Shown piece after piece: positions 1 to 64,000 of a stretch of 64,000 nucleotides of DNA. Numbering within the stretch: the first letter of the stretch is position 1; each line of letters begins with the position of its first letter. Below the pieces are notes generated by a model. That model was not told the origin of the DNA. It saw nothing but the letters and a program-made list of their open reading frames with translations, and did not search any database. The DNA comes from an uncultured Chloroflexia bacterium (lineage in GTDB: Bacteria; Chloroflexota; Limnocylindria; Limnocylindrales; CSP1-4), in NCBI GenBank assembly GCA_963697135.1, contig CAVOMZ010000007.1, positions 209,110 to 273,109 of the forward strand. Reading direction: 5' to 3'. The position numbers were made by a program, and so were the translations under genes.

Positions 1-515
1 GTTCCGGGCGTGACCAGGCGGATCGCCGCCTGCATGCCCTTGGCCCAGTGACCCGGGATGTGACAGCCGACCAGGATCGGGCCGGGATCCAGCGGGACGG
101 TCCACTTCAGGCTGACCAGCTGGCCCGAGTTGACCACGATCCGGATCCCGGCCACGCCGGGGGGGACCGAGACGACCGGGGTCGGGCCGGGCGGCGGGTT
201 CGCGGCCCCGGCTTCGGCCGCCTCCCAGGCGTCCTGGACCGCGGCGTCACCGATGACCACCTCGTGGACCTCCAGGCCGCCATTGATCACGTGGAGCAGG
301 ACCGTCTCACCAGGGACGAGGTCCACGATCGGGGGCTGGAACGAGTAGTCCTTGGCGATGATGTTGACGTCGCGCGGCGCCTCGGCGGTCCCGGCCGAGA
401 TGGGCGGTGTGGGCGGCGCGTCCCCGGAACAGGCGGCGACCAGCAGGACGATCCCGAGGAGCGCCGCGACGGCTGGCCCGCGGGCGGCCTGCAGGCTGTT
501 CCGAAATGCGCGCAC
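1..515 (-). CDS. Blue-copper (cupredoxin, plastocyanin/azurin-like) lipoprotein. Partial: the C-terminus runs off the window start.
   Basis: Minus-strand translation from GTG at 515 gives VRAFRNSLQAARGPAVAALLGIVLLVAAC (signal peptide plus lipobox) followed by a cupredoxin fold with C-H-x-x-x-M in CHIPGHWAKGM (type-1 Cu ligands). An in-frame TAG lies just upstream of the GTG. This ORF was not in the supplied track; I translated it myself. Confidence 0.6.
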   Translation of the reverse strand, partial: MRAFRNSLQAARGPAVAALLGIVLLVAACSGDAPPTPPISAGTAEAPRDVNIIAKDYSFQPPIVDLVPGETVLLHVINGGLEVHEVVIGDAAVQDAWEAAEAGAANPPPGPTPVVSVPPGVAGIRIVVNSGQLVSLKWTVPLDPGPILVGCHIPGHWAKGMQAAIRLVTPG

Positions 516-981
516 GAGGGCAGTCTAGAAGGGCCGTCCGCTTGACACCGGCTCGGTCGAGGAGCCTCGGTGATCGTGACCATCTTCCTGATCCTGCTCT
601 CGACGATCCCGGTCTTCCTCGCCCAGCGCCTGAGCTCGGACACGACCGGGATCGCCGGGCGCTGAGGTCCTCTCGCCGAGTCGGCGGGAGCGATGTCAGA
701 ACCAGCGCCGACCGAACGGCGGGTGATTGACCTGGGTCTGACCGACGACGGTCCGGCCGACACCGAAGGCCGCACTGGGCCGGGGCAGGCTGCCGATCGC
801 CCCGACGACAAGGAAGAGGATCACGGACACGACCGTGACGAGCTGACGCACGCGAAGTTGGGCGCTGCGCATGGTGGTCCTCCTGGAACCCCTGAGTCCG
901 ATGTGCCCGACCAACGGAGTCTCGTCCCGGCCGCTTACCTGCGGCTTATCCGCGACGGCCGCGGACGGCTACCCTTGGCCG

Positions 982-1323
982 ATGAACCCGAGCCAGCTGG
1001 AGTCGGTCCGGATCACCCTCGAGGCGGAGCGGGCCCGACTCCTGGCCGACCTGGCCGAACCGCCCTCGACGCCGGGCCAGATGACCTACGGCTCGCAGGC
1101 CGCCGCCGCCAGCGAGGTCTTTGCCCAGCAACGTGACCTGGCCCTGCGCGACAAGTCGGGCAAGGGCCTCGACCTGGTCGACGGGGCACTCGCCCGGCTC
1201 GCTGCCGGGACGTACGGCACGTGCCTCCGCTGCGGCCGGCCGATCCCCGACGAGCGGCTCGAGGCGCTGCCCTGGGCCGCCTTCGACCTGGCCTGCCAGC
1301 AGCTCGAGCGGGACGGCCGCTGA
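982..1323 (+). CDS. DksA/TraR-family C4 zinc-finger protein
   Basis: MNPSQLESVRITLEAERARLL..., then a CxxC(x17)CxxC-type C-terminus, CLRCGRPIPDERLEALPWAAFDLAC. Internal ATG at 982 of the 871..1323 ORF. Confidence 0.6.
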   Translation: MNPSQLESVRITLEAERARLLADLAEPPSTPGQMTYGSQAAAASEVFAQQRDLALRDKSGKGLDLVDGALARLAAGTYGTCLRCGRPIPDERLEALPWAAFDLACQQLERDGR

Positions 1324-2336
1324 TGGCCGCCGAGGAGAGCCCCGGAACTGAGCCAGGGCTGGTCGGGATCGAGGCGATCCGGGCCGCCGCCGACCAGCTT
1401 CGGGGGGTCGCCCTGCGCACGCCGCTGCTCGCCTTCGGGCCCCCGACCGGCACGAGTACCTCAAGGCCGAGTCGCTCCAGCCCATCGGCGCATTCAAGCT
1501 GCGGGGCGCCTATGTCGCGATTGCCGCGCTCGACCCGGCCGTCCAGGCCCGGGGCGTGATCACCTACTCCAGCGGCAACCACGCCCAGGGCGTGGCCCGG
1601 GCCGCCCGCCTGCTCGGGATCCCGGCGGTCGTCGTCATGCCCTCGGACGCCCCGGCGATCAAGCGCGACCGGGTCGCCGCCGATGGGGCCGAGGTCGTCA
1701 TCGTGGGGCCTGCCAGCGAGGAGCGCCGGCTTCGGGCCGAGCAGCTCGCGGCCGAGCGTGGCCTGGCGATCATCCCGCCCTACGACGACGACCGGATCAT
1801 TGCCGGCCAGGGGACCTGCGGGCTCGAGATCGCCGAGGACCTGCCCGACCTCGCGGCCGTCCTCGTCCCGATCGGCGGGGGCGGCCTGGCCGCTGGAGTC
1901 GCCACGCGCGGTCCGCGCCATCCGGCCGGCCGCCCGGATCGTCGGGGTCGAGCCGGAGCTGGCCGCCGATGCCCGCGATTCGTTCCGGGCCGGCCGGATC
2001 GTGGCCTGGCCGGCCGAGCAGGTCGGTCGGACGATCTCCGACGGGACGCGAACCCAGTCGATCGGCCGGCGCAACCTGGCCCACCTGCTGGCCAACCTGG
2101 ATGACATCGTGACCGTCAGCGAGGCCGAGATCGAGGCGGCCGTCCGGCTCGCCGCCGAGGAGTGCCGCCTGGTGGTCGAGCCGTCGGGCGCCCTGGGGAT
2201 CGCCGCCCTCCGCTTCCGCTCGACCGAGGCCGGCCTGACCGGGCTCGAGGGCTCGCGGGTGGCGATCGTCAGCGGCGGAAACGTCGACCCGGGCCAGTAC
2301 CGGGCGATCCTGGCCGGGACCCAGCCGCCGGCCTGA
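1323..2336 (+). CDS. PLP-dependent threonine/serine dehydratase (catabolic-type ammonia-lyase). At least two frame shifts in this assembly.
   Basis: ESLQPIGAFKLRGAY (PLP-lysine motif), ITYSSGNHAQGVA, a GGGGL glycine loop and a C-terminal ...VAIVSGGNVD. The homologous frame jumps between ORFs 1221..1559, 1556..2104 and 1683..2336. Confidence 0.7.
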
Positions 2337-2404
2337 GGCCGGGTCTCGGCAGCCGGCCCCACGGCCGGCTGAGGCGGCTCGGCCGTGAGGCCGGCGCCAC
2401 CCGT

Positions 2405-3484
2405 TCAGCCTGAGCGCGGGTCTCCGCGTTCGTTGGCCAGCCGCTCGGCGAGGCGGACCTCGCGCTCCCGGATCGCGGCGACCTGGGGCGCGACCCGGGC
2501 GTCGATCGCCGCCGTCTGGCGCTCCTCGTGCCGGAGCAGGCCACCCAGGATCAGCATCACCGCCAGCATGAACACGACGTCGCCGGTGATCCACATGATC
2601 CCGCCGGCCAGCCGCTGGTCGTCGATCACGCTCGGTCCCCAGGTCCGGACCTGGTTCACGTAGTGGGCGTACAGCGGGACCGCGGCGCTGTACGAGGACG
2701 ACCCCCAGGAACGTGTTCTGGGGCATCTGCAGGAACGTGTAGACCAGGCGATGGGGATGGCGCATCCGCCACGGGGTCGGATCGATGCCGACCGCCGGTC
2801 CACCAGAAGAGGAGGGCCGTGATCAGGAAGCCGGCATGCTCGAGCTGGTGGACGAACGGGTTCTCGAGGGCCAGCTCGAACAGGCTGCGAGAAGTGGGCG
2901 ACCCACATGTAGCCGGCGAACAGGATCCAGGTGACGACGGGGAACGAGATCGCCCGGAGGATCCGCGAGTGGAGGACCGGCAGGATCCAGCGCCGGCGGA
3001 CCTCCGGGCGGGAGAAGCGCAGGAGCAGGGTGATCGGGGCGCCGAGGACCAGGAGCGGCGCCGCGACCATCGTCAGGAGCACGTGCTGGACCATGTGGTC
3101 GCTGAACAGGGTCGAGTCGTAGGCCTCGATCGGCGACTGGAGGGCGATCTCGATCGCCAGCAGGCCGAGCAGCCAGCAGGCGAGCCGGATCCCCCGGACA
3201 TGGCTCAGCGGATGGGCCGCGTTCACCCGCCGGACCATCCACAGGTAGCCGACCGCGGCGAGCACGAGGGGCACGACGATCGTCGGGTCGAACGACCAGA
3301 GGAACAGGACCGAGGGCAGGCTGGGTGGCGGCGGGGGCGTGCCCGAGTGGGCCGAGGCAGCGCCGGCGAGGCCGAGCCAGGCGAGCGAGGCGAGGCCGCC
3401 TCCGGCGATCAGCGACGGCAGGCGGGCACCGAGGCGCTTCGGCGGGCGGCTCTGGCGAGAGCGGAAGCGACCATCTCGGGCCAT
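2405..3484 (-). CDS. ctaG: Cytochrome c oxidase assembly factor CtaG (Caa3_CtaG family). Frame-shifted near 2700-2880.
   Basis: Polytopic membrane protein with HMVQHVLLTMVAAPLLVLGAP and a C-terminal YAHYVNQVRTWGPSVIDDQRLAGGIMWITGDVVFM. Divergent to the cox operon. The homologous frame continues in ORFs 2405..3484 and 2823..3542. Confidence 0.65.
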   Translation of the reverse strand: MARDGRFRSRQSRPPKRLGARLPSLIAGGGLASLAWLGLAGAASAHSGTPPPPPSLPSVLFLWSFDPTIVVPLVLAAVGYLWMVRRVNAAHPLSHVRGIRLACWLLGLLAIEIALQSPIEAYDSTLFSDHMVQHVLLTMVAAPLLVLGAPITLLLRFSRPEVRRRWILPVLHSRILRAISFPVVTWILFAGYMWVAHFSQPVRAGPREPVRPPARACRLPDHGPPLLVDRRSASIRPRGGCAIPIAWSTRSCRCPRTRSWGSSSYSAAVPLYAHYVNQVRTWGPSVIDDQRLAGGIMWITGDVVFMLAVMLILGGLLRHEERQTAAIDARVAPQVAAIREREVRLAERLANERGDPRSG

Positions 3485-3635
3485 TCTGCGCCCTCTCCGA
3501 GAGAGGGTCGGATGCGCACGCCGGCGGCCGCCCCGCTATCATGCGCTCGGGGCACGTTGTGCCGGGCGCGGTGCTGCGCCAGACACCCCAGGGCCTCCTG
3601 CCGCTTCCAGGATCACGACGAGGAAGCTACCGCTG

Positions 3636-4727
3636 ATGTCGAACCCCACGCCCCGGTCGCCAGGCAGCAACTGGCTGGCGTTCGCCTTCCTGGGCGGGGT
3701 GCTGGCCCTGATCGCCGGGCTGATCTGGGCGGTCCTGGCGGGCAAGCTCGAGCCGCCGGCGCCGGTCACGACCGAGGCCCAGGCCACCCGCGACCTGTAC
3801 AACTTCGTCTTCGTCGTGGCCGCGGTGATCTTCCTCTTCGTCGAGGCCCTGATCGTCTTCGCGGTCATCCGCTACCGGCGCAAGCCGACCGACACCGAGC
3901 TGCCGCCGCAGATCCACGGCAACAGCCTCCTCGAAGTCCTCTGGACGGTCATCCCGACGATCCTCGTCGTGATCCTGTTCATCTTCTCGTGGAACACCCT
4001 CAACACGGTCGATGCGGTCTCGCCGGCCCCGGCCCTGACCGTGCGGGCCGTGGCGGCCCAGTTCGAATGGGAGTTCGACTACCTCGCCCCGGACGGCCAG
4101 ACGGTCCAGTTCCGACAGCAGACGCCCGAGCTCGACCTGCCGGTCGGGGTGGACGTCCACGTGATCCTCCGCTCGAACGACGTGATCCACGCGTTCTACG
4201 TCCCGAAGTTCCTGTTCAAGCGGGACGTCGTCCCGGGCCTCGAGAACAACTTCGACTTCACGATCGATCCGGCCGACGTCAACCAGACCTTCCGGGGCCA
4301 GTGCGCCGAGTTCTGCGGAACGTTCCACAGCACGATGCTGTTCTCGGTCAAGGCGCTCAGCCCGACCGACTTCAACACCTGGCTGCAGAATCAGATCAAG
4401 ACCGCGGCGGCCACGCCGGCGCCGGCGCCATCGGGTGGCGGGACGGCCGCCACGACCCTCGACCTGACCGCCCACAACATTGCCTACGACACGTCTTCGC
4501 TCGCGGCGCCGGCTGGCCAGCCGTTCATCATCAACTTCACGAACAACGACCCGAGCGTGCCCCACAACGTCCAGATCGCCGACGGAACCGGCCAGGTCAT
4601 CTTCAAGGGCGAGCTCGTGACCGGCCCCGACCATCGCCAGTATCCGATCCCGGCCCTGGCGGCCGGCACCTACACCTTCTCCTGTTCCGTTCACCCGCAG
4701 ATGACCGGAACGCTCACGGTCAAGTAA
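3636..4727 (+). CDS. ctaC: Cytochrome c oxidase subunit II with an additional C-terminal type-1 copper (cupredoxin) domain
   Basis: Two N-terminal TM helices. CuA site H..CAEFCGTFHSTM. C-terminal extension ...PHNVQIADG...CSVHPQMTGTLTVK (H, C, H, M ligands). Start ATG 3636 is in frame within ORF 3339..4727. Confidence 0.85.
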   Translation: MSNPTPRSPGSNWLAFAFLGGVLALIAGLIWAVLAGKLEPPAPVTTEAQATRDLYNFVFVVAAVIFLFVEALIVFAVIRYRRKPTDTELPPQIHGNSLLEVLWTVIPTILVVILFIFSWNTLNTVDAVSPAPALTVRAVAAQFEWEFDYLAPDGQTVQFRQQTPELDLPVGVDVHVILRSNDVIHAFYVPKFLFKRDVVPGLENNFDFTIDPADVNQTFRGQCAEFCGTFHSTMLFSVKALSPTDFNTWLQNQIKTAAATPAPAPSGGGTAATTLDLTAHNIAYDTSSLAAPAGQPFIINFTNNDPSVPHNVQIADGTGQVIFKGELVTGPDHRQYPIPALAAGTYTFSCSVHPQMTGTLTVK

Positions 4728-4736
4728 GGAGCACTG

Positions 4737-6353
4737 ATGGCGACGACGACGCTGCGGGCGGGAGTGGGCTATCGGACCGGGCTGTACGAATGGCTGACCA
4801 CGACCGATCACAAGAAGATCGGGATCCTGTATCTCGCCAACTCGATCCTGATGTTCCTGCTGGGCGGCACCTTCGCCCTGGTCGTCCGGGTCGAGCTGGC
4901 CCAGCCGGGGCTCCAGTTCCTGACCGACTCCCAGTACAACCAGGCGTTCACGATCCACGCCTCGCTGATGCTCTTCCTGTTCGTCATCCCGGTCCTGGCC
5001 GGCTTCGGCAACTACCTCGTGCCGCTGATGATCGGCGCGCCGGACATGGCCTTCCCGCGGATCAACGCCTTCTCGTTCTGGCTGCTGCCCCTCGGCGCGA
5101 TCGTGATGCTCTCGGGCTTCGCCACCGGGACCGGGGCGGCGGCCGCCGGCTGGACCGAATACAGCCCGCTCGCCCAGGCGAAGTACTCGGGGATCGGGAC
5201 CGACCTGTGGATCGTGGCCCTGCTGCTGATCGGCACGAGCTCGATCCTCGGCTCGATCAACTTCATCGTCACGATCTTCAAGATGCGGGCGCCGGGGATG
5301 ACCCTGCTGCGGATGCCGATCATGGTCTGGACGATGCTCGTCACCAGCATCCTGGTCCTGATGGCCACGCCGGTCCTGACCAGCGCCCTGATCATGCTGT
5401 TCATCGACCGGAACCTGGGCGGCCACTTCTTCGACCCGGCCACCGGCGGCAACGCGATCCTGTGGCAGAACACGTTCTGGTTCTACTCCCACCCGGCCGT
5501 CTACATCATGATCCTGCCGGCGATGGGGATCATCAGCGAGATCCTGCCGGTCTTCAGCCGCAAGCCGCTCTTCGGCTACAAGGCCTTCGTGTTCGCGACG
5601 GCGGCCATCGGCGCCCTGGGCTTCTCGGTCTGGGCCCACCACATGTTCACGACCGGGGCGGTCTACCTGCCGTTCTTCAGCTTCATGACCTTCCTGATCG
5701 CGATCCCGACCGGGGTCAAGTTCTTCAACTGGATCGCCACGATGTTCCGCGGCCAGCTGACGTTCTCGACGCCGCTGCTGTACTCGCTCGGCTTCCTGAC
5801 GATGTTCCTGATCGGCGGGATCAACGGTGCCTTCAGCGCGGCCGTGCCGGTCGACTTCGCCCTGCACGACACGTACTGGGTCGTGGCCCACATCCACTAC
5901 GTCCTGTTCGGCGGCTCGGTCTTCGCGGTCTTCGCCGGGCTGTACTACTGGTGGCCCAAGATGTTCGGCCGGAGGCTGAACGAGACCCTCGGCAAGATCC
6001 AGTTCGTGTTCATGTTCATCGGCTTCAACCTGACCTTCTTCCCGATGCACATCCTCGGCCTGAGCGGGATGCCCCGCCGGATCGCCGACTATGACCCGAC
6101 GGCCGGCTGGAACGACCTGAACCTGCTGGCGACGATCGGCGGCTTCGTGATCGCCTTCAGCATCGTGCCCTTCCTGTGGAACGTGTTCATCACGTTCCGG
6201 TCGGGCGAGCCCGCCGGCGATGATCCCTGGGAGGGCAACACGCTCGAGTGGGCGACCTCCTCGCCGCCGCCGCCCTACAACTTCGATCACCTCCCGGAGA
6301 TCCGCTCCGAGCGCCCGGTCTTCGACGCCCGCCATGGGGCGAGCCACGCGTGA
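4737..6353 (+). CDS. ctaD: Cytochrome c oxidase subunit I (heme-copper oxidase, aa3 type)
   Basis: 538 aa, 12-TM COX1 signature throughout (WFFGHPEVY-like ...FYSHPAVYIMILPAMG, HHMF, HDTYWVVAHIHYV). Confidence 0.95.
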   Translation: MATTTLRAGVGYRTGLYEWLTTTDHKKIGILYLANSILMFLLGGTFALVVRVELAQPGLQFLTDSQYNQAFTIHASLMLFLFVIPVLAGFGNYLVPLMIGAPDMAFPRINAFSFWLLPLGAIVMLSGFATGTGAAAAGWTEYSPLAQAKYSGIGTDLWIVALLLIGTSSILGSINFIVTIFKMRAPGMTLLRMPIMVWTMLVTSILVLMATPVLTSALIMLFIDRNLGGHFFDPATGGNAILWQNTFWFYSHPAVYIMILPAMGIISEILPVFSRKPLFGYKAFVFATAAIGALGFSVWAHHMFTTGAVYLPFFSFMTFLIAIPTGVKFFNWIATMFRGQLTFSTPLLYSLGFLTMFLIGGINGAFSAAVPVDFALHDTYWVVAHIHYVLFGGSVFAVFAGLYYWWPKMFGRRLNETLGKIQFVFMFIGFNLTFFPMHILGLSGMPRRIADYDPTAGWNDLNLLATIGGFVIAFSIVPFLWNVFITFRSGEPAGDDPWEGNTLEWATSSPPPPYNFDHLPEIRSERPVFDARHGASHA

Positions 6354-6983
6354 GCGCCGAGCCGATGGCCCTCCAGGTCAGCCACGACGACGCGGGCGGC
6401 CACGACGAGGAGGGGATCAGCAACGTCATCCTGGGGATGATCCTGTTCATCTGCTCGGAGGTGATGTTCTTCGCCGGGCTGTTCGCGGCCTACTTCAACG
6501 TCCGGGCGAACGCGCCGGTCTGGCCGCCGGAGGGCAATCCGCACTTCCACCTGGCCAACGAGATCACCCTGCCCCTGATCATCACGATCCTCCTGATCAT
6601 CAGCTCCTTCACCTGCCAGCTGGCGGTCTGGTCGATCCGCAAGGGTGACCGGGCCGGCCTGATCCGGAACATCGCGGTGACCCTGACCCTGGGGATCATC
6701 TTCCTGCTCGGCCAGGCGCTACGACTACACCCAGCTCGGGTTCACCCTGGCCGACGGCACCTTCGGCACGACGTTCTTCACCCTGACCGGCTTCCACGGC
6801 GCCCACGTCCTGGGCGGAGCGATCATGCTCAGCGTCGTCCTCTACCGCTCGCTGGCCGGGCAGTTCTCGGCCAGGCACCACGACATGGTCGAGGCGGTCT
6901 CGCTCTACTGGCACTTCGTGGACGTGGTCTGGATCGTCCTGTTCTCGCTGCTGTATCTCGTGCCGGCCGCGGCGGCCCACTGA
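6350..6983 (+). CDS. ctaE: Cytochrome c oxidase subunit III. One frame shift near 6717-6721.
   Basis: GTG at 6350 overlaps the ctaD stop. ...ICSEVMFFAGLFAAYF... continues after a 1-nt slip as YDYTQLGFTLADGTFGTTFFTLTGFHGAHVLGGAIML...HFVDVVWIVLFSLLYLVPAAAAH*, stop 6981-6983. Confidence 0.8.
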
Positions 6984-6997
6984 CGGAAGGCGGTCAG

Positions 6998-7174
6998 ATG
7001 CACCCGATTCCGCATCCGCGCCTGGCCCTCCTGAGCGGGCTCCTGTTCGCCGGCGTCGGGCTCGTCTACTACGCCTTGAGCCATGACATCGGGGGCGCCT
7101 CGATGGAGATCATCCTGGGCATCGCGATGAGCCTGATGTTCTACGTCCTGATGGCCGGCTCCCCGCGCGGCTGA
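6998..7174 (+). CDS. Small two-TM membrane protein, putative oxidase subunit IV-like
   Basis: MHPIPHPRLALLSGLLFAGVGLVYYALSHDIGGASMEIILGIAMSLMFYVLMAG. Sits directly after ctaE in the operon. Hydrophobic, 58 aa. Confidence 0.4.
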   Translation: MHPIPHPRLALLSGLLFAGVGLVYYALSHDIGGASMEIILGIAMSLMFYVLMAGSPRG

Positions 7175-7202
7175 GCGCCCAGGAACTGACGAAGCCCGCC
7201 TG

Positions 7203-8285
7203 ATGGACCAGATCTGGACCTCACTCATCAACTTCATTGCCCAGTTCGTGTCGCCCGACTGGGGCAAGGTGATCGGGCTCCTGCCACTCATGCTCCTGGC
7301 CCTCGTGGGCCTCTATGGCGTCTGGCTCGTCCGGAGCCTGGCCCTGCTCGGGCCGGCCCAGCGCGGCGGCCGTCCGCTGCCACCGCTGCCGCCCGCCGGG
7401 ATCCACATGCCGGGACCGTCGCTTGCCCCGGCCTTCGGGGCGCTCGGGTTCGGCCTCGTCGTCTGGGGCCTGGTCTTCCGGGCGATCCTGCCGATCGGCC
7501 TGATCGTGCTCGTCCTGGCCCTGCTCTACTGGCTGCGCGAGGGAATGCGCGATTACGACCACATCGAGCCGACGAAGGTGATCCTGCCGGCGGTAATTCA
7601 CGATGGTCCCCCGCCCGGCGTCCACATGCCCGGGCCGTCGTTCCGGCCGATCCTGGGCGGCCTGTCGATGATGGTCATCGTGTTCGGCCTGGTCTTCGGC
7701 TGGGCCCTCTTCGTGGCCGGGCTGCTGATGCTCGGGGCAACCCTGCTCGGCTGGCTGCGCGACGCCCGGACCGAGTACAGCCTGACCGTGGAGGCCGATC
7801 GCACCGGCCACCTCCGGAACGCCCCGGCGCCGCACTACCCGAGCGGAACGCTGACGTTCTTCGCGGTCGTCCTGATCGGGGCGATCCTGGTCAACTTCGG
7901 GATCATCCCGCCGGGCAGCTCGAGCGGCGGGACGGCCGGGGCCAGTGGAGCACCCGGGGCGAGCGGCTCGCCCGGCGCCAGCGCCGAGCCCAGCGGGGTC
8001 GCGGCCGACGTCACGATCGGGGCCAAGAACATCGCCTACACCCCGAACAAGGCCGACGCGCCGGCCGGCCGGGCCTTCACGATCGCCTTTGACAACCAGG
8101 ACGCCGGGATCCCCCACAACATCTCGATCCAGACCGGGGGCGCCGGCAGCCAGCAGGTCTTCCTGGGCAAGATCGTGACCGGGCCGGTCGTCGAGATCTA
8201 CAACGTGCCGGCCCTGCCCGCCGGGACATACACCTATGTCTGCTCGGTTCATGCCACCATGACCGGGGTCCTGACCGTCAAGTAG
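7203..8285 (+). CDS. Membrane protein with an internally duplicated TM module and a C-terminal cupredoxin (type-1 Cu) domain
   Basis: Repeated GIHMPGPSLAPAFGALGFGLVVWGLVF / GVHMPGPSFRPILGGLSMMVIVFGLVF modules. Gly/Ser/Ala linker. C-terminus PHNISIQTG...CSVHATMTGVLTVK, paralogous to the COX2 C-terminal domain. Confidence 0.75.
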   Translation: MDQIWTSLINFIAQFVSPDWGKVIGLLPLMLLALVGLYGVWLVRSLALLGPAQRGGRPLPPLPPAGIHMPGPSLAPAFGALGFGLVVWGLVFRAILPIGLIVLVLALLYWLREGMRDYDHIEPTKVILPAVIHDGPPPGVHMPGPSFRPILGGLSMMVIVFGLVFGWALFVAGLLMLGATLLGWLRDARTEYSLTVEADRTGHLRNAPAPHYPSGTLTFFAVVLIGAILVNFGIIPPGSSSGGTAGASGAPGASGSPGASAEPSGVAADVTIGAKNIAYTPNKADAPAGRAFTIAFDNQDAGIPHNISIQTGGAGSQQVFLGKIVTGPVVEIYNVPALPAGTYTYVCSVHATMTGVLTVK

Positions 8286-8300
8286 CCGGGCCCGATCACC

Positions 8301-8900
8301 ATGGAACCTCGTCCGGATGCCGCTCCCGAGCCTCGTCCGGACGCCGCTCCCGTGAGCCGCCGGTCCCGCCATCTCCGCCCCCTGGCCGTCCTGGCGGTCA
8401 TCGTCGTCGTGGCCCTGGCCGGCTGGGCGATCCACGATGGATCCGGCTGCGCCTCGGCCGAGCCGACCGGGATCGCCGCGGCGGAGCCGGGCCAGCCGGC
8501 CCCGGCCCTCGTCGGGACGACCCTCGACGGGCAGCCATTCGACCTCGCCGCGGAGCGCGGCCGGCCGGTCATCGTCAACTTCTGGGCGTCCTGGTGCGTC
8601 CCCTGCCAGGCCGAGTTCCCGCTCCTCCAGGCGGCCCAGGCGGCCCACGCCGCCGATGGCCTGGTGGTCGTCGGGGTGATCTACCAGGACACCTCGTCGG
8701 CGGCCAAGGCCTTCGCTGCGAGCCATGGCGGGACCTGGATCAACGTGGCCGATCCGTGCGGCAGCATCGCCACGGCCTACACCGTCGTTGCCCCGCCCCA
8801 GACCTACTTCATCACGGCCGACGGCGTCCTGAAGTCGCGCCAGATCGGCGAGATCACCGAACCCGACCTCGAGCGGCAGCTGAGCGCGATCCTGCCCTGA
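8301..8900 (+). CDS. TlpA/ResA-like thiol-disulfide oxidoreductase (thioredoxin fold)
   Basis: N-terminal TM, then IVNFWASWCVPCQAEFP (WCxPC active site). Last gene of the cox cluster. Confidence 0.8.
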   Translation: MEPRPDAAPEPRPDAAPVSRRSRHLRPLAVLAVIVVVALAGWAIHDGSGCASAEPTGIAAAEPGQPAPALVGTTLDGQPFDLAAERGRPVIVNFWASWCVPCQAEFPLLQAAQAAHAADGLVVVGVIYQDTSSAAKAFAASHGGTWINVADPCGSIATAYTVVAPPQTYFITADGVLKSRQIGEITEPDLERQLSAILP

Positions 8901-8972
8901 GCGCGGGGCCAGGGGCCGATGGAAAAGGGAACCCCGGGTGGTCGGGACCCGGGGTTCAGGGAAATGCTTCTT

Positions 8973-9046
8973 GGTTGCGGGGGGCGGATTCGAACCGCCG
9001 ACCTTCGGGTTATGAGCCCGACGAGCTGCCGCTGCTCCACCCCGCG
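8973..9046 (-). tRNA. tRNA-fMet (initiator), anticodon CAT, CCA encoded
   Basis: Reverse complement CGCGGGGTGGAGCAGCGGCAGCTCGTCGGGCTCATAACCCGAAGGTCGGCGGTTCGAATCCGCCCCCCGCAACCA. C1:A72 mismatch, three G-C pairs closing the anticodon stem, GGTTCGAATCC T-loop. Confidence 0.8.
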
Positions 9047-9053
9047 AAGGCAA

Positions 9054-10370
9054 CTATAGCACAGGGAGCCCGGATCCCCTCTGGGCGGCCTTCCGCCGGG
9101 CCAGGTCCCGCATGGCCCGGCCGCCGATCGCCAGGCTGAGCGCGAGGACAACCAGCTCGCCCAGGCTCGAGAACCAGAACGGATAGCGGAGGTCGGAGCC
9201 GGCCAGCCAGCCGGCGATCACCGCGGACAGGATGAAGCCGACCGTGCCCGCCGCCCCGAACAGGCCCTGGGCGGTCGCCGAGCGGCCGCGCGGGCTGCCC
9301 GCTGCCACGATCGCGTAGACCGCCGGAAAGGCGATCGCGATGCCCGCCGACTCGAACAGGATGATCGGGATCGAGAGGCGGACGTCGGGCATGATCGTGT
9401 ACAGCGTCGCCGCGATCGCCGTGGCCAGGCTGCCCAGGATGACGAACAGCAGGCTGCCCCGCCGATCGACGACCCGGCCGGCCCAGGGCGAGAGCAGGAT
9501 CTGGGGCACGGCGAACATCGCGAAGGTGGCCCCGACGAGGGCCAGGCCGGCCCCTCGCGAGGTCAGGAACAGGCTCCAGACCACCTCGTACGTGCCGGTC
9601 GCGAAGTTGTTGCCCAGGTTGACCACGATCGCCGTCAGCAGGAGCCGGTTGGCGAGGCGGGTCGGCCGGAACGGATCCTCGAGCGTCGGCTCTGCCCGGG
9701 GGTCGCGCCGATCGATCGAGGCGGCCATCTCACCGACCCCCTCGGCCGGCACGGTCGTGGCCACCCGCGTCCGCGGTCCCTCGTGGACGAGGGCGAGCAT
9801 GGCGATTCCGGCCAGGGCGGTGGCGATCCCGCAGAAGACGAAGACGAAGGCATCCGAGCCGGTCAGGGCCGCGCCGACGCCGCCGATCGCGGGTCCGAAC
9901 AGGAGGCCGCCCATCTGGGCCGCGCCGTACAGCCCGAACGCCTCGCCCTGGCGGTCCTCCGAGGTCGAGTCGACCAGGAACCCGCGGGCGGCCGGGTCGT
10001 AGACGGCGGTGGCGGCCCCGGTCAGGGCCCGCAGGACGACGAACGGCAGGAGGCCGTAGCTGACCAGGTTGAGCGGGATCAGGCCGGCTGTGACAAACAG
10101 GGCGCCGACCATCAAGGGCTTGCGCCGGGTCCGGTCGGCGACCCAGCCGAAGACCGGCTCGAAGACGAGCCGGGCGGCCGGCCAGGCCGCGACGACGAGG
10201 CCGAGGTGCTCGAGGCTGACCCCGTGGTTCGTCGTGTACAGGGGCAGAACGGGCAGGAGCGCCCCGAAGCCGACCCACAGGATGAACTCCGCCAGCAGGA
10301 GCGGCACGATCGGCCCCCAGCGAACCAGCCAGGCGGCGCTCTTGGGCTCGGTGGAGGCGGTCATCGACAA
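9054..10370 (-). CDS. MFS transporter
   Basis: 438 aa, 12 predicted TM helices, GWVADRTRRKPLMVGAL motif region. Confidence 0.85.
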   Translation of the reverse strand: MSMTASTEPKSAAWLVRWGPIVPLLLAEFILWVGFGALLPVLPLYTTNHGVSLEHLGLVVAAWPAARLVFEPVFGWVADRTRRKPLMVGALFVTAGLIPLNLVSYGLLPFVVLRALTGAATAVYDPAARGFLVDSTSEDRQGEAFGLYGAAQMGGLLFGPAIGGVGAALTGSDAFVFVFCGIATALAGIAMLALVHEGPRTRVATTVPAEGVGEMAASIDRRDPRAEPTLEDPFRPTRLANRLLLTAIVVNLGNNFATGTYEVVWSLFLTSRGAGLALVGATFAMFAVPQILLSPWAGRVVDRRGSLLFVILGSLATAIAATLYTIMPDVRLSIPIILFESAGIAIAFPAVYAIVAAGSPRGRSATAQGLFGAAGTVGFILSAVIAGWLAGSDLRYPFWFSSLGELVVLALSLAIGGRAMRDLARRKAAQRGSGLPVL

Positions 10371-10517
10371 GGGCTCGATGCGGATCGGAGACCCATCGTA
10401 CGGGCTGCCACGGGTCCCCTCGATCCCGTCCCGGACGGCGCGCCGCCAGGGGGCCGGCGGCCACGAGGCGGGCCGACCGGCGCGAGGCGGGGCCGGCCTC
10501 GCCGCTATCCTGACGAC

Positions 10518-10778
10518 GTGCTGCTCAGCCCTGCCTTCCTCGTCGTGGCGATCCTGGCCGCCCTGATCGCCCTGGCCCCGGTCCGGCGGCTCCAGCGGCT
10601 GGGCTGGCCGGCGAGCTGGCTGCGAACCTACTGGATCGTGTTCGTGATCTGCGGGGTGATCCTGGGCGAGGTCCCGTCATCGGCCAAGCTGCTCGTGCCA
10701 GGCCTCCTGGTCGCCGGCCTCCTCCCGTACGTCGCCGGAGGTCCGCTCAGCCGGGCGGCCCGCCGCCGGGGCCGCTGA
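10518..10778 (+). CDS. Small hypothetical membrane protein
   Basis: GTG-initiated C-terminal part of ORF 9783..10778: LLSPAFLVVAILAALIALAPV...WIVFVICGVILG...LLVAGLLPYVAG. Two or three TM helices. Weak. Confidence 0.3.
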   Translation: MLLSPAFLVVAILAALIALAPVRRLQRLGWPASWLRTYWIVFVICGVILGEVPSSAKLLVPGLLVAGLLPYVAGGPLSRAARRRGR

Positions 10779-10820
10779 CCGCCGGGGCCGCTGACCGCCT
10801 GCTGTCCGCCGGACGGGCGG

Positions 10821-10896
10821 TGGTGAGCCGTCTGGGATTCGAACCCAGGACCAATCGCTTAAAAGGCGACTGCTCTAACCGCTGAGCTAACGGCCC
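10821..10896 (-). tRNA. tRNA-Lys, anticodon TTT, CCA encoded
   Basis: Reverse complement GGGCCGTTAGCTCAGCGGTTAGAGCAGTCGCCTTTTAAGCGATTGGTCCTGGGTTCGAATCCCAGACGGCTCACCA. Anticodon loop CTTTTAA. Confidence 0.85.
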
Positions 10897-10977
10897 ATGC
10901 CTGGGGCTGGGCCGAGTCTAGCATCGGGTTGCGGGCCTCCGGCAGCGCCATTCGAGCGTGCTTGCTACGATCGGCCC

Positions 10978-11355
10978 GTGACCGATTTCTACACGATCGA
11001 CCGGGCCAACGAACGCCTCGAAACGCTTCAGCCGGTGCTGGCCCAGCTGCGCGACCAGCGCGCCGAGCTGCGCGAGCTGAAGGCCTCGTTCGATGCCACC
11101 GAGCCGGGCCCAGAGCGCGAGCGGCTGCGCCTGCGGATGCAGGGCGTCGTCGATCAGATGCAGGCCGGGGTCGTCCGGATCGACGACTGGCGAGTCACCC
11201 TGCGCGACATCGCCACGGGCCTGGTCGACTTCCCGGCGCTCGTGTCCGGCCGCCAGGTCTGGCTCTGCTGGCAGCTCGGCGAGTCGGACGTGGCCTGGTG
11301 GCACGAGCTGGAGGCCGGGGTCGCCGGCCGGCAGCCCCTGATCGCGCTACGGTAG
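10978..11355 (+). CDS. Hypothetical protein (possibly DUF2203-like)
   Basis: GTG start inside ORF 10897..11355: VTDFYTIDRANERLETLQPVLAQLRDQRAELRELKA...GLVDFPALVSGRQVWLCWQLGESDVAWWHELEAG. Family assignment is from memory only. Confidence 0.45.
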   Translation: MTDFYTIDRANERLETLQPVLAQLRDQRAELRELKASFDATEPGPERERLRLRMQGVVDQMQAGVVRIDDWRVTLRDIATGLVDFPALVSGRQVWLCWQLGESDVAWWHELEAGVAGRQPLIALR

Positions 11356-11362
11356 GACGGAC

Positions 11363-11732
11363 ATGAGCGTTCCGCCCCCCATCCCGTCGATCGAGCCGGC
11401 CGAGGCCGAGCGGCGCCTGCGGGAAGGTGATCCTGACGGCCGGAGACCGCTCCTGGTCGACGTCCGGAACCTGGACGAGTTCATCGAGGCCCGGGTCGCC
11501 GGCGCCCGGTTCATCCCGCTGCCGGAGTTCGGGACCCGGTTCGAGGAGCTGCCCCGGGATCGGCCGCTCTTCCTGTTCTGTCGGTCCGGATCTCGCTCGG
11601 CAGCCGCGACGGCTCACCTCGTGCGGCCAGGGCTGGACCGACGTCAGCAACGTGAGCGGCGGCCTGATCGGCTGGCAGTGGGCGAAGCTGCCGCTCGTCG
11701 AAGGCCCGCTCGGACCGGGCGAGGGCAGCTAG
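11363..11732 (+). CDS. Rhodanese-domain sulfurtransferase. One frame shift near 11625.
   Basis: ...LLVDVRNLDEFIEARVAGARFIPLPEF...LFLFCRSGSRSAAATAHL, then after a slip ...QGWTDVSNVSGGLIGWQWAKLPLVEG. Catalytic Cys in CRSGSRS. Confidence 0.7.
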
Positions 11733-11782
11733 GCCAGCGGGGCCGGGCGCCTGTGCCCTGCCGCTCGACCCGGGCAGGCGGC

Positions 11783-13258
11783 CTAGTGGCGGCGCCGGCG
11801 GAAGCGCTCCCACAGCTGGCGGGTCTTCTCCTTGTGGGCGAAGGCCCAGCCGATCAGGATCAGCAGGATGAAGTCGACCGTGCCCGCTCCGGCGGCGCTC
11901 AGGTAGCCGAGCTGCTGGCCGATGTCGCCCCCGATCTGCAGGGCCGGAATCGTGGCCCCGACGAGGCCCAGGGCGAAGAACGGCGGTTGGGGGGCCAGGT
12001 TGGCCCGGACGCTGGCGGTGATCACGCCGGTCGCGGTGGTCCCCCCGACGAGGAACGCGTTCGAGCCGCTGGCGAGGCCCGATGAGCCGGTCAGGCCGCC
12101 GCTGCTGGCCGGCAGGTCGCTCTGGCTCAGGTGCTGCCAGCCGCTGATGTTGCCGCTCGCGTCTGGCGTGGTCCAGTAGGTCTCGGTCTGGGGGCTCGTC
12201 CCGTCGCTGCCGCCGACCAGGTAGATCACCCCGTTCGAGGTGAATCCGGCGGCGTTGGTCCGGGGAGCCGGCAGGTTGGTGGCGCCCACCCCGGTGCCCC
12301 AGCGCTGGACCACCACGGCCGCGGCCGCGCCCGAAGGCAGGGGCGAGGGCGCCGGCGAAGCCGACGCCGCAGACCCGGTGTCGGCCCGCAGGACGACGGC
12401 GGTCGGGCCGGTCGCGTCACGCCCGCCGTACATGAACAGCTCGCTGCCGATCACCGAGCCGAGGGCCTGGCTGCGCGGCTGGGGCATCGCGATCTGGTTG
12501 GTCCAGGGCAGGAGCTTGCCGGTCGGGTCGGCGGTCGCCTTCCAGACGGTCGAGGTCGGGCCGCTGCCATCCGTCCCGCCCAGGACGAACAGGCCGTCCG
12601 AGGCGGCGACGACCGTGGCCGAGGCCCGCGGGGACGGCAGGACGAGGTCCTTGCTCTCGGAGAATTCGGCGAACTGGTTGGTCGCGGCGTCCTGGGCCGA
12701 GACGAAGACCGTCGAGGTCGGCTTGCCGTCGCTGCCGAAGCCGCCGATCACGTAGATCGTGCTGTTGAGGAAGATCACGGCCGCATCGGCTCGCGGGGCC
12801 GGCAGCTTGAGCGGCGAGGTCTGCCATGGGCCGAACGTGCCGCTGAACAGGGGCGTCGTGTAGATCTGGTCGGAGACGTTCGTGCCGTCCGTGCCCCCGA
12901 TGTAGAACAGGTTCGTGCCGGCCTGGATCACCGTCCCGTCGGTTCGCGGGGCGGGCAGGGCCAGCTCGGTCGGCGAAGGCTGCCAGGGCAGGGGCGCCCC
13001 GGCCGGAGCCGGGCAGGGCAGGGTCTCATTGCTCGGCGGGCAGAGGTTGATCGGGGAGATGACGTTGACCCCGACATCGATCGTCGGGAAGACGATGAAG
13101 TAGTAGGCCCGGTCCGGGATATAGCCCAGGAGCATGATGATCGTGACGAACCAGAAGGATGCCTTCAGGAACGCCCAGGTCCAGCCCTCGCCGTCGAGCA
13201 GCCCGAACAGGACCCGTCCCCGTCCAGGGCTGCCCGCGTTGAGCGTCTGTCCCGCCAT
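11783..13258 (-). CDS. Kelch-repeat beta-propeller membrane protein with N-terminal and C-terminal TM segments
   Basis: Repeated ...LPAPRxxAAxx...LFVLGGTDGSGPTSTV... blades (at least five). The N-terminal TM is FWFVTIIMLLGYIP. The C-terminal anchor is VDFILLILIGWAFA. Confidence 0.75.
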   Translation of the reverse strand: MAGQTLNAGSPGRGRVLFGLLDGEGWTWAFLKASFWFVTIIMLLGYIPDRAYYFIVFPTIDVGVNVISPINLCPPSNETLPCPAPAGAPLPWQPSPTELALPAPRTDGTVIQAGTNLFYIGGTDGTNVSDQIYTTPLFSGTFGPWQTSPLKLPAPRADAAVIFLNSTIYVIGGFGSDGKPTSTVFVSAQDAATNQFAEFSESKDLVLPSPRASATVVAASDGLFVLGGTDGSGPTSTVWKATADPTGKLLPWTNQIAMPQPRSQALGSVIGSELFMYGGRDATGPTAVVLRADTGSAASASPAPSPLPSGAAAAVVVQRWGTGVGATNLPAPRTNAAGFTSNGVIYLVGGSDGTSPQTETYWTTPDASGNISGWQHLSQSDLPASSGGLTGSSGLASGSNAFLVGGTTATGVITASVRANLAPQPPFFALGLVGATIPALQIGGDIGQQLGYLSAAGAGTVDFILLILIGWAFAHKEKTRQLWERFRRRRH

Positions 13259-13303
13259 CGTCCTCCATCCCCGGCACTGACCCGCTGGGGGCCGGTGCGC
13301 CGT

Positions 13304-14371
13304 CTACTTGACCGCGAGCGTTCCCGTCATGTTCGGGTGGACCGCGCAGTGGTACGTGTACGCCCCGGCCGGCAGCGCCGGCACGCTGTAGTCCTTGGTC
13401 GCCGGGCCGTTGAAGATGTCGCCGGTAAAGACCGTCGAGCCGCCCGAGTTGACGATCACGACGTTGTGCGGGACCGAGGCATCCATGTTGTTGAACTGGA
13501 GGTCGAAGGCCGTGTTGGCCGGGGCCGCCAGCGTCGTCTGGGTGAAGGCGATGTTCTGGGCGTCGAGCTTGACCACCGTCTCGCCGGGGGCCGGGGTGGT
13601 GGCCGGGGTGCTGGCCGAAGGCGAGCTGGTCAGGGCCGAGCTCCAGCAGGCCGGCACCGGGGTCGCCCCGGGTGGCGGGGCGTAGTTCGGGTCGCGCCAG
13701 CCGTTGAACGTCTCGGGCTTGCCGTTCGGACCGATCACCGGTTCATTCGTGCTGGCGTCCCGGACCTGGTAGGTCATCGTGCTGGGCGCCCGGATGAAGT
13801 CGATCAGGTTCTGGATCTGGATGTAGTTCAGCGGCCCGCCGTTGATGTCGGCCCAGACCGGCATGAGGCTGTCGGGGTTGCCGCAGACGTAGCGGCCACC
13901 CACCGTCAGGACGTTCTGGATGTACTGCGGGTTCAGGTGGACGTAGAGCTTGATCTGGCTGTTCAGGACCGGCCCGATTCCGCCCTGGCCGGCGGCTCCG
14001 TGGCAACGGGCGCAGTTTGCCTCGAACAGGTTGTAGCCGGCCTCGACCGAGGTGACCTGCTGGGCCGCGACCTCGGCCTGCTGGCGGGACGAGTTGGCCA
14101 CGCCCGGAAAGCCCACGTCGTAGAACCAGTACAGGATCACGAAGACGACGACGAAGAGGGTCGCCAGGAAGCCGACCCAGCGGGCGCTACCGCTCTGGCG
14201 GACGATCCCGGCGGCCCGCTCCGGGGTAAGCGCCGCCTGGTGGGCCGAAGGTGGAGCAGAGAACCGTTCGACCGGGGCCGGCGTGCTTTCGGGGCGGGCG
14301 GCCGGCAGTCGTTCGTCGCCGCCCGAGGGCGTCGGCAGGGAGTCGTTCGGGCCGCTCATGCTCACAGGCAC
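13304..14371 (-). CDS. Membrane-anchored mono-heme cytochrome c fused to a C-terminal cupredoxin domain
   Basis: TM FLATLFVVVFVILYWF. Heme motif CARCHGAAGQGG. C-terminal VPHNVVIVNSGG...CAVHPNMTGTLAVK, paralogous to the COX2 C-terminal domain. Last gene of the bc operon. Confidence 0.85.
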   Translation of the reverse strand: MPVSMSGPNDSLPTPSGGDERLPAARPESTPAPVERFSAPPSAHQAALTPERAAGIVRQSGSARWVGFLATLFVVVFVILYWFYDVGFPGVANSSRQQAEVAAQQVTSVEAGYNLFEANCARCHGAAGQGGIGPVLNSQIKLYVHLNPQYIQNVLTVGGRYVCGNPDSLMPVWADINGGPLNYIQIQNLIDFIRAPSTMTYQVRDASTNEPVIGPNGKPETFNGWRDPNYAPPPGATPVPACWSSALTSSPSASTPATTPAPGETVVKLDAQNIAFTQTTLAAPANTAFDLQFNNMDASVPHNVVIVNSGGSTVFTGDIFNGPATKDYSVPALPAGAYTYHCAVHPNMTGTLAVK

Positions 14372-15038
14372 CCCGTCGGCGACAGGGGCGGGATCAGGCC
14401 CGGCTGGCCGAGCGCCACGGGCAGCGGCCCGAGGGTGATCTTGAGGGTGTCGACCGACAGGGCGCCGGAGCCGTCGACCACGGTCGCGAAGCGGTCCATG
14501 CTCCGCGGGGCCGGGCCGTACTGGGCGACCCAGCGCCTTGATCCCGAGCCGGTCATAGCGCGAGCCGTGGCAGGGGCACTCGAACCAGAAGTTCTTGAGG
14601 CACGGGTTGGGCTTGCAGCCGAGGTGCGGACAGCGCTGGTAGAGCGCCCGGACGTTGATGTTGGTCCCGTCTCCGGTCGCATCCTGCGCCCGGCAGGAAC
14701 TGCTGGCGCGAGGTGTCGATCAGCATCACGTAGGCCTTGGCCGCGCTGTAGTAGGCCGGGAAGCCCTTGTCGATCGGCAGGCTCGAGTTCTGGGCCTTCA
14801 CGTCGGAGAAGGTCCCGATCAGGACCTTGCTCTTGTTGCCGGTGGCGATCGCCGGCCAGATGAACCCGATCGTGCCCACTCCGAGCTCGGTCAGCCACAT
14901 CGCGACGCCCAGTCCGAGGGCCGTCCGCAGGACCTTTCGGCGCGGGATGCCCTTGACCTGCTCCTTCCGAAGGGCCTTGATCGCCTCCTTGGAAAGGGCC
15001 TGGGGCCGCGCCGCCGGTTCGACCTGGTAGTTGCTCAT
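14362..15038 (-). CDS. Rieske [2Fe-2S] protein of the cytochrome bc/b6f complex. Two frame shifts near 14530 and 14700.
   Basis: The N-terminus MSNYQVEPA...RRKVLRTALGLGVAMW has a Tat-like RR signal plus TM. My own translation of the reverse complement of 14560-14660 gives VRALYQRCPHLGCKPNPCLKNFWFECPCHGSRYDR (both Rieske boxes), in a third frame relative to the flanking ORFs. Confidence 0.8.
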
Positions 15039-15060
15039 CGGAGTGCCTCGAAACGTGTGC

Positions 15061-15663
15061 TCACAGGCTGAAGTGCAGCCCGTCGGTGTTGAGATAGGGA
15101 ATGACGAAAGCGTAGCCGGGGCCCCGGAAGAAGATCCCCACGAAGGTGACCGTCAGCCCGAGGGCGCAGAACATGCTGAACAGGATGATCGCCGTCTTGC
15201 GCTGGGAGGGCCGGGTGGCGGTCAGGTTGCCCCGGTCGACGTACGGGATCAGGGCCGCCCCGACCAGGACGAAGGTCGGCACGAGCACGCCCGCCACGGT
15301 CGGGTGGAAGTACGACAGGAGCTCCTGCAGGCCGAGGAAGTACCAGGGCGCCTTGGCCACCGCCGGGGTCACGTTCGAGTTGGCCAGCGCCTCGAGCGGG
15401 GCATTCACGAAGAGGCCCATCAGGAGCAGGAAGATCGACATGATCCCGCCGGCCAGGAACTCGATCGTGAGCAGGTGCGGCCAGGTCATGACCGTGTCGT
15501 CCGGCTCCTTCTGGACGCGGACGACGGCATCCTGCTTGACCAGGGCCAGCAGCCGATACGGCCGGGCCGACATCGGCACGCGCTGCTTGTCGATCTCGGT
15601 CCGACGGGCCGGATCGACCGGCACGACGGTCCGCGGCTCGGGCGGCGTCTTCACGTCAGTCAT
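15061..15663 (-). CDS. Cytochrome b6f subunit IV-like protein (C-terminal half of a split cytochrome b)
   Basis: Three TM helices and the PEWY-type motif KAPWYFLGLQELLSYF. Confidence 0.85.
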   Translation of the reverse strand: MTDVKTPPEPRTVVPVDPARRTEIDKQRVPMSARPYRLLALVKQDAVVRVQKEPDDTVMTWPHLLTIEFLAGGIMSIFLLLMGLFVNAPLEALANSNVTPAVAKAPWYFLGLQELLSYFHPTVAGVLVPTFVLVGAALIPYVDRGNLTATRPSQRKTAIILFSMFCALGLTVTFVGIFFRGPGYAFVIPYLNTDGLHFSL

Positions 15664-15787
15664 CGAACTGACTCAGGCCCCGAGGGCCCCGAGGACGAGC
15701 GCAGACCGAGGCGAAGCCGAGCATGCGAGCGAGCGCCCGTGAAGGTGCCTGAGCGAGCGGCGGAGGCGACAACGAAGGGATGTGCCG

Positions 15788-16516
15788 TCATAGCGGTCCC
15801 GAGATTCCTCCGTCCTTACGGATTCGCCAGAAGTGCACGGCGAGGAATATGGCGGCGACGAGCGGGAAAACCATGATGTGCAGGACATAGAACCGCAAGA
15901 GCGTGTTCTGGCCGACCTCCAGGCCGCCCAGCAGGATCAGCTTGGCCGGGGTGTTGAACAGCGGGGCGTAGCCGCCCATGTTCGTGCCGATCGTGATCGC
16001 CCAGTAGGCGATCTGGTCCCAGGGCAGGAGGTAGCCCGTGAACGAGAGCATCAGGGTGACGAACAGGAGGACGACCCCGACGACCCAGTTGAACTCGCGC
16101 GGCGGCTTGTAGGCCCCGTGGTAGAAGACCCGCATCATGTGCAGGAAGACGAAGAAGACCATCAGGTGGGCTGCCCACCGATGGATGTTCCGGGTCAGCA
16201 GGCCGAAGGCGACCTCGCTCTGGATCGACAGGATGTTCGAGTAGGCCTGGGTCGCCGACGGAACGTAGAAGAACATCAGGTAGACGCCGGTCACGGTCAG
16301 GACGAGGAACAGGAAGAAGCTCAGTCCACCGAGGCAGAACGTGTAGGCGAACTTGACCGCGTGCTGGCGGACGCGGACGGGGTGGATGTGCAGGAAGACG
16401 TTGTTCATGACCGCGTACGCCCGCGAACGTTCGTCGTTCGGGTAGGGCTGGCGGAAGAGCGAGCGCCACACGACGCTCCGGCGGATGCTCTGGTCCACCC
16501 GCTCGAGGAAGCTCAC
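15788..16516 (-). CDS. Cytochrome b6-like (N-terminal heme-binding half of a split cytochrome b)
   Basis: The two conserved heme-ligand His pairs sit in ...NIHRWAAHLMVFFVFLHMMRVFY... and ...VLHIMVFPLVAAIFLAVHFW. The ATG overlaps the stop of the upstream flavoprotein gene (ATGA). Confidence 0.9.
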   Translation of the reverse strand: MSFLERVDQSIRRSVVWRSLFRQPYPNDERSRAYAVMNNVFLHIHPVRVRQHAVKFAYTFCLGGLSFFLFLVLTVTGVYLMFFYVPSATQAYSNILSIQSEVAFGLLTRNIHRWAAHLMVFFVFLHMMRVFYHGAYKPPREFNWVVGVVLLFVTLMLSFTGYLLPWDQIAYWAITIGTNMGGYAPLFNTPAKLILLGGLEVGQNTLLRFYVLHIMVFPLVAAIFLAVHFWRIRKDGGISGPL

Positions 16517-18348
16517 CGGGATCCTCCTGCCACGCCGGCGGTTCCGGCGAGTTGCGCATCACGGTAGGACTCCTTGTAGAGCCGGCCGTCGCTCGAGACC
16601 TCCTGCAGCTCGAACCGCTCCATCGTAATGGCGTCGAACGGGCATCGCTTGACGCACAGGGCGCAGCGGATGCAGCGCTCCTCGTCGAGGACCATGGCCG
16701 CCCCCTGGCTCCAGCCGTAGGCCTCCTCGACCTCGGGCAGGAGGCCCTCGCTCTTGAGCTGGTTGATGTCGACCATGTGGATGACGCCCTCGGGGCAGAC
16801 ATCCGCGCAGGCACCGCACAGGACGCAGCGGAACGGGTCGAACCAGATGTTGAAGTTGCACATCAGGCAGCGGGTCGACTCGGCCACGGCCTGGTTGGCG
16901 GTGTAGCCCAGCTCGACCGGGGTGGTGAAGTTGACCGTGGGGTCGGCCGAGGGGATCCGCGTCTCGACCGGGGCCATGGGAATGTGCTGGCGGGGCAGCA
17001 CGTCGTAGAACTCGGGCATGTCGTGGCGCCACGAGCTGGTGATCTTGACGTTGGCCGCGACGCTCACGTCGGTCCGTCCGGTCAGGTAGCGGTCGATCGC
17101 GTAGGCGCACTTCTTGCCGTGCCCGGCCGCCTCGATCAGGGTCGTCGGGCCGGTCACGAAATCGCCGCAGGCGAAGACGCCCCGGACGTTCGTGGCGTAC
17201 GTCGCCGGATCGACCTTGACCCGGCCGCGGTTGATCTCGAAGCTCGCCTCGACCGGCAGGAAGGTGAGATCGGCCGCCTGGGACACGGCCGGGATCACGG
17301 TGTCTGCCTTGATCTCGAACTCCGAGCCGGGGATCGGCACGGGCGAGCGCCGGCCGGAGGCGTCCGGCTCGCCCAGCCGGTTGCGGATGAAGCGGACCGC
17401 GCTGACGTGGCCGTCCTCGCCGATCACCTCGATCGGGCTGGCCAGGAACTCCATCCGGACGCCTTCGCGCTCGGTCTCGCCCAGCTCCTCCTCGTCGACG
17501 ACCAGCTCGGAGCGGGTCCGGCGGTAGACGATGGCGACGTTCTCGGCGCCGTGGCGAAGGCTCGTCCGCGAGCAGTCCATGGCGGTGTAGCCGCCGCCGA
17601 TCACGACGACGTCGCGGCCGACCTCGAGCTCCTGGCCGAGGTTGGCCAGCTTCATGAAGTCGACCCCGTACTGGACGCCTTCCAGGTCGCCTCCGGGCAC
17701 GTCGAGGGCGACCGCGTCCATCGCTCCGGCCGTGATCGAGATCGCGTCGAAGTCGCGCTGGAGCTGCTCGAAGGTGATGTCCTTGCCGATCGTCGTGTTG
17801 AACACGAATTTCGCGCCGAGCTGCTCGACCAGGCGGATGTCCATCTCGATCGCTTCGCGCGGCAGGCGGAAGGCGGGGACCCCGATCAGCATCGTCCCGC
17901 CGCCGTAGGGCAGGCTGTCGAAGACGGTCACCTGGAAACCCTTGAGCGACAGCTCGCGAGCGACGGAGATCCCGGCGGGTCCGGCCCCGACCACGGCGAC
18001 CCGCTCGCTCCGGGGGGTGATCGCCGGGATCACATCCGGAATGCCCGAGGCCTCGTGCCACTCGACCAGGAAGCGCTTCATCGCCCGAATCGCCAGCGGC
18101 CGGTCGATGTCCCCTCGCCGGCAGGCTCGCTCGCAGGGGGCCGAGCAGACATACGAGCACATCGCGGCGACCGGATTCGGGTCGCGGCTGAGGATGTAGC
18201 CCTCCTCGAACCGGCCTTCGGCAGCGAGGTTGAGGTAACCCCGGCAGTTCGTGCCGACCGGACATGCCTCCTGGCACTCGATGTTGCACTGGAGCCATGA
18301 CGCGTCGACGGGCTGAACGAGGAATTCCTGGTTCGGGTCGATGGCCAA
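16513..18348 (-). CDS. GltD/dihydropyrimidine-dehydrogenase-like FAD/NAD(P)-binding oxidoreductase with N-terminal and C-terminal iron-sulfur (4Fe-4S) cysteine clusters
   Basis: N-terminal Cys cluster CNIECQEACPVGTNC...CSYVCSAPCERAC. Dinucleotide fold VAVVGAGPAGIS and VVVIGGGYTAMD. C-terminal ferredoxin motifs CVLCGACADVCP and CIRCALCVKRCP. Confidence 0.8.
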   Translation of the reverse strand: MAIDPNQEFLVQPVDASWLQCNIECQEACPVGTNCRGYLNLAAEGRFEEGYILSRDPNPVAAMCSYVCSAPCERACRRGDIDRPLAIRAMKRFLVEWHEASGIPDVIPAITPRSERVAVVGAGPAGISVARELSLKGFQVTVFDSLPYGGGTMLIGVPAFRLPREAIEMDIRLVEQLGAKFVFNTTIGKDITFEQLQRDFDAISITAGAMDAVALDVPGGDLEGVQYGVDFMKLANLGQELEVGRDVVVIGGGYTAMDCSRTSLRHGAENVAIVYRRTRSELVVDEEELGETEREGVRMEFLASPIEVIGEDGHVSAVRFIRNRLGEPDASGRRSPVPIPGSEFEIKADTVIPAVSQAADLTFLPVEASFEINRGRVKVDPATYATNVRGVFACGDFVTGPTTLIEAAGHGKKCAYAIDRYLTGRTDVSVAANVKITSSWRHDMPEFYDVLPRQHIPMAPVETRIPSADPTVNFTTPVELGYTANQAVAESTRCLMCNFNIWFDPFRCVLCGACADVCPEGVIHMVDINQLKSEGLLPEVEEAYGWSQGAAMVLDEERCIRCALCVKRCPFDAITMERFELQEVSSDGRLYKESYRDAQLAGTAGVAGGSR

Positions 18349-19245
18349 GTCGGAGGTCGTGCCTTTCCCTGAGCGATTGACAGGAGGAAGCGGCGGCGGG
18401 AGACCGACCAGCCGAATCTACCACTGGCACTCGCTGATGTGCAGCGAGTGAGCCGTCCGGCGAGGTGCACCGGCGCTCCCGTCAGGCAGGCGTCAGCGGG
18501 TTGACGCCCGCCGGTGGGGCAGACTACCCTCGGGCCCAGGTTCAGGCACGACCCCAGCGGCCCGGACCATGAGGAGGGTCCGGCCTGAGCGAGCTCGCGA
18601 TACTGGCAATCGGCCTGCGTGGTCGGCCTCGGCGGCCGGCTTCACCCTCCTCTCGGTGGTCCAGTCGAGGCCGCGGCCCGCACGTGAGATCCGGCTCACG
18701 GTCACCCCCAATGCGCTGCCGGCCCGGCGCGCCTCAACCCTCGCCGTCGACCGGACCCGGGCCGGGGCCGACCTGCCCGGCCGGGGCGGACCGGCCGATC
18801 CGGCCATCCTCGCCGCAAGCCGGCCGAACGACCGGCCGGCCAGAACACATGTTCCGGGCGGGCCCGACGGCGGGGCGCTCGTTGCCTTCCCGATTGCCCG
18901 CCGGATCGAGGCCGGCCAGGCGGTCACGCCCGACGTTCCGGTCGTCGGCAGGGCGCCCACCGTCGAAGCGATGGCTGCGCCGGTGGCGGTCGCCGTTGCC
19001 GTCGCCGAGCGCCCTCCGGAAGGAGCCTCGGAAGTCATCGCCGGCGCGCCCGAGTCCGACCCGATCGTCGGACGTCGGCCCTGGCCGAGCCCGGTCCGGC
19101 CGGCGAGCCGGCAGCGTCATCGGCCGATCCGCCGGCGCCATCCGGGGCGAGCCCGGCCGCAGCCACGGGCCCCTGCGCCGACGAGCGGCGCCTGGCCGGG
19201 GAGCGCTGCGACCTGGCCGATCGCCTGCGCGAGCAGTCGAACGTC

Positions 19246-20329
19246 GTGAGCCAGAGCCTGCGCGAGCAGCAGCGCGCCTACGACGCCCTCGCCGCCCGAG
19301 CGGCCCAGGCCGCCGAATCCGTCGACGCCCGCCAGATCCAGGCGGCCAAGGAGGCGGCCCGCCAGGCCTTCCGGCGGGCCCACGCCGCGGCCCGCTCGCG
19401 CGACGACATCGAGACGGCCGCCAGCGACTGGCTGGGCGAGATCAACCGGGTGAACCAGGCCGCCCGGGACGGAGCCGCGGAGGCGGTCCGGACGCGCGAC
19501 GCGTCGGCCGGCCTGGCCCTCGCCATCGAGCGGCTGAGCCTCGAGGCCGACGTGGCCCGGATCAATGCCGAGTCAGCCGCCGAAGCCTGCCATGCCGCAC
19601 GCGAGGCGTTGGCCGCCTGCGAGGAGGCCCAGGTCGATCGCCGGGCTGGGCGGGTTCCGGTCGGGGCCGGAGCCGAGGCGCCCGTGCTCGTGGCGGCCCG
19701 GCCCACGCCTCGTCGGCGGGCCGGAGCTTGAGCCGGGCGAGGTGGACGAGATCATTCCCCCGGCCGCGCGGGCCTTCGCGGGGGCCGAGCCTCGGATCCT
19801 GCGGATGCTCCACGGCGACGGGGCCGCGGTCCGGGCCGTGGTCCTTGAGGTGGCCGGGGACGACCCGGCCGATCAGCGCCGCTGGCAGCTCCTGCTGAGC
19901 AACCTCGTCGATGCCTGCGTGGCCCGGGCGATCGAGACATCCTCGCTCGAGTTCCCGCTCGAGCATCCCTTCTGGGGGCCGTTCAGCCAGGCCCAGAACC
20001 GGGACATCGCGACGGCCCTGGCCTCGCTCGGCTATCGCTTCGACGGATTGGGCGGCTTCGCCGACGGCCGGATTCCCAGCCAGCGCGACCTGTCGCTGGC
20101 CCTCGGCTACGCCGGGCTGGACCCGATGCGCCTCCGGACGTGGCCGAGCGAGGCGATGATGCCCCGCCTGTTCGAGGAGGTTCGGGTCGCCGCCGACGAA
20201 TTGGTCGCGGCCGCCGCGCCGGACCTCAGCCTGGGCGAGATGGTCGCCCTGCTGGGCGGCCGGGCCGAACCGCTGGCCGACCTCTGGAACAACTGGGGCA
20301 AGGTCCGGCCGGCCCTCCTGGAGGCCTGA
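19246..20329 (+). CDS. Hypothetical protein with a coiled-coil-like N-terminal part. Frame shift near 19570-19730. Start uncertain.
   Basis: ORF 19246..19731 (Ala/Arg/Glu-rich helical repeats) continues in ORF 19565..20329 with the non-repetitive ...LEFPLEHPFWGPFSQAQNRDIATALASLGYRFDGLGGFADGRIP... No homology recalled. Confidence 0.35.
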
Positions 20330-20351
20330 TCCGGGACCGGTCGCCGGCCGG

Positions 20352-21192
20352 CTAGCCTTCGTTCGGGGCGGCCTCGGTGGCCGATTCGACAGCTTCGGCG
20401 TCGGCCGTTTCGGGCCCCCCGGCGGGCCCCTCGTCGTCTTCGTCGATCACCACGACCCGGAAGTCCTCGGCCGCGGCCGCTCCGATCCGGGCGCCGTCCT
20501 CGGCCGCCCATTCGGTGATTCGCTCGGCCAGCTTGTCCGGCTCGTGGATCTGGCTGGCGTGGGCGGCCAGGGCGGCGATCTTCCGGCTGAGCGTTGCGCT
20601 CACGTCGACCCAGGCTCGCGGCTGGGTCGTCCAGAACAGGTAGACCCGCCGGACCCGGTGGGCCGCCAGGCCGGACCGGGCGAGGGCCGGAAAGGCCATC
20701 GGATTGCGGGCGGCCGGGTAGACCGCGTCGATCGCCGCGATGCCCGGCCGCCCGATGGTCGGTGTGATTGATCCCGCCTCCGGGATAGACGATGACGTCC
20801 GGGTCCTGGGCCAGGACCGCATCGGGCCGGAAGGTGCGGATCTCCCGGACGAGCTGCTCGCGCAGGACGAGGTCGTTGGCCAGGGCCCCGTCGGGCTGGT
20901 GCAGGAAGGTGACTCCGGCGTAGCCGACGATCGCCGCGGCGGCCCGCTGCTCGGCCTCGCGCAGCTGACCCAGCTCGATCGGGTCGGCCTCGGGGTCCTC
21001 GCCGCCCTGGTCGCCGCTCGTGCAGCACACGAGCCAGCCCGAGGACCCCGCGTCGATCCAGCGGGCCGCCGTCGCGGCCGGTCCGAAGTCGGCATCATCC
21101 GGATGGGCGACGATGACCATGAATCGCTCCGGACGCCAGTCGTGCGGATCGGCCGCCGGAGGCGGCGAAGCTGGGTCGTGCAGCTCGGTCAT
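20352..21192 (-). CDS. PIG-L/LmbE-family N-acetylglucosaminyl deacetylase. Frame shift near 20770.
   Basis: FMVIVAHPDDADFGPAATAARW...VCCTSGDQGGEDP...HTDHRAAG in ORF 20107..21192, continuing as ...AALAAHASQIHEP... in ORF 20352..21098. Confidence 0.7.
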
Positions 21193-21307
21193 CGGTTGAT
21201 CATCGGTCGGGTAATTTCAGGAGACTCTGCGGTATGATCGGAGGCGAAGCCTCGCTCGTATCCCCCCACGAGCGAGGCTTCGCTGCGCTCTCGAGCAGGC
21301 TGGCGAT

Positions 21308-21799
21308 CAGCCGCCGGGGCTGGCCGCGACCCGGGCAGCCGCCAGCTTGGCCAGGACATCGGCCGGGTGTCCGTCGGCCTTGACCTTGTGCCAGGCGTAG
21401 GCGATCTTGCCATCCGGATCGACCAGGTAGGACGAGCGCTGGATGCCCATGTACTCCTTGCCGTAGTTCTTGCGCAGCGTCCAGGCGCCCCACCTGGTCG
21501 AGACCGCGTGGTCCTCGTCCGAGAGCAGGGTGAAGGGCAGGTCGAACTTCGCCCGGAATCGGGCGTGGCTCGCGGCGGGGTCCGGGCTGATGCCCCAGAC
21601 GTCGGCCGACTGGTCGAGGATCGGGCCATTCAGGTCGCGGAACTGGCAGGCCTCGGTCGTGCAGCCCGCGGTGTCGTCCTCGGGATAGAAGTAGACGACC
21701 GTCCAGCGCCCGGCCTGGTCGCTCAGCCGGTGGATGACCCCGGCCTCGTCGGGCAGGGCGAGCGTCTGGGGCGCGGTCGCCAGCCTCGGGCATCGTCAT
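21308..21799 (-). CDS. bcp: Thiol peroxidase Bcp (peroxiredoxin). Frame shift near 21760.
   Basis: My own translation gives MTMPEAGDRAPD, then after a slip TLALPDEAGVIHRLSDQAGRWTVVYFYPEDDTAGCTTEACQFRDL...DPDGKIAYAWHKV. Not in the ORF track as one piece. Confidence 0.7.
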
Positions 21800-22493
21800 G
21801 GCTCCGAGCCTAGCAGGATCGTCTCGATCACGAGCAGGCGGCCGGCCCGGAGCTCGACCCAGGCGTCCGGCGGGCGCAGGGCGAGGACCTCGTTCGAGAG
21901 GCCGAGCGACGAGCCGGCCTCGCAGCGTCGCCCCGACCAGCGGCCAGCGCAGGCCGCCGGTCGTGACCCCGTCGGCCGGTCCATCGAAGGGCAGGAGGGT
22001 CACCAGGGCTCCGGGCCGAGGGGCCAGGTCGAGTCGGACCGGCCCGGCCCGGCTGCCGTCCAGGAGCCTGACCCGGGTCCGTCCGTCGAGCAGGGTCACC
22101 TCCCGGCCGGCCAGGCCGGGCAGGGCCAGGAGCGAGACGTTGGCGAGGAGGTGGTCGACCCGTCCGCCGAACGCTCCGAGGACGACGATGGCCCGGGCGC
22201 CCCGGCTGATCGCTGCCCGCAGGGCGAGCTCGAGATCGGATTCGTCCTTGTCGGCCGGCGAGCGGTCGATCGCAACGCCCTGCCCGGCGAAGGCGGCCAG
22301 GCCGGGCTCGCCGAGCGAGTCGGCATCGCCGACGATCAGGTCGAGACGCGACGCCGAGGGGGCTCGCCAGGAGCGCCCCGGCGTCGGCCGCGATCACCAG
22401 CTCGAGGCCGTCGGCCCAGCCCGGCCAGGCGGCGTCGAGCTCGGCCCGGGACGGTCCGAATCCTCCGGCCAGGACGAGCGCGCGGGTCACCAC
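21796..22493 (-). CDS. Thiamine pyrophosphokinase. Multiple frame shifts.
   Basis: MVTRALVLAGGFGPSRAELDAAW...ELVIAADAGA. Later pieces in other frames give ...DLELALRAA..ARAIVVLGAFGGRVDHLLANV... and a C-terminal ...LSNEVLALRPPDAWVELRAGRLLVIE. Confidence 0.5.
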
Positions 22494-22533
22494 GGCTCGA
22501 TCCTACCCGACGGCCCGATGCTAGACTCCGGCC

Positions 22534-23055
22534 GTGCCCGAAGTCCTCGATCACCCGGCCATTCAGCGCGTCGTCGAGGCCGCCAGCCGGAAGGGCGTCA
22601 CCCTCGAGATCCGGACGTTCGACGAGTCGACCCACACCGCGGCCGAGGCGGCTGCGGCGGTCGGGGCCGAGCTCGGCCAGATCGTCAAGTCGCTCGTCTT
22701 CGTCGTTCCCGGCGAGAACGGCACGCTCGAGCCGATCCTGTGCCTCGTCTCCGGGCCGAACCGGGTCGACCTTGCCCGCCTGGCCGCCGTGACCGGCGAG
22801 CGGGACGTTCGCCGGGCCACCGCCCGCGAGGCGAACGAGCTGTCGGGCTTCACGATCGGGGGGATCCCGCCGATCGGCCATACCCGGCCGATGCGGGTGA
22901 TCATGGATCCCGACCTCGGCCGATTCCAGGTGGTCTGGGCGGCCGCCGGAACCGCGACCGCCGTCTTCCCGGTTCCGCCGGCCACCCTGCGCACGCTCGC
23001 CAACGCGATGGTCGCCCCGATCACCGAGGAACCTGGCGCGACCCAGGACGGATGA
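22534..23055 (+). CDS. ybaK: YbaK/ProX-type Cys-tRNA(Pro)/aminoacyl-tRNA deacylase
   Basis: 173 aa with ...IVKSLVFVV...ILCLVSGPNRVDLARLAAVTGE...FTIGGIPPIGH. Confidence 0.8.
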   Translation: MPEVLDHPAIQRVVEAASRKGVTLEIRTFDESTHTAAEAAAAVGAELGQIVKSLVFVVPGENGTLEPILCLVSGPNRVDLARLAAVTGERDVRRATAREANELSGFTIGGIPPIGHTRPMRVIMDPDLGRFQVVWAAAGTATAVFPVPPATLRTLANAMVAPITEEPGATQDG

Positions 23056-23865
23056 CCGGCGAACCGCGCGTCGCGGTTGCGGCTATCCCGGCGGCATCCG
23101 GGTCCGCTCGGCCTGGGGCGGCAGCGGCAGCGGGCCGGCGGTCTTCGCCCTTTCGGAGGTCGGCGGAACGCTGGTCGAGCACGGCCCGCTCGTCTCGCCG
23201 ACCTACGAGCGGCTGTGCCGGGCCGAGCTGCGGGTCGAGACTCCGGCCGGGGCCTGGGCCGTCCGGCTGGCATCGCCGATCTTCGACGAGCCCGCCGTTC
23301 TGCTGTGGGACGAGCCCAGCTGCTCGTCGTCGCCTACGGCTTTGTCACGCTACGCCTTTGGAGCCCGCAGCGGCGAGCTGCGCTGGAGCCACCGCTCGCA
23401 TACGCCGCTCGTCCGGATCCTCGGCTCGTCCCGGCTGTCCCACGTGATCGTCCAGGCCGAGATCGAGACGTTCGCGATCGAGCCCGACGGCGAGGTCGCC
23501 TGGCGGATCGCCCACACTGATGTCGTGACCGAGGCGAACCTGGTCGGCGGCCGGCTCGTCCTGACGAGCTTCGCCGGCCAGCTCAGCGCGCTCGACCCGC
23601 AGACCGGCCGCCGGCCGGCTAGCCAGGCGGGGCCCAGGCCGGCTAGCCCGCAGGCTCGGGCCGGCCGGTGGACGAGCGGTGGACAGCCGTCGACCGGCCG
23701 GTCGATTGGTGGATAACTTCCGTTGACCCGGGACCGGCCGGCCGCCTATCGTTGCCGCAGCCCGGAGGGGCCGAGCGAGCGCTAACGGTCGAGATGACAT
23801 CAAGACCCACGCGCCGGGTAGGTTCCTTCGGGCCTTTCCATGCCCGATGGGTATCATCTCCGGAC

Positions 23866-24584
23866 GTGGAACCCCTCCTCCCGATCGTCCTCGGCCTCGC
23901 CTCGGTGGCCGCCGGCGGGCTGTTCCTGCGATCCTTCGGACCTGGCCAGCGGGTCGGCCGGCTCCTCGCGGCGACGCCCCAGGTGAGCGTCGAGCAGGCC
24001 GTCGCCCTGGCCGGCCGAGGCGGTCCCCCGCTACGTCCGGGTCGACGGCCGGCTCGACAGCGACGAGGACTTTCCCGACGAGCGCAACCAGCCCCTGATC
24101 TTCCGCCGCCGGCGGCTCGAGGCCTGGCGCGGCCGGCGCTGGGAGATCCTGGGCGAGGCCCGCGACGTCGTGCCGTTCCAGCTCAACGAGGGCCTCGCCG
24201 TCGATCGCGATCGACGGCCAGGCCCTCGGTGTCGGCCTGGTCGTCCTGCCCCGCGAGGCGGTCGGTGCGGCCGCCGAGGCGCCCGACCTGTTGCCCGACG
24301 GAATCGACCCCGAGACTCGCGTCCGGCTCCGGGTCGAGCAGGTCTCGGCGGTCGAGCACGCGACCGTCGTCGGCACCCCGGCCCGCGATCCGGCCGGCCA
24401 GCCGATCCTGACCGCCGGCACCGGCCGGCCGCTGATCCTGTCCACCCTCGAGCCGGCCGAGGCGATGCAGCTCCTGGCCGGGGGCCGCAACCGGGCGATC
24501 GGCGTCGCGGTCCTCCTCGTGGCCGGGCTCGCCCTGCTCGGCGTCGGCCTCGCCTGGGGCCTGCTCAGGCTGGTCGCCGGATGA
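23866..24584 (+). CDS. Hypothetical protein with N-terminal and C-terminal TM helices. Frame shifts.
   Basis: VEPLLPIVLGLASVAAGGLFL... then ...IDGQALGVGLVVLPREAV...RNRAIGVAVLLVAGLALLGVGLAWGLLRLVAG* across ORFs 23668..24411 and 24291..24584. Confidence 0.3.
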
Positions 24585-24903
24585 TCCAGCGCTCGTCCCG
24601 GAGGCGACGGCGCGGCCGGCCGGGTGGTCCTGATCACCCTGTGCATCGGCTGGCTGCTGATCGCGGCGGCGGCGACCGCCCTGGCCGCCGATCCCAGCCC
24701 GAGCCCGGGCGGGGACGCCGGTGGAGACACGCGCTCATCGGGCGAGGGCCCCGGCCTGGTCGGCTCGCCCCTGTTCGCGATCGGCGGGGTCCTCGTCGTC
24801 GCCCTGGTCAGCATCGGCCTGGCCCAGGCCTACCTCCGGGCCACCCCGGACCGCTCGGCCGCCCGGGACGTGCCGTCTGATGAGCCAGGGCCCGACTGAG
24901 CCG

Positions 24904-25755
24904 ATGAGCGGTCGGTCGAGCCGGGCAGCCATCATCGCCGGGCTGATCGTGGCTGCCCTGGCGGGCGGGGCGATCCTCGGGGCCGTCCCAGCCGCTCGCC
25001 GGGTGGCCCCTCCGCCGGGGCCGTCGGGCAGCCCGGTCGCCGCTCGGCAGCCCGCCCGCGAGCGGCGGTCCGAGCTCCGCCTTCGGCCCGCCGGCCGGCT
25101 TCGTCGCCGCCGGGCAGCCCGGCCGCGGGAGCGTCCCCGGCAGCGAGCTCGCCGCCTCGCCGGCTCGAGCGGCCTCGCGGCCGCGCCCACCTCGGCCGCC
25201 GGCTTCGTCAAGGGCAAGACGGTCGTGCCGATGGGCTGGCCGTTCGCGCCGTCGGTCAAGGTCACCTTCGGCCCCGGCTTCGGCGTCTACCGGGTCGGTC
25301 CGCTCGAGCCGTTCAACATGATCTCGGGCGTCTCGAAGTCGGGCGCCCTCCTGCGCGGCCACGACGGGATCGACCTGCAGGTGCCGGTCGGGACGCCGGT
25401 GCTCGCCCCGTTCAGCGGCCTGGTCATCGATCCGGCGACCCGCTGGGTGCCCTGGGATCCGGCCCGCTACGGCAAGGTCGTGGCGATCGTCAGCGACGAG
25501 CCGACCTCGCCGGGCTATACGGTCATCCTCGTCCACCTCTCGGTCGTCGGCGTGCCGGTCGGCAGCCACGTCACCCGGGGCCAGGCCGTCGGCCTGACCG
25601 GGATCACCGGCGACGCCGCCGGAACGATCCCCCACCTCCACCTCGAGCTCCGGGCGCCGTTCCTGATCCGCTACCGGGTCCACGGCGTGATCCGCCGGGT
25701 CGACGCCTTCGATCCCCGGCCCTCCCTGCTGGCGGCGGAGCCGAAGCGCCACTGA
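24904..25755 (+). CDS. M23-family metallopeptidase, membrane-anchored
   Basis: N-terminal TM AIIAGLIVAALAGGAIL. Catalytic HDGIDLQVPVGTPV and HLHLEL motifs. Confidence 0.8.
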   Translation: MSGRSSRAAIIAGLIVAALAGGAILGAVPAARRVAPPPGPSGSPVAARQPARERRSELRLRPAGRLRRRRAARPRERPRQRARRLAGSSGLAAAPTSAAGFVKGKTVVPMGWPFAPSVKVTFGPGFGVYRVGPLEPFNMISGVSKSGALLRGHDGIDLQVPVGTPVLAPFSGLVIDPATRWVPWDPARYGKVVAIVSDEPTSPGYTVILVHLSVVGVPVGSHVTRGQAVGLTGITGDAAGTIPHLHLELRAPFLIRYRVHGVIRRVDAFDPRPSLLAAEPKRH

Positions 25756-25844
25756 TCGCCCGGCGGCGCCCCTGGGACGTTCGTCCTATTGGCAAGAACT
25801 GGTAGTTTGCCCAGACTTCCGGGACTTACCAATTCCTCCAAACG

Positions 25845-28824
25845 ATGAACGTGACCAGCGCCCAACCGCAACGACCGACCGACGCCACCCTGTCGGTGAC
25901 CAAGGCCGCCCGTCTCCTGGGCGTCCATCCGAATACGATCCGGGCCTGGAGCGACCAGGGCCGGCTGCGCTACTACCGGATCAACCCGCGCGGTGACCGG
26001 CGCTACCGGCTGGGCGACCTCCAGCGCTTCCTCGGGGCGGCGGCGGCCGGGGCGCGTCGACGGCTGCGCCGCCCGGACGGGGCGGCCGCGCCGGCCCGGG
26101 CCCTGGCCCGCCTGGCACCGGCAGGATCGTCGCTCGGCATCGCTCCACGACTGGAGCGGGCGGCGGCCGGCTCCCGGGCCGGACCGCCCTGGCCACCCTC
26201 GGCCCGGCCGAGGGCCCGGCCGAGCGCCAGCGCCATCTGCTCGAGCTGTCGGTCCTGACCGAGCTCGGCCGGCTGGGCTCGACCGGCCGCGACCTCGACC
26301 TGACCCTCGGCCGGGCCGTCCACCTGATCCGGTCGGCCTACGGGCTGGCCGGCGTGGCCACGTTCGGCTGGCACGACACGACCCTCGAAACGCGGGCGAT
26401 CGAAGGCTCGGCCCTGGCCCACGGCGGCAGCCGTCCGGCGGCCATCGGCGTGGCCGGACGGGCCCTCGACGAGAACCGGGCGATCCTGGTCGAACGCGGG
26501 CGGGGCCTGGCCCGGCCGGACGGGCCGATCCTGCCCGAGTCGCGCAGCGAGATCGTCGTCCCGATCCCCGGCGAGCGACGCGCCTGGGGGCTCCTCGTCC
26601 TGGGCTCGGAGATGCCCGACGGGGTGACCGAGGCGGACCTGGCCGGGGCCACGGCGCTGGCGGCCCTCGTCGGCAGCCTCGTCGCCCGGGCCGAGCTGCT
26701 CGACGAGACGAGCCGCGAGGTCCACCGCCTCGATGCCCTCCAGCGGGTCGCCGGCGACATCGGCAGCAAGCTCGACCTCGACCAGATCCTGGCCGGGATC
26801 GTCGATCACGCCATGGTCCTGTTCGCGGCCGAGCGGGCCGCCGTCTTCCTGCGCCGGCCCGACGGCGCGATCGTGTCCGAGGTTTCCCGCGGCCTGTCGG
26901 CGACCTATCTCGGCTCGGTCCGGGATCTGCCCAGGCCGTCGCTCGGGGCGGCCGCGGTCGACTCCCGCCAGCCGATGTACGCCGTCCACTACGCCGACGA
27001 CCCGCTCGGCACGGCGATGCGGGCAGCCGTGATCCAGGAAGGCTTCGACACGATGTGCGCGGCGCCGTTCTTCGACGGCGACACGCTCCTCGGCCTGCTC
27101 TGCGTCTACCACGACCGGCCTCACCACTGGACGGCCGACGAGCTCGACACGATCGATGCCTTCGCGGCCCAGGGCAGCGTCGCGATCAAGACGGCCCAGA
27201 ACTACGCCCAGATGGCGACCTGGGCGGCCCAGCTCCAGTCGATCCAGGCCCTCGGCGCACGCCTCAACCGGCTCGGCACCGCCGAGGAGGTCGGCCTGGC
27301 GATCGTGACCGAGCTGCGCGACCTGATCGACTACCACAACGTCCGGGTCTACCGGATCCGGGACGACGAGCTCGTCCCGGTTGCCTTCCAGGGCCAGGTC
27401 GGCGAGTACACGATCGAGACCGGCGAGATGCTCCGGGTGCCGGTCGGGACGGGGATCACCGGCTGGGTCGCGGAGCACGCGCGTTGCCCAGAACCTGCCC
27501 GATGCCGGCGCAGGATCCGCGGGCCACGACGATCCCGGGCACGGACGAAGACCTGGCCGAGTCGATGCTGCTGGCCCCGATGATCTACGACGACCAGGTC
27601 CTGGGCGTGGTCGTCCTCTCGAAGCTCGGCCTGAACCAGTTCACCGACGACGACCTGCGGCTGCTCGTGATCTACGCCAGCCTGGCCGCCCAGGCGATGG
27701 CCAACGCCGACACGACGAGCCTCCTGCGGGAGCGCTCGGCGGCCCTCGAGCGCCAGCTGAGCAGCCAGCGCGCCCTCCTCCTGATCACCGAGTCGATCCT
27801 GACGACCCTCGACCCGGCGGCGATCCTCGAGCAGGTCACCGACCGCCTGGCCGACCTCGTCCGCTACGACAACCTGGCCGTCGAGCTGGTCGATCGGACG
27901 GCCGGGGTGCTCCGGCCGCTGACCGCCCGGGGCGATCCATGCCGAGGCGCTTCATGCTGCCCTGGGAGCCCGGCGAGACGGGCATCGCGACCTGGGTCGT
28001 CGAGCACAACGAACCGGTCCTGATCGACGACGAGCGGATCGATCCGCGGGTCAACCAGTTCCGGGAGACGCCCGATCTCGACGCGCAGCCTGATCGTCGT
28101 CCCGCTCCGTGATCGGGTGGGGGCCCACGGGGTGCTGACCCTCGAGCGATTCGGCCGCGACGGCCGATATGGCGAGGACGAGTTCGAGCTGGTCAAGCTC
28201 TTCGCCGCCCAGGTCTCGATCGCCCTCCAGAACGCGGAGGTCTACCGGAGCGTCGAGATCCGGGCCCGCCACGACGACCTGACCGGGCTGCTCAACCACG
28301 GCACGTTCAAGGAGGTCCTGGCCCAGCGGGTCCGCGAAGGCGAGCCGTTCAGCCTGATCATGCTCGACCTGGACGACTTCCGGACCGTCAACAACGCCCT
28401 CGGCCACCAGGCCGGCGACCGGCTCCTGCGGGCGATCGCCAATTCGCTCGTGCGGGCCGGCCGGGACTCCGACCATGTCTTCCGCTACGGCGGCGACGAG
28501 TTCACCTACCTCCTGCCCGGCAGCGACGCGTCGGGGGCACTCCTCGTCGCCAACCGGGTCCGCGAGGCGGTCAACGCGGTCGGGCTCGATCCGCGCTGGG
28601 CCGACTCGGGCGCCCTGATCAGCGCCTCGATCGGGTTGGCCACCTTCCCGGTCGACGGGGAGACCGTCGAGTCGATCCTGCTCGCCGCCGACCGGGCCTG
28701 CTATGTCGCCAAGCGGACGGGGCGGGACCGGATCGCGACCGCGGCCGAGGGCCTCGCCCTGGCCGCCGAGTTCTCCCTCCAGCAGCCGACCCCGGTCGAC
28801 ACGCCGTCCGTCAGCCTGGACTGA
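25845..28824 (+). CDS. Multidomain signalling protein: N-terminal MerR/excisionase-type HTH, tandem GAF domains and a C-terminal GGDEF diguanylate cyclase. Several frame shifts.
   Basis: HTH LSVTKAARLLGVHPNTIRAWSDQGRLRYYRINPRGDRRYR. GAF regions in ORFs 26354..27583 and 27381..28112. GGDEF domain with RYGGDEF in ORF 28117..28824. Confidence 0.65.
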
Positions 28825-28896
28825 GCCGAAGCGTCACACTGGGACGGTCATGCCGAGTCCCATGGTCGTGACAGGTCAAGCTGCCGGTCCGGATCG

Positions 28897-30061
28897 ATGG
28901 GCCGAGCAGGTGGTCGGGGCGGCAGCCGCGCCGGGTCCGGGCCGAAGTCCGGCCCAGTCCGCCTGCGCCGGCTGATCGCCGGCTCGGCCGTCCTCTGGCT
29001 GGTCGCCGGTTGCGGCCTGGGCGACCTGCCGACCCGCTCGTTCCAGTCGAGCGAGCCGCCCAGCGCGGGACCGACGGCAGTGCCCAGCCCGCCGGCCGAG
29101 CCCGACGCCATCGGCCTCGAGCCTGCCCACCCCGAGCCCTCAGCCCACCGCCCTGACCTACGTCGTCAAGGCCGGCGACTCCCTGGTCAACCTCGGCCAC
29201 CGGTATCACACGACCGGCCGGAGCATCGCCTACTGGAACCGCAAGGCCTATCCGAACCTGGACCCGGACAAGCCAGCTATAACCCGAACCACCTCGAGAT
29301 CGGCTGGCGCCTGACGATCTATCCCGGCCTGGTCGACGACGACGGCAACGGCCTGCCCGATCAGACGGCCAGCCCACCGCCCCCGATCGCGCCATCGATC
29401 CCGCCGGCTCCGACCGCGCCGGCCGATGGCACGGGCCTGCTCGTGAAGCAGGGTCCTGCCGGCGGCAACGACATCGCCCTGACCTTCGACCTGGACACGA
29501 CGGGCACGGGCCTCGACATCGTCAACTGGCTCGTGGCCCAGCAGGTCCCGGCCACGATCTTCGTGACCGGCCAGCAGGCCAGCTCCGACCCGGTCACCGG
29601 CCAGGTCCTCCAGGCTCGTGGCGGCCCATCCGGACCTGCTCACCCTGGGCAACGCCTCGAACGACAACGCAGCGATGAGCACGATGAGCGCCGCCCAGGT
29701 GAGCGCCGAGCTGTCGACTGCCGAGGCCGCGATCAGCGCCGCAGGCGGGCCGACGAGCAAGCCCTTCTTCCGGCCGCCGTTCGGAGCCGAGAACCCGACG
29801 ACCGTCGCAGCGGCGGCCTCGGCCGGCTTCGACTACACGGTCCTGTGGAGCGTCGACCCGAGCGACGCCACGCCGTCCGCCCAGGGCGGTCCGACCGCCG
29901 AGGACATCGTCAGCCGGGTCGTCTCGCGAGCGACCGGCGGGGCGATCGTCCTCCTTCACCTCGGTGGCGAGCACACCCTCGAGGCACTGCCGGGCATCGT
30001 CGACGGCCTGAACCAGGCCGGGTTCGCGCCGGTCGACCTCGCCCGGATGCTCCAGCCCTGA
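28897..30061 (+). CDS. LysM-domain polysaccharide deacetylase (NodB homology) lipoprotein. Frame shifts.
   Basis: Lipobox LWLVAGC. LysM YVVKAGDSLVNLGHRYHTTGRSIAYWN. Deacetylase region ...NDIALTFDLDTTGTGLDIVNWL...FFRPPFGAEN...IVLLHLGGEHT. Confidence 0.6.
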
Positions 30062-30132
30062 GCCTGGGCGCTGCGCTGCGGTCCCAGGCGATCGGCCCGA
30101 GCCCGGCCTGACCAACGGGCTATCCTCCAGGC

Positions 30133-30883
30133 ATGCCTGCCGTCCCGAGGATCGTGGTGACCGTCGCCGACCCGGCGATCCAGGCCGATCCGGCCATCGC
30201 GGCCAGGAAGAACGTCCTCTACCTCGAGGCCGTCCGGCGGTCCGGCGGCGAGCCAATCGAGCTCGACGCGACGAGCTCCGAGGCCGACCGACGGACAGCC
30301 TTCGAGACGATGGACGGCCTCCTGCTGACCGGCGGGGCGGACATCGACCCGGCCCGCTACGGGCGGCCAAACCAGGGCTCGGTGGACATCGAGCCGGAGC
30401 GGGATGCGCTCGAGGCCACGGCCTACGCTGCAGCGGCCGCCCGGGCCGTCCCGATCCTCGGCCTCTGCCGCGGCTTCCAGGCGATCAACGTGTTCAACGG
30501 CGGGACCCTCCTCCAGCACGTGCCCGGCCACGTCGGAGCCGGCTGGGGCCATGGGCCGGCGGCGGAGCATGCCGCTCCGGCTCGTTCCGGGCAGCCGCCT
30601 GGCCCGGATCCTGTCACCGACAAATCCGCGGGCCGGCGCGACGACGGTCAACTCGTACCACCACCAGGCGATCCGGGCGGCCGACCTCGCCCCGGGCCTC
30701 GTCGCGAGTGCCTGGGCGTCGAGCTCGGAAGGCGACCTGGTCGAGGGCTTCGAGGCGGCCGACGGGCGGGTCCTGCTCGGTGTCCAGTGCCACCCGGAGC
30801 GGACCGAATCGACGCCGACCTCGTTCGAGCGCCTGTGGCGCTACTTCATCGACGCCTGCCGGGGACCGATCGCCGCCCGCTGA
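30133..30883 (+). CDS. Class I glutamine amidotransferase-like hydrolase (gamma-glutamyl-GABA hydrolase/PuuD-like). Frame shift near 30560.
   Basis: ...[15 protein letters not shown]...[19 protein letters not shown] (nucleophile Cys), then after a slip ...VNSYHHQAI...GVQCHPE. Confidence 0.6.
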
Positions 30884-30888
30884 CGCCG

Positions 30889-31642
30889 CTACATCCGGCC
30901 GGCGGCGATCACCCGATCGAGGAACTGGCGGGTCCGCGGCTCGGCCGGCGCCGAGAAGATCTGGCTCGGGCGGGCCCTCCTCGAGGATCCGGCCGGCATC
31001 GAGGAAGCAGACCCGGTTGGCGATGTCCCGGGCGAAGCCCATCTCGTGGGTCGCGATGATCATCGTCATGCCGCCCTCGGCCAGGTCCCGGACGACGTTG
31101 AGGACCTCGGCCACGAGCTCCGGGTCGAGGGCGCTCGTGATCTCGTCGAGGAGGAGCAGCTCGGGCTGCATGGCCAGGGCCCGGACGATCGCGACCCGCT
31201 GCTGCTGGCCGCCCGACAGCCGGTCGGGATACTCGGTCGCGCTTGTCGGCCAGGCCGAACCGGGCGAGCAGCTCGGTCGCCTCGCGCTCGGCCTCGGCCT
31301 GCGGGCCGCCGGAGGGCCCGGCGCGGGCCGAGGGTCACGTTGTCGAGGACGCTCAGGTGGGGGAACAGGTTGAACGCCTGGAAGACGATCCCGATCCGCC
31401 GCCGGACCGCGTTCTCGTCGACGTCCGGCCGGGTGATGTCGGTGCCGTCGATGAGGATCCGGCCGGCGTCGATCGGCTCGAGCAGGTTGATGCAGCGGAG
31501 CAGGGTCGACTTGCCGCTGCCCGAGGCGCCGATCAGGCAGACGACCTCGTGCTCGGCCGACGGTCAGGTCGATCCCGCGCAGGACCTCGAGCGGTCCGAA
31601 GCGCTTGTGGAGGCCCTCGATCCGGACGATGTCGCGGCTCAT
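30889..31642 (-). CDS. Polar amino-acid ABC transporter ATP-binding protein. Frame shifts.
   Basis: [26 protein letters not shown]..., [57 protein letters not shown]. Confidence 0.8.
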
Positions 31643-32467
31643 CGGGCACCGGCCAGGTAGCGCCGCCGGTCGCGGGCGACGAGGTAGTCGGTCAGCCGGG
31701 TGAGGGGCAGGGTGATCACCAGGAAGATGACCGACAGGGCCAGGTAGGGCGTGTAGTTGAAGTGCGCCTGCTGCTCGATCTGGGCCGTCCGGAAGGCCTC
31801 GACGACCCCGATGTACGAGACCAGGACGGTGTCCTTCTGGAGCCCGATGAAGTCGTTCAGGAGGGGCGGGATCACCCGCCGGATCGCCTGCGGGATGACC
31901 ACGAAGCGGAGGGCCTGGACCTGGGTCAGGCCGAGCGACCGGGCGGCCGCGGCCTGGCTCGGGTGGATCGACTCGATCCCGGCCCGGTAGACCTCCGAGA
32001 CGTAGGCCGTGTAGACCAGGGTGAGCGACGACGCACGCCCAGAAGAACGGGTCGGTCGGCACGCCCGGGCAGCCCCAGGCCGGGCACCCCGAAGCCGAGC
32101 ACGAAGATGATCGAGGATGCTGGGCAGGCCCCGGAAGACGTCGGCGTAGATCGATCGCCATGAGGCGGATCGGGTAGAAGACCGGGCTCGACAGGCTGCG
32201 CAGGACCGCCACGACGAGGCCGAGCGGCAGGACGAGCACCTCGGCGATCAGGAACAGCTGGATGTTCAGGACGAAGGCCTGGAGGATGACCGGCAGGAAG
32301 CGCCAGAACGTCTCCGGGTCGAAGAAGTCCTGCTGGACGAGCGGCCAGCTGGGCGAGTTCGTGATGACGATCGCGAGCGGCGGCGAAGACGGCACGACCG
32401 TGCTGACCAGCGCGATCAGCGCGGAGCGGCCGCCGACTGTCCGACGGCGGCCGCTGGGCAGGCTCAC
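31639..32467 (-). CDS. Polar amino-acid ABC transporter permease. Frame shifts.
   Basis: C-terminus ...[39 protein letters not shown]... (EAA-like loop). The N-terminal TM region is in ORF 30614..32467. Confidence 0.7.
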
Positions 32468-32566
32468 GGGCCAGCTCTCGAGCCGGCTCGCCGGACGGAG
32501 CCGAGCCGCGGACGTCGGACCCTACTTGGAGGGCCGGGGCGCCCTGGTCGTAGATCCACTTCTGGG

Positions 32567-33474
32567 TCAGGGCTGGTCGAGCGTCCCGTCCGCCTTGATC
32601 GCGGCGAGCGCCTGGTTGACGCAAGCGGTCAGCGTGCTGCCCTTGCCGAGCAGGACGCTGAAGTACTCCGCGTCGCCGACCGTCGGCAGGTAGCCGACGA
32701 TCGTGCCCCCGGTCAGCTGGGCGTCGCGCATGTAGAAGGCCGTCGGCAGGTCGACCACGATCCCGTCGATCTGCTTGGCCTGGAGGGCCTTCACGGCGCC
32801 GTCGACGTCGTTGTAGACGCTCGGCGCCTTGGTCGGCTGGATGTTGTCGGTGATGTAGCTGTAGCTGGTCGTGCCGACCGGCGCGCCGAGCTTGAAGGCC
32901 GCCAGGCCGGCGACGGTCGTGACCTTCGAGATCGCGTTGGCCTTGAGCGCGACGACGGCCTGGTTCAGGTCGAAGTAGCCGTCGGTGAGGTCGACCGCCT
33001 TGGTCCGGTCGGCGCTGTACGAGACCTGGGTGAGGTAGATGTCGAACGTCTTCGCGCCGGGCGCGATCGCGCTGTCGAACGCGACCGGCGATCCAGGTCA
33101 CGTCGTCCTGGGCGAAGCCCATCGCCTTGGCCACGGCGTAGGCGACCGAGGCTTCGAAACCCTGCCTGTTGAACGGGTTGCCGAGCTGCCACTTGGCGTC
33201 GGGCGCCGTGCTCGGGTCCGGCTGGAAGTAGGGCGGGTAGGCCGGGTTGTCGGCGCCGATCGTGAGCTTGCCCGCGGCGATCGTCTGGTGGTCGGCGCAG
33301 GCGCTCGGCCGACGGGCTGGGCGTGGCCGGGGCCGCGGAAGCGGCCGCGGGAGCGAGGTCGGCGCGACGTGGGAGCGGCCGTCGGGGCGACCGTCGGGGC
33401 GGCGGTCGCGGCGCTGGAACAGGCGGCAGGAGCACCGTTGCGAGGGTGGCAACGCTGAACAAGGCTCTGCGCAT
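32567..33474 (-). CDS. Polar amino-acid ABC transporter substrate-binding protein. Frame shifts.
   Basis: My own translation from the ATG at 33474 gives MRRALFSVATLATVLL... (signal peptide), ...KLTIGADNPAYPPYF..., and a C-terminus ...KALQAKQIDGIVVDLPTAFYMRDAQL...ACVNQALAAIKADGTLDQP*. Confidence 0.7.
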
Positions 33475-33846
33475 GGTGGGCTCCTCGTTGGCTGGCCGGG
33501 CTCGTGGCCGAACGCGGCGGAGTGTAAACGACGAGCAGCACTGTCGTCGGGGGCGGCTCACCGAGTGGGCAGCAATCCCCAAACGGTTCGTGCCGGGGCG
33601 GATCCAGACGAGGGTCCGGCGGGGATTGCCGTGCGGCCCGGCCGGTCGCGGAGCAAATCCGGTCCCGGCGGGTGGCTGCCCGCCCAATTCGGCGACCGAA
33701 CGGTCGAGCCAGGGCGGAATCGCCGAAGCGGCGTCGGGAGGAGGCACGACGCCGCTTCGGTGGTCGGACCGGGCTGGCGGGAGGAGGAGAGCGCCAGCTC
33801 GACCCTTGATCTGGTCCGGGGCGGTCAGCCGCCCGTTGCCTTCCGC

Positions 33847-34219
33847 TCAGTGCAGCCGGCCGGTGTCTTCGTCGAGGCCCCATCGGCCGGTCCGGCTCGA
33901 GCTCGCGCAGGAAGAGCAGCCGGTTGATCTCGCTCAGCGTCCAATGGGCCTCGCCCACGGGCAGTCCGCACAGGTAGGCGGTCAGGTTCGCCGCTTCGTC
34001 AGCCGCCAGGCCCTTCAGGAGGAGGAGCCGATAGGTCGCTCGCGTCGCCGGGTCGTGGTTCGCCGGTCCCTGGTGGCGGACCGTCCGGGTCGCCTTCGGG
34101 GCCGTGGAGATGCTGGAGCCAGACGCGCCCGCGGAGCCCGCCGCGACCGCCCGCGACGAGGCCGCGACCCGGGATCGAGCCCCGGTTGCGTGCGCCCCGC
34201 TGCGACGACGTTCGGCCAT
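33847..34219 (-). CDS. Small hypothetical protein
   Basis: ATG at 34219. Arg/Ala/Ser-rich first half, then ...TRATYRLLLLKGLAADEAANLTAYLCGLPVGEAHWTLSEINRLLFLRELEP. Embedded in a longer ORF that looks spurious. Weak. Confidence 0.25.
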
Positions 34220-34545
34220 GGTCCACGTTCCGCCTGTTGCTCCCGGATCGTCAGATGTGCCAGGTCGGGAACGTCTCCCGATGTCGGTACTGTCGCGATC
34301 TGGCGGGGTCCGATCGATAGGCCCTCGGTACCATCGGGGGTAGTACTTGCGGCGACCGGGAGCGCCCGCCGTGCTGCTCGATACCCGACCTGAACCGTCC
34401 ATACCGCCCTCCGCCGGGGCGACGATCGTCCCGTTGCCATCCCTGACGGTCGAGCAGGCCATCCGGTGACGCGGGGCGGAACCGCCGGACGGCCGACGCG
34501 GGTCTAGACTCCGGCCCGTGCGATTTCGAACGATCGAGCTCCGGC

Positions 34546-35703
34546 TTGACCGCGCTGGCCCTGACCGTGCTGTGGGGGCTGGGTGCCCTGTACATCCTGC
34601 TGGCCTACCGCCCGGGCGGCCCGATCGACGTCGTGGTCGGCCTGGTCGCCGTCGCCCCGACCGGGGTCGGGCTGGCGGCGGTCGCCTGGCCACCCCTGGT
34701 CCGCGGCGAGCGAATGTTCCTCGGGGTGATGAGCCTCGGGGTGGGGGCGATCCTGCTCCTGATCCCGTCGACCGGGGCGGTCCTGAACCAGGTCGTGAAC
34801 GGTGGGGCCCAGACCCTGCTCCCCTCGCTGGAGCTGGCTTATCCATGGTTCCTGGCCCTCCTCGCGACGAGCATCTTCGCCGGCCTCGGAATCGCCCGAC
34901 GGATGCTCGGCAGCGGGTCGCCCCGATCGGTCAGGCTGGCCCGGGGGATCGGCCTCGGGATCGGGGCCACCCTCGTGATCAGCTCGACCTTCGCCGGCGT
35001 CGCCGTGGCCAATGACCTCGCCCTGCGCGATCGTCCGGCGGCCTTCTCGCCGTTCGGGCCGACCGACCCGAACCGCCAGCCGCCGGATTGCTCGAGCCCG
35101 ATCACGACCGGCACCACGGCCCTCCTGAGCGAGCAGATGTCGGCCTCGATCGACGACCACCCGGTCGGCCAATACCAGCTCGTTGGCGAACGGAGCGGGA
35201 CCGACCTCCGCTGGACCGCCGACGTGGCGACCGACCGGGCCCTCGGCCGCTACGGGGCGGCCCGGGTCGGCGCAGATACCTGGCTCCAGACGGCGGGCGG
35301 GGCCTGGAGCCGGGCCGATCCAGGCGCCGTGGCCGGAGGCGGGATCGACCTCCAGGTCCAGGCCGAGGCGCTGACCAGCGAGCTGCGCACGGCTGCCGAG
35401 GACCGCGGCCTTGAGTTCATCGAGGGAGCCCGGGCCCGCCATTGCCGGATCGAGATCGATGGCCCGACGTTCGTCGCCGCGTTTCCCCAGGTCGCCTGGT
35501 TTGTCGGCGCAGATCCGCTCGAGCACTGGCGGGGCAGGCTCGACTACTGGATCTTCTCTGATGGTGAAATCGGCAAGGTCGAGTCGTCGGTCAGCGGCGA
35601 GGCGGCTCCGCTCGGCCGGGACGGCATTCTCGGGGCCATCGAGGTGACCCTCGACGCAACGAACCGGGACCAGTTCCGGACGATCAGCCCGCCGGCAGGA
35701 TGA
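34546..35703 (+). CDS. Hypothetical membrane protein: N-terminal polytopic region plus a soluble C-terminal domain
   Basis: Four or five TM helices (ALTVLWGLGALYILLAY, VVGLVAVAPTGVGLAAVAW, ...), then a non-repetitive domain of about 200 aa. TTG start. Confidence 0.5.
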   Translation: MTALALTVLWGLGALYILLAYRPGGPIDVVVGLVAVAPTGVGLAAVAWPPLVRGERMFLGVMSLGVGAILLLIPSTGAVLNQVVNGGAQTLLPSLELAYPWFLALLATSIFAGLGIARRMLGSGSPRSVRLARGIGLGIGATLVISSTFAGVAVANDLALRDRPAAFSPFGPTDPNRQPPDCSSPITTGTTALLSEQMSASIDDHPVGQYQLVGERSGTDLRWTADVATDRALGRYGAARVGADTWLQTAGGAWSRADPGAVAGGGIDLQVQAEALTSELRTAAEDRGLEFIEGARARHCRIEIDGPTFVAAFPQVAWFVGADPLEHWRGRLDYWIFSDGEIGKVESSVSGEAAPLGRDGILGAIEVTLDATNRDQFRTISPPAG

Positions 35704-35746
35704 GCCGGCCGGCCCAGCGAGCCGTCGCTCGACGGCGGGAGGGGAG

Positions 35747-36754
35747 ATGACCTTCGACGAGCGTGACCGGCTCAGCGCGAAGCGGGACCGCACCGCCCGC
35801 TTCTACCGGGTCGTCCGGTTCCTCGAGGGGCGGGGCGACCGGGGCGCGACCCCGGAGGAGATCGCGGCCGCGGTCGGAATGTCGAAGCGGACGGTCTACC
35901 GTGACCTGAAGGCGATCGAGGAGGAGCTGCTCCTCCCGATCTGGTCCGAGGAGGGTCATTACGGCCTGGCCGACAGCGGGCTCCTGCCGGCCTTCAGCCT
36001 GACCCGAGAAGAGGCGATGGCCGTCTTCCTGTCGGCTCGCCTGATGGCTCGCTACGCGGACGAGTACGACCCGGACCTCGGCGCCGCCTTCCAGAAGCTC
36101 GCCGAGGGGCTGCCGCCGGTGCTGGCCCGGCACATCGTCGACTCGGTCGATGCCCTGTCCCAGATGCGCCCGGCCGAACCCGGCCGGCGCTCGATCATTC
36201 GGAGCCTGACCGGCGCCTGGGCCGATCGACGGGTCGTGGAGCTGGACTATCGGACGGGGACCTACGACGCCCAAAAAGGCACCCGCCGGGCGCGGGTCCG
36301 GCCCTACCTGATCGAGCCCTCCCTGACGACTCGGGCGCTGTACCTCATCGGCTTCGACGAGACCCGGGCGGCGGTCCGGACCTTCAAGATCAGCCGGATC
36401 GAATCGGTCACGACGACCCTCGACCAATTCGAGCCGCCCTCGGAGGCGGCCATCGAGCAGTCCCTGACGGTGGCCTGGGACATCATCTCGGACCAACCGG
36501 CGGCGGAGGTCCGGCTGCGCTTCTCGAGCGCGGTTGCCGGCCGGGTCCAGGAGACGCGCTGGCATCCCAGCCAGGCGGTCGAGGTCGAACCCGACGGCCG
36601 CCTGATCTGGCGGGCGACCGTGGCGGGGATCGTCGAGATCCGGTCGTGGATCCTGGGCTGGGGGGCGGATGTCGAGGTCCTTGAGCCGGCGGACCTGCGG
36701 GCCGAGGTCCGCTCGATCCTCGATTCCGCGACGAGGCGCTACGCAGCCGGCTGA
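35747..36754 (+). CDS. WYL-domain transcriptional regulator (HTH plus WYL plus C-terminal WCX-like domain; PafBC/BrxR/CapW-like architecture)
   Basis: N-terminal HTH ...GATPEEIAAAVGMSKRTVYRDLKAIEE. Central WYL region ...RRVVELDYRTGTYDAQKGTRRARVRPYLIEPSLTTRALYLIGFDE. Confidence 0.8.
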   Translation: MTFDERDRLSAKRDRTARFYRVVRFLEGRGDRGATPEEIAAAVGMSKRTVYRDLKAIEEELLLPIWSEEGHYGLADSGLLPAFSLTREEAMAVFLSARLMARYADEYDPDLGAAFQKLAEGLPPVLARHIVDSVDALSQMRPAEPGRRSIIRSLTGAWADRRVVELDYRTGTYDAQKGTRRARVRPYLIEPSLTTRALYLIGFDETRAAVRTFKISRIESVTTTLDQFEPPSEAAIEQSLTVAWDIISDQPAAEVRLRFSSAVAGRVQETRWHPSQAVEVEPDGRLIWRATVAGIVEIRSWILGWGADVEVLEPADLRAEVRSILDSATRRYAAG

Positions 36755-36929
36755 GCAGGACCCGGACTGCCTCCTCCGGCGTGGTTCGGTTCGGTAAGGT
36801 CTGGGGTGGTCAGGTTCGGGTTGGTCCAGAACGGTAGGGAGCGGTGACCACTGGTGTGGTACGCACCAAAATCGTTTCGGTTACCCTAGCCGTCCATTGT
36901 TCGCCCGTCGACGATCCGCGACCCGCGCG

Positions 36930-37778
36930 ATGCACCCCGTCCGGGCGGCTCTCCTTGCCGTCCTCGTTGCCGGGGCCTGGTTCGTCCAGCCGCCTGGAGC
37001 GGCGGCCGCCGGGCCGGCCCCGACCAGTCCGGCCACGACCACGCTGGCCACGACCACCCCGGCAACGGTCAGCACCGCAGCCACGATGGATAGCCAAATT
37101 CTGAACTCGATGAATGCCGATCGAGCCAGCCGCAACCTCGTCGCCCTGCGGGTCGACAGCCGACTGGCGGCCTGGGCCACGGATCGGGCGGCCTGGATGG
37201 CCGACCACGCAATTCTCACCCACACGAGCTACGGCGGGTCTCCCTGCAACCTGTTCGTGGTCGAGCGGATCACCTGGTACCAGTGCGGCGAGGCGATCGC
37301 CGACACGACGACGACGTTCGGGGCGAAGGCCGCAAGCGCCCTGTACGGGCTCTGGAAGGGCAGCCCTGAGCATTTCGCCCTGATCACGAGCAGCACCTTC
37401 AATTACGTCGGGGTCGGGGTGGCCTACCGGGCCGCCAACCACACGACCTACGGCTCGATCCTCTTCCTCGAGGGTCCCGAGCACAACCGGCCGATCCCGA
37501 GCTGGACCTCCGCCTACCACTACGCCCAGACGGTCCATTGGAGCTGGACGGCCTACGAGCCCCGTCTCCAGACGCACACCGCCGCAGTCGCCAACTACGA
37601 TGTCCAGATCCGGGTCAACCGCGGTTCCTGGCACTGGCTCCGGATCCGTTCGACCGGGACCAGCGCGACGTTCCGCAACCTAGCCCCGGGGACGAGCCTG
37701 GAGATCCGGATCGAGGCCCGCGACACTGTCGGCAACGTCTCCGGCTGGCTGACGTCGACGACGTTTACGGTGCCCTGA
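36930..37778 (+). CDS. Secreted CAP (SCP/PR-1-like) domain protein with a C-terminal fibronectin-III-like domain
   Basis: Signal peptide MHPVRAALLAVLVAGAWFVQPPGAAAA. Thr/Pro linker. CAP core ...GEAIADTT...HFALITSSTFNYVGVGV.... C-terminus ...YDVQIRVNRGSWHWLRIRSTGTSATFRNLAPGTSLEIRIEARDTVGNVSGW. Confidence 0.7.
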   Translation: MHPVRAALLAVLVAGAWFVQPPGAAAAGPAPTSPATTTLATTTPATVSTAATMDSQILNSMNADRASRNLVALRVDSRLAAWATDRAAWMADHAILTHTSYGGSPCNLFVVERITWYQCGEAIADTTTTFGAKAASALYGLWKGSPEHFALITSSTFNYVGVGVAYRAANHTTYGSILFLEGPEHNRPIPSWTSAYHYAQTVHWSWTAYEPRLQTHTAAVANYDVQIRVNRGSWHWLRIRSTGTSATFRNLAPGTSLEIRIEARDTVGNVSGWLTSTTFTVP

Positions 37779-37787
37779 CCGCGGCTC

Positions 37788-39209
37788 ATGCGCCGCCACC
37801 CCTTCGCGGCCACCAACCTGATCAGCGATCCGGTTCACGGCTATATCGAGCTGACCAAGCGGCTCGATCCGGCCGACTCCAACGCGCTCGGACTGCCGGT
37901 CGAAGCCCACGCCGAGGACGACCTGCTCGACACAGCCTGGCTCCAGCGCCTCCGCCGGATCAGCCAGCTCCAGAGCGCGCGCTGGGTCTTCCCAACCGCC
38001 GAGCACAGCCGGTTCACCCACGGCCTCGGGGTGATGCACGAGGCCGGCCTGTGGGCTCGCAGCCTCTACCCGAGCCTCGCCCAGAGCCTCGCGGCGGCCG
38101 GCGAGCCGGTCCCCTCCGAGGGCCTGGTCGTCGAGACGCTCCGGATCGCCGGCCTGCTCCATGACGTCGGTCATGGTCCGTTCGCCCACTTCTTCGACGA
38201 GCACGTTCTCGGCGACTTCGAGGCGCCGCCCGATCCGCGCCGGCCGGGCCCGAAGCGGCTGACCCACGAGGATCTCGGCCAGCTGATCATCGAGCGCGAG
38301 CTGGCCGGCCTCATCCAGGACCTGCGCCGGGCACCCGGCGCGGTCCCCGAGCGGGATGCCTTCCGACCGGGCAAATCGATCGACCCGCGCTGGGTCTCGT
38401 TCCTGATCTCGAAGCCGGCCCTGGTCGATCCGGCGATGCCGCGCTGGGTGCGCTGGCTCCAGCCGCTCCTGTCGGGCGTCTTCACGGTCGACAACCTCGA
38501 CTACGTCCGGCGCGACGCCTATCTGACCGGGGTGTCGGTTGGTCCGGTCGACGTCGAGCGGCTGCGCCGCTACGCCTTCATCAGCGAGCGCGGCCTGACC
38601 CTGTACGAGTCCGGCCTGGGGGCCCTCGAGATGTTCCTGTCGGCCCGGCTGTTCATGTACGAGCAGGTCTACTTTCATCGCACTGTCCGGGCGATCGACC
38701 TCGACCTGGCCGAAGCCTTCGGCCCGTCGATCCGGGCCCTGGCCGGGACGGTCTCGCCGGCCGACGCCTTGGCCGGCTACGCCGACCTCGACGAGTACGC
38801 CCTGCTCCACCAGGCCGCCCGATGGGCGCGGGGCGAGTCGGTCGCGCTGGAACCCCGGCCGGGCGACGGTACGGTCGGGCCGGAGACGGCCGCCGCCTGG
38901 CGGGGCATCCTCCTGCGCCGGCCCACCTGGCGGGCGACCGGCGAGATCCGGGCATCGTTCGAAGGCGACGCCGTTCCCCAGGCGCTCATCGACGGCCTCG
39001 GCAGCGACGTCCCCGGCCAGGTCCGGATCGACGTCGCCCTGGTCGACGCCCGGCCGGCCGATGCGACCGCCACCGACTCGCTCCTCGCCATCGAGAGCCG
39101 GGACGGCCGACCAGCCCCGACCCTCAGCTCATCCCTCGGGCGGCTGCCGGCGTGGTCGCTGATCGCCCGTCGCTACGAGCGGGCCGGGCAGCGAGACGAG
39201 GCGAACTAG
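37788..39209 (+). CDS. HD-domain phosphohydrolase of the dGTPase/dNTP triphosphohydrolase-like family
   Basis: ...EHSRFTHGLGVMHEA... and LLHDVGHGPFAHFFDEH (HD motif). 473 aa. Confidence 0.75.
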   Translation: MRRHPFAATNLISDPVHGYIELTKRLDPADSNALGLPVEAHAEDDLLDTAWLQRLRRISQLQSARWVFPTAEHSRFTHGLGVMHEAGLWARSLYPSLAQSLAAAGEPVPSEGLVVETLRIAGLLHDVGHGPFAHFFDEHVLGDFEAPPDPRRPGPKRLTHEDLGQLIIERELAGLIQDLRRAPGAVPERDAFRPGKSIDPRWVSFLISKPALVDPAMPRWVRWLQPLLSGVFTVDNLDYVRRDAYLTGVSVGPVDVERLRRYAFISERGLTLYESGLGALEMFLSARLFMYEQVYFHRTVRAIDLDLAEAFGPSIRALAGTVSPADALAGYADLDEYALLHQAARWARGESVALEPRPGDGTVGPETAAAWRGILLRRPTWRATGEIRASFEGDAVPQALIDGLGSDVPGQVRIDVALVDARPADATATDSLLAIESRDGRPAPTLSSSLGRLPAWSLIARRYERAGQRDEAN

Positions 39210-40171
39210 GGCCCTGAGGGACTCGGCTGCGGACTGGCCGACGGGCCGGGGACCGGCGCCGCGCTCGGGCCCGGTGCGCCCGTGCCGGGCGCCGGTCGAG
39301 GCGGCAGGACGAGGAGCGGGTTGATCCGGGCAATCTCCCAGGCCGGCAGGAGCGTCCGCTTCACGACGTCGGCGCGCAGGCCGAAGCGATCCGTCGCATA
39401 CGGGCTGAACAGGCCGTAGTGGAGGTGGCAGCCGGTCGCGTAGCCCGTCCGGCCCTCCCAGCCGATGAACTGGCCGGCCCGGATCGTCTGGCCGACCGTG
39501 ACCGCGATCTTGCTGAAGTGGGCGTAGATGCTCCGATAGCCGTTGCCGTCGTCGATCACGATCACGATCGGCAGCTCGCCCCACAGGTTGTACTTGTCGC
39601 GCCGGGCGACGGATGGGGCGAGCGAGCCGATCCAGCCCATCCACGGATCGACCTTGCGTCCGGCCGCCAGGACGGTCCCGTCATGGGCGGCCACGATCCG
39701 ATCGCCGCAGAACGTGGCGATATCCAGGCCGTCGTGGAAGCGCACGCCATCGACCGTGTTGTCGCTGTACCAGTCGGGCCCGAAGGGATTCGTGATCCGG
39801 CCGTGGGGCAGCGGCCAGATATAGCCGGTCAGGGACGAGGGGTCGGGAGCCGTCGGCGGCGGCTGGCGGCCGTGGCCGGGCTCGGCCTGGATCGCGGCGA
39901 CGCTGGTCAGGGCGGGCAGGCTGGCGATCGGGGCGGGCGCGGTTGCCGGACCGGCCGAGCCAGTCCCGGCCGCCGGGCCTGCCGTGGCCGTCGCTCCGGC
40001 CACATCTCCAGCGGGAACCGCGGCGGACGAGGGGATCAGCGAGGGGGTCGCGGCGAGGGCGCCAGCCGCCAGCGCGACTCCCAGGGCGGCCCGGACGAAG
40101 TGTCGGCGCACGAGTGCCGTTATACCGGAACCGGGCCGATCATGCGACCTCGAGCGCACGCCGGAGCGCAA
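39206..40171 (-). CDS. Secreted M23-family metallopeptidase
   Basis: Signal peptide ...AALGVALAAGALAA. FHDGLDIA...HDGTV...YAHFSKI...GCHLHYGLF catalytic motifs. Confidence 0.8.
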   Translation of the reverse strand: MRSGVRSRSHDRPGSGITALVRRHFVRAALGVALAAGALAATPSLIPSSAAVPAGDVAGATATAGPAAGTGSAGPATAPAPIASLPALTSVAAIQAEPGHGRQPPPTAPDPSSLTGYIWPLPHGRITNPFGPDWYSDNTVDGVRFHDGLDIATFCGDRIVAAHDGTVLAAGRKVDPWMGWIGSLAPSVARRDKYNLWGELPIVIVIDDGNGYRSIYAHFSKIAVTVGQTIRAGQFIGWEGRTGYATGCHLHYGLFSPYATDRFGLRADVVKRTLLPAWEIARINPLLVLPPRPAPGTGAPGPSAAPVPGPSASPQPSPSGP

Positions 40172-40204
40172 CCCGACCCTGGCGCGGCCGCGGCGAGGGG
40201 TCCG

Positions 40205-41086
40205 CTAGCCCGCGAAGGTGTTGGCCAGCCGGCCGCGCACGCCGGGCCGATAGCGGAACAGGGCGCCGGCCTCGGGCTGGGCCGCCCGTTCGCGATCGTC
40301 CAGCTCTTCGTTCGCCGAGGTGATGTACAGCTCGTCGAGGTTCGCTCCGCCAAAGGCGACGCTGGTCACGAGGGCCGTCGGCAGGCGGATTTCCCGCTCG
40401 AAGCGGCCCTCGGGCGAGTAGCGCCGGACCGCCCAGCCGCGCCACAGGGCGAGCCAGATATGGCCCTCGGCGTCGACCGTCAGGCCGTCCGGGTTGCCAT
40501 CGGCGGGATCGATCGTGACCAGTGGCCGGCGGGTTCCCAGCGAGCCGTCGGCCGGGTCGAACTCGAACGCGTCGATCCGCTGGATCGGCGTATCGACGTA
40601 GTACATCGTCCGTCCGTCCAGGCTCCAGTCGAGCCCGTTCGAGATCGTCACGGTCGGGACCTTGACGCCGACCGTGCCATCCGGCCCAAGGCAGTAGAGG
40701 GCACCGCCGCCGGTCGCCTTGTCATAGCGCATCGTGCCCGCCCAGAACCGGCCGCTCGGGTCGCATTTTCCGTCGTTCATCCGCCGCTCGGGATCGTCGG
40801 CGCCGATCGGGGCGATGAGCCGGGTGGCTGCCTGGCCCGGGTCGAGCAGCCGGAAGCCGTCATCGGTGGCCAGGACGAGGCCGCCCCCGGCCCGCACGGC
40901 AACGGCGCCGACATGGCGCCCGACATCGAGGGTCGTGGTCAGGCCGGTCGAGGGGCTGTAACGACGGACCAGGCCGGACATGATGTCGACCCAGATCAGG
41001 GTCCCGCTCGGGCCGTCCCAGATCGGGCCCTCGCCGATCCGGTCGATCGTCGGGCCGATTTGCTCGAGGCCGGACTCGGCTGTCAC
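40205..41086 (-). CDS. SMP-30/gluconolactonase/LRE-family beta-propeller protein
   Basis: GEGPIWDGPSGTLIWVDI..., ...GRFWAGTM..., ...SNGLDWSLDGRTMYYVDT..., ...PDGLTVDAEGHIWLALW.... GTG start at 41086 chosen. Confidence 0.7.
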   Translation of the reverse strand: MTAESGLEQIGPTIDRIGEGPIWDGPSGTLIWVDIMSGLVRRYSPSTGLTTTLDVGRHVGAVAVRAGGGLVLATDDGFRLLDPGQAATRLIAPIGADDPERRMNDGKCDPSGRFWAGTMRYDKATGGGALYCLGPDGTVGVKVPTVTISNGLDWSLDGRTMYYVDTPIQRIDAFEFDPADGSLGTRRPLVTIDPADGNPDGLTVDAEGHIWLALWRGWAVRRYSPEGRFEREIRLPTALVTSVAFGGANLDELYITSANEELDDRERAAQPEAGALFRYRPGVRGRLANTFAG

Positions 41087-41262
41087 CGCGCCAACATACC
41101 AGCCGCGAAGCGCGCTCGGTCCGGTGCTGGCGGTAGAGCCGGGATCGCGCCTTACGGTCCCCTTACATCCGGTTACCGCTCTTGCCTTGTTGTCACCCTG
41201 GGGGACGGGCAGGATCGGCTCAGTCAGCCCACCATCACGTCCGGACCAGGAGCTCAGCACCC

Positions 41263-41823
41263 ATGAACGCTCGGATCCAGCAGTTCGGGGCCCGTCGGAT
41301 CGCGACGGTCATCCTCGCCCTGGGGCTCGTCGGCGTCGTCGCCGTCCCGGTGATCAATGCCGCCTCGAGCGGTCCGGCCCCGGTCGTTCCGGGCCTCGAT
41401 TCATCGGTCGCGAGCTCGGCCGGCGGAGCCGGCGCAGGCCAGGTCGACGAGGCCACGATCAATGCGGCCCAGCTCCGCCTCGGCAGCAAGCTCCTGAGCC
41501 GGGTGGTCCGGGGCGACTTCGTCGTCCGGGCCAAGGGCGGCACGTTCGTGGACATCCACTACGAGCGCGGCCAGGTCAGCGCCGTGAATGCCACCTCGCT
41601 GACGGTCGTCGGTCCGGACGGCAAGGGCGCGACGTTCAGCCTGACCAGCGCGACCCGGATCCGGACGGACGGCGAGCTGGCCAAGGCAGGCGATCTCCAG
41701 GTTGGCCGGACGGTCCTGGTCTTCGGCACCGGCAGCTCCGGCAGCTACACCGCGATCGTCGTCCGCCAGCCCAAGGTCGGGGCGGCCGGTGGAGCGGCCC
41801 CCAACGCCTCGACCAAGCCGTAG
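41263..41823 (+). CDS. Secreted hypothetical protein
   Basis: Signal peptide RRIATVILALGLVGVVAVPVINAASS, then a beta-rich domain of about 150 aa. No motif recognised. Confidence 0.45.
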   Translation: MNARIQQFGARRIATVILALGLVGVVAVPVINAASSGPAPVVPGLDSSVASSAGGAGAGQVDEATINAAQLRLGSKLLSRVVRGDFVVRAKGGTFVDIHYERGQVSAVNATSLTVVGPDGKGATFSLTSATRIRTDGELAKAGDLQVGRTVLVFGTGSSGSYTAIVVRQPKVGAAGGAAPNASTKP

Positions 41824-41923
41824 TCCGGCGGCGTCGAGCGGGCTGATTTAAAGAGCAGGACCCGGGTCTCGGGTCCTGCTCCCTGGTCGTTCGGCTCAGT
41901 GGGCGCGAGCCGACCGGTCTGGC

Positions 41924-42463
41924 TCAGTAGCCAGGCTTGCCCGAGGCGCTGGGGGCCGGGATCGGGCCGGACGTGCCGGCCACGAGGAAGCCATTGACGC
42001 CTTCGCCGGTCGTATCGGTCGGCGCACTGTCGCCCTTCCAGTAGTACAGGGGCAGGCCCATGTAGGTGACCTGGACGGTCCCGTCGGCTCGCGTGAGCGT
42101 CCCGAAGGCGCCGGTCACGCCCGACCCGCCGCTGGCAGCTCCGCCGGTCGCCACGAGCAACGGGGGCCAGGCCACGGCGCAAGCGCCCGTGCAGGTCGAC
42201 GACGTCGACGTGTCACCGGTCTTGGTGTACAGGGCCAGTCCCTTCGGGCCGACGAGGTAGGTCCCGAGGGTGGGCGACGTGCCGGACGTGACGACAATCG
42301 CCATGTCACCGCCGGCGGCGGCCGCGGAACCGGCCGGAGCGACGCTGGCCGGAGCGACGCTGGCCGGCGCGGTGGCAGGAGCGGTCGTTGTCCCGCTGCT
42401 CGTACACGCAGCGGCCAGCCCGGCGACGAGCACGATTGCGGCGATCGGTCGGAGAACTGACAT
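41924..42463 (-). CDS. Lipoprotein with tandem secreted-repeat modules
   Basis: Lipobox LVAGLAAAC. Repeated ...[17 protein letters not shown]... / ...[10 protein letters not shown]... modules. Confidence 0.55.
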
Positions 42464-42572
42464 CTGGGAACCTCCGTTGGTGCAAGCCCCTTCTCGACCT
42501 GCCGGGACTGATACGACATGGCCCTGCGCCCGGTTTTTGCGAGCCGGCCGGGGTCGACTATCATCCGACGGT

Positions 42573-42649
42573 CCGCCCGTAGCTCAGTGGATCAGAGCAG
42601 CTGACTTCGGATCAGCAGGTCGGGGGTTCGAATCCCTCCGGGCGGGCCA
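42573..42649 (+). tRNA. tRNA-Arg, anticodon TCG as read; CCA encoded
   Basis: CCGCCCGTAGCTCAGTGGATCAGAGCAGCTGACTTCGGATCAGCAGGTCGGGGGTTCGAATCCCTCCGGGCGGGCCA. Anticodon loop CTTCGGA. The anticodon call is less certain than the tRNA call. Confidence 0.7.
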
Positions 42650-42666
42650 GCCAGACCGGGCAATCG

Positions 42667-44064
42667 TCACCGACTTGAGCGTTCTTCACGGGGCTCTGCT
42701 GCGATGGTAACGACTGCCGTCCGAACTGGCCGGCGCCCGACGATCAGGTAGGTCTCCATCGGACCGAGTCCGCGAAGGTCGATCGGACCGCGCGGCTCCG
42801 CTTCGAACAGATCCTGCACGGTTCGCCAGGTTTCGCTGCCGACATGGACGCGGCCCGGGATACCCTGCGATTCCAGCCTGCTGGCGATGTTCACGGTTTC
42901 GCCCCAGATGTCGAAGGCAAACTTGCGGTCGCCGATCACGCCACCGATGACCGGCCCCGAGTGCAGGCCGACTCGGAGGCGAAGGTCGGCGCCTGGCTCG
43001 CTCTCCTGAGAGGCGGCGTCGATCATCGCCAGGCCGAGGTCGACGACCCGGGCTGCGTGGTCTTCGAGCGCCTCGGGCAGTCCGCCCGCGGCCATGTAGG
43101 CATCGCCGATGGTCTTGATCTTCTCGAGTCCGCCGGCGGCCACGAGCTCGTCGAAGCGGGCAAAGAGCCGGCCCAGCATCCCGACCAATTCGTCGGCCGG
43201 CAGACGTCCGGTCAACGGGGTGAACCCGACGATGTCGGCAAACAGCACCGTGACCGCCGGGTACTGATCGGCGATCGTCCGCTCGCCCGCGAGGAGGCGC
43301 GATGAGATCGACTCCGGAAGGACGTTGAGCAGCAGCGCATCGGCCCGGTCCTTCTCGAGCCTCAACGCGTCTGCCTGGTGGGTGATCACGATGTCCTGGT
43401 AGAAGACCCGGCGACGCGACTGCTCGAGCAGCCGGAGGGCCACCAGGCTCCCGATCACGGCGGCTCCAAAGATGAACGTGTCGACGAGGAGGTTGCTCCG
43501 GCCCGGATAGAGGACGGCAGCGACCACGAAGCCGACGACGATGACGGCCGTCCGCATTGCGGCAAAGATGAACGCAGTCCGGGCGACGAACCCGAAGATA
43601 AAGAGCAGCAGGATCGCGCTGATCCCATATCCCGGCAGGACGCCACCCTCGGACGCAAGCCACAGGATGACCAGCCCGTTCACGGCGGTCAGAACGGAAA
43701 TGGTCGAGTGCTGCCGATCCAGGGTGTCGGCCCTGGCCGAAAGCAGGAAGCCTGCCGAGTTGAACGCCGACATCGCGAAGCACACGGCGATTGCGAGACC
43801 TGGCGGGATCGGTGTGCTCGTCGGGATGACGACGACGGCCAACAGCCACATGACCGCCGCCGTGGCTGTCGCGATGCGGAATCCGATCTGGCTCTCCGCA
43901 CCGCCCTGGCGTTGATAGCGTTGCTCCACCCGATCGTCGAGGAACCGCAGGGTGCCTCGTCGGAGCGCCCCACCGTCGGCTTCGAGCTCGATCGACGCCG
44001 GATCGGGCGACGCGGGATCCGGAAGCGACTGAGCAGCCATCGTCGTGAGGGTAGCAACCACCAT
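42667..44064 (-). CDS. Membrane-anchored class III adenylate/guanylate cyclase
   Basis: Six TM helices, then a CHD domain: VTVLFADIVGFTPL...IKTIGDAYMAAGGLP...GLHSGPVIGGVIGDRKFAFDIWGETVNIASRLES. Confidence 0.8.
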   Translation of the reverse strand: MVVATLTTMAAQSLPDPASPDPASIELEADGGALRRGTLRFLDDRVEQRYQRQGGAESQIGFRIATATAAVMWLLAVVVIPTSTPIPPGLAIAVCFAMSAFNSAGFLLSARADTLDRQHSTISVLTAVNGLVILWLASEGGVLPGYGISAILLLFIFGFVARTAFIFAAMRTAVIVVGFVVAAVLYPGRSNLLVDTFIFGAAVIGSLVALRLLEQSRRRVFYQDIVITHQADALRLEKDRADALLLNVLPESISSRLLAGERTIADQYPAVTVLFADIVGFTPLTGRLPADELVGMLGRLFARFDELVAAGGLEKIKTIGDAYMAAGGLPEALEDHAARVVDLGLAMIDAASQESEPGADLRLRVGLHSGPVIGGVIGDRKFAFDIWGETVNIASRLESQGIPGRVHVGSETWRTVQDLFEAEPRGPIDLRGLGPMETYLIVGRRPVRTAVVTIAAEPREERSSR

Positions 44065-44226
44065 CTCGGTCCGACGGGTACTTGGTTCCTTGACCCGGCT
44101 GAGTGCGAGGCTGTCCCACCGGCCCGTGCCGAAGGAACGACGCCTGACGAAGGAACTGGAGGCCGTCATTGGGCGGGTCATGGCCCTGAGCGCTCGAAGC
44201 CTTCTGATGACCTCCCGGTACCCCGC

Positions 44227-45258
44227 ATGACGACGATCGCCAACCTGCGCGAGTTCGAGGCGCTGGCCCGGGAACGGCTCAGCCCGTCCGCCTACGCCTA
44301 CTACGCGGGCGGCTCGTGGGACGAGCAGACGATGCGTGACAACGAGGCGGCCTTCGCCCGGCGCCACCTGTTGCCGCGGGTCCTGGTCGATGTCGCGAAG
44401 GTGGAGCCGGGCACAAGCCTGCTCGGCCGGGCGGTCTCCCTGCCGGTCGGGTTCGCCCCGGCCGCCCTGCAGGGGCTGGCCCATCCGGATGCCGAGCTGG
44501 TGCCGGCCCGGGTTGCCTCCGGCTCCGGCCTGCTCTACTGCCTGTCCACGTTCGCCAACCGATCGATCGAGCAGGTTGCCTCGGCCGGCCCGGGTCCGCG
44601 CTGGTTCCAACTGTATGTCCAGAAGGATCGCGGGGCATCCGAGGCGGCCGTCGCCCGAGCGGTGGCGGCTCGCTACGACGCGATCGTCCTGACGGTCGAC
44701 TTTGCGGCTGCTGGCTATCGCGAGCGAGACCTGCGCGATCCCGTGGTGGACGAGGGCCTCCTGCCGAACGTTGGCGGTGAAGCACCGAACCGCGGCCCGT
44801 TCGGCCACCAGATCGACAGTCGCTGGACTGGACGACCTGGCCTGGCTGGGCGGCCTGAGCAACCTGCCGATCGTGATCAAGGGCATCCTCGACCCGGCCG
44901 ACGCGGTCCGGGCAGTCGAGCACGGCGCCGCGGGGATTGTCGTCTCGAACCATGGCGGCCGGCAGCTCGACCGGGCCCCGGCCAGCCTCGACGCGCTCGA
45001 GCCGGTCGTCCAGGCGGTCGCCGGGCGGGCCGAGGTCTACCTCGATGGCGGCGTCCGGCGAGGGACCGACGTGATGACCGCCCTGGCCCTCGGCGCCCAG
45101 GCGGTGTTCATTGGCCGGCCCTACCTGTACGCCCTGGCGGCCGGCGGCGAGGCCGGCCTGCTCCGCTCGTCGAGATCCTTGACGCGGAGATCCGGATCGC
45201 GATGGCGCTCCTTGGAGCCCCCACGATCGCCGGGATCACCCCCGACCGGGTCCTCTGA
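44227..45258 (+). CDS. FMN-dependent alpha-hydroxy-acid dehydrogenase/oxidase (LldD/glycolate oxidase family). Frame shifts.
   Basis: [18 protein letters not shown]...[11 protein letters not shown]..., ...[34 protein letters not shown]... (third frame), C-terminal ...[17 protein letters not shown]. Confidence 0.7.
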
Positions 45259-45366
45259 CCAGCGGCGTCCCTACCGGACGCCCCCAAACCGACCACCGGC
45301 CAGGACCGTACCTACCTCTATTCGCGCCAGCGCCGTGCCAAGCGCGTGCCAACGGAGGACGCGGTC

Positions 45367-46554
45367 ATGACCCACGATCCCAATCCTCACGCGAGCGGGC
45401 CGCGACCGAGCAGCGTCTACCGGCGGCCGCTCGGCAGGCGAGCCGTCGGGGCGGTACTCAGCAGCCGGGGCCCTGGTCCTGGCCATTGCCGGACCGGCCA
45501 GCGCGGCGGCCAAGCCGGTCGCAGCCGGCGCAGCGCGATCTCCCCGGCCGGGGCGATCCCGAACGTCTATCGCCAGACGCAACCTCGTCTCGGACATCCC
45601 GGGCGTCGCCCGGATCACCGACCCGAACCTGGTCAACCCCTGGGGCATGTCGGCTGGACCCGCCACCCCGATCTGGGTCTCCGACAACGGGAGCAACGTC
45701 ACCACCCTGTACCACGGGGCGATCAGCGGCAGCGCCCTCCTCCCGGTCCCGCTCGTCGTGGGCATCCCAACCGGCGCGCCGACCGGCACGGTCTTCAATG
45801 ACGCCAAGAACTTCGACATCTCGAGCGGCAAGTTCCACGGTCCGCCGCTGTTCATCTTCGCGACCGAGACGGGCTCGATCGTGGGCTGGAATCCGGCCGT
45901 ACCGCCGCCCGCGCCGTCGGTCTGGGCGCAGCTCGGGGTGACCGTCCCGAATGCCGTCTACAAGGGCCTGGCGATCACGACCGACCCGACCGGCGACTTC
46001 CTCTACGCGGCGAACTTCCGAACCGGCACAGTCGACGTGTTCAACGGGAAGTACAAGCTGGTCCATTGGGCCAAGGCGTTCCAGGATCCGGGCATTCCGG
46101 CCGGATATGCCCCATTCAACATCCAGAACTTCAACGGCAAGCTGTACGTCACGTATGCCAAGCAGGACGCCGAGAAGCATGACGACGTCGCCGGGGCCGG
46201 CCATGGCTTCGTGGACGTCTACGACCTGCGCGGCCATCTGCTCCAGCGGCTGGCCTCCCGAGGCCATCTGAACTCGCCCTGGGGCCTGGCCTGGCACCGG
46301 CCGGCTTCGGCCATTTCGCGGGCGATCTCCTGGTCGGCAACTTCGGTGACGGCACGATCAATGCCTACAACCCGACCACGGGGCACTTCGACGGGCAGCT
46401 GAAGAACGAGGACGGCAACGTCATCGCGATCAACGGCCTGTGGGGCCTGCGCTTTGGCGATGCCGCCGCTGGCGGCCCGCTGACGCTCTTCTTCACCGCC
46501 GGGATCGGCGATGAGTCGCATGGCCTGATGGGCACGATCGAGGCCGTGCCCTGA
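45367..46554 (+). CDS. TIGR03118-family secreted beta-propeller protein. Frame shifts, including one in the signal peptide.
   Basis: ...[29 protein letters not shown]..., ...LNSPWGLA..., and a C-terminus ...[41 protein letters not shown]. Confidence 0.6.
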
Positions 46555-46559
46555 GCACC

Positions 46560-46578
46560 GGCCGGTGACGAGCCGGCC
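46560..46578 (+). terminator. GC-rich hairpin immediately after the TIGR03118 gene stop
   Basis: GGCCGG TGACGAG CCGGCC, a 6-bp perfect stem starting 6 nt after the TGA. No T-tract. Confidence 0.25.
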
Positions 46579-46592
46579 AGCCTGACCCGCCA

Positions 46593-46652
46593 AACATGGA
46601 AGCGGGGCACGCCCGCGGTGGACGTGCCCCGCTTCGTCGGTCTCGGGGACCG
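46593..46652. repeat. 60-bp hairpin-containing repeat, copy 1
   Basis: AACATGGAAGCGGGGCACGCCCGCGGTGGACGTGCCCCGCTTCGTCGGTCTCGGGGACCG. Perfect 10-bp inverted repeat GCGGGGCACG...CGTGCCCCGC. Copy 2 lies 315 bp downstream with 58/60 identity. Confidence 0.7.
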
Positions 46653-46907
46653 GCTCCGACCGGGTTGCGTCGCCCCAGGCGAACAAACGGCCGTCGCGGC
46701 GCAACGACCGTCTGGACCTTCGTTTCGTCACTTTGTCCGCCAGGAGCGAGATTGACCAATTCCGAAGCGACTCGGCGGGCTCGGCGTTGGATTCGCTCGA
46801 TCTGTTCGCCCTTGGCGACATCCCTCGGCCAGGCCCTCCTCGACGGGGCCTGCGACGAACTCTGGCTCAAGTCTTTGGCGAAGGTCAATTTGGACTCGGT
46901 TGAAGGC

Positions 46908-46967
46908 AACATGAAAGCGGGGCACGCCCTCGGTGGACGTGCCCCGCTTCGTCGGTCTCGGGGACCG
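46908..46967. repeat. 60-bp hairpin-containing repeat, copy 2; doubles as a candidate intrinsic terminator for the minus-strand VWA gene
   Basis: AACATGAAAGCGGGGCACGCCCTCGGTGGACGTGCCCCGCTTCGTCGGTCTCGGGGACCG. The hairpin (46917-46947) sits 36 nt downstream of the VWA stop on the minus strand and is followed there by TTTCATGTT. Confidence 0.6.
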
Positions 46968-46982
46968 TGAGCTGGGAGTCGA

Positions 46983-48626
46983 TCAGCGGCGTCGGCGAGC
47001 GTGCCGGCCGGTGGGCTTGCGGCTGTCAGCCATCGGGGCGAACCCGACGACCAGGGCCACGACCGCGAACAGGATCATCAGGAAACCGATGTTCGACGAG
47101 GAGCCCGACGGGGTCACCGGGTCGACCGTGCTGGTCGCCGGCGGCGTGATCCGCGGGGTCGCCGTGGCGGCTTCGACGCCACCGGTCGGCGTGGCGCTCG
47201 GGGTTGGCGTCACGACCGGCGTCGGCGTCGGCGTGGGCGTCGGGGTGGGCGTCGGCGTCGGGGTCGGCGTGGGCGTCGGCGTCGGCGTGGGCGTCGGGGT
47301 CGGCGTGGGCGTCGGCGTGGGCGTCGGCGTCGGGGTGGGCGTCGGCGTGGGCGTCGGCGTCGGCGTGGGCGTCGGCGTCGGCGTGGGCGTCGGGGTCGGC
47401 GTGGGCGTTGGGGTCGGCGTCGGGGTCGGCGTCGGCGTGGGCGTTGGGGTCGGCGTGGGCGTTGGGGTCGGCGTGGGCGTCGGGGTCGGCGTGGGCGTCG
47501 GGGTCGGATCGGCGACCGTCACGGTGGCCGAGTCGGTGTCGGTGACCTGGGTGTTGCCGTCCCAGCCGCTGGCGGTCGCGACGTTCGTCGTGGTCTGGGT
47601 CAGGTTGCTCGAGCAGGTGAACGACCAGGCCTCGGTCAGGTCGAGGGCGTTGTTGCTGTTGGCATCCCCGGACACGTAGCTGACCGAGGCGCACTTGTCG
47701 TCAGAGACGGTGACGTTGGTCAGGGCCACGTTGCCCACGTTCGTGACGGCGTAGGTGTAGGTGACGGAACCGCCGCCGGCCGGCAGGTTCTGGACGCTGG
47801 CCGACTTGTGGATCTCGATCGCCGGCCGGCAGGTGATGTCGGTCGTGATCTGGCTGAACACGTCCTGGAGGTCGCTGGCATTGACGACGTGGAAGTAGTT
47901 GGCGGCGGGCTTGGCGAGCGACTCCATCAGGGGCAGGTCGACCGCGTTCGAGCCGCTGCCGCCCTGGCCGATGGCGATCGAGTAGACAGCGTCGGCGGCA
48001 GCCTGGAAGTCGCTGATGTTCTGGGCCGTCGGCCGGGCGCCGCTTGGGCCGGTGTTATCCGGGTTCGGCCGGCCATCCGAGACGAAGATGATCACGTGCT
48101 GGACGGTCAGGTCGTTGGCCGTGGTCCGCTTGTGGGCGGTCATGTCGGCGGCGCCCTTGGCCATCCCCTGGCGGAGCGGCGTATCGCCGTTCGCGGTCAG
48201 GCCGTCGATCGCGCTGCCGACAGCCGACGCGCTGGAGGTCCCGAGGGCCAGGTTCGTCGTTGCGTTGTCGTTACCGAACGACGACAGGCCGACGTGATGC
48301 CGGCCGGAGCCGCCGACGCCGCCTTCACTGTTGAGCGTGTCGACGAGATCGTGGGCGGCGGCCTTGGCGTAGTACATCCGGACCTGGGGCGGGTTGCCCG
48401 AGGCGTTCTGGGTCTCGCCCATGCTGCCGGACCGGTCGATCACGAGCTCGACGTCGAGCGGGACGATGCCGCAGCCGGTGTCGGCCACGGCGTGGGGAGT
48501 GCTGGCCGCCGCCACCGCGCCCGTCGAGAACGGCACCGCGGCGGCGGCGAAGAAGAGAGCCGCCAGCGAACCGGCCAGCTGGCGGGCTCGAGGCGGCTTC
48601 CGGAAGGTCCTGGCAGAGGTCGACAT
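46983..48626 (-). CDS. Cell-surface von Willebrand factor A (VWA) domain protein with a Thr-Pro repeat stalk and a C-terminal TM anchor
   Basis: Signal peptide [44 protein letters not shown]...S.G...T. A region resembling a DUF11-type conserved repeat. About 45 tandem Thr-Pro repeats. Anchor [17 protein letters not shown] plus RRRR. Confidence 0.8.
47215..47510. repeat. Hexanucleotide-based tandem repeat (GGCGTB GGBGTC)n encoding (Thr-Pro)n on the minus strand
   Basis: About 300 bp of near-perfect GTCGGCGTGGGC / GTCGGGGTCGGC units inside the VWA gene. It is coding, so not CRISPR. Confidence 0.85.
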
Positions 48627-48646
48627 GGTGCTCCTGGATGCCCGGC

Positions 48647-48672
48647 GGGATGAAGGTGGGATGAAGGTCCTG
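48647..48672 (-). promoter_or_regulatory. Tandem 11-bp direct repeat 15-40 bp upstream of the VWA gene start; candidate operator
   Basis: Plus strand GGGATGAAGGT GGGATGAAGGT. On the minus strand it is CCTTCATCCCA CCTTCATCCC, followed by GGAGCACC-ATG (an RBS-like GGAG). Confidence 0.2.
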
Positions 48673-48888
48673 GGAGGAGTCGGCCGGTGCGTGACCCTCG
48701 TACCAGTACCTTAGGTATGAGCGGACGCGGTTCAATCACGCAGACCGCAACCAACTGCACCAGCCCCGGCGGGCGTTGCCCGACCGCACCGGGACCAAGG
48801 TCATCCAGCCCTGAATTCGACGAAGCCGCCGGTAGTACCGACGGCCCCGTTCGTCCTGGCGCGAGATCTGCGGGTTAGCGGCCCTCGA

Positions 48889-50715
48889 TCAGGGGACGAT
48901 CAGGTGGACTGGGTTGCCGATGATCTGGGCCGTCCAGGTCGTGACGTCCTGGGACGTCCCGCTGCCGTTCATCGAATAGAGGATCTTCCACCAGCCGTTC
49001 TGCTGGGCCGTGTAGTTGGCCGGAATGGGCACGTCCATCGTCAGCCAGCAGCCGTTGAACAGGCCCAGCGATGCCCCGGTTGAGGTCTGGACCCCGCTGA
49101 CCTGGCTGCCCCCGCTCGAGTTCGAGTTGCAGGCGTTGTTCCGGTTGCCGTTCGTGGTCCCGGTCACGGCTGAGTAGGTGAACGGCGTGTTGCTCCAACC
49201 GGCTGCCGTCGGGATCTGGATGGAGAGTGTGGCGCTCAACGGGGAGGTGTCGCCGGGGTCCCAGAGGCTGAGCTCGAGGGTCTTGCCGGCGTAGAAGTTC
49301 GGGACCTGGGCGAGGTAGAAGGTCGAGCTGGACGTTCCCGAAAGCGGGGTGAACATCTGCATCGCGCCCAGGCCGTAGACCGTCGGTAGGAGGCCGTTGC
49401 TGGTCGTTCCCTGGGTGTCGTCGGCAAAGATCGCAAAGCTTTGCTCGCCGTCGGTGCTCTTCTGGTTGGCGGAGCCCGCCGTCGTATTCGGGGGCAGCGT
49501 GCCGGTCGTGTGGAGGCGGTAGACCGTGCCGTTGGCGCCGCCGGTCAAGCCGCTGTAGAGGAGATACCACGAGTCGTGATAGTTCAATCCGTTTGCGACC
49601 CCGCCCGTCTTGTAGACCGTGGTCACCTGCTTGCACTCGGTCGCGCCGCTGGGGATCGAGGCCGGCGGCGTCGGGTCGGGGTTCATCGTCGAATCGAAGC
49701 CGTTCTGGTCCTCGAAGAGGGTGCCTGACGTAGCCAGTCGGGTGTCATCCGTGTTGTCGTAGGGGGTGTTATTCGTGTTGAACAGCTCGTACCAGGAGCT
49801 GACCGGGTTGTTGCCGCCGAACCAGCGATCGCCCGTCCCGCTGGCGATGTCGGTTGCGCAGAAGGTTGGGTCGAAGACGAAGACCCGGCCACCGGTCGTA
49901 TTGGGCGGCATCGAGATCGCGTAGTTGTAGTAGTTCGTCGGGTCGTAGCAGGCGGTGATCCCTGAAGTGGTCCCGCACGTCTTGGCTGGCGAGCTCGTGG
50001 CCGTGTCGTAGAAAGGCTGGAACGCGTCACCATCAACGTTGTTGGCGCCCTCCGTGTTCATCGTCGCCCAGAACCCGCGCGGGTTCAGGGTTTGGCCGCC
50101 GGTGTCCTTGAAGCAATTGGCGAGGCCGTTTGCGCACACCGCCCCGGGTCCGCTGAGGGTCGTCTGGCCGCTGGGCGTCGTCACCAGCGCCCCGTTGAAG
50201 GTCTGGTTGCGGACGACGCCGAAGTTGCCGTAGTAGTTCTCCGGGCTGCCCATTGGAACGGGCAGGGTGAAGAGGGCCTTCGAGCTCCGGGTCGACTGGA
50301 TCTTCTGGATCCCGAAGATCCGCATGAAGAACGTGTTGACCGGGGCGCTGATCGTGACGTCCATCTGGTTCTTGACCGTGCCGTCCTGGACGGCCGAGAT
50401 CGTGACCCCGCCGCCCGGGACATAGCCATTCTTCTTGGCTTCGGCCAGGGCATCGGCCGTGCCGCTCGACGGTGCACCGGGCAGGTCGACCGCGCCGGCC
50501 AGGGCGGCGGAATCGGCGGCCCGCTGAATTCGGAGCGAGTTGCTCCAATACCAGCTGACGTCGATCACGAGGGCAATGAAGCCCATCAGGACGAAGATCG
50601 ACAGGACGAGCAGGACGAGGATCTGGCCGCGCTGGGTCCGCGTCCTCGGCTGCCGAATGGCCGCTGACCTGGCGCGCAGACGGGCTGCAGGAGTCGAGGG
50701 CACGGTCGTACTCAC
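48889..50715 (-). CDS. Large TadG-like pseudopilin-family protein (Tad N-terminal domain plus large extracellular domain), copy 1
   Basis: The GTG start overlaps the upstream TadE stop by 1 nt. N-terminus ...RTQRGQILVLLVLSIFVLMGFIALVIDVSWYWSNSLRIQRAADSAALAGAVDLPG. C-terminus ...TWTAQIIGNPVHLIVP. Confidence 0.75.
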   Translation of the reverse strand: MSTTVPSTPAARLRARSAAIRQPRTRTQRGQILVLLVLSIFVLMGFIALVIDVSWYWSNSLRIQRAADSAALAGAVDLPGAPSSGTADALAEAKKNGYVPGGGVTISAVQDGTVKNQMDVTISAPVNTFFMRIFGIQKIQSTRSSKALFTLPVPMGSPENYYGNFGVVRNQTFNGALVTTPSGQTTLSGPGAVCANGLANCFKDTGGQTLNPRGFWATMNTEGANNVDGDAFQPFYDTATSSPAKTCGTTSGITACYDPTNYYNYAISMPPNTTGGRVFVFDPTFCATDIASGTGDRWFGGNNPVSSWYELFNTNNTPYDNTDDTRLATSGTLFEDQNGFDSTMNPDPTPPASIPSGATECKQVTTVYKTGGVANGLNYHDSWYLLYSGLTGGANGTVYRLHTTGTLPPNTTAGSANQKSTDGEQSFAIFADDTQGTTSNGLLPTVYGLGAMQMFTPLSGTSSSTFYLAQVPNFYAGKTLELSLWDPGDTSPLSATLSIQIPTAAGWSNTPFTYSAVTGTTNGNRNNACNSNSSGGSQVSGVQTSTGASLGLFNGCWLTMDVPIPANYTAQQNGWWKILYSMNGSGTSQDVTTWTAQIIGNPVHLIVP

Positions 50716-51368
50716 TAGTTCGAGGTTGGGTTGAACTGCATGATGGTTGCGTCGGTCATCGGGATCGTCGCCGCCTGGTTGCCCCCGATCAGCTTCAGCG
50801 CACCGGCCAGCGGCGTCGTCAGCTTGTAGGTGTAGGTGATCGAGATCCCGATCGAGTCGACCGCCCCGGCAAACGTGTGGCCATCGACGTTCGAGCGCGA
50901 GCAGACGCTCCAGCTGTTGGAGCCACCCGGCTTGAAGTTCAGGACGATGCCGTTGGCGTCGGTGAAGGGCGACGCCGTATAGACCCAGTCGTTGTCCTTG
51001 CCCAGGGTGTCGCCGCCGTTGCTGTCGGCCTGGAAGATCCGGATCCTGCCGACCTGTGACAGGGGGATCGGTGAGCCCGTCGAGGCGAGGATCCGGTCGA
51101 CGGCCTCGACGATCGTTGGGTCGACCTTGGTCCCATTCGGGCAGCCCGTGCCGCCGCCGTCGACGAGATCCGCCCCGATCCGGGCGCCCTCGCGGGTCGC
51201 GTACTGGAGGGTCAGCTGGTGGTTGAAGGCAAAGCCGAGCTCGAGCATGCCCAGCAGGAGGATCATGAACAGCGGGACCATGAGCGAGAACTCGACCAGG
51301 CCCTGTCCCCGCTGGGTGGCCCGGCGGCGGCGAGTTGTCCAAGCGATCCGGCGAATCGGGCCGGTCAC
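50715..51368 (-). CDS. TadE-like pseudopilin, copy 1
   Basis: QRGQGLVEFSLMVPLFMILLLGMLELGFAF (G/xxxxEF prepilin-type motif plus a hydrophobic helix), 217 aa. Confidence 0.8.
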   Translation of the reverse strand: MTGPIRRIAWTTRRRRATQRGQGLVEFSLMVPLFMILLLGMLELGFAFNHQLTLQYATREGARIGADLVDGGGTGCPNGTKVDPTIVEAVDRILASTGSPIPLSQVGRIRIFQADSNGGDTLGKDNDWVYTASPFTDANGIVLNFKPGGSNSWSVCSRSNVDGHTFAGAVDSIGISITYTYKLTTPLAGALKLIGGNQAATIPMTDATIMQFNPTSN

Positions 51369-52037
51369 AGGATCGGCTCCATCCGCATCTCATTCGAACG
51401 GGTGATCGTGAAGTTCCCGGTCGGCAGCGGCACGAAGTTCATCAGCGGCGTATGCCAGTTGTACGTGTAGGCGACCTGGACGCCGATCGTGTCGCGGGTT
51501 CGGAGCGTGTTGTTCGGGCAGCCGAGCGATGTAGTCACAGCGGCCGCCCGCACCGCTGACGAGGTTGGGCAGGCCCTCGGGATAGTTCGTGGTCGTCAGC
51601 TTGAAGGGCGTCGTGGCCGAGCCGCCGTACAGGCTGCAATCGGTTGTGGGCGACGTGCTGTGGACCCAGGTATTGCCCGAGGTGGTCACGTTGCCCGTCC
51701 ACGGGCCGCCGGATGAGTTTGCCCGGTAGATGACGATCGAGCTGATGTTCGCCGCCACGACCGGCGGGTTCATGTCGGCCAGGACCTGCTTGATGATCTG
51801 GCAGTCGGCGCCCGCGTTCGAGCCGGCCTCGGCCCCGATCAACGAGGCGTCGCGCGTGGCGTAGTTCTCGCTGAGCACGGCGTTGAAGGCGAAGGCGAAC
51901 TCGATCGTGGCCAGGAGCAGGATCAGGAAGAGCGGGAAGACAAGCGCGAACTCGACCAGCGACTGTCCATCAGACCTGGACGATCGGCGGCGTCGGCTGA
52001 GAGTCGGGCGATGCATGGTCTCCGAAGTCCTGGGCAC
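51365..52037 (-). CDS. TadE-like pseudopilin, copy 2. Frame shift near 51545.
   Basis: SDGQSLVEFALVFPLFLILLLATIEFAFAF. C-terminus in ORF 51365..51553 ...VQVAYTYNWHTPLMNFVPLPTGNFTITRSNEMRMEPIL*. Confidence 0.7.
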
Positions 52038-52264
52038 GGCTGGAGGAGTTGATAGGTTATCGACGGCGATGGTCCGGTCGACCCATCACCGCTTCATAGG
52101 ACCAAGGTCCCAGCGGGGAACGCGAAGACTACGGAGCCTACCTTGCAGACGACCTTGAGAGAAAGAGCCCGGCCCGAGCGTGGAACGCGGTTCGCGTTGC
52201 CCGGTGGCAACAAGCCGGCTGGCGTCAGCCAAAGCGCCCAGGCGGCCTAGGGCCGGGCGTCTTC

Positions 52265-54012
52265 CTAGGGCACGATCAGGTGGACCGGATTGCCCCGGAC
52301 GCTGACCCGCCAGGTCGTCGTGTCGTTCGACTGGACCCCTGATGCGATCCGGTAGTCGATCTTCCACCAGCCCGCCTCCGACTCGCCGTGGGGGGTCAGG
52401 CCACTGCTGCCGTACGTGGCGGGCAGGGGGATCAGGATCGTCAGCCACGAGTCGTCGAAGGGATGGCCTCCGCCCGGGAACGTGGCCGTGATCGAATTGA
52501 CCGCCGCGCCTGAACAGTTCGAGCCGATCGCGTTGTTGCATTGCGCGTCGGCCGTGTAGTTGAAGGTCGGGTTGGAATAGACGTTGCCGTCGGGGTCCTC
52601 GACGAACAGCGTCGCCGTGCCCTTGACGTCACCGACGTCGAAGAGGTCGATCTCGAGGGTCTTGCCGGCGTCGATCGCCGGGATCTGGGCCAGGTAGAAG
52701 ACCTGGTCGCCGCCGGCCACGTTGTTGTAGGCGACCATCGAGCCTTCGCCGTGGACCTGCGGGCTGGCCGCCCCGGCAGCCGTCACCTCGAGCGAGTACA
52801 TGTTCTCGGCATTGACGTTGGCGTTGACCGACGGATCGAGGACGTCGTGGCCGCCGTCGCGCGACGTGTCGACCTTGGTCGTGGTCACCTGCAGCTCATA
52901 CTCGCCGGCAGGCAGCCCGCCGGCCATCGTCCACCAGCGGTCGTGGAACGGGTCGTGGGCGCCGCTCGTCGGGCAGGCGCCGGCGGTACCCGTGTAGTCC
53001 AGCCCTGGGTCGCCCCCGGTGTTCGCCTCGAACTGGCTGCCCGAGGTCGCCACGAGCGAGTACTCGTTCGTCGCCAGCGGGTTGCCGTGGGTGTCCCACA
53101 GGTTGTACCAGGTCGAGACGGGGTTCTGCGGGCCACCGATCCAGTGGTCGCCGACGCCCCAGTCGCCCTTCGTGTCGCCGGGCTTGGCGTCGCCCGAATC
53201 GACCGAGCAGAAGCCCGGGTCGAAGACGTGGACGCTGCCATTGCCATCGCCGGGCGGGACGAGCACCTCGTAGTAGACGCCGGCCGGGCTGTAGCTCGGG
53301 TTGCCGCCCCGGGCGGCGTCGGAGGTCGGGTCGAACGCGTCCCCGTTCGAGGCGTCGCCGCCCTTGCGTGATCGCCGACACCGAAGAAGCCCTGGCTGGG
53401 GATCTGGGCGGGCGCCGTCGGGCCGGTCGGCGGCGAGGGGTTCGACCGGCTCGCATCCGGGATCCCGCTCGGCCCATTCGATCCGCCGCCGGCACAGGCC
53501 GGCTCGGGGCCGGTCGGGGTTCGGAGGCAGCCGACCCCGTACCAGGCCTGGGGACTGCCCATCGGCACGGGCAGGACGTAGACCGCCTTCGAGGTCCGAG
53601 TGGCCGTGATCGTGTCGAGCCCGAAGACGCGCATGAAGAACGTGTTGACCGGCTCGGAGATCGTGACGTCAAGCTGGCGGTCGTTGGCCGGGTCGGGATA
53701 GGCGCACATCCCGGGCACGCTGGCGGGGCTGACCCCGTCGGCGCCGCAGCCGTTGGTGACGACGTAGCCGTTCTGGCCGGCGGCCGTGGCGGCCGTGGCC
53801 TCGCCTCGGGCCACGTCGGCCGGGAGATTGACCACGCCGGCCAGGGCGGCAGCGTCGGCCGCGCGCTGAACCCGCAGGCTGTTCGCCCAGAACCAGGAGA
53901 TGTCGACGACGATCGCGCAGAAGCCCAGCAGGACGACGATCGCGGCGGCAAAGATCACCAGGATCTGGCCTCGCTGTCGGGGGCTCCGGGCGGGCGGGAG
54001 GCTGACGGTCAT
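52265..54012 (-). CDS. Large TadG-like protein, copy 2. Frame shift near 53260-53400.
   Basis: ATG at 54012: MTVSLPPARSPRQRGQILVIFAAAIVVLLGFCAIVVDISWFWANSLRVQRAADAAALAGVVNLP. C-terminal half in ORF 52265..53266 ending ...RVSVRGNPVHLIVP. Confidence 0.7.
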
Positions 54013-54026
54013 CGTGCTCAGCGCTC

Positions 54027-54640
54027 CTAGCTCGAGCCCGGGTTGAGCTGCATGACCGTCCGGTCGGTGATCGTCAGGGTCGGGTTGCCCCCGCCGAAGA
54101 AGCCCTCGATCGTGGCCAGCGGCGTCTGGAAGTGGTACGTGTACGACACGCTTACCCCGATCGAGTCGATCCGCGGGGCGACGTTGCTCCGACTGCAGGC
54201 CGGCCAGGCGTCGCCGCCGGGGAACGAGGAATTCGACGAAATCGAGCGGCTGGGTATCGCCCGCCGGCACGGGCCCGGCGCCGGGGGCGTAGGTCCAGAC
54301 GTCCTCCAGCCCCTGGTCATTCGCTCCGGTGGTGGGGTCGGCCTTGTAGATCACGATCCGGGAGACGTTGGCGACCAGGACCTGCGAGCCCGGCGAGGTG
54401 AGCACCCGCTCGACGGCGGCGACGACCAGGGGATCGACCGTCTGCCAGCTGGCCGCTCCGGGGCAGCCCAGCGGACCGCCACCGTTATCCAGGGCGGCTC
54501 CCGCCCGGGCACCCTCGCGAGTCGCGTATTCGATCGTCAGATCGTGGCTGAACACGAACCCGAACTCGATCATGCCCAGCAGGATCAGCAGGAAGACGGG
54601 CAGGATCAGGGCGAACTCGACGAGGCCCTGACCGCGCTGC
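54027..54640 (-). CDS. TadE-like pseudopilin, copy 3. Frame shift; start codon unclear.
   Basis: Reverse-complement translation ...SGQRGQGLVEFALILPVFLLILLGMIEFGFVF, then ...YATREGARAGAALDNGGG..., and a C-terminus ...GVSVSYTYHFQTPLATIEGFFGGGNPTLTITDRTVMQLNPGSS*. Confidence 0.55.
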
Positions 54641-54676
54641 CCGCTTGAACTCCCGTCCGGCGCCGGCGGGCCAGCC

Positions 54677-55336
54677 TCACAGGACCGGCTCCATCCGCAT
54701 CGGGTTGGACTCGGTCAGCGTCCAGCCGTTGCCGAGCAGGCCGAGCAGGCCGTGGAGGGGCGTCCGCCAGGAGTCGTGGTAGGTGATCGCGACAGCGATC
54801 GTGTCAGGCCCAGGGTGGCCGGGCAGGCAGCCCTCGCTCGTTCCGCCGATGTCGTTGCAGCGGGCCGAGTCCGGGTAGGTGGCCGGGCCGTCGAGCGAGT
54901 AGGGCACGGTCTTGCTCGTGCCGTCGGGGAGCCGGCACGTCGTCGTGCCCGTCCGGCTGTACGAGTCCACGGCCTGGCCCGGCCCGGCAGTGACGTTCCC
55001 GTTCGGGTCGAGCAGCTGGCCGGTGCTGCTCGTCCAGTAGATCTGGACCTCGGTGATGTTCGCGGCGCTCGCCGGAGCGCTCACGTCCTGCTCGACCTTG
55101 GCCAGGATCTGGCAGTCCGCCCCCAGCCCGTTGCCGGCCTCGGCCCCGATCAGGGCGGCGTCTCGCGAGGCGTAGTTGATCGAGAGCAGGCCGTTCATCA
55201 GGAAGGCGAACTCGATCAGGCCCATCAGCAGGACGAGGAAGACCGGGATGACCAGGGCGAACTCGACCAGCGCCTGGCCATCCGGCGCGGATCGGTCGGC
55301 GGGCCGGTGACGAAGTCGGCGGTCCAGGGTCGGCAT
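54677..55336 (-). CDS. TadE-like pseudopilin, copy 4
   Basis: ATG at 55336: MPTLDRRLRHRPADRSAPDGQALVEFALVIPVFLVLLMGLIEFAFLMN... C-terminus ...TESNPMRMEPVL*. Confidence 0.75.
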   Translation of the reverse strand: MPTLDRRLRHRPADRSAPDGQALVEFALVIPVFLVLLMGLIEFAFLMNGLLSINYASRDAALIGAEAGNGLGADCQILAKVEQDVSAPASAANITEVQIYWTSSTGQLLDPNGNVTAGPGQAVDSYSRTGTTTCRLPDGTSKTVPYSLDGPATYPDSARCNDIGGTSEGCLPGHPGPDTIAVAITYHDSWRTPLHGLLGLLGNGWTLTESNPMRMEPVL

Positions 55337-55694
55337 GTTCGAGTGTGGCGGGGCCATTGCGCTGCGGCCGGCCCGTCCACCGGGCGGCCGATGGCAGGCG
55401 CGGACTATCGCCCGGTCCGCCGAACCCGCGAACAATAGGCAAGCTGCCGTATTGCGCGGCCCGGTCAGGCCGCCGAGGCCCTGTCGGGCGCCGCGGCGCG
55501 GGGCTCGCGCGGGCAGGGGCTTCTGCGGCGGGGATACCACGGGACTAGCAGCGCCTCGAGCCGGACGGCTCTCAGCCGGCTCGCCAGGCCCCGCCGGGCC
55601 TACCCGCCAAGCTACCTGTCAATGAGGATGTCTACTGGATATCCTCGGGCGCCTCCGGACGAACCCGGCTCCGCGGGATCCCCTAGCTACGAGC

Positions 55695-57428
55695 TCAGGG
55701 CACCACGAGGTGGACCGGGTTGCCCAGGACGTTGACCTCCCAGGTCGTGAGGTCGCTGCCGCCGCCGACGGTGTAGGTGACCTTCCACCAGCCGGCCTGG
55801 CTCTCGCCGGTTGGGGTCAGGCCGACGGAGCCGTAGCTCGAGGGCAGCGGGACGAGGATCTTGAGCCAGGAGTTCTGGTAGAAGCTGCCTCCGGAGGTGG
55901 CATTGGGGCAGCCCGCCGGTGGGGTGAGGCCGGAGGTGGACCCGCCGTTGGCCTGGATGCAGGTCACGTTCGTGCCCGAGGTGTGGCCCGACGAGGCGTT
56001 CGAGTCGGCCGTGTACGAGAACGTCGCCGGGGTGTACACGTTGTTGTCCGGGTCGAGGATCTGGAGCCAGGCCCCGCCATTCACGTCGCCCACGTCGAAC
56101 AGGTCGATCTCGAGGGTCTTGCCCGCGGCGGTCTGGTCGATCTGGGCCAGGTAGAACGTCTGGCTGCCCAGGGCCAGGTTGTTGTAGGCGGCCATCCGGC
56201 CGCCGCCGTAGACGGCCGGCGAGCCGCCGCCGGTGGCCATGATCGAGAACATGTTCTCGGCATTGGTGCTGGCGTTGATCGACGCGTTCGACGGGTTGGT
56301 CGTGCTGATCTGGACCCGGTACGTGCCGGCCGACAGCCCGCTCGCGGTCGAGCCGTTGCCGGAGCCGACCAGCCACCACTTGTCGTGGTAGGCGCTCGCT
56401 CCGCAGTCGGTCACGCCACCGCCGACGGCCGGGCCGCCGTTCGTCACGTCCGAGCCCTGCTGGTTCTCGAAGAGCGTGCCGGAGCTGGCGACGAGGACGT
56501 CATCGGCGGTGGTGAAGGCCGTGCCGTTCGTGTTGTAGACGCTGTAGTAGGTCGAGACGGCATTCGTGCCGCTCAGCCAGTGGTCGCCGGCGCCCTGGGG
56601 CAGGCCGGCCGCGTTGTTGCCCATCGCACAGAAGGCAGGGTCGAAGACATAGATGGCCCCGCCGCCGGAGGTGAACTTCACGGCGTACGAGTAGCCGTTC
56701 GGGTCGTAGTTGGCATTCGCCCCGCACGATGAGCCGCAGCTCGTGTTGTTGTTCTCGGGCGAGAAGGCGTCACCGTTGGACTGGTTGCCGCCGCGGGTCT
56801 GGACCGAGCCCCAGAAGCCCTGGCTGTTCAGCTGCGAGCCCGTGAACACGGTTCCGCTCGTCGAAAGGGGCACCCCGCTGGCCCCGTTGCTCTGGCCGAC
56901 CGTATTGCACGTCGCATGGGTCGCGCTCAGGTCGAAGCAGCCGACCCCGTAGTAGGCCTGCGGGCTGCCCATCGGCACCGGCTGGACGTAGATCGCCTTC
57001 GAGGTCCGGGTGGCAGTGATCGTATTGAGCCCGAAGATCCGCATGAAGAACGTCTGGACCGGGGCCGAGACCGTGACGTCGAGCTGGCGCGGGTCGGTCC
57101 CACCGTTGAGCGAATCCTGGATCGGGGTGACCGTCACCCCTCCCCCGGCCGTGTAACCGTTCTTGGTTGCCTCGGCAATCGCGTAGGAGTAGGCACTGGC
57201 GGTGTTCCCGGGCAGGTAGACCGCTCCGGCCAGGGCGGCCGCATCGGCCGTTCGCTGGACGCGCAGGCTGTTGGCCCAATACCAGGACACGTCGACGACG
57301 ATCGCGACGATGCCGATCAGGGCCACGATCGCGCCCGCGAAGATCACCAGGACCTGGCCTTGCTGGGCCTTCGTCCGGCGCCGGTTCGTGACCGGTCGAG
57401 GCAGGCGGCGATTCGAGTTCAGGCGCAT
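55695..57428 (-). CDS. Large TadG-like protein, copy 3 (intact)
   Basis: 577 aa. ...KAQQGQVLVIFAGAIVALIGIVAIVVDVSWYWANSLRVQRTADAAALAGAVYLPG...EVNVLGNPVHLVVP. Confidence 0.8.
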   Translation of the reverse strand: MRLNSNRRLPRPVTNRRRTKAQQGQVLVIFAGAIVALIGIVAIVVDVSWYWANSLRVQRTADAAALAGAVYLPGNTASAYSYAIAEATKNGYTAGGGVTVTPIQDSLNGGTDPRQLDVTVSAPVQTFFMRIFGLNTITATRTSKAIYVQPVPMGSPQAYYGVGCFDLSATHATCNTVGQSNGASGVPLSTSGTVFTGSQLNSQGFWGSVQTRGGNQSNGDAFSPENNNTSCGSSCGANANYDPNGYSYAVKFTSGGGAIYVFDPAFCAMGNNAAGLPQGAGDHWLSGTNAVSTYYSVYNTNGTAFTTADDVLVASSGTLFENQQGSDVTNGGPAVGGGVTDCGASAYHDKWWLVGSGNGSTASGLSAGTYRVQISTTNPSNASINASTNAENMFSIMATGGGSPAVYGGGRMAAYNNLALGSQTFYLAQIDQTAAGKTLEIDLFDVGDVNGGAWLQILDPDNNVYTPATFSYTADSNASSGHTSGTNVTCIQANGGSTSGLTPPAGCPNATSGGSFYQNSWLKILVPLPSSYGSVGLTPTGESQAGWWKVTYTVGGGSDLTTWEVNVLGNPVHLVVP

Positions 57429-57481
57429 GGAGTCAATCTCGAGTACGGGCGGGGTGAGATCACGTTCCGCCGGACGTGAGG

Positions 57482-59208
57482 TCAGGGCACGACCAGGTGA
57501 ACCGGGTTCCCCAGGACGTTGACCTCCCAGGTCGTGGTGTCGTCACCGCCGGCAACCTGGTATTCGATCTTCCACCAGCCCGGCTGCGTCTCCCCCGGAG
57601 GGGTCAGCCCGGTCGAGCCGTAGGTCGATGGGAGGGGGATCAGGAGCTTGAGCCAGGTGTTGTTGAACGAGCTCGCGCCGCCCTTGGCCGTCTGGACGAC
57701 GGTCGTTCCGCTGGCGTTCGAGCAGGCGTCGCTCTTGCCCGCCATGGCAGTTCGAGTCGGTGCTATAGGTGAACGTGGCGTAGTTGTAGGCGTTGCCGTC
57801 GGGGCTCAGGACCCGCAGGAAGGCGTCACCCGGACACGTCGCCGGGGTCGAACAGGTCGATCTCGATCGTCTTGCCCGCGGCAGTCTGGTCAATCTGGGC
57901 GAGATACATCCGCTGGTAGCCACTGCTCAGGACGTTGTAGCCCGCCATCCGACCCAGGCCGTGGACCTCGGGCGAGCCCGAGCTGTCGGTCACTTCGATC
58001 GACCAGGCGTTCTCGGCCTGCGCCTTCCAGTTGACCGCCCCGACCGCAGCCGACTGGATCAGGACGCGGTACGTCCCGGCGGCCAGGCCGGTGGCCAGCG
58101 GCCACCACTTGTTGTGCCAGTAGCCGCCGATCGCCGGACTGGCGATCTTGCCGGCGCCGCAGTCGATCGCCGTGCGGCCGTCGGCGCTCGTGTCGCCGAC
58201 CGCCGGGCCGCTCGAGCCGACCGTTCCGTAGGTCCCGCTGTTGTCGATCTGGAACTCCTGCTGGAACAGGCTTCCGGAGGCGGTGACGAGCGAGTCGTCG
58301 GCTTCGGTAAAGATCGTGTTGTTCGTGTTGTACAGGCTGTAGTAAGTCGAGACCGAGTAATACTTGCCGGCCGTCCCGCCGTATTGGCGGCTGTTGTCCG
58401 CGTTGTAGTGGTCGGCAACGCCGTAGCCCCCGCCGACCGGGCAGAACGTCGGGTCGAAGATGTACACGGCTCCGCCGTTGGCCGGAACGACGACCTGGTA
58501 GTTGTACGGCTCGCCGTTCACGGCGTAGTCCGGGTTCGTCCCGCCGGCCGAGTTCGATCCGGGATTGAGCGGGTCGTTGTAGGGCGTGAACGCATCGCCT
58601 TCGTTGTGCTCATCACCGGACGATTGGATCGCTCCCCAGAAGCCCTTCGAGGCGAGGGTCCCGACGCCGGTTGCGTTCGGAACGGCCGTCGTCGAGTCGC
58701 AGTTCGAATCGGATGGGGTCGTCAGGCAGGACACCCCGTAGTAGTTCTCGGGGCTGCCCATCGGGACGGGCTGCACGTAGATCGCCTTCGAGGTCCGGGT
58801 CGCCGTGATCGTGTTGAGCCCGAAGACGCGCATGAAGAACGTCTGGACCGGCGCCGAGATCGTGACGTCGAGCTGGCGCGGGTCGGTCCCGCCGTTGGCC
58901 GTGTCCTGGAGTGGCGTGACCACGATGCCGCCGCCGGTCGTGTAGCCATTCTTGGTGGCTTCATTGTCGGCGTACAGGTAGGCGTTCGTGGTGCTGCCCG
59001 GCAGGTAGACCGCGCCGGCCAGGGCCGCCGCGTCGGCGGCGCGCTGGACGCGCAGGGTGTTGGCCCAGTACCAGGAGACGTCGACGACGATCGCGACGAT
59101 GCCGATCAGGGCGACGATCCCGCCGGCAAAGATCACCAGGATCTGGCCATTCCGCCGCCGGCGCGAGAGCCGGGTGCCGGGGGACGTCGGGCGCGCCGAA
59201 GCAGGCAT
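57482..59208 (-). CDS. Large TadG-like protein, copy 4. Frame shifts near 57750-57900.
   Basis: N-terminal part is ORF 57826..59208: ...RRRNGQILVIFAGGIVALIGIVAIVVDVSWYWANTLRVQRAADAAALAGAVYLPG.... C-terminus in ORF 57482..57745: ...EVNVLGNPVHLVVP. Confidence 0.7.
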
Positions 59209-59218
59209 CGGAGCGTCC

Positions 59219-59848
59219 TCAGTTCGTCGGGTTGAGCGACATGACCGTCTTGTCGGTCATCGTCAGGGTGGCCGGCCCGGCCGGACCGAAGAACTTCTCG
59301 ATCGCGCCGAGGGGCGTGACCATCGTGTACGTGTAGGTCAGGCTGACCCCGAGCGAGTCGGGCGGACAGACGTTGCCGCTGCAATACGAGGGGCAGCCGC
59401 TGCTGCAGATCCAGGTCGTGTTGTGGCGGTTGCAGGGCGTCCAGACGGGCGAGGCCGGCGGGGTGAACGTCATCGTCCCGTCGTTCTTGTTCAGCCAGGT
59501 ATTGGTCGTCCCGGCGATGGGATTGCCGCTCAGGTCGGACTGCCAGATCTTGATCGAGGACACGCCGTTGGGATAGCCGACGATCGGCGAGCCGGGGCTC
59601 TTGAGGACCTTGGTCACCGCGTTGATGATGTTCTGGTCGATCGCGTTGCAGGTGGCCGTCACCCCGCCCCCGTCGGCCAGGGTCGAGCCGGCCCGGGCGC
59701 CTTCGCGGGTCGCGTACTCGAGGCTGAGGTTGTGGGTGAACACGAACCCGAATTCGAGCATGCCCATCAGGAGCAGCAGGAAGGCCGGCACGATGATCGC
59801 GAACTCGACCATGCCCTGGCCCCGCTGGCGCTCGCGTCGGCGGCTCAC
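59219..59848 (-). CDS. TadE-like pseudopilin, copy 5
   Basis: GTG at 59848 overlaps the upstream stop (GTGA). ...RQRGQGMVEFAIIVPAFLLLLMGMLEFGFVF...TMTDKTVMSLNPTN*. Confidence 0.75.
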   Translation of the reverse strand: MSRRRERQRGQGMVEFAIIVPAFLLLLMGMLEFGFVFTHNLSLEYATREGARAGSTLADGGGVTATCNAIDQNIINAVTKVLKSPGSPIVGYPNGVSSIKIWQSDLSGNPIAGTTNTWLNKNDGTMTFTPPASPVWTPCNRHNTTWICSSGCPSYCSGNVCPPDSLGVSLTYTYTMVTPLGAIEKFFGPAGPATLTMTDKTVMSLNPTN

Positions 59849-60463
59849 AGGACCGGCTCCATCTCCATCGCGTTCGACTTGACGATGGTCCAGCCGGGCC
59901 CGGTGAAGCCGAGCAGGCTCTTGAGCGGGGTATGCCAGGTGTAGTTGTAGGTGACCTGGACGCCGATCGTGTCGAGGCCGGAGTGGCCCGAGGCGCAGGT
60001 CAGCCCCGCTGATGATGTTGCACCGGCTCGACTCGGGGTAGCCGATCGTGGGCGTGCCGTAGGGCAGGGTGAAGGTCGAGCCTCCGACGGTGCACGAGAT
60101 CGTCTGGGACGTGCTTCGGGGGTAGGTGTTGACGTAGCCACTCTTCTGGGCGCCGGTCGTCGAGTCCGCCCAGTAGATCTGGACGTTGACGATGTTGCTG
60201 GCGTTCGACGGGCCGCTGATGTCGTCCTCGATCTTCTTGAGGATCGCGCAGTCGGCCCCGGTCGCATTGCCGGCCTCGGCGGCGATCAGGGACGCGTCGC
60301 GGGTCGCAAAGCTGGCGGCCAGGGTCGCGTTCATCAGGAAGCCGTACTCGATCACGCCGACCAGGAGGACCATGAACAGGGGGAAGACGAAGGCGAACTC
60401 GACCAGGGCCTGGCCCTTGCTGTTCGGCCGGTGAAGGCGCGTGTGGCGGAGCGGGCGGATCAT
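59845..60463 (-). CDS. TadE-like pseudopilin, copy 6. Frame shift near 60000.
   Basis: ATG at 60463: MIRPLRHTRLHRPNSKGQALVEFAFVFPLFMVLLVGVIEYGFLMN... C-terminus in ORF 59845..60267 ...GVQVTYNYTWHTPLKSLLGFTGPGWTIVKSNAMEMEPVL*. Confidence 0.65.
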
Positions 60464-60831
60464 CTTCTCCGGCTTCCGTGGCGGTCCCGTCACCTGGGTC
60501 GGTGCGGCCTGTCCAACGATGCTTTGACGGTCGGCGTCCGTGCCATAGCCCGAACGTCCTAATTCGCGCGGCCCGAGCCGAGCTGCTGCAGCAAACACTG
60601 GGGCGGGCACCTTTCGGACGACCTTGGCGCGGAGGCAGCCGATTGGGGTAGTACCCGGGCCGGCTGAGCGTGGTCGCGCAGCTCGTGGTGCCCCCGGGCA
60701 CCGATCGCCGGGCCCGCCGTCGCAACCGGGCCGCAACCGCCGTCCGATCACGCCGGACTGCCGGCCCGGGTATCCTGTCGAGCGTCAGATCCCCAAAATT
60801 CCCCGACCCGCCAGATGGACAGGTGGTGCTC

Positions 60832-62001
60832 ATGAAGGTCGGTGTCGCCAGGGAGACCGCGCCCGGTGAGCGGCGGGTCGCCCTGGTACCCGAGGCGCTC
60901 GGCAAGCTGACGGCCGCCGGGCTCGAAGTGCTCGTCGAAGCCGGCGCCGGCGATGGCGCGGCGATTCCGGATGCGCTCTACGGCGAGGCCGGGGCCACGG
61001 TCGTCTCGACGGCCGAGCTGTACGCCCAGTCCGACGTCGTCCTGCGGGTCCAGAAGCCGTCCGAGGCCGAGGTCGCCCGCCTGCGGACCGGCCAGGCCGT
61101 GATCGGCCTCCTCCAGCCCCTGATCGATCCGGGCCTGGCGGCCAGCCTGGCCGGACGGGGCGTGACCGCGATCAGCCTCGACGCCCTGCCCCGGACCCTT
61201 TCCCGGGCCCAGTCGATGGATGCCCTCAGCTCCCAGGCCAACGTCGGGGGCTACAAGGCAGTGCTGATCGCCGCCAACGCCTTCGGGCGCTACTTCCCGC
61301 TCCTGACGACCGCGGCCGGCACGGCCAAGCCGGCCAACGTCCTCGTCCTCGGGATCGGCGTGGCCGGCCTCCAGGCGATCGGCACGGCCCGCCGCCTGGG
61401 GGCCGTGGTCAAGGCCTACGACGTCCGCTCGGAGACGAAGGAGCAGGCCCAGTCGCTGGGCGCCCAGTTTCTCGTCCTGAAGTCCGTGGGCGACGCGTCG
61501 GGCTCGGGCGGCTACGCCCGGGAGCTGACCGCCGAAGAGCGGACCGCCCAGCAGAACGAGCTGAACGGCTACATCGGCGGGATGGACGTCGTCATCACGA
61601 CCGCCCAGGTTCCCGGCCGGCGGCCGCCGGTCCTGGTCACCGCGGCGGCGGTCGGCCTGATGAAGCCGGGCTCGGTCATCGTCGACATGGCCGCCTCGAG
61701 CCTGGGCGGCAACTGCGAGCTCTCGCGGGTCGGCGAGACGATCGTGACCGACAACGGGGTCACGATCATCGCTCCGGAGAACCTGCCGGCCACGATGCCG
61801 GCCGGCTCGTCGGCGTTCTACGCCCGGAACATCGCCGCCCTGCTCCTCCACTTCGTCAAGGAAGGCACGATGCACTACGACTTCGACGAGGAGATCACCG
61901 CCGGCACGGTCATCACCCATGACGGGGCGGTGGTCCAGGCGGCGACCCGCAAGCTGCTCGAACCGGCCCCGGCCGGGGGGCCCGGCGGAGCCGCCGGATG
62001 A
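60832..62001 (+). CDS. pntAA: NAD(P) transhydrogenase subunit alpha, part 1 (NAD-binding)
   Basis: MKVGVARETAPGERRVALVPE..., Rossmann motif LVLGIGVAGLQAIGTARRLGA. Confidence 0.9.
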   Translation: MKVGVARETAPGERRVALVPEALGKLTAAGLEVLVEAGAGDGAAIPDALYGEAGATVVSTAELYAQSDVVLRVQKPSEAEVARLRTGQAVIGLLQPLIDPGLAASLAGRGVTAISLDALPRTLSRAQSMDALSSQANVGGYKAVLIAANAFGRYFPLLTTAAGTAKPANVLVLGIGVAGLQAIGTARRLGAVVKAYDVRSETKEQAQSLGAQFLVLKSVGDASGSGGYARELTAEERTAQQNELNGYIGGMDVVITTAQVPGRRPPVLVTAAAVGLMKPGSVIVDMAASSLGGNCELSRVGETIVTDNGVTIIAPENLPATMPAGSSAFYARNIAALLLHFVKEGTMHYDFDEEITAGTVITHDGAVVQAATRKLLEPAPAGGPGGAAG

Positions 62002-62324
62002 GCACGGAGCTGCTCAACTCGCTGGCCCTGTTCGTGCTGGCGATCCTCGTCGGCTTTGAGGTCATCAGCAAGGTCCCGGCCACCCTCCACACGCCGCTCA
62101 TGTCGGGTGCCAACTCGATCCATGGGATCGTCCTGGTCGGGGCGATGCTGATCGCCGCCGAGGCCGACAACCCGCTGAGCTACCTGCTGGCCTTCGTGGC
62201 GATGGTCTTCGGCGCGATGAACGTCGTCGGGGGCTATGTCGTGACCGACCGGATGCTCCAGATGTTCCGCAAGAAGGCGCCGGCCAAGCCGGTCGCCTCG
62301 GACGAGACCGAGGGCCAGGCCTGA
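61998..62324 (+). CDS. pntAB: NAD(P) transhydrogenase subunit alpha, part 2 (membrane)
   Basis: 108 aa, three TM helices: LALFVLAILVGFEVISKVPATLHTPLMSGANSIHGIVLVGA. Confidence 0.85.
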   Translation: MSTELLNSLALFVLAILVGFEVISKVPATLHTPLMSGANSIHGIVLVGAMLIAAEADNPLSYLLAFVAMVFGAMNVVGGYVVTDRMLQMFRKKAPAKPVASDETEGQA

Positions 62325-63771
62325 TGAGCCAGGCCTGGATCTACACCTTCGTCTACATCGCCTGGCTGATCGGGGCGGCCTGCTTCGTCCTCGGCCTGCA
62401 CCAGATGAATTCGCCGGCGACCGCCCGCAACGGCAACCGGCTGAGCGCCTCGGGCATGGTCGTGGCCGTCGGGGCGACCCTGGTCCAGCTGATCCTCCGG
62501 CCCGAGGGCCTGAGCGCGGCCGCCCTGGCGATCATCGTCATCGGCTTCCTGATCGGTGGCGGCGCCGGCCTGTACACGGCCCGGACCGTGAAGATGACGG
62601 CGATGCCCCAGCTGGTGTCCCTGTTCAACGCGGTCGGCGGCGGGGCGGCCGCGCTCGTCGCGATCGACGACTTCATCCGGCTCACTGGCGCCGGCGGAGC
62701 CGATACCGCGACGACGATCTTCGTCGTCCTCGGGGCGATCTTCGGCTCGGTCACCTTCACCGGCTCGCTGATCGCCGGGGGCAAGCTCCAGGGCCTCATC
62801 CCGGGCAAGCCGATCGTGGTCCCGGGCGGCCGGATCCTGACGATCGCGATCGCCGCGGTGGCCGTGATCGGGACGGCGGTCCTGGTCCTCGCCGCGGCCG
62901 GCAGCCCTGACCCTCGACTCCTCGGTCGTCCTCGTCGTCCTGGCCCTGATCGTGGCGGCCGGCCTGATCTTCGGGATCACGATGGTCCTGCCGATCGGCG
63001 GGGCCGACATGCCGGTCGTGATCAGCCTCCTGAACGCCCTGACCGGAACGGCCGCGGCGATGGCCGGCTTCGTGATCGGCAACCCGGTCCTGATCATCGC
63101 CGGAGCGCTCGTCGGTGCGTCCGGATCGATCCTGACCAACCTGATGGCAACGGCGATGAACCGATCGATCCTGAACATCCTGGCCGGCGGCTTCGGTACC
63201 GGCGATTTCGACGGCCGGGGCCACGGCCGGCGGAGCTGGCGGGAGCGTCCGCGAGATCTCGGCCGACGACGCGGCGATCCAGCTGGCGTACGCCCAGAGC
63301 GTGATCATCGTGCCCGGCTACGGCCTGGCCGTGGCCCAGGCCCAGCACCAGGTCCGCGAGCTGGCCGAGCTGCTCGAGTCGAAGGGCGTGGACGTGAAGT
63401 ACGCGATCCATCCCGTCGCCGGCCGGATGCCCGGCCACATGAACGTCCTGCTGGCCGAGGCGAACGTGCCCTATCCCCAGCTCAAGGAGATGGACGAGAT
63501 CAACCCGGACTTCGAGCGGGCCGACGTGGCCCTCGTCGTCGGCGCGAACGACGTGACGAACCCGGCTGCCCGCCACCCTGGCTCGCCGGTCTCGGGCATG
63601 CCGATCCTCGACGTCGACCACGCCAAGTCGATCATCGTGATCAAGCGCTCGATGGGCCGCGGCTACGCCGGGATCGACAACGAGCTCTACACGGATCCGA
63701 AGACGGGGATGCTCTTTGCCGACGCCAAGGAAGGCCTGTCGGCCCTGACCGCGGCGGTCAAGGCGGTCTAG
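62324..63771 (+). CDS. pntB: NAD(P) transhydrogenase subunit beta. Frame shifts near 62900-63300.
   Basis: N-terminal TM region in ORF 62324..63304. C-terminal NADP(H) domain in ORF 63301..63771: ...VIIVPGYGLAVAQAQHQVRELAELLESKGVDVKYAIHPVAGRMPGHMNVLLAEA.... Confidence 0.8.
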
Positions 63772-63855
63772 CCGGCCGGCTTGGCAGCCGGCGGCCGGCC
63801 GGCTCGAGACCCTGCCTTGTTCCAAGGGGACCGGGCGGGCGGACGACTGCCCCCC

Positions 63856-63924
63856 GATCCGGACGTCGGCTCGGATCCGGACGTCGGCCCTGATCCGGAC
63901 GTCGGCCCCGATCCGGACGTCGCC
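63856..63924. repeat. 18-bp tandem repeat, about 3.8 copies
   Basis: GATCCGGACGTCGGCTCG / GATCCGGACGTCGGCCCT / GATCCGGACGTCGGCCCC / GATCCGGACGTCGCC. It lies downstream of pntB and would encode (SGSGPT)n on the minus strand in ORF 63768..63977. Confidence 0.6.
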
Positions 63925-64000
63925 TCCGGCGAACAGAAGGCCTCAACGCTGCCCACGGCGCATTTGCTCCGTTCCATCTTGCCGAGCTCGTTCGCCGGAC

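Follow-up and report, generated by a model that had tools for sequence, protein, structure and literature searches.

Three respiratory proteins of an uncultured bacterium of the Limnocylindrales (Chloroflexota; soil and freshwater), namely COX2, a predicted CtaF-like subunit IV and the cytochrome c of the bc complex, end in a type-1 copper domain of about 95 residues. We consider it rather probable that these domains are copper modules, flexibly tethered outside both respiratory complexes, which relay electrons between complexes III and IV. The window, i.e. the whole stretch of DNA analysed, is 64 kb long, and its relatives were represented by their loci plus flanks; 12 species-level genomes from several studies, short-read assemblies included, were compared. 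The cox and bc operons lay within about 8 kb of each other at every locus showing both. No published description of this fused-cupredoxin system was found.

The type-1 copper domains and their relatives

A six-frame motif scan of the 64-kb window gave exactly three matches to the cupredoxin C-terminal motif, each with PHN upstream: CSVHPQMTGTLTVK in COX2, CSVHATMTGVLTVK in the subunit IV membrane protein and CAVHPNMTGTLAVK in the cytochrome c. The three domains were 49.5-50.5% identical in pairwise BLASTP (E 1e-30 to 6e-33, 89-97 bits), as compared to at most 27 bits against any solved cupredoxin, and they are far closer to one another than to any cupredoxin of solved structure. Pfam Cupredoxin_1 (PF13473) and Copper-bind (PF00127) were the families used for the type-1 copper test, and the fused domains scored 45.2, 39.8 and 34.5 bits with Cupredoxin_1, all above the cut-off of 27. 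The ligand set His ... Cys-x2-His-x2-Met was found in all three, and the predicted fold is the Greek-key beta-sandwich of cupredoxins (pLDDT >90). The closest structures were auracyanin, amicyanin and plastocyanin, with auracyanin 1ov8 as the best sequence match among solved cupredoxins (E 4.5e-5, about 25 bits) and 6kol as the top Foldseek match. The His, Cys, His and Met residues were invariant in 289 related domains (119 fused to COX2, 120 to subunit IV, 12 to cytochrome c and 38 stand-alone), and the check for ligand loss that the initial annotation had called for revealed none. Copper delivery or storage for the assembly of CuA and CuB, in the chaperone-like manner of PCuAC or CupA and in place of electron transfer, is very improbable as the function of these domains, since PCuAC uses a His/Met motif whereas the full type-1 set is invariant here, one of the domains sits on the bc cytochrome c, in a complex without copper, and the closest structures are all electron carriers.

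These comparisons support one paralogous redox module that was duplicated and fused to different carriers. Its duplication and grafting onto the bc cytochrome c and COX2, as the initial annotation had proposed, agrees with the identity of about 50% and with the conserved architecture, while a recent common origin of the domains was contradicted by the tree. The cytochrome c-fused domains formed a clade with 100% bootstrap, the nearest neighbour of each COX2- or subunit IV-fused domain was of the same carrier type, and orthologs span a whole order; the duplications are therefore old. The linkers to the copper domains are flexible, consisting of 71-84% Pro/Ser/Thr/Ala/Gly and having low pLDDT. 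Among orthologs the median linker is 38 residues past the CuA methionine in COX2 and 33 past the last helix in subunit IV, and that of the cytochrome c ranges from 18 to 25 residues. Judged by hydropathy and the positive-inside rule, all three copper domains are outside the membrane.

A lipoprotein at 3..524 (minus strand; lipobox VAAC), the last few residues of which are cut off by the window start, had been counted as a fourth paralog, and this part of the claim did not stand. It carries the ligand pattern His...C-x4-H-x4-M (H...CHIPGHWAKGM), and its kinship with the trio was ruled out by the lack of detectable BLAST similarity (E > 0.3) together with a Pfam Cupredoxin_1 score of 17.8 bits, below the cut-off of 27. 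The best NCBIfam match was CopI (NF051440; E 4e-12, 46.1 bits, profile positions 32-87), and assignment to this copper-resistance cuproprotein was rejected at the cut-off of 280 bits. As judged from these profile and BLAST comparisons, the lipoprotein is a cupredoxin of another, CopI-like family. Compared with the cytochrome c-fused cupredoxin domains of P0296 it was 27% identical (E 3e-5), and its ortholog in L002 lies 5 kb from the cox genes.

Stand-alone lipoproteins related to the trio domain (53-69% identical), which have a signal peptide and a lipobox, are common and are encoded away from respiratory genes. Tandem arrays of 2-4 such copper domains on membrane anchors were found elsewhere. 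Both kinds of proteins would be in line with copper domains serving as general entry and exit ports, in which case the cytochrome c would feed free lipid-anchored cupredoxins and the oxidase would collect electrons from these and other donors, making contact between the bc complex and the oxidase unnecessary; the two copper domains of the oxidase would also fit several donors. We regard such ports as unlikely, albeit as an explanation to be taken seriously, because they presuppose stand-alone forms in the same genomes as the fusions, and because a dedicated pair is indicated by the conserved cox-bc neighbourhood and by the paralogs forming a matched set. The ports overlap with the direct relay between complexes III and IV and do not exclude it, and part of the electron traffic could run via diffusing copper carriers.

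The cox operon and its copper-bearing subunits

COX2 (3636..4727, plus strand; Pfam COX2_TM, COX2 and Cupredoxin_1) consists of a CuA domain, a linker and the C-terminal type-1 copper domain. The ORF coordinates of the initial annotation were correct, with the amendments that COX2 starts at 3636, giving a protein identical to database entry P0042, and that the cytochrome c is on the minus strand. The CuA site is complete (H185, C223-x-E-x-C227-x3-H231-x2-M234, read as C223-A-E-F-C-G-T-F-H-S-T-M234), its ligands are invariant in 39 orthologs, and the protein scored 174.2 bits with NCBIfam CoxB (TIGR02866), above the cut-off of 147.7. A PSTAG-rich linker at about residues 251-278 leads to the copper domain (about nt 4446-4724). 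The AF2 model had a pLDDT of 87 with a low-confidence linker, and the closest solved structures were mycobacterial CtaC and Thermus caa3 subunit II (2yev_B). COX2 is without CxxCH; it is the bc cytochrome c that has the single CxxCH of the 64-kb window (at 14014).

Oxidase subunit I follows at 4737..6353 (plus strand; Pfam COX1, 549 bits). Its motif WFYSHPAVY, present in the window and in L002, L003 and L006, has Tyr-Ser replacing the helix VI glutamate, which we take to be the A2-type signature of caa3 enzymes. Subunit III (6365..6983, plus strand) is a short, 5-helix protein of about 205 aa; two frames match Pfam COX3, and the intact COX3 of L002 matches it in two pieces by tblastn, on account of a 1-bp insertion near 6718. 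Between COX3 and the gene of the subunit IV-cupredoxin protein, translation revealed a two-helix ORF of 58 aa (6998..7174, plus strand), which is 76-86% identical and in the same position in L002, L003, L004, L006, L012 and L013; the NCBIfam family search gave no match for it, and it is possibly a small oxidase subunit.

The third carrier is a six-helix membrane protein at 7203..8285 (plus strand) with a linker of about 35 residues in the window and the copper domain at about nt 8007-8282. Its two internal repeats are related to actinobacterial oxidase subunit IV (CtaF). The protein of the window scored 18.1 bits with CtaF (PF12270; cut-off 26.9), and all 43 aligned orthologs matched this family at E <= 0.01 (best 5e-14), with the limit that the family profile also matches helices 1-2 of canonical COX3 twice. 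Fold searches matched mostly the cupredoxin domain, not the membrane part. By sequence relationship the third carrier is probably a CtaF-like subunit IV, and the conserved place of its gene among the cox genes, 3' of COX3 and of the 58-aa ORF, makes it a putative member of the oxidase. This assignment would strengthen the idea of a copper module shared by the bc complex and the oxidase.

The initial annotation had also named a Kelch protein, a TlpA thioredoxin and CtaG as neighbours, and Pfam matches confirmed all three. A TlpA-like membrane-anchored thiol-disulfide oxidoreductase (8301..8900, plus strand; Pfam Redoxin and AhpC-TSA) is kept directly 3' of the subunit IV-cupredoxin gene in relatives. 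TlpA has a role in CuA assembly (PMC9145763), and the protein found here probably reduces copper-site cysteines. The Caa3_CtaG-type oxidase assembly factor (2405..3484, minus strand; Pfam Caa3_CtaG, 153.6 bits) is encoded divergently from the cox operon, and its position is the same in L002.

The bc operon and its cytochrome c

The cytochrome c (13304..14371, minus strand; Pfam Cytochrome_CBB3, Cytochrom_C and Cupredoxin_1) is a monoheme protein. From a cytoplasmic N-terminus it continues through one membrane helix (residues 65-83) into a class I heme domain (CARCH; SLMPVW) and a conserved pair of cysteines, after which a linker of some 22 residues leads to the copper domain (about nt 13307-13588). 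Having one CxxCH and only 26.5 bits with the QcrC profile (200 required), it is not diheme. Full-length orthologs were found in 12 genomes (51-97% identity), and the same architecture occurs in the distant clusters P0282, P0412 and P0421. When the same operon occurs in another lineage, the C-terminal position of the cytochrome c is taken by a cupredoxin of a different family, which suggests that selection acts on having a copper exit domain rather than on one particular family.

A GltD-like NAD(P)-binding flavoprotein with Fe-S domains (16513..18348, minus strand; Pfam Fer4_20, Pyr_redox_2 and Fer4; NCBIfam NAD(P)-binding protein, E 5e-128) opens the bc operon, its gene overlapping the b6 start by 4 nt; it is 95-99% identical and syntenic in the 12 genomes and is also found in the distant P0296 operon. 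The cytochrome b6-type subunit (15788..16516, minus strand; Pfam Cytochrome_B, 153 bits) is 98-100% identical across the 12 genomes and scored 297 bits with NCBIfam ExtP (cut-off 290) and 217 bits with cytochrome b6. The petD-like C-terminal half of cytochrome b, subunit IV of the bc complex (15061..15663, minus strand; Pfam Cytochrom_B_C), carries the APWY Qo motif (KAPWYF) of the clade described under this name (PMC4122944). The Rieske iron-sulfur protein (14365..15038, minus strand; CPHLGC...CPCHGS) was read in three frames and by tblastn with the intact L001 ortholog, which matches Pfam Rieske; the end of its gene overlaps the cytochrome c start. The operon is closed by a Kelch beta-propeller protein, both ends of which bear a membrane helix (11783..13258, minus strand; Pfam Kelch families, hydropathy), and its gene lies 3' of the cytochrome c gene in 12/12 genomes and in the P0296 operon. 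The order of the b6, subunit IV, Rieske and cytochrome c genes in this one operon is identical in 12 genomes, two frame corrections being needed for the Rieske gene of the window. Since the operon also encodes the GltD-like flavoprotein and the Kelch protein, the bc complex may be other than a plain quinol:cytochrome c reductase.

As compared to the near-identical genome L003, the window has 1-bp insertions that disrupt COX3 once (at about 6718) and Rieske twice (at about 14686 and about 14528), while the ORFs of all three fusions are unbroken. We read these frameshifts as assembly errors, although, strictly speaking, the strain might have pseudogenes here. Three 1-bp insertions in adjacent genes, together with frameshifts in the related long-read MAGs L001, L011, L012 and L013, might raise the suspicion that the fusions themselves are artefacts of assembly or gene calling, in which indels joined neighbouring genes. 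This suspicion has practically no probability left and is refuted by the best homologs of COX2 and of subunit IV (120/120 in each case), which have the same architecture and come as unbroken proteins from NCBI, ENA, JGI and Logan and from short-read contigs (NODE_, k141_), as well as by the 12 genomes that share architecture and gene order; the linkers are moreover in frame and conserved in length.

A copper relay between complexes III and IV

In the relay that we favour, electrons from menaquinol would pass via the Rieske cluster to heme c of the membrane-anchored cytochrome c and from there to its own C-terminal copper domain, which would reduce the copper domain of subunit II, that of the CtaF-like subunit IV, or both; these would in turn pass the electrons to CuA, heme a and heme a3-CuB. 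The direction and partners of transfer are those that we infer for domains predicted to bind copper, and the bc complex and the oxidase may form a stable supercomplex.

The oxidase resembles the caa3 (A2) enzymes of Thermus thermophilus and Rhodothermus marinus in the YSHPAVY motif of subunit I, the Caa3_CtaG factor and a subunit II with its own C-terminal carrier domain, and the Thermus subunit II (2yev_B) had the highest identity (36%) among the best structural matches to COX2. The fused carrier of caa3 is cytochrome c, whereas here it is a type-1 copper cupredoxin, and the copper domain of subunit II would thus replace the cytochrome c domain. Unlike caa3, the present system has a second carrier domain on the subunit IV-like protein, and subunits I and III are unfused. 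The actinobacterial bcc-aa3 supercomplex (Mycobacterium, Corynebacterium) likewise works in single-membrane cells with a bc cytochrome that bears an extra redox domain. It has no free cytochrome c, and the extra domain reaches CuA. Its CtaC ranks first among the structural matches to the COX2 part, its CtaF is related to the third carrier and its QcrC is weakly matched by the cytochrome c domain. However, the second domain of its bc cytochrome is heme and not copper, cytochrome b is split here (b6 and subunit IV), the oxidase itself bears copper domains here, and bcc-aa3 is a physical supercomplex, which the present system may or may not form.

Among the precedents, halocyanin fused to ba3 oxidase subunit IIa in Halobacterium and Haloarcula comes closest to the subunit IV-cupredoxin protein; there a blue-copper donor is carried by a small accessory membrane subunit (PMC3128077). 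That system belongs to archaea, its oxidase is of the B type, and its carrier has a single helix and no relationship to CtaF. To our knowledge, neither its subunit II nor a bc cytochrome c has been reported to bear a matching copper domain. Halocyanin and sulfocyanin substitute for cytochrome c in archaea, and in the SoxM complex of Sulfolobus sulfocyanin (SoxE) is the blue-copper link from the Rieske/cytochrome b module to the heme-copper oxidase within one complex (PMC4122944). Sulfocyanin forms a subunit of its own and replaces cytochrome c altogether, whereas the present system retains heme c and adds copper to the polypeptide that carries it. Within the same phylum, auracyanin of Chloroflexus and Roseiflexus is also a membrane-tethered blue-copper carrier, but it stands alone and works with Alternative Complex III, and its similarity to the fused trio is remote (about 25 bits against 89-97 among the trio).

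The host has a single membrane and no closed periplasm, and hence its electron carriers must be anchored. In the relay proposed here, the anchoring would be achieved by gene fusion and the carrier would be copper, and this copper relay is probably used in place of free cytochrome c.

Three related cupredoxin domains and their carriers

A six-frame scan of the window for a Cys...His...Met...Gly pattern gave exactly three sites, namely the C-termini of the oxidase subunit COX2 (3636-4727, + strand), of a 360-aa membrane protein (7203-8285, +) and of the cytochrome c of the bc operon (13304-14371, -). The sequences quoted in the initial annotation are indeed present at these three C-termini. Each domain of ~95 residues passes the Pfam Cupredoxin_1 cut-off, and BLAST showed pairwise identities of 49.5-50.5% (E 1e-30 to 6e-33). 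The closest solved structures by sequence, auracyanin B, NirK and amicyanin, scored only ~24-27 bits, so the three domains resemble each other far more than they resemble known cupredoxins. The linkers that carry them are composed of 71-84% Pro/Ser/Thr/Ala/Gly, with lengths alike among orthologs, and hydropathy together with the positive-inside rule placed all copper domains outside the membrane.

The mean identity within carriers was 63% for COX2-fused, 57% for subunit IV-fused (the 360-aa protein family) and 82% for cytochrome c-fused domains, and 50-52% between carriers. In a neighbour-joining tree of 92 columns the cytochrome c-fused domains formed a clade with 100% bootstrap, and the nearest neighbour of every COX2- or subunit IV-fused domain sits on the same carrier; the duplications are therefore older than this group's radiation. 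The same tree gave no resolution of the duplication order, nor did it show whether COX2-fused and subunit IV-fused domains are each monophyletic (bootstrap 4%). The recent common origin envisaged at first does not hold, because the carrier types are conserved across the order and the identity between carriers is still ~50%.

The best-supported reading is that the three domains are tethered blue-copper modules with a putative function in electron transfer. The ligands His, Cys, His and Met were invariant in 119 COX2-fused, 120 subunit IV-fused, 12 cytochrome c-fused and 38 stand-alone domains. A role as copper chaperones is unlikely, since this type-1 ligand set never varies and one of the domains is fused to a copper-free complex. 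A search with the domain only retrieved mostly stand-alone lipoprotein cupredoxins of 130-170 aa (53-69% identity), and the existence of such relatives leaves room for a copper shuttle that is partly diffusible. The closest apparent stand-alone match, P0001, proved to be a shortened gene call: in the relative from which it comes, a frameshift interrupts the cytochrome c gene. Tandem arrays with two to four copies of the same domain, on membrane anchors or large surface proteins, were also found in other organisms (P0313, P0332, P0339, P0405, P0399, P0352, P0354 and P0418), all with a complete ligand set, and these may be multi-copper electron conduits.

The respiratory island and the spread of the fusions

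Because the G+C content of the window is ~70%, genes across the 64 kb were called by third-position G+C and family searches. The respiratory genes form an island at 2.4-18.3 kb; the region of 18.4-64 kb contains signalling, peptidase, pilus-type and other genes and showed no respiratory function. The cox operon (+ strand) is composed of COX2, COX1 (4737-6353), a short form of COX3 (6365-6983), a 58-aa ORF (6998-7174), the gene of the 360-aa protein and that of a TlpA-like redoxin (8301-8900), and the Caa3_CtaG gene (2405-3484) is divergent from it. The bc operon (- strand) opens with the gene of a GltD-like NAD(P)/Fe-S flavoprotein of 611 aa (16513-18348), whose stop overlaps the start of cytochrome b6 (15788-16516) by 4 nt, and continues with the bc subunit IV (15061-15663), the Rieske protein (14365-15038), the cytochrome c with its C-terminal cupredoxin and a Kelch propeller protein (11783-13258). 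The two operons are separated by MFS, DUF2203 (10897-11355, +) and rhodanese-domain (11363-12085, +) genes, the latter two of which keep this location in all relatives.

COX3 and Rieske are each spread across reading frames in the window. As compared to L003, the 3.1-Mb chromosome of a near-identical organism, there are three single-base insertions, one in COX3 (~6718) and two in Rieske (~14528 and ~14686). Both genes are unbroken in L003 and most other relatives, so the insertions are probably long-read assembly errors; frameshifts also occur in further long-read MAGs of the group, from the same project (L001, L011, L012 and L013). All three fusion ORFs run without interruption in the window.

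The database proteins P0042 and P0162, which share a 417-kb contig, are identical to the COX2 and the 360-aa membrane protein of the window, respectively. Among the best 120 homologs of COX2 (53-79% identity) all 120 carry COX2_TM, COX2 and Cupredoxin_1, and for the membrane protein (best 120 homologs, 46-84%) Cupredoxin_1 is likewise present in all, in most of them together with Cyt_c_ox_IV. The named homologs belong to 'Candidatus Limnocylindrales' or Chloroflexota MAGs. For the cytochrome c fusion, a scan of species-representative genomes yielded 12 full-length orthologs (51-97% identity), from genomes of several studies and including short-read assemblies. Recurrence of the same fusions in these homologs and genomes excludes a frameshift artefact as their source. 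The order GltD-like, b6, subunit IV, Rieske, cytochrome c-cupredoxin, Kelch is constant in 12/12 genomes, and the cox operon, including the subunit IV-cupredoxin gene, lies no more than ~8 kb away at every locus with sufficient flank. When 1.8 billion cluster representatives were searched exhaustively, the same cytochrome c-cupredoxin arrangement turned up in several further clusters (P0282, P0412 and P0421; 36-61% identity), and P0421 is encoded directly after a Rieske gene. P0296, from another lineage, is encoded in the same six-gene operon, and this cytochrome c bears two copies of a different cupredoxin family. A copper domain at the C-terminus of the cytochrome c thus recurs across lineages, with the family that supplies it differing.

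The lipoprotein encoded at 3-524 (-), which had been counted as a fourth paralog, belongs to another cupredoxin family. It does carry a His...CHIPGHWAKGM pattern, but it showed no BLAST similarity to the three domains and scored below the Pfam Cupredoxin_1 cut-off; its best NCBIfam match, CopI, was far under the cut-off of that model. The cupredoxin family of P0296 (CTVPGHYAAGM) is weakly related to it (27% identity, E 3e-5). Relatives of this C-x2-PGH-x4-M type are carried by the bc cytochrome c of P0296 and of P0305 (a JGI 3300042731 contig). Because these weakly related domains replace the plastocyanin-like domain on the bc cytochrome c elsewhere, the lipoprotein, too, could have a redox function instead of a CopI-like one in copper resistance.

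Features of the bc complex and the oxidase

The N-terminus of the cytochrome c is cytoplasmic and conserved, and the protein has a single membrane helix. Its heme motif, CARCH, is the only CxxCH in the 64 kb, and the axial Met is likely that of SLMPVW. A Cys pair (YVCGN ... PxCW, residues ~163 and ~241) flanks the C-terminal extension of its cytochrome c domain and is kept in all orthologs as well as in P0282, P0296 and P0305; a disulfide between the two residues may fix the start of the linker. The Kelch propeller protein has a membrane helix at both ends. In all 12 genomes, and likewise in the distant operon of P0296, its gene comes after that of the cytochrome c-cupredoxin protein. It may serve the bc complex as a subunit or assembly factor not recognised before. 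Conservation among the related loci L003-L014 is uneven: identity to the window is 98-100% for b6 and 95-99% for the GltD-like protein, and lower for the cytochrome c-cupredoxin (78-83%) and the Kelch protein (71-81%).

In NCBIfam the b6 subunit scored above the ExtP cut-off, and an APWY Qo motif is present in the bc subunit IV. Together with the GltD-like protein they recall the Rieske/cytochrome b complexes of anammox bacteria, which themselves bear a GltD-like NAD(P) oxidoreductase subunit. The presence of such an operon beside an aerobic oxidase was unexpected. Planctomycetes and delta-Proteobacteria are among the members of the APWY clade (PMC4122944), and a proposal for the anammox complexes is that they couple the oxidation of quinol to the reduction of NAD(P) (bioRxiv 10.1101/855817).

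On the oxidase side, COX2 contains the full CuA site (H185 and C-A-E-F-C-G-T-F-H-S-T-M) and no heme motif. COX1 has the motif WFYSHPAVY, which we take to be the A2-type signature known from Thermus and Rhodothermus caa3 oxidases, and the assembly factor of the oxidase matches Pfam Caa3_CtaG. The AF2 model of COX2 (pLDDT 87) is composed of three helices, the CuA domain, a further helix, a linker of low confidence and a cupredoxin domain modelled with confidence; among solved structures it is best matched by mycobacterial CtaC, from the bcc-aa3 supercomplex, and by the caa3 subunit II of Thermus (36% identity). In the 360-aa membrane protein the six helices are arranged as 1+2+2+1, and the sequence contains two internal repeats. 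The aligned orthologs of this protein all match Pfam Cyt_c_ox_IV (43/43, best E 5e-14), and its family profile gave two weak matches to helices 1-2 of canonical COX3, which fits the short five-helix form of COX3 present here. Most likely it is a real oxidase subunit. The 58-aa ORF is conserved in every relative (76-86% identity), always with COX3 on one side and the subunit IV-cupredoxin gene on the other; family searches gave no match, two helices are predicted, and its product may be a small oxidase subunit.

A putative copper link between complexes III and IV

With tethered copper modules, the bc complex would terminate in heme c followed by a putative copper domain, and electrons would enter the oxidase through one or two putative copper domains before CuA. 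On subunit II, the copper domain would occupy the position that cytochrome c has in caa3 enzymes. As a general rule the carriers of single-membrane bacteria are anchored or fused, examples being the caa3 of Bacillus and the diheme QcrC of Actinobacteria, and the tethered-copper reading agrees with this. It also matches the situation in archaea, where halocyanin or sulfocyanin is used instead of cytochrome c (PMC4122944). Among precedents, the haloarchaeal ba3 oxidase comes closest to the subunit IV fusion; there, halocyanin is fused to subunit IIa (PMC3128077). A speculative and rather unlikely extension is that Limnocylindrales possess an all-tethered link of heme c -> type-1 Cu -> type-1 Cu -> CuA inside an obligate bc-aa3 supercomplex, where the three paralogous copper domains on swinging linkers would replace every diffusible carrier and an unusual bc complex would also hold the NAD(P)-binding Fe-S flavoprotein and the Kelch propeller. 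If so, a respiratory chain built in this way would be a first among bacteria, and its cytochrome c-cupredoxin hybrid would represent a subunit of a new kind.

The principle of tethered or fused carriers is already known. What appears to be undescribed, in a bacterial class, is the bc cytochrome c-cupredoxin hybrid, the cupredoxin at the caa3 position of subunit II and the third paralog on a CtaF-like subunit. We found no published description of these fusions, which is absence of evidence only as most subscription journals lay outside the search, and a 2026 genomic survey of Limnocylindria makes no mention of these proteins. Public labels are generic, like 'cytochrome c oxidase subunit II', 'plastocyanin' and 'cupredoxin domain-containing protein'.

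Limnocylindria (formerly Ellin6529) are abundant uncultured bacteria of soil and freshwater, and to our knowledge their respiration has not been examined previously. Two solutions for joining complexes III and IV in single-membrane bacteria are known, the fused cytochrome c of caa3 and the diheme cytochrome cc of Actinobacteria; copper domains on both partners would be a third. They would also offer a compact natural case for heme-to-copper and copper-to-copper transfer between tethered domains. Thousands of generically labelled database proteins would then be parts of one system, and the respiration of these organisms would be closely bound to copper supply.

Follow-up and report, generated by a model that had tools for sequence, protein, structure and literature searches.

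Two kinds of built-in electron entry are known for A-family oxidases: the cytochrome c fused to subunit II of caa3 oxidases and the dihaem QcrC bridge of actinobacterial supercomplexes. Where blue copper proteins act as donors, they are known in free or lipid-anchored form. The gene at positions 3636-4727 (+ strand) of the window, the 64-kb stretch of DNA analysed here, encodes a subunit II (CoxB) that carries a type-1 copper cupredoxin domain at its C-terminus. The locus raises the question of whether such a domain could serve as the electron entry of the oxidase in place of a fused cytochrome c.

The coxB gene starts with an ATG codon preceded by a GAGGAAG-like ribosome-binding site, and its translation is 363 amino acids long. 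A database protein of the same length (P0001), encoded on a 417-kb contig, is 100% identical to the product. With the TIGR02866 CoxB profile, the protein scores 174.2 bits, which is above the cutoff of 147.7. The AF2 model contains helices at residues 13-37 (signal or anchor), 46-79, and 98-125. The latter two are the canonical transmembrane helices of subunit II (residues 46-125; 3771-4010, + strand), and Pfam COX2_TM (PF02790) matches residues 46-119 (E 9e-13, 48.7 bits, cutoff 22.8). The CuA domain comprises residues 131-250 (4026-4385, + strand), with a match to Pfam COX2 (PF00116) at residues 166-240 (E 6e-14, 52.3 bits, cutoff 22). The CuA motif is CAEFCGTFHSTM. The binuclear set H...C-x-E-x-C-x3-H-x2-M is complete and consists of H185, C223, E225, C227, H231, and M234, where all residues except E225 are counted as ligands. 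The sequence-only reading of the locus had described a normal module of two transmembrane helices and a CuA domain; the profile match and the complete ligands confirm this, and helix 13-37 is an addition to it.

The CuA domain is followed by a low-complexity linker of about 20 residues in which Ala, Pro, Gly, Ser, and Thr predominate (residues 251-270; 4386-4445, + strand). The remaining 93 residues (271-363; 4446-4724, + strand) form the type-1 copper cupredoxin domain. Pfam Cupredoxin_1 (PF13473) matches residues 271-362 (E 1e-11, 45.2 bits, cutoff 27). The plastocyanin/azurin family Copper-bind (PF00127) scores 20.5 bits, marginally below its cutoff of 21.2, and a precomputed match to it is present in some CoxB homologues. 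The type-1 copper motif is PHNVQIADG...CSVHPQMTGTLTVK. The site is composed of H310 (codon 4563-4565) and C350-x2-H353-x2-M356 (codons 4683-4685, 4692-4694, and 4701-4703, + strand), which is the loop spacing of amicyanin. In the alignment with amicyanin, PHNV falls on MPHNV and CSVHPQM on CTPHPFM, and the four ligands correspond to H53, C92, H95, and M98 of amicyanin. Auracyanin also matches the N-terminal half in sequence. With the amicyanin equivalog TIGR02657, whose cutoff is 110.2 bits, the score is 26.3 bits, and no mau genes were seen in the cox operon. Judged by its sequence, the site is amicyanin-like, and the domain is not amicyanin proper. The linker, the second cupredoxin fold, the complete H/C/H/M site, and both motifs quoted in the sequence-only reading are thus present. 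However, the domain had been called plastocyanin-like; it is a type-1 cupredoxin, but its site resembles those of amicyanin and auracyanin instead.

The extension is located where caa3 oxidases carry their cytochrome c, as had been proposed from the sequence: subunit II of the Thermus enzyme (2yev_B) aligns to residues 48-270 of CoxB, and the last 100 or so residues of the Thermus chain, with its cytochrome c domain, come after this part. A caa3-type subunit II is recognized by a C-terminal class I cytochrome c with a CxxCH motif. In contrast, the whole CoxB protein contains neither CxxCH nor a Pfam cytochrome c domain.

The AF2 model of CoxB has a mean pLDDT of 89 and a pTM of 0.71. Residues 271-363 fold as a beta-sandwich with eight predicted strands, and the mean pLDDT of its ten-residue blocks is 89-97, whereas that of the linker block 261-270 is about 50. 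The Foldseek comparison of the full CoxB model to the PDB produced a list dominated by subunit II chains, without an independent match for the C-terminal domain. The fold search of the cupredoxin was performed with a paralogue of about 50% identity, from the protein encoded at 7203-8285, in place of the CoxB domain. The paralogue matches the Roseiflexus and Chloroflexus auracyanins, amicyanin, and plastocyanin with a probability of 1.00, and auracyanin and amicyanin rank best among them.

The fusion is kept in all 120 best database homologues of CoxB, most of which are 353-393 residues long, and in all of the 80 best species-level genome loci, every one of which belongs to a metagenome-assembled genome (MAG) of Chloroflexota/Limnocylindria. 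Among 78 homologues with 52-79% identity to CoxB, the ligands of the CuA and type-1 sites are invariant, and E225 is conserved in at least 90%. The mean identity is 67% in the CuA domain, 61% in the cupredoxin, and 50% in the linker. The conservation of the cupredoxin near the level of the CuA domain, next to a less conserved and variable linker, suggests that the cupredoxin is under selection. Across the linker, the spacing between two conserved anchor residues, W249 and A279, ranges from 28 to 54 amino acids in the same 78 homologues. The N-terminal region is a lipoprotein-type signal (LAGC) in most CoxB homologues. In more divergent representatives of the fusion (30-47% identity), the Cys, His, and Met ligands of the C-x2-H-x2-M loop are kept in at least 90%, and H310 in all. 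Only one of the divergent clusters has a taxon name, that of an Acidobacteria bacterium MAG (RIK09943.1), and a spread of the fusion outside Chloroflexota is suggested. The canonical electron-entry Trp (W104 of the bovine enzyme) is Phe or Tyr in the CoxB clade, and in CoxB the residue is F143. The substitution may indicate a different docking mode, or may be an argument against electron entry at the usual site.

The COX2-cupredoxin architecture is absent from solved structures and from the replicons of cultured bacteria, among whose 469 COX2 genes there is no case of it (0/469). It is common in sequence databases, where thousands of entries carry precomputed Pfam matches. The sequence-only reading held that an architecture already widely annotated would be ordinary. 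The fusion is indeed abundant, but the only label given to it is "cytochrome c oxidase subunit II", and a literature search that was largely limited to journals outside subscription found no description of a fusion of subunit II with a cupredoxin.

The genes around coxB form a cox operon. A Caa3_CtaG-type oxidase assembly factor is encoded divergently from coxB (2405-3484, - strand; PF09678, E 7e-45) and is present in 76 of the 80 loci. The coxA gene for the haem-copper oxidase subunit I (4737-6353, + strand; Pfam COX1, E 1e-164) starts 10 nt downstream of coxB, and this gene order is kept in all 80 loci. The coxC gene for subunit III (6365-6983, + strand) contains one frameshift in the assembly near 6706-6715; in the close relative L083 the gene is unbroken and encodes 203 aa. 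A reading frame for a two-helix membrane protein of 58 aa (6998-7174, + strand) lies between coxC and the following gene. It was found by tblastn in 52 of the 80 loci and is called as a gene in L083, and none of the family models match it. The gene at 7203-8285 (+ strand) encodes a subunit-IV-like (CtaF-like) polytopic membrane protein, to which a second type-1 cupredoxin is attached by a linker of about 35 residues rich in Gly, Ser, Ala, and Pro. Its cupredoxin (Cupredoxin_1, E 5e-10) has the site HNISI...CSVHATM and a pLDDT of about 95 in the AF2 model; the Cyt_c_ox_IV match of the membrane part is weak. The combination of PF12270 and PF13473 is found in most of its homologues among the matches listed, and the gene is located downstream of coxC in every locus of sufficient length. 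A TlpA-like thiol-disulfide oxidoreductase (redoxin; 8301-8900, + strand; Pfam Redoxin/AhpC-TSA), present in 60 of the 80 loci, probably serves the maturation of copper sites.

The window also contains the genes of a b6c-type complex, 8.6 kb from coxB and on the opposite (-) strand. The genes encode a cytochrome b6-type subunit (15788-16516; Pfam Cytochrome_B, E 9e-45), the C-terminal part of cytochrome b (subunit IV, petD-like; 15061-15663; Pfam Cytochrom_B_C), and a Rieske iron-sulfur subunit with the motif CPHLGC...CPCHGS (14362-15038). The Rieske gene has two frameshifts in the assembly and is intact (224 aa) in the relatives L083 and L084, in both of which the gene of the cytochrome c subunit follows it. 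In the window, the latter gene (13304-14371, - strand) encodes one transmembrane helix, a mono-haem cytochrome c with the motif CARCH, a linker, and a third cupredoxin with the site HNVVI...CAVHPNM. The Pfam domains PF13473, PF13442, and PF00034 occur together in all 120 best homologues of this protein. Its CxxCH is the only one in a coding-like frame of the 64 kb, and the window encodes no other cytochrome c genes. Soluble carriers, ACIII, or further oxidases may be encoded in the genome outside these 64 kb. In the longer stretches available for L083 and L084, a distance of 7-19 kb separates the bc operon from the cox operon. None of the 80 loci contains bc genes within 8 kb to either side of coxB, a flank shorter than the distance between the operons. 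The bc operon is flanked by genes for a conserved Kelch protein and a GltD-like flavoprotein.

The window thus contains exactly three type-1 cupredoxins of the CoxB kind, in CoxB, the CtaF-like protein, and the bc cytochrome c subunit, and their pairwise identities are 48-52%. The C-x2-H-x2-4-M loop and the type-1 ligands are kept in all three families. Identities are 57-61% within families and 47-52% between them, and the nearest neighbour belongs to the same family for 108 of 112 cupredoxin domains. On the basis of these sequence relationships, the three cupredoxins are paralogous. The neighbour-joining tree does not divide cleanly into three families, and we therefore claim paralogy only and no dated order of duplications. 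The presence of three paralogous cupredoxins makes the exact route of the electrons ambiguous.

CoxB is probably subunit II of an A-family (aa3-type) oxidase with a tethered type-1 copper carrier, which would be part of a copper relay from the bc complex to CuA. The electron-entry role is supported by the paralogous cupredoxins tethered to the CtaF-like subunit and to the adjacent bc cytochrome c. The carrier, similar to amicyanin and auracyanin, would be positioned at the outer face of the membrane and covalently attached to subunit II. Quinol would be oxidized by the b6c-type complex, and the electrons would pass to the Rieske centre, the single haem c, and the cupredoxin tethered on the cytochrome c subunit. 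They would then be transferred to the cupredoxin of CoxB, to that of the subunit-IV-like protein, or to both. The cupredoxin of the oxidase would reduce CuA, from which the electrons would reach haem a and the haem a3-CuB site. The fused cupredoxin would thus stand where caa3 subunit II has its fused cytochrome c, and would also function in its place. We infer the occupancy of the sites by copper, the direction and order of the transfers, and the identity of the cupredoxin that contacts CuA.

The low complexity of the CoxB linker and its variable length between the conserved anchors suggest that the cupredoxin is a shuttle swinging on a flexible tether, rather than a rigidly docked and packed domain like that of caa3. 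Bacteria without an outer membrane, the cell plan of Chloroflexota, generally need anchored carriers on the periplasmic side, and the tethering of the cupredoxins fits this need. In Chloroflexus, the membrane-tethered auracyanin B has been proposed as a respiratory carrier from ACIII (PMC3150298). It is possible, rather than probable, that complexes III and IV of Limnocylindria are connected by a copper wire that is entirely in cis. Its three tethered domains would stand in for a soluble carrier as well as for the second QcrC haem, and the change of Trp to Phe would mark a CuA docking site re-designed for a copper donor. Such a wire could be contained inside an obligate bc-aa3 supercomplex or be formed by arms swinging between separate complexes.

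Alternatively, the CoxB cupredoxin could be a redox-active side branch to other donors or acceptors on the periplasmic side, while the bc cytochrome c reduces CuA directly. The partners of the side branch could be dehydrogenases, metal oxidation, or the conserved Kelch protein. We consider this explanation unlikely. The fusion is positioned exactly where the entry cytochrome of caa3 is found, its counterpart on the cytochrome c subunit of the bc complex co-occurs throughout the lineage, and the cox operon is without a conserved dehydrogenase partner in the 80 loci. However, three paralogous carriers exceed the needs of a linear chain, and proteins of the amicyanin type serve dehydrogenases in known systems. 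The replacement of the entry Trp by Phe and the conserved genes of unknown role at the flanks of the bc operon, encoding the Kelch protein and the GltD-like flavoprotein, are also in agreement with a side branch.

A built-in copper chaperone or store for the assembly of CuA or CuB, like the cupredoxin-like PCuAC, is highly improbable. Assembly factors are well represented in the operon (CtaG, the TlpA-like redoxin), and copper chaperones are generally known to use cupredoxin-like folds, but the invariant H...C-x2-H-x2-M is the classical electron-transfer set and not the Met/His-rich motif of PCuAC. Furthermore, the proteins matched in sequence and in fold are electron carriers, and the same domain is present on the bc cytochrome c, although the bc complex has no copper centre to assemble. 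In the window, indels disrupt the reading frames of coxC and of the Rieske gene, which could indicate that two neighbouring genes were joined by an indel in the MAG, but the probability of such an assembly or gene-calling artefact is negligible and we reject it, because the fusion is a continuous open reading frame with invariant ligands in the 120 homologues (from NCBI, JGI, ENA, and Logan assemblies) and the 80 genomes, there is neither a stop nor a frame change between the CoxB domains, and the homologue lengths cluster at 353-393 aa.

With electron transfer over copper from the bc complex to CuA as the preferred explanation, the results suggest that complexes III and IV of Limnocylindria are linked by an undescribed copper relay. 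If this is true, a type-1 copper fused to subunit II, together with the same domain on the bc complex, represents a third solution to built-in electron entry. It would provide a natural case of in-cis transfer from type-1 copper to CuA, and possibly from type-1 copper to type-1 copper, which would be useful for studies of electron transfer between copper sites. It would also explain respiration with very few c-type cytochromes in an abundant uncultured lineage of soil and freshwater, and would imply a high copper demand. The generic labels "cytochrome c oxidase subunit II", "plastocyanin", and "cupredoxin domain-containing protein" thus conceal a respiratory feature of the whole lineage.

Subunit II of Thermus caa3 (2yev_B, Foldseek rank 2, E 1.5e-35) shares the transmembrane and CuA core with CoxB, and its carrier domain is likewise C-terminal to CuA at the outer face. 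However, the carrier is a haem c domain in caa3 and a type-1 copper cupredoxin in CoxB, and the interface is packed in caa3, whereas the CoxB linker is of low complexity and variable length. Among the subunit II chains with a solved structure, CoxB is closest to mycobacterial CtaC (E 8e-38), from the bcc-aa3 system of actinobacteria (Mycobacterium/Corynebacterium). The best NCBIfam model for CoxB is aa3_CtaC_Actin (NF050117), of which it is not a member (199.8 bits, cutoff 250). The extra oxidase subunit encoded at 7203-8285 matches actinobacterial CtaF (PF12270). The bc cytochrome c subunit (13304-14371) has a weak match to the first haem domain of QcrC, but it scores 26.5 bits against the NF050122 (QcrC) cutoff of 200, and its single CxxCH sets it apart from the dihaem protein. 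Both the actinobacterial supercomplex and the Limnocylindria system appear to be free of the need for a soluble carrier. The second haem domain of dihaem QcrC corresponds to a cupredoxin here, and the CtaC-like and CtaF-like subunits each add another.

Auracyanins A and B of Chloroflexus and Roseiflexus come from the same phylum-level neighbourhood and are type-1 copper cupredoxins of the outer face. The ligand loop of CoxB is shorter than that of auracyanin, with the spacing of amicyanin. Auracyanins have been proposed to carry electrons from the quinol oxidase complex (ACIII) to the reaction centre or oxidase (PMC3150298), and auracyanin B is membrane-tethered. Auracyanins are separate proteins that function with ACIII, whereas here the carrier is in cis on oxidase subunits and on the bc cytochrome c. 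In archaeal copper chains and in the aa3 system of Acidithiobacillus, blue copper replaces cytochrome c between enzymes like complexes III and IV. Examples are SoxM with sulfocyanin in Sulfolobus, halocyanin in haloarchaea, the plastocyanin-like proteins of ammonia-oxidising archaea, and AcoP/rusticyanin in Acidithiobacillus. Some of the blue copper proteins of such chains are membrane-anchored and associate with the oxidase (PMC10654088, PMC7300363). In the papers cited, the archaeal and Acidithiobacillus carriers are described as separate polypeptides, whereas in the system presented here three paralogous carriers are fused to respiratory subunits of a bacterium.

The coxB gene occupies positions 3636–4727 (+ strand) as an intact open reading frame of 363 codons, with an ATG start and a GAGGAAG-like ribosome-binding site upstream. 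A longer reading frame from a GTG at 3339 is mechanically possible, but it is disfavoured by the lengths of coxB homologues (353–393 residues in the best 120 database matches) and by the database protein P0001, which is identical to the 363-residue product in sequence and length. The Pfam families COX2_TM (residues 46–119), COX2 (166–240), and Cupredoxin_1 (271–362, E 1e-11, above threshold) cover the protein, and Copper-bind scores slightly below threshold. The N-terminal 250 residues are identified as CoxB by the NCBIfam model TIGR02866 above its cutoff, and the closest named NCBIfam model for the protein, actinobacterial CtaC, scores below its cutoff. The CuA ligands are H185, C223, C227, H231, and M234, and a complete type-1 ligand set is formed by H310, C350, H353, and M356. 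The sequence-only reading of a two-helix, CuA-containing subunit II that continues into a second cupredoxin with a full H/C/H/M site is borne out by these domains and ligands, and an extra N-terminal helix ahead of the two canonical transmembrane helices can be added to it. In most homologues, the first helix is followed by the cysteine of a lipoprotein box (LAGC), as in lipoprotein-type signals. The N-terminus of the window protein (window 3636–3750), LIAGLIWAVLAGK, has no cysteine, which may leave its helix in place as an uncleaved anchor.

The cupredoxin fold proposed for the C-terminus is corroborated by both the Cupredoxin_1 match and structure prediction. The AlphaFold2 model of the protein, built with a 78-sequence alignment, has a mean pLDDT of 89. 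Residues 271–363 form an eight-stranded beta-sandwich with ten-residue block means of 89–97, and the block mean of linker residues 261–270 is about 50. Among PDB sequences, the domain is matched by amicyanins (E ~6e-6), with MPHNV aligned to PHNV and CTPHPFM to CSVHPQM of subunit II, the ligand loop of which is of the short amicyanin type, C-x2-H-x2-M. The N-terminal half of the domain matches Roseiflexus auracyanin 6KOL and Chloroflexus auracyanin A. The ligands are conserved: all four type-1 and all CuA ligands are invariant among 78 coxB homologues of 52–79% identity. The mean identity of the homologues to the window protein is 67% in the CuA domain, 65% in the transmembrane helices, 61% in the cupredoxin, and 50% in the linker. 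The ligand invariance, together with an identity close to those of the CuA domain and helices, indicates that the cupredoxin is under constraint similar to that on the catalytic parts. The linker is enriched in Ala, Pro, Gly, Gln, and Ser, and its length varies from 28 to 54 residues between two conserved anchor residues.

The families PF13473, PF00116, and PF02790 occur together in all 120 best coxB matches from 5.8 billion clustered proteins; where named, these are “cytochrome c oxidase subunit II” of Candidatus Limnocylindrales or Chloroflexota MAGs. Wide annotation would have made the architecture ordinary, which is half the case: databases contain it in large numbers, under generic labels. 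With each GTDB species represented by one genome, a scan detected at least 594 relatives; the best 80 loci among them are all from Chloroflexota-labelled MAGs and align to residue 362–363. Among 1.84 billion representatives clustered at 50% identity, a sensitive search retrieved many further full-length matches at 30–47% identity. Their alignment has H310 in every sequence and keeps C350, H353, and M356 in at least 90%. Two divergent representatives, P0263 (499 residues) and P0265 (458 residues), have two tandem cupredoxins after CuA. The fusion may extend outside Chloroflexota: the label of one divergent cluster, which has the gene order coxB-cupredoxin, coxA, cox4, coxC, is that of an Acidobacteria bacterium MAG (RIK09943.1). 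The 469 COX2 genes on PLSDB replicons, which come mostly from cultured bacteria, served as a control, and none of them aligns past approximately residue 255. No solved subunit II reaches the C-terminal cupredoxin, and the longest alignment spans 278 columns.

The cox operon encodes CtaG (− strand), the subunit II fusion, CoxA, CoxC, a 58-residue two-helix protein, a polytopic membrane protein with a C-terminal cupredoxin, and a TlpA-like redoxin, in an order kept in every related locus of sufficient length. The 58-residue protein (6998–7174) has no family match. The polytopic protein immediately downstream (7203–8285, + strand) matches Cyt_c_ox_IV (actinobacterial CtaF) weakly, and most homologues listed for it have a precomputed PF12270. 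Its cupredoxin, preceded by a disordered linker of about 35 residues, has a pLDDT of about 95 and H/C/H/M ligands. The best Foldseek matches of a model of this paralogue (50% identical to the subunit II cupredoxin) are, in order, Roseiflexus auracyanin, a Nitrosopumilus cupredoxin, amicyanin, Chloroflexus auracyanins, and plastocyanin. The CtaF-like part contains the motif G[IV]HMPGPS twice, each copy followed by a helical hairpin, and this internal repeat suggests a duplicated half-CtaF.

A b6c-type operon is positioned 8.6 kb downstream of coxB on the opposite strand and encodes cytochrome b6 (15788–16516), subunit IV (15061–15663), a Rieske protein (14362–15038), and a cytochrome c-cupredoxin protein (13304–14371). 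The distance between the bc and cox operons in relatives is 7 kb (locus L083) or about 19 kb (L084 and L005, one contig). The cytochrome c-cupredoxin protein consists of one transmembrane helix, a mono-haem cytochrome c domain, and a C-terminal cupredoxin. Its haem motif, CARCH, is the sole CxxCH that falls in a coding-like frame anywhere in the 64-kb window. The domain architecture of the protein is lineage-wide, with PF13473, PF13442, and PF00034 in 120 of its 120 best matches, under the names “mono/diheme cytochrome c family protein/plastocyanin” or “cupredoxin domain-containing protein”. The window contains exactly three cupredoxins, with pairwise identities of 48–52%. Every member of the three families retains the C-terminal loop Cys, His, and Met, spaced C-x2-H-x2-4-M. 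Relative to the intact 203- and 224-residue genes of L083, the subunit II of which is about 78% identical to that of the window, coxC (6365–6983, + strand) spans two frames with one shift near 6706–6715, and the Rieske gene spans three frames with two shifts. Because the adjacent genes are intact, the frameshifts are probably indel errors of long-read assembly and not signs of pseudogenes. A 611-residue GltD-like flavoprotein (16513–18348, − strand) with Fer4_20, Pyr_redox_2, and two 4Fe-4S ferredoxin motifs is encoded directly upstream of cytochrome b6, the start of which its gene overlaps by 4 nt; the position is the same in L083 and L084, and the flavoprotein is possibly a functional partner of the bc operon. 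The gene that immediately follows the cytochrome c-cupredoxin gene, again conserved in both loci, encodes a 491-residue Kelch-repeat beta-propeller protein (11783–13258, − strand) that has a hydrophobic segment at its C-terminus.

The most parsimonious interpretation is that a membrane-tethered copper relay connects the bc complex with CuA. The subunit II cupredoxin occupies the position of the cytochrome c of Thermus caa3, is on the same membrane side as CuA, and has the ligand set and fold of a dedicated electron carrier. Type-1 potentials of roughly +200 to +300 mV, known for auracyanin and amicyanin, lie on either side of that of CuA. Where an outer membrane is lacking, carriers are anchored or fused; Bacillus caa3 and actinobacterial QcrC are examples. 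Electrons would pass from quinol through the Rieske protein to haem c of the bc subunit, to the type-1 copper of the same subunit, to that of subunit II and/or the CtaF-like subunit, and then through CuA and haem a to a3-CuB. The sequences and models establish the domain architecture, ligands, fold, conservation, and paralogy of the cupredoxins, as well as their gene context; from these we infer that the three cupredoxins bind copper and act in this order, with contact to CuA. The presence of three carriers and of conserved neighbour genes without an assigned role would also suit a side branch in which the cupredoxin serves other donors, to which we give a small chance. Neither the ligand set nor the occurrence of the same domain on a cytochrome c fits well with a copper chaperone, and such a role is unlikely. 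The full reading frame in the best 120 proteins and the best 80 of at least 594 loci rules out an assembly artefact, despite the frameshifts in coxC and the Rieske gene.

For the tethered copper relay, the variable low-complexity linkers argue for cupredoxins that are mobile arms without a fixed interface. The Trp through which electrons classically enter subunit II, which we take to be W104 of the bovine sequence (the CuA numbering is consistent), aligns to residue 143 (residues 143–145, window 4062–4070). Limnocylindria-type proteins have Phe (74 of 78) or Tyr (4 of 78) here, and 23 of 26 more divergent fusions have Trp; a second Trp, W145, is invariant. The Phe or Tyr may be relevant to docking.

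The subunit II-cupredoxin fusion is real, conserved, and mechanistically suggestive, and it merits study by structural and spectroscopic methods. No published description of it, including in two Limnocylindria genomic studies, or of the cytochrome c-cupredoxin bc subunit was found in literature that covers few subscription journals, and an earlier mention of either is possible. A blue copper protein that replaces cytochrome c and is fused as in caa3 extends known themes and does not break with them. As in caa3 oxidases, a domain, here of proposed electron entry, is fused to subunit II; however, the Limnocylindria subunit II has no haem c domain. The system resembles actinobacterial bcc-aa3 in its apparent independence of a soluble carrier and in its CtaC-, CtaF-, and QcrC-like parts, but its proteins score below actinobacterial cutoffs and the QcrC-like subunit has a single haem. 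The kind of carrier is that of auracyanin and amicyanin, whereas the subunit II cupredoxin scores far below the amicyanin equivalog cutoff. The Limnocylindria system is therefore outside the caa3, actinobacterial bcc-aa3, and amicyanin families. Functional analogues are the archaeal copper chains (sulfocyanin in SoxM, halocyanin, and the plastocyanin-like proteins of ammonia oxidisers) and AcoP/rusticyanin of Acidithiobacillus, in which the carriers are separate proteins.

Follow-up and report, generated by a model that had tools for sequence, protein, structure and literature searches.

The window, the whole 64,000-nt stretch of DNA analyzed here, carries on its minus strand a row of six genes that encode an FeS flavoprotein, a cytochrome b6-type subunit, subunit IV, a Rieske protein, a cytochrome c-cupredoxin fusion, and a Kelch membrane protein. 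This order, described in an earlier note on the same DNA, is borne out by the coordinates and domain matches in Table 1. The row is a real respiratory operon of a freshwater or soil Chloroflexota bacterium of the class Limnocylindria. At its first junction, where the sequence reads GCAGGAGGATCCCGGTGAGC, the GTG start of the cytochrome b6 gene overlaps the TGA stop of the flavoprotein gene. The earlier note placed this 4-nt overlap correctly but read it as ATGA, and the sequence is GTGA. A GGAGGA Shine-Dalgarno motif lies 5 nt upstream of the GTG, within the flavoprotein gene. Identical overlap coordinates were found in L001-L005, L011, L017, L082, L087, L088, L093-L096, and L104, whereas gaps of approximately 15-110 nt separate the two genes in other, less close Limnocylindria. 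The overlap is limited to the closest relatives, so it supports the proposed co-translation in these alone and not in the rest of the class.

Table 1. Coordinates of the operon genes and of the flavoprotein/cytochrome b6 overlap in the window.
Feature	Position	Strand	Details
FeS flavoprotein	16513..18348	minus	611 aa, TTG start
GTGA overlap, flavoprotein stop/cytochrome b6 start	16513..16516	minus	4 nt
Cytochrome b6-type subunit	15788..16516	minus	242 aa; Pfam Cytochrome_B 8.8e-45
Subunit IV	15061..15663	minus	200 aa; Pfam Cytochrom_B_C
Rieske [2Fe-2S] subunit	14362..15038	minus	Pfam Rieske on reconstructed protein
Cytochrome c-cupredoxin	13304..14371	minus	Pfam Cytochrome_CBB3, Cytochrom_C, Cupredoxin_1
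Kelch membrane protein	11783..13258	minus	Pfam Kelch

Subunits of the Rieske/cytochrome b core

The cytochrome b6 subunit aligns with b6 of 6rqf (E 3e-52) over a stretch that runs from residue 59 to the C-terminal GISGPL. Its heme-ligand histidines, H112, H126, H213, and H228, align to b6 H86, H100, H187, and H202, and the sequence CLGG (C61) corresponds to the CxGG motif of heme cn. An Arg near the C-terminus is conserved and is kept in Limnocylindria. Ahead of the aligned region is a 58-aa N-terminal extension with a conserved NNVFLH43IHP; structurally solved b6 proteins lack this extension and its LHxHP. The His43 motif, (N/G)xxx[LFY]HxHP, is kept in every cytochrome b homologue compared (44/44 from loci linked to a flavoprotein gene and 79/79 from metagenomes, 123/123 together). 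Subunit IV shows three hydrophobic stretches by eye, and the Glu of its WPHLLTIEF segment, which adjoins a His, could serve as an axial ligand to heme cn. By motif alignment, the Qo-site motif of subunit IV is AKAPWYFLGLQELL rather than PEWY in all 44 linked loci.

Judged by these residues, the two subunits are of the b6f/b6c type in their split cytochrome b, four His, and CxGG, and depart from it in the absence of PEWY. The same split, His ligands, and CxGG, together with a Tat-exported Rieske protein and the C-terminal GISGPL, occur in Firmicute/heliobacterial b6c complexes (QcrABC/PetABCD) and cyanobacterial b6f. Those complexes have no flavoprotein or ferredoxin subunit gene, and their Qo site is PEWY or PDWY, compared to APWY in the window. 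The split had been offered as a taxonomic marker against classical Actinobacteria. It does separate the window from the Mycobacterium and Streptomyces types, but it is a weak marker because Acidimicrobiia, which belong to the Actinobacteriota, also possess split b6/subunit IV.

The Rieske protein contains a twin-arginine signal (RRKVLRT), CPHLGC, and CPCHGSRY. Its CPCHGS-x-Y keeps both Ser and Tyr, the hydrogen-bond donors that raise the potential. The earlier note took the Rieske gene to be plain and missed that it is not a single open reading frame. Compared to the intact 224-aa orthologue in L001, it contains two 1-base insertions, near 14686 and 14534, and the reading runs through frames -3, -1, and -2. 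Tblastn recovered the Rieske protein as a single full-length match (q1-221) at loci L001-L011 and L017, all from close Limnocylindria. Two frameshifts within 150 nt could signify a decaying operon, with a true Rieske pseudogene and a complex that is non-functional in this strain. However, at least five other genes around it, and apparently PntB too, are also spread over several frames relative to intact orthologues, which indicates that the assembly is prone to indels; the sister long-read metagenome-assembled genomes L011 and L017 carry a similar error in the flavoprotein; and the shifts leave codon bias and protein identity undiminished. The frameshifts are almost certainly assembly errors, and we give decay very little credence.

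The next gene encodes a membrane-anchored monoheme cytochrome c (CARCH) that a Pro/Ala/Thr linker joins to a cupredoxin of the type-1 copper class. Ligand alignment identified the copper ligands as H...C-x2-H-x2-M, and the protein gave a weak amicyanin match. Because of the local sequence and the orthologue start, the ATG at 14359 is the more likely start codon. The Kelch β-propeller protein, encoded by the last gene of the row, has hydrophobic segments at its N- and C-terminus. Its gene is found downstream in those loci among L001-L011, L017, L082, L083, L085, L086, L088, and L098 that reach far enough; it was not seen in L007, L009, or L010, is absent from the group at 52-54% identity, and is kept only in the closest relatives. 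Paralogous cupredoxin domains are encoded near the operon, an aa3-type oxidase is encoded 7-10 kb away, and the window also encodes the proton-translocating transhydrogenase PntAA/AB/B.

Domains and fold of the flavoprotein

The flavoprotein consists of a Fer4_20 domain with two N-terminal FeS sites (residues 19-101), a FAD/NAD(P)H Pyr_redox_2 domain (residues 116-411), and a 2x[4Fe-4S] ferredoxin domain made of two C-terminal Fer4 units (residues 500-580). With eight N-terminal and eight C-terminal cysteines, it is predicted to carry an NADPH-FAD module and four FeS clusters. Specificity for NADPH appears likely. No transmembrane segment or signal peptide is evident on reading the sequence. 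Both the FAD fold and the NAD(P)H fold are complete, with 86-92% identity within the class, and no clade departs from the glycine motifs or the cysteines. The second Rossmann motif varies by clade: in the window YRRTR follows the second Rossmann strand, and the planctomycete type has no RR.

A phmmer search of the PDB gave 9bov_A/9bp5, 9n5u_A (annotated "NfnA"), and 8oh5_C as the best matches, followed by NfnB and GltD, and also matched 5t5i. The AF2 model (pLDDT 82, pTM 0.83) has StnA and NfnA as its top Foldseek matches (TMq 0.70-0.71). The flavoprotein is thus NfnB/StnA/NfnA-like and not a glutamate synthase, which settles the choice among GltD, PydA, and NfnB-like families that the earlier note left to be made. 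Like NfnB/NfnI-L and StnA/NfnA (4ylf, 5jca, 8oh5, 9bov, 9n5u), it has two N-terminal FeS sites, FAD, and NADP(H), and in StnA and NfnA a ferredoxin-like domain follows as it does here. Those proteins are soluble, work with NfnA or HydBC-like subunits, and bifurcate electrons at a flavin. In the window the partner would be a membrane cytochrome b, and any bifurcation would be quinone-based at the Qo site. Assignment as the B subunit of an NfnAB transhydrogenase was rejected, as the fold is that of NfnB but the adjoining gene encodes cytochrome b rather than an NfnA-type protein.

GltD and dihydropyrimidine dehydrogenase belong to the same superfamily (Fer4_20 and Pyr_redox_2), but they score lower, the window has no GltB or PydA-type partner, and GltD lacks the C-terminal 2x[4Fe-4S] domain. 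Relatives are named "glutamate synthase small subunit" or "formate dehydrogenase beta subunit" in NCBIfam and source records. All NCBIfam matches of the flavoprotein with those names fall under their cut-offs, including the GltD models TIGR01316 (327 bits, cut-off 472), TIGR01318 (264 bits, cut-off 483), and PRK12814 (414 bits, cut-off 916). Neither the GltB large subunit or its domains nor an NfnA-type or Fdh partner gene was found in the window or in L001.

Conservation of the linkage and relation to known complexes

In 17 of 17 Limnocylindria genome loci, all with identical gene order, cytochrome b is immediately preceded by the flavoprotein gene, so every orthologous operon examined in the class retains it. 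The earlier note's central idea thus withstands both outcomes it named as refuting, absence of the gene from orthologous operons and a glutamate synthase large subunit nearby. An unbiased metagenome scan seeded with cytochrome b alone gave the same arrangement at 22 of 24 assessable close loci. This gene order is far beyond chance. Among 80 loci fetched by flavoprotein similarity, 44 link the flavoprotein to bc genes, covering Acidobacteriota, Victivallales, Zixibacteria, Ardenticatenales, Abyssobacteria, Eisenbacteria, Planctomycetales, and Nitrospirae. The linkage to cytochrome b persists in at least eight phyla despite shuffled gene order, and in L093 and L095 the pair is intact without subunit IV and Rieske. 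In the tree, the linked flavoproteins form two coherent clades apart from unlinked homologues. In Acidimicrobiia, the flavoprotein's position upstream of cytochrome b is taken by a stand-alone ferredoxin of about 130 aa with 2x[4Fe-4S]. It matches flavoprotein residues 501-595, and its N-terminal motif also matches the flavoprotein N-terminus. The partner that cytochrome b conserves is therefore the ferredoxin domain, to which the NADPH module is an add-on.

A flavoprotein tied to a bc operon was rightly noted as foreign to the canonical Firmicute and cyanobacterial type, but it is not new, as PMC5600118 and PMC12954380 show. Anammox bacteria and comparative genomics had already revealed such an arrangement, to which the window operon adds a new aerobic member whose exit is a monoheme c-cupredoxin. 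In comparative work, cytochrome b "subfamily G" (Dibrova et al. 2013/2017) comprises short cytochromes b of very diverse taxa that are found together with large proteins containing FeS cysteines and an NAD(P)-binding domain, with CxGG kept in some members and lost in others (PMC5600118). Our loci match this description: a large NAD(P)-binding FeS gene adjoins a short cytochrome b together with subunit IV and Rieske, and CxGG is present or lost in exactly the same pattern. Ktedonobacteria are named there and Limnocylindria are not (PMC5600118).

The anammox complexes of Kuenenia stuttgartiensis are encoded by Kuste4569-4574 and Kustd1480-1485, with Kuste4570 and Kustd1483 as NAD(P) oxidoreductase subunits, according to PMC12954380, which cites Kartal 2013 and de Almeida 2016 for them. 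There, co-migration of the flavoprotein with the complex is experimental and quinol bifurcation to NAD(P)+ is proposed; Kuste4570 was modelled with 9bp5 (NfnABC) and 5t5i (FwdF), and His43 of Kuste4571 and His62 of Kustd1481 are proposed ligands of an extra inter-monomer heme b. Set against that published description, the window operon resembles these complexes in several respects. In both, the FAD/NAD(P) subunit is cytoplasmic, with about four FeS clusters and the same nearest solved folds (NfnABC 9bp5, FwdF 5t5i); cytochrome b is split, of the b6 type, and contains the heme cn motif; subunit IV has a Glu that may serve as a ligand; and the Rieske protein is a high-potential one of the Ser(/Tyr) type. 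Locus-tag numbering places Kuste4570 directly before cytochrome b Kuste4571, as in the window. Going by position only, the N-terminal His43 of the window cytochrome b may correspond to His43 of Kuste4571. The Kuenenia complexes differ in having periplasmic multiheme cytochromes c and an HAO-like protein instead of the monoheme c-blue-copper fusion, and a subunit IV with five transmembrane helices rather than three, and they work in an anaerobic anammoxosome, whereas the window operon has an aerobic setting with an adjoining aa3 oxidase.

We also considered the Geobacter ExtO/ExtP/ExtQ proteins, which share a related short cytochrome b, a Rieske protein, and a small membrane partner. Cytochrome b scores just above the ExtP cut-off (NCBIfam NF040969, 297 bits against 290), but subunit IV falls far below that of ExtQ (52 bits against 150). 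Multiheme cytochromes, a porin, and a rhodanese belong to the Geobacter Ext cluster, which lacks a flavoprotein (PMC5877670); the multiheme cytochromes and porin are absent around the window operon. The name "selenite/tellurite" should not be transferred to the window cytochrome b.

Possible routes of electron flow

With slightly better than even confidence, we read the row as a single complex, a Rieske/cytochrome b type bearing a flavoprotein, whose likeliest mode would be quinol bifurcation reducing NADP+. The core would be a menaquinol-oxidizing Rieske/cytochrome b6-subunit IV with hemes bL and bH and probably heme cn. The NfnB-like NADPH-FAD flavoprotein would sit on the cytoplasmic face of this core, where its C-terminal 2x[4Fe-4S] domain and its two N-terminal FeS clusters would connect it to the b hemes. 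The outer-face exit would run through the Rieske protein, the tethered monoheme cytochrome c, and the fused blue-copper domain towards the aa3-type oxidase. Quinol oxidation at the Qo site would be bifurcated, one electron going downhill to the high-potential chain and O2 and the other via the b hemes and FeS clusters to FAD, reducing NADP+. NADPH may thus be made directly from the quinol pool, with protons still released outside. We infer the physical association and the direction of electron flow by analogy with the Kuenenia complexes.

The conserved linkage, the stand-alone ferredoxin of Acidimicrobiia, the Nfn-type fold, the nearby aa3 oxidase and cupredoxin domains, and the lack of GltB in the window and L001 speak for this reading, as do the anammox hallmarks CxGG, the subunit IV Glu and His, the Ser/Tyr Rieske, and an N-terminal His43 that may be equivalent by position. 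Several points count against it. NAD(P)+ reduction is still a proposal in Kuenenia itself, and since the window encodes PntAA/AB/B, the need for another source of NADPH is not obvious. Heme cn, the nearby Arg, and the His by the Glu are consistent with a functional site of quinone reduction, which would favor an ordinary Q cycle. The Rieske gene, as it stands in this sequence, contains frameshifts, and in the midpoint-rooted NJ tree the clade of Limnocylindria and the other linked clade stay apart.

A rather unlikely alternative is the opposite direction, in which NADPH electrons would enter heme cn/bH via the FAD/FeS chain and reduce menaquinone on the cytoplasmic side, as a non-pumping NADPH:quinone input or a Q-cycle primer. 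An analogue is the ferredoxin-NADP reductase (FNR) that associates with chloroplast b6f in cyclic electron flow, and the reversibility of NfnB-type modules, as in Nfn enzymes, counts for this direction. CxGG, the subunit IV Glu/His pair, and the C-terminal-region Arg are all kept in Limnocylindria, so the quinone-reduction site may be functional, and the 2025 anammox paper explicitly discusses the option. However, approximately 250 mV would be wasted. Many linked complexes (in Acidobacteriota and others) have lost CxGG and still keep the flavoprotein and His43, which makes the link independent of the b6-type quinone-reduction heme. A high-potential-type Rieske also fits bifurcation better if the quinone is menaquinone, which this phylum presumably uses.

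It is improbable that the cytoplasmic module serves mainly for something other than pyridine nucleotide turnover, either trading electrons with a flavodoxin or ferredoxin or working as a valve or redox sensor, with the NfnB-like domain as a lineage-specific adaptor. The ferredoxin module without a flavin domain in Acidimicrobiia and the clade-dependent second Rossmann motif would fit this role, but the complete, highly conserved FAD and NAD(P)H folds and the invariant glycine motifs and cysteines argue against it. An independent soluble enzyme (GltD-like, or an Nfn/DPD-type partner) merely co-transcribed with the bc genes, as the names of relatives might imply, is highly unlikely given the sub-threshold family scores, the missing partner genes, and a cytochrome b linkage that outlasts both gene-order shuffling and the loss of subunit IV and Rieske.

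Extended beyond the window, quinol bifurcation leads to a tentative but possible generalization. In Limnocylindria, many Acidobacteriota, and others, the Rieske/cytochrome b complex may be a quinone-based bifurcating NADPH generator that sends half of the menaquinol electrons to O2 via cytochrome c, blue copper, and the aa3 oxidase and half via the b hemes, a possible His43-ligated heme, and the FeS wire to NADP+, with the 2x[4Fe-4S] module as the lineage's ancestral cytoplasmic outlet. If so, a respiratory complex of abundant aerobic soil and freshwater bacteria would generate NADPH.

Gene row, reading frames and assembly quality

We found the minus-strand row to be real, with the order flavoprotein, cytochrome b6, subunit IV, Rieske protein, cytochrome c-cupredoxin and Kelch protein that the earlier note had given; the row was read from open reading frames (ORFs) and translation, and Pfam and NCBIfam back all six assignments. 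The flavoprotein stop does overlap the cytochrome b start, but since the junction reads GCAGGAGGATCCCGGTGAGC, the shared bases (16516-16513) are GTGA and not the ATGA first proposed. A ribosome-binding site, GGAGGA, lies 5 nt upstream of the GTG. Scanning 11500-18800 for promoters and terminators returned nothing above chance. The last gene of the row encodes a Kelch beta-propeller with N- and C-terminal hydrophobic segments and is kept only in the closest Limnocylindria; assembly factor and extra subunit of the complex are candidate roles for it. Other parts of the window hold a row of TadE/TadG-like Flp pilus assembly genes and a gene for a WYL/WCX regulator.

The Rieske gene has the expected domain and position, but no single ORF covers it. 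Three different frames hold the N-terminal third, the cluster-binding middle (CPHLGC...CPCHGSRY) and the C-terminal third, and when aligned with the intact orthologue (224 aa) from a related 1-Mb contig the gene shows two single-base insertions, near 14686 and 14534. Compared with the intact ORFs of ten related loci, at least five other genes within 15 kb are likewise broken up into two or three frames. This gives at least six frameshifted genes in about 20 kb, and PntB is apparently split too. Two sister MAGs with long-read-style contig names (L011 and L017) have the same type of break in the flavoprotein gene. Because of these many split genes and the matching breaks in the sister MAGs, the window looks like an indel-prone, unpolished long-read assembly, and the Rieske breaks are therefore most likely assembly errors. 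Pseudogenisation of the Rieske gene was dropped as an explanation, given the other frameshifted genes nearby. Single-ORF gene calls in the window are unreliable for the same reason.

Features of the window and of homologous loci (locus positions where a locus is named)
Feature	Position	Strand	Basis or remark
FeS flavoprotein, 611 aa, TTG start	16513..18348	minus	ORF listing, translation, Pfam/NCBIfam
N-terminal motif of flavoprotein (residues 7-20)	18289-18330
Cytochrome b, 242 aa, GTG start	15788..16516	minus	ORF listing, translation, Pfam/NCBIfam
Subunit IV, 200 aa	15061..15663	minus	ORF listing, translation, Pfam/NCBIfam
Rieske region	14362..15038	minus	translation, Pfam/NCBIfam
Cytochrome c-cupredoxin (bc complex)	13304..14371	minus	ORF listing, translation, Pfam/NCBIfam; carries cupredoxin domain
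Kelch protein with terminal hydrophobic segments	11783..13258	minus	ORF listing, translation, Pfam/NCBIfam
Cytochrome oxidase subunit II	3249-4727	plus	C-terminal cupredoxin domain
Polytopic membrane protein after cox genes	7152-8285	plus	carries cupredoxin domain
Split gene	19174-20323		vs intact orthologues
Split gene	20433-21144		vs intact orthologues
Split gene	21923-22484		vs intact orthologues
Split gene	23779-24857		vs intact orthologues
Split gene, frameshifted GAF-GGDEF protein	25869-28818		vs intact orthologues
WYL/WCX regulator	35648-36754
TadE/TadG-like Flp pilus assembly genes	50715-59256	minus
PntAA, PntAB, PntB	60670-63771	plus	proton-translocating NAD(P) transhydrogenase
PntB	62324-63771	plus	apparently split
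Stand-alone ferredoxin, L118	4521-4940		directly upstream of b6-type cytochrome b
Stand-alone ferredoxin, L162	2605-3021		directly upstream of b6-type cytochrome b
Cytochrome b-subunit IV fusion, L035	~3629-4882
Lone cytochrome b, L092	4914-5726
Lone cytochrome b, L099	331-1041

Identity of the flavoprotein and its linkage to cytochrome b

Among solved structures, the best sequence matches of the flavoprotein are NfnABC (9bov_A/9bp5), NfnA (9n5u_A) and 8oh5_C, followed by NfnB (4ylf_B), NfnI (5jca_L), GltD and DPD, and its C-terminal domain matches FwdF (5t5i). The AF2 model (pLDDT 82, pTM 0.83) aligns to StnA and NfnA with TMq 0.70-0.71 over about 640 columns; NfnB is lower at 0.62, then GltD and DPD. 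Of the families the earlier note had left to choose from (GltD, PydA or NfnB-like), these structure matches and the model select NfnB-like. In the protein, an NADP(H)-FAD module that carries two FeS sites at its N-terminus precedes a 2x[4Fe-4S] ferredoxin domain. YRRTR, which stands after the second Rossmann strand, fits a predicted NADPH specificity of the kind known from GltD/NfnB enzymes. A glutamate synthase with its large subunit nearby, also raised in the earlier note, is rejected, since the NCBIfam matches (PRK12771, PRK12814, gltA and gltD) all fall below cut-off and neither the window nor L001, the annotated relative, encodes a GltB-type protein. The names currently in use, "glutamate synthase small subunit", "formate dehydrogenase beta subunit" and "ExtP", do not fit these proteins. 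No cytochrome b fusions were found among the long flavoprotein homologues, which carry response regulator, TPR-like, rubredoxin or 2Fe-2S domains as N-terminal extensions. One library homologue (P0175, 820 aa) has a His-rich, polytopic membrane domain of about 200 aa at its N-terminus, with no Pfam match, and may be a self-anchored version of the module.

The nearest relatives of the flavoprotein (86-92% identity) come from MAGs labelled Chloroflexota or "Candidatus Limnocylindrales". A genome scan seeded with a seven-sequence flavoprotein alignment yielded 80 loci, which were searched by tblastn with the six window proteins; 44 of them are linked. The order flavoprotein-cytochrome b-subunit IV-Rieske-cytochrome c is present in L001 and in all 16 Limnocylindria loci. 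The close Limnocylindria group additionally has the cupredoxin domain and, where the locus extends far enough, the Kelch gene; a group at 52-54% identity has neither. About 20 Acidobacteriota loci link the flavoprotein to the same membrane core in the order flavoprotein-Rieske-cytochrome b-subunit IV, and linkage also occurs in Victivallales, Zixibacteria, Ardenticatenales, Abyssobacteria, Eisenbacteria, Planctomycetales and Nitrospirae. The linked flavoproteins fall into two coherent clades in a neighbor-joining tree, with only two apparent exceptions, both at contig ends. The flavoprotein-linked operon of a Zixibacteria locus (L035) has cytochrome b and subunit IV fused in one 425-aa frame, a case of the b6+IV fusion that evolutionary studies discuss.

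Since the flavoprotein-seeded scan detects only operons that carry the flavoprotein, metagenome contigs were also scanned with cytochrome b as the seed. Where cytochrome b was at least 69% identical, the flavoprotein lay immediately upstream in 22 of 24 assessable loci. In both exceptions cytochrome b stands alone: near the L092 copy there is neither a subunit IV nor a Rieske gene, and L099 has FLGG in place of CLGG on a contig that stops within the gene. Two other loci (L093 and L095) keep the flavoprotein-cytochrome b pair without downstream subunit IV or Rieske and continue into unrelated genes. These lone copies and pairs may be paralogous copies or rearrangements. By the counts from both scans, the flavoprotein is thus retained in orthologous operons; its absence from them is what the earlier note would have taken as refutation.

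The cytochrome b-seeded scan also contained a large group (L107-L161) with cytochrome b about 62% identical, in which the upstream gene encodes not the flavoprotein but a 2x[4Fe-4S] ferredoxin of 129-138 aa that aligns to flavoprotein residues 501-595. Source names are Actinobacteria or Microthrixaceae, and the operons are of Acidimicrobiia type, with a small membrane protein (~130-200 aa) preceding the ferredoxin. In one annotated locus the order is membrane protein-ferredoxin-cytochrome b-subunit IV-Rieske-cytochrome c, and nuoA and nuoB start one gene further downstream. To our knowledge, a stand-alone ferredoxin subunit of such operons has no earlier description. Its N-terminal motif, DYVLQEVDAAWL, resembles the extreme N-terminus of linked flavoproteins, EFLVQPVDASWL, at a modest level (E about 0.01). 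The shared pattern, phi-x-V-x-x-V-D-x-x-W-L, is present in the cytochrome b-linked flavoproteins and in the ferredoxins of L118, L109 and L148; related forms occur in other phyla, and unlinked homologues do not have it. From these alignments we infer that what this cytochrome b lineage has conserved as its cytoplasmic partner is the ferredoxin domain, perhaps with the N-terminal strand. In some lineages an NfnB-like module seems to have been inserted into a ferredoxin-like subunit.

Membrane core and comparison with the Kuenenia complexes

The alignment of cytochrome b with b6 of chloroplasts and cyanobacteria begins at residue 59 and runs to GISGPL, the C-terminus common to both, with all four heme His and the CxGG motif for heme cn (C61) present. 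Residues 1-58, which include NNVFLH43IHP, are without counterpart in solved b6. His43 is kept in 44/44 linked cytochromes b and in 79/79 assessable metagenome homologues, including the ferredoxin type. Limnocylindria, locus L052 and one Nitrospirae locus retain CxGG; most Acidobacteriota have lost it and still have the flavoprotein. Subunit IV contains WPHLLTIEF, a Glu/His pair, and the universal AKAPWYFLGLQELL where PEWY would stand, and the Rieske motif CPCHGS-R-Y has both Ser and Tyr.

The earlier note's reading of a flavoprotein hard-wired to a bc operon is essentially right, though not new. Dibrova et al. reported genes for NAD(P)-binding FeS proteins within bc operons of planctomycetes, remarked that the Kuenenia complexes are expressed, noted such proximity "in many other cases", and described cytochrome b subfamily G as very diverse in its taxonomy, CxGG being kept or lost (PMC5600118). 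The 2025 Kuenenia study ascribes Rieske potentials of +303 and +335 mV to a Ser and a Tyr, presents models of Kuste4570 and Kustd1483, the NAD(P) oxidoreductase subunits, built from 9bp5 and 5t5i with FAD and four FeS clusters, and predicts an extra heme b at the flavoprotein interface, ligated by His43 of both monomers of the cytochrome b Kuste4571; heme cn is Glu-ligated (PMC12954380). At the sequence level the window shows the corresponding features, with its His43 a candidate equivalent by position; the likeness is drawn from the published description, and homology to Kuste4570 and Kuste4571 is indirect. A search seeded with a planctomycete homologue gave no Kuenenia or Brocadia names, only generic Planctomycetota, Phycisphaerae, Gemmataceae and Latescibacteria, and the consulted passages of the Nitrospina genome paper describe no flavoprotein-linked complex. 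The window differs from the Kuenenia complexes in its subunit IV of three helices, in its one cytochrome c, which is monoheme and joined to a type-1 copper domain, and in its aerobic rather than anammox setting, with an aa3 oxidase cluster 7-10 kb away. Because of the shared features, the operon is probably a further member of the complexes already described; the aerobic setting is what differs.

Cytochrome b also marginally passes the NCBIfam equivalog "selenite/tellurite reduction operon b-type cytochrome ExtP" (297 vs 290 bits). No other ext cluster components lie beside it, and in Geobacter the ext cluster lacks a flavoprotein and has very different surroundings (PMC5877670), so the name should not be transferred. 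The label was rejected on context, and automatic annotation would probably misname this cytochrome b.

Electron exit and direction of electron flow

The oxidase cluster comprises CtaG, CoxB, which ends in a cupredoxin of its own, CoxA, and a membrane protein bearing the third of the paralogous cupredoxins. All three domains are of the type-1 copper kind (ligands PHN...C-x2-H-x2-M, end LTVK), and their sequences suggest a tethered blue-copper relay between the bc complex and the aa3 oxidase.

The flavoprotein is very probably associated physically with the complex, and we hold this to be much more likely than any direction of flow. For the latter, our likeliest model, adopted tentatively, is bifurcation from quinol to NADP+. 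Menaquinol would be oxidised at a modified Qo site, from which one electron would pass through the high-potential Rieske protein, cytochrome c and blue copper to the oxidase, and the other through bL, bH and heme cn or a putative His43 heme to the FeS wire, FAD and NADP+. The Kuenenia study backs an earlier proposal that quinol oxidation is bifurcated and NAD(P)+ reduced (PMC12954380). The main rival, which is less likely, is the reverse, in which NADPH would feed the quinone-reduction side. The Pnt transhydrogenase encoded in the window is an independent route to NADPH and counts against a need for bifurcation; in favour of bifurcation, lineages that have lost heme cn still carry the flavoprotein and His43.

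The proposal made for anammox bacteria is that the low-potential electron of a bc-type complex may leave the membrane for NAD(P)+ and not be recycled to quinone. Anammox bacteria grow slowly and are difficult to work with. The flavoprotein module is also conserved in aerobic lineages, adjoining an ordinary aa3 oxidase, and carrier genera such as Chloracidobacterium and Terracidiphilus have members in culture. These aerobic carriers are simpler systems and may make the function of such complexes testable.

Follow-up and report, generated by a model that had tools for sequence, protein, structure and literature searches.

What role can ten minor-pilin genes play when they lie in a row, apart from any pilus machinery? 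The question is raised by the genome of an uncultured soil "Candidatus Limnocylindria" bacterium (a Chloroflexota MAG), in which ten consecutive minus-strand genes occupy positions 48889-60463 of the window, the 64-kb stretch of DNA analysed here. Their order is E6-E5-G4-G3-E4-E3-G2-E2-E1-G1, as a first-pass annotation of the same DNA had stated. The array consists of three Ea-Eb-G cassettes, each with two small TadE-like and one large TadG-like minor pilin, and of a fourth large subunit. Unit 1 is opened by the Ea-type E6 (59845-60463; 205 aa after repair of the reading frame, G↓QALVEFAF at 60415, where the arrow marks the cleavage site, and the end MEMEPVL), followed by the intact Eb-type E5 (59219-59848; 209 aa, G↓QGMVEFAI, ending in SLNPTN) and by G4 (57482-59208; 574 aa after repair, RRRNG↓QILVIF...VDVSWYWAN at the start and GNPVHLVVP at the end). 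Then comes the intact G3 (55695-57428; 577 aa), which has no E pair of its own and probably shares E6 and E5 with G4. Unit 2 comprises the intact Ea-type E4 (54677-55357; 226 aa), the Eb-type E3 (54027-54657; about 210 aa with a tentative start codon, G↓QGLVEFAL at 54633) and G2 (52265-54012; 581 aa after repair, PRQRG↓QILVIF...VDISWFWAN, with a GNPVHLIVP end). Unit 3 is made of the Ea-type E2 (51365-52016; 216 aa after repair, G↓QSLVEFAL at 51968, ending in MRMEPIL), the intact Eb-type E1 (50715-51368; 217 aa) and the intact G1 (48889-50715; 608 aa), the most divergent G. The overlaps of 1-4 nt first reported describe the inside of the units, where spacing is −4 to +19 nt (E6/E5 and E2/E1 overlap by 4 nt each), but not the gaps between them, which measure 53 nt (G4 to G3), 337 nt (G3 to E4) and 248 nt (G2 to E2).

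The affiliation of these proteins is clear. In all six small ones (205-226 aa), a hydrophobic helix comes after the motif G↓Q-x-x-V-E-F, which takes the forms GQALVEFAF, GQGMVEFAI, GQALVEFAL, GQGLVEFAL, GQSLVEFAL and GQGLVEFSL, and Pfam TadE (PF07811) matches three of these proteins above the gathering score with E-values of 5e-12 to 2e-15 (E4, 5.5e-12; E1, 1.2e-14; E5, 1.9e-15). They had been taken as one kind; instead, they form two strictly alternating subfamilies, with identities of 44-49% among Ea proteins (the range of E6 against E4 and E2), 41-47% among Eb proteins and 25-32% between Ea and Eb. The four large proteins (574, 577, 581 and 608 aa) share the start (N/Q/R)GQ(I/V)LV, the lack of a Glu at +5 and the end GNPVHL(V/I)VP; Pfam Tad (PF13400) matches G3 (residues 24-69) and G1 (E-value 7.7e-11) above the gathering score, at the N-terminus only. 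The Pfam searches thus agree with the motifs on which the first-pass annotation had recognised both families. Its N-terminal consensus for the large proteins holds overall, except that NGQ and QGQ replace RGQ in G4 and G3, VDISWFW occurs in G2 and QRTAD in G3. Among the NCBIfam models, just one reaches the N-terminus of G (residues about 23-96), namely TIGR03816, for actinobacterial TadE-like proteins of the Rv3654c family. With 24-27 bits, far below the cut-off of 50.95 bits, and limited to the N-terminal helix region, this match does not make G a member of the family, whose proteins are about 100 aa long.

The putative cleavage site has the form G↓Q-(I/V)-L-V-(I/L) in all four G proteins, and the Flp pilin of the class has EEG↓QTLVEYGLLLALIAIIV; G↓Q-x-L-V is common to Flp, E and G. 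AF2 models predict a 49-residue α1 helix (residues 26-74) and a beta head for E4 (pLDDT 80), and a long α1 helix, a small alpha/beta head and a large beta module for G3 (pLDDT 76). G3 and G4 are 91% identical in the helix and 83% in the head, but only 47-59% in the C-terminal module, and residues about 151-345 are the most divergent stretch of the paralogous modules. The module keeps strictly invariant polar and Cys/His/Asp positions (FDPxFC, GxGDxW, H348, DxGD). It is new here: Pfam, NCBIfam, PDB sequence profiles and fold searches gave no relative and no enzyme match. Whether the large domain was VWA, lectin or adhesin-like had been asked; neither the G3 model nor these searches gave a known binding or enzymatic fold, so any adhesive specificity is a guess.

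Is the array still in use? All ten genes had been read as intact, whereas the window sequence breaks E6, G4, E3, G2 and E2 into pieces in different reading frames. Half of the genes might thus be true pseudogenes, left from an old Tad minor-pilin expansion that is no longer needed, and a close relative (L001) has indeed lost a complete unit and has 7 genes in place of 10. We consider such decay very improbable, in view of the nature and distribution of the breaks. They are single-base insertions in E6 (at about 60002), G4 (about 57831 and 57745), G2 (53380 and 53367, 13 nt apart) and E2 (51524), and, in E3, an insertion at 54232 and an indel of 2 nt near 54641 by comparison with L004. None is found in the orthologues: those of E6 and G4 are absent from L001 and L004, and E3, G2 and E2 are intact in L004, which has its own set of breaks in E6/E5, G4 and G3, while L001 has none. 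Moreover, the housekeeping gene pntB contains two single-base insertions in the window, its L001 counterpart being intact (483 aa). Once the inserted bases are removed from the split genes, dN/dS is 0.03-0.11 (E4 0.11, against L004; E3 0.04; G2 0.09; E2 0.03; E1 0.07; G1 0.08), hence 0.03-0.09 for E3, G2 and E2, which indicates purifying selection. Since the insertions are not shared with relatives, occur in pntB as well and go with such low dN/dS values, the five frame splits are probably long-read consensus errors; the closest relatives also come from long-read MAGs, those of Microflora Danica. Frame switches are seen in other genes across the window, too.

The cassette is by no means peculiar to this genome. 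E-E-G is the standard arrangement in most of 77 related loci and belongs to a large family (G3 alone has more than 1500 homologues). The comparison of copy number that had been suggested revealed arrays of 7, 9 and 10 genes, so that related genomes keep the same or a similar array as a conserved feature. Three repeated units are indeed present, but a recent or unusual local amplification, as had been supposed, is not supported, because the paralogues are only 36-53% identical (36-38% for G1 against G2-G4) and each of the four G proteins belongs to a deep clade of its own, together with orthologues from other genomes. G4-type orthologues in L001, L003, L006 and L009 show 79-87% identity, G1-type orthologues are present in L004, L009 and L006, and the orthologues of the four paralogues keep the same order in L006, L009 and L004. 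Judged by these sequences, the four G genes are old lineages.

Where, then, is the pilus machinery? The 64-kb window contains no Tad core gene, flp or other pilin gene, ATPase, platform or prepilin peptidase gene. The statement of the first reading that no core machinery lies within 12 kb on either side stands downstream, where 48.9 kb are covered; upstream, the window holds only 3.5 kb (pntAA, pntAB and pntB), to which collinear relatives add 3.7-4.3 kb that are likewise free of core genes. Separation is common, the cassette being apart from the core in 74 of the 77 loci. In the three others it adjoins the core, either directly downstream in the Pfam-based order cpaF-tadB-tadC-E-E-G (L033) or next to flp-cpaB-tadZ-cpaF-tadB-tadC (L054 and L077), and in one other genome a core-less cassette and a complete Tad core share a contig, about 90 kb apart. 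Only one core type, without a secretin gene, occurs among the loci examined, and CpaF is more than 90% conserved across the class. In L078, other TadE-like gene types (PKD-fused, PASTA-like) lie beside the core, so that the minor-pilin diversity of the class exceeds the E-E-G family.

A conserved direct-repeat box, AAGGT-N7-AAGGT, lies upstream of cassettes and is also new here. In the window, its copies are CAAGGT-N6-AAAGGT (60609-60626, minus strand), 163 nt upstream of the E6 start, a candidate regulator site or promoter element, and CAAGGT-N6-CAAGGT (52140-52157, minus strand), 141 nt upstream of the E2 start. These are the only two sites in the whole window to pass the PWM threshold, and unit 2 has only a degenerate box. 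The E2-type box is kept at the equivalent position in L001, L002, L004, L005 and L006. The exact box occurs 35 times in 1.43 Mb of loci, against 0-3 times in shuffles, and 26 of the 35 precede a same-strand TadE motif by 85-330 nt. This pattern suggests that a common regulator would switch the cassettes on from the box upstream of units 1 and 3.

We propose, with a probability of about two in three, that the cassettes encode heterotrimeric complexes which serve one Tad pilus as alternative tips or primers, and that the motor of this pilus is encoded at another place in the genome. Each cassette would contribute two TadE-like minor pilins of different type, Ea and Eb, and one large TadG-like subunit. 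The N-terminal hydrophobic helix would insert all ten proteins in the membrane, and the prepilin peptidase that matures Flp would also cut them after the conserved Gly. The α1 helices of one Ea, one Eb and one G could then bundle into a heterotrimer from which the CpaF/TadB/TadC machine, presumably encoded at another locus of the genome, would start to polymerise Flp, and which would consequently end at the pilus tip. As G lacks Glu5, through which a subunit connects to its upper neighbour, it would stand at the apex and display its beta-rich C-terminal module of about 430 residues; the divergent modules would give several alternative tips, with different putative binding specificities, on one Tad pilus. 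In the tip complexes of type II secretion and type IV systems, the cap is a minor pseudopilin of the GspK/PilX type, which lacks Glu5. Among the three ideas of the first-pass annotation, the best fit is that of several alternative tip sets for one Tad pilus, because the cassette adjoins cpaF-tadB-tadC or flp in three genomes, the core lies about 90 kb away in another, and there is a precedent (PMC12075869). The missing local core genes do not call for a non-pilus surface structure, since core-separated cassettes are the rule in the class. If true, our proposal extends the idea of an adaptable pilus tip beyond the predator Myxococcus, the only case in which it has been shown until now. Against it count the missing core in the window, the five genes out of frame and the degenerate box of unit 2.

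Some bacteria have several tad loci, and each cassette could accordingly belong to a Tad-type machine of its own (one of several pili, or a competence pseudopilus), a view to which the further TadE-like types of L078 lend themselves. We find it quite improbable, given the single core type in the loci examined and its conserved CpaF, the one cleavage motif common to four G and six E proteins, and the box common to the tandem cassettes, which argues for their co-use by one system. The TadG of Aggregatibacter is described as a membrane-anchored component of the machine rather than a cleaved pilin, which speaks against G at a tip. The G proteins might then be type II membrane proteins that stay uncleaved and act as surface enzymes or adhesins anchored by their N-terminal helix, either together with the E proteins as a short cell-envelope pseudopilus or secretion piston, or independently of any filament. 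The rarity of a nearby core and the absence of Glu5 would suit this alternative, the invariant positions of the module could mark a catalytic or metal site, and a cell-anchored VWA stalk protein is always beside the G1-type gene. It seems unlikely to us, however: G, Flp and the E proteins have one cleavage site and one leader style in common, an Ea-Eb pair always precedes G in the related loci, the trio of L033 continues the cpaF-tadB-tadC operon, the module has no enzyme match, and in the published Tip models TadG-like proteins form the backbone of the tip complex (PMC12075869).

That precedent is the Kil Tad pilus of Myxococcus xanthus, in which four KilL/M/N (TadE/F/G-like) triplets are interchangeable Tips (Tip1-4), and the genes of three triplets lie outside the kil cluster (Herrou et al., Nat Commun 2025, PMC12075869). 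Both systems have paralogous triplets of two small TadE/TadF-like proteins and a large TadG-like one with a variable C-terminal module of no known fold, a prepilin-peptidase site in every subunit and most triplets away from the Tad core, and both are proposed to provide a single Flp pilus with interchangeable heterotrimeric tips. They differ in that the cassettes described here are in tandem, whereas Kil triplets are in separate clusters; one unit has two alternative G genes; the core has no secretin gene in the loci examined; there is no T3SS* partner; and the host is a member of an uncultured Chloroflexota class with an array known from its genes alone. Since Tip HMMs matched only in Myxococcota (PMC12075869), the array does not belong to the same sequence family. 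With the canonical tadE-tadF-tadG of Aggregatibacter, Pseudomonas and Caulobacter (tad/cpa) it shares PF07811 and PF13400, two small subunits with G/XXXXE(F/Y) and one large, and the L033 gene order. In contrast to that set, usually a single copy inside the tad operon, three to four sets lie here far from the core, and G has a pilin-type cleavage motif without Glu5 and a C-terminal module that is not of the vWA or Tad_C type found in many TadG proteins.

Finally, the gene next to G1 (46983-48626, minus strand) encodes a surface protein with VWA and DUF7507/DUF11 domains (Pfam), a C-terminal membrane anchor and a dN/dS of 0.12. It is a conserved downstream neighbour whose functional link to the array is unproven, and is found directly downstream of the G1-type gene in L004, L001, L002, L006 and L009, with 74-95% amino acid identity. 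Its presence beside the array had been noticed at first reading, with a (Thr-Pro)45 stalk; the repeat count is in fact (PT)48, over residues 374-469.

The ten consecutive minus-strand genes at 48889-60463 follow the order E6-E5-G4-G3-E4-E3-G2-E2-E1-G1 (E, small TadE-like genes; G, large TadG-like genes), as the first-pass annotation had stated. Since the window has a G+C content of about 70%, reading frames were chosen by third-position GC and by alignment of the paralogues. The N-terminal motifs previously read from the sequence are borne out in both groups and by Pfam. All six E proteins carry the prepilin-peptidase motif G↓Q-x-x-V-E-F followed by a hydrophobic stretch, with an Arg-rich leader of 9-27 residues before the site and about 20 hydrophobic residues past it. 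E4, E1 and E5 match TadE (PF07811) with 46.0, 54.6 and 57.1 bits (gathering cut-off 22.9; E-values 5e-12 to 2e-15), the homologues of E4 also bear this domain, and the motif is the same in the three broken copies (E6, E3, E2) as in the intact ones. All four G proteins start with (N/Q/R)G↓Q(I/V)LV(I/L), lack the Glu at position +5 (Glu5) and end with GNPVHL(V/I)VP. G3 and G1 match Tad (PF13400) with 32.7 and 42.6 bits (gathering cut-off 22.3), and the match is confined to residues ~24-72; PF13400 is also present in the homologues of G3, which NCBI names 'pilus assembly protein TadG-related protein'. Over the remaining ~500 residues of G no Pfam or NCBIfam family was found, and no recognised C-terminal domain (vWA, Tad_C). 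We did not name G after NCBIfam TIGR03816 (Rv3654c-family TadE-like), because the match was sub-threshold only (G3 24.3 and G1 27.5 bits, curated cut-off 50.95 bits). The Flp prepilin of the Limnocylindria class reads ...EEG↓QTLVEYGLLLALIAIIV, so that its cleavage context equals that of the E and G proteins.

The earlier observation of the array is real, but it missed that 5/10 of the genes are out of frame in the window sequence as it stands. Located against intact orthologues, the breaks are single-base insertions in E6 (60002), G4 (57831 and 57745), E3 (54232, together with a 2-nt indel near the gene start), G2 (53380 and 53367) and E2 (51524). Outside the array, pntB (62324-63771) carries two more, at 63206 and 62903, and in a relative this gene is intact (483 aa). 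True pseudogene decay would account for such a picture, and we consider it very improbable. The insertions are absent from the orthologues and the break positions are not common to the relatives: the close relative L004, 92% identical in DNA and collinear across the full array, is intact at E3, G2 and E2 and has its own breaks in E6/E5, G4 and G3, and L001, another close relative, has no frame breaks in its array genes. Moreover, once the seven inserted bases are removed, E4, E3, G2, E2, E1 and G1 give dN/dS values of 0.03-0.11 against L004, and long-read MAGs from Microflora Danica are the nearest genomes. Together with the damage to pntB, these observations argue that the array frameshifts are most likely consensus errors and that all ten genes would be functional. 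Assembly collapse of near-identical repeats was rejected as a source of the breaks, since the paralogues are merely 25-53% identical.

Apparent frame switches are also seen elsewhere in the window, in coxC (~6.3-7.0 kb), a GAF/GGDEF gene (27.4-28.0 kb), a NodB-type deacetylase (29.2-30.0 kb) and an ABC permease and binding protein (31.6-33.5 kb). Single-base insertions are spread window-wide, with no obvious homopolymers at the sites, and L004, a closed long-read MAG, has an independent set of its own. This looks like a systematic consensus-error problem of high-GC long-read MAGs. With a spurious single-base insertion roughly every 2 kb, as counted where a relative permits, apparent pseudogene arrays in long-read MAGs of high-GC Limnocylindria should therefore not be trusted at face value.

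The six small genes form two subfamilies in strict alternation, as judged by pairwise identity. Ea (E6, E4, E2) ends with MEP(V/I)L and Eb (E5, E3, E1) with NPxxN/S; mutual identity is 44-49% within Ea and 41-47% within Eb, against 25-32% between them. The unit is therefore Ea-Eb-G, which has the two-small-plus-one-large logic of tadE-tadF-tadG. The genes had been described as tightly packed, with 1-4 nt overlaps; this holds inside the units, where spacing is -4 to +19 nt, but not between them (53 nt from G4 to G3, 337 nt from G3 to E4 and 248 nt from G2 to E2). G3 lacks an E pair of its own. It shares 91% identity with G4 in the alpha1 helix and 83% in the pilin-like head, and the C-terminal modules of the two are 47-59% identical; head identity in the remaining G pairs is 49-58%. 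This is the pattern one would expect from alternative large subunits on one E6/E5 base, and G3 and G4 would be a natural 'two heads, one base' pair for follow-up. In the AF2 models, E4 is predicted to have a pilin-like topology, with a 49-residue alpha1 helix and a beta-sheet head (pLDDT 80, pTM 0.72), and G3 a long alpha1 helix at residues 21-69, a small alpha/beta head to ~147 and a large, mostly-beta region (pLDDT 76, pTM 0.69).

We then asked how far this organization extends. More than 1500 homologues of G3 are on record, and those that carry a name come from the Chloroflexota, 'Candidatus Limnocylindria/Limnocylindrales'; a scan of species-representative genomes gave 374 relatives, of which 76 loci were fetched. 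Two TadE-like genes directly precede one G gene in most of these loci, and E-E-G is therefore the standard cassette of the family. Tandem arrays are found with ten genes in L004, nine in L006 and seven in L001 and L009, with others in L023 and L039; L002 probably has ten, with no intact ORF detected for its last G1-type gene. A tree of 79 G proteins separates the window copies into four deep clades, all of which include orthologues from other genomes, and L006 keeps G4-, G2- and G1-type cassettes in the window order. The triplet had been described as amplified; recent local amplification does not agree with a deep clade for each G, and we rejected it. The deep clades and the arrays in relatives point instead to an old conserved multi-cassette locus with gain and loss of units. 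In L001, the E4-E3-G2 unit is absent, and at the junction (L001 12121-12420, called as a 99-aa 'hypothetical') sequence from upstream of E4 (window 55345-55452) is joined to that from upstream of E2 (51775-52182), which suggests that the unit was either deleted by inter-unit recombination or gained in the lineage of the window. The C-terminal module of G alone matched 945 cluster representatives in a library of 1.84 billion proteins; in full-length matches, of 540-800 aa, it is always C-terminal. Some G homologues of ~700-800 aa (P0073, P0108) have an extra ~150-residue domain in the variable part, between the motifs PMGSP..YYG and GFWG..GDAF (columns ~290-460 of alignment A1).

As had been noted, the core pilus genes are absent from the window: neither motifs, nor Pfam on the unplaced ORFs, nor tblastn with Limnocylindria core proteins turned up a homologue of the T2SSE ATPase, the T2SSF platform, Flp or CpaB/TadZ there. 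Upstream of the array, on the opposite strand, lie pntAA, pntAB and pntB, followed in relatives by genes for RadC, an Rce1-like protein and a DZR protein. Cassettes without an adjacent Tad core are the norm (74/77 related loci) and thus provide no argument against a Tad role; for the same reason, the earlier suggestion of a non-pilus surface structure is unsupported. The three exceptions place the cassette beside the core. In L033, Pfam identifies cpaF-tadB-tadC-E-E-G-DUF192 on a single strand, and in L054 and L077 a cassette adjoins flp-cpaB-tadZ(receiver)-cpaF-tadB-tadC. Contig CAWINH010000006.1 has both a complete core (415-437 kb) and, ~90 kb away, a core-less cassette (314-335 kb). CpaF identity exceeds 90% across the class among the matches listed. 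Of the 120 CpaF homologues listed, none came from the 3.1-Mb chromosome of the closed relative, and the genome of loci L031 and L078 was used in its place for the core-plus-cassette comparison. In the cores of L054, L077 and L078, an RcpC/CpaB-like gene is present and TadZ bears a receiver domain at its N-terminus. Neither a secretin (RcpA) gene nor a prepilin peptidase gene was found in these 20-kb loci, and no peptidase gene was seen in any other locus examined; a monoderm-type envelope, with the peptidase encoded at another place in the genome, would agree with this. Next to the core, L078 (15668-21402) and L077 (3152-7262) have different TadE-like genes, including TadE-PKD fusions, a TadE with a faint PASTA match, a 372-aa partner without Pfam family, and DUF192; the minor-pilin repertoire of the class therefore exceeds the E-E-G family.

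The closest precedent for these cassettes is the Kil system of Myxococcus. As for the needleless T3SS* expected with Kil-type Tips, the window showed no T3SS genes. A feature that Kil does share with the window is the presence of several triplets of two small and one large subunit per genome, here three Ea-Eb-G units and an extra G. The four KilL/M/N triplets of Myxococcus (TadE/F/G-like), three of them outside the kil cluster, have been modelled as heterotrimers, the 'Tips', in which the large subunit presents a C-terminal domain that varies between triplets, and they are needed in combinations to kill different prey (PMC12075869). The Tip1-4 HMM families were reported to be restricted to Myxococcota, and similar tips in other bacteria were inferred from structure models, the genetic evidence coming from Myxococcus only (PMC12075869). 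Multi-tip Tad minor-pilin cassettes are already known; the array would be one from an uncultured lineage, with a new G module and a new cis-element, described below. Limnocylindria, once known as Ellin6529, are an abundant and uncultured group of soil Chloroflexota, and among the 15 top-ranked papers on Tad pili in this group, none mentions either name.

By analogy, and on the evidence given above, we propose, with a probability of about two in three, that each Ea-Eb-G set would form a tip or priming complex for a Flp pilus whose Tad machine is encoded elsewhere. G, without Glu5, would cap the filament, and the four G modules would provide alternative specificities. The Glu5 rule is established for GspK/PilX-type minor pilins. 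For a heterotrimer with an alpha1 bundle at its base and the C-terminal domain of G at its apex, the near-identical base and dissimilar modules of G3 and G4 would be indirect support. Processing, trimer formation, the tip location and the ligand are inferences. The best supported of the readings offered in the first-pass annotation is that of several tip sets as alternatives on one Tad pilus. It is unlikely that G is instead an uncleaved membrane-anchored enzyme or adhesin, or part of a short pseudopilus or secretion device: the invariant Asp, His and Cys positions of its module and the conserved VWA neighbour would fit such a role, but a pilin is favoured by the cleavage site that G has in common with Flp and E, by its obligatory E pair and by the operon in L033. 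That each cassette serves a separate machine appears more doubtful still, because a single core type was seen in the loci examined. If the tip model is true, the 'adaptable Tad-pilus tip' would not be peculiar to predatory Myxococcota and would be a general route to diversify one pilus machine. For follow-up, the array offers four related, divergent tip modules of unsolved fold.

The VWA neighbour (46983-48626, minus strand) combines VWA and DUF7507/DUF11 domains with a (PT)48 stalk; it has a Sec signal peptide and, at its C-terminus, a hydrophobic anchor whose tail is rich in Arg. Its gene lies directly downstream of every G1-type gene (L004, L001, L002, L006, L009; 74-95% identity), with a dN/dS of 0.12, and more distant VWA genes occur near G cassettes in L011, L023 and L048. 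Such a protein might serve the tip system as a partner or receptor.

A direct repeat, CAAGGT-N6-(A/C)AAGGT, is common to the upstream regions of E6 (60609-60626, minus strand) and E2 (52140-52157, minus strand), with a -10-like TAnnnT ~9 nt past it. These two sites (60626 and 52157) are the only ones in the 64-kb window to pass the matrix threshold; unit 2 (E4-E3-G2) has a degenerate remnant only. The exact box, AAGGT-N7-AAGGT, occurs 35 times in 1.43 Mb (window and loci) against 0-3 in shuffles, and 26/35 copies are followed, 85-330 nt downstream on the same strand, by a TadE motif; in a cassette, the box precedes the first TadE-like gene. A sigma-70 promoter scan of the array gave 0 promoters, nothing above chance, and a terminator scan gave 7 terminator-like sites against 5 +/- 2 expected, within chance. 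In some promoters an OmpR/PhoB-type activator site takes the place of the -35 element, and the layout of the box resembles these. We regard the box as a candidate regulator site, sharply defined enough to trace the regulon and its regulator. Tentatively, one could imagine that the dispersed and tandem Limnocylindria cassettes form a single regulon, in which an OmpR-type response regulator of the Tad locus acts via the box, in place of a -35, to choose which tip caps the Flp pilus, the G module being an undescribed ligand-binding or catalytic fold and G3/G4 two heads swapping on one E6/E5 base. As a whole this is possible at best, and if true, an abundant soil lineage would have a programmable device for adhesion or even contact-dependent attack.

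The box is also present in L001-L006, L008, L009, L016, L017, L023, L025, L028, L029, L060, L071, L076 and L077. In the core loci, an OmpR-type regulator/kinase pair directly precedes the box (L078:15597 and L054:9943), and minor-pilin genes follow it; the regulator gene is located after tadC, in L078 at 13371-14069. Finally, a receiver-domain gene, known only as a ~120-aa match to the TadZ receiver domain, lies just upstream of the E-E-G cassette in several unrelated loci: in L016, L022, L028 and L075, and also in L043, L045, L053, L056 and L057, where it is at ~7.7-8.2 kb, ~0.5-1 kb before the first E motif and ~2 kb before G.
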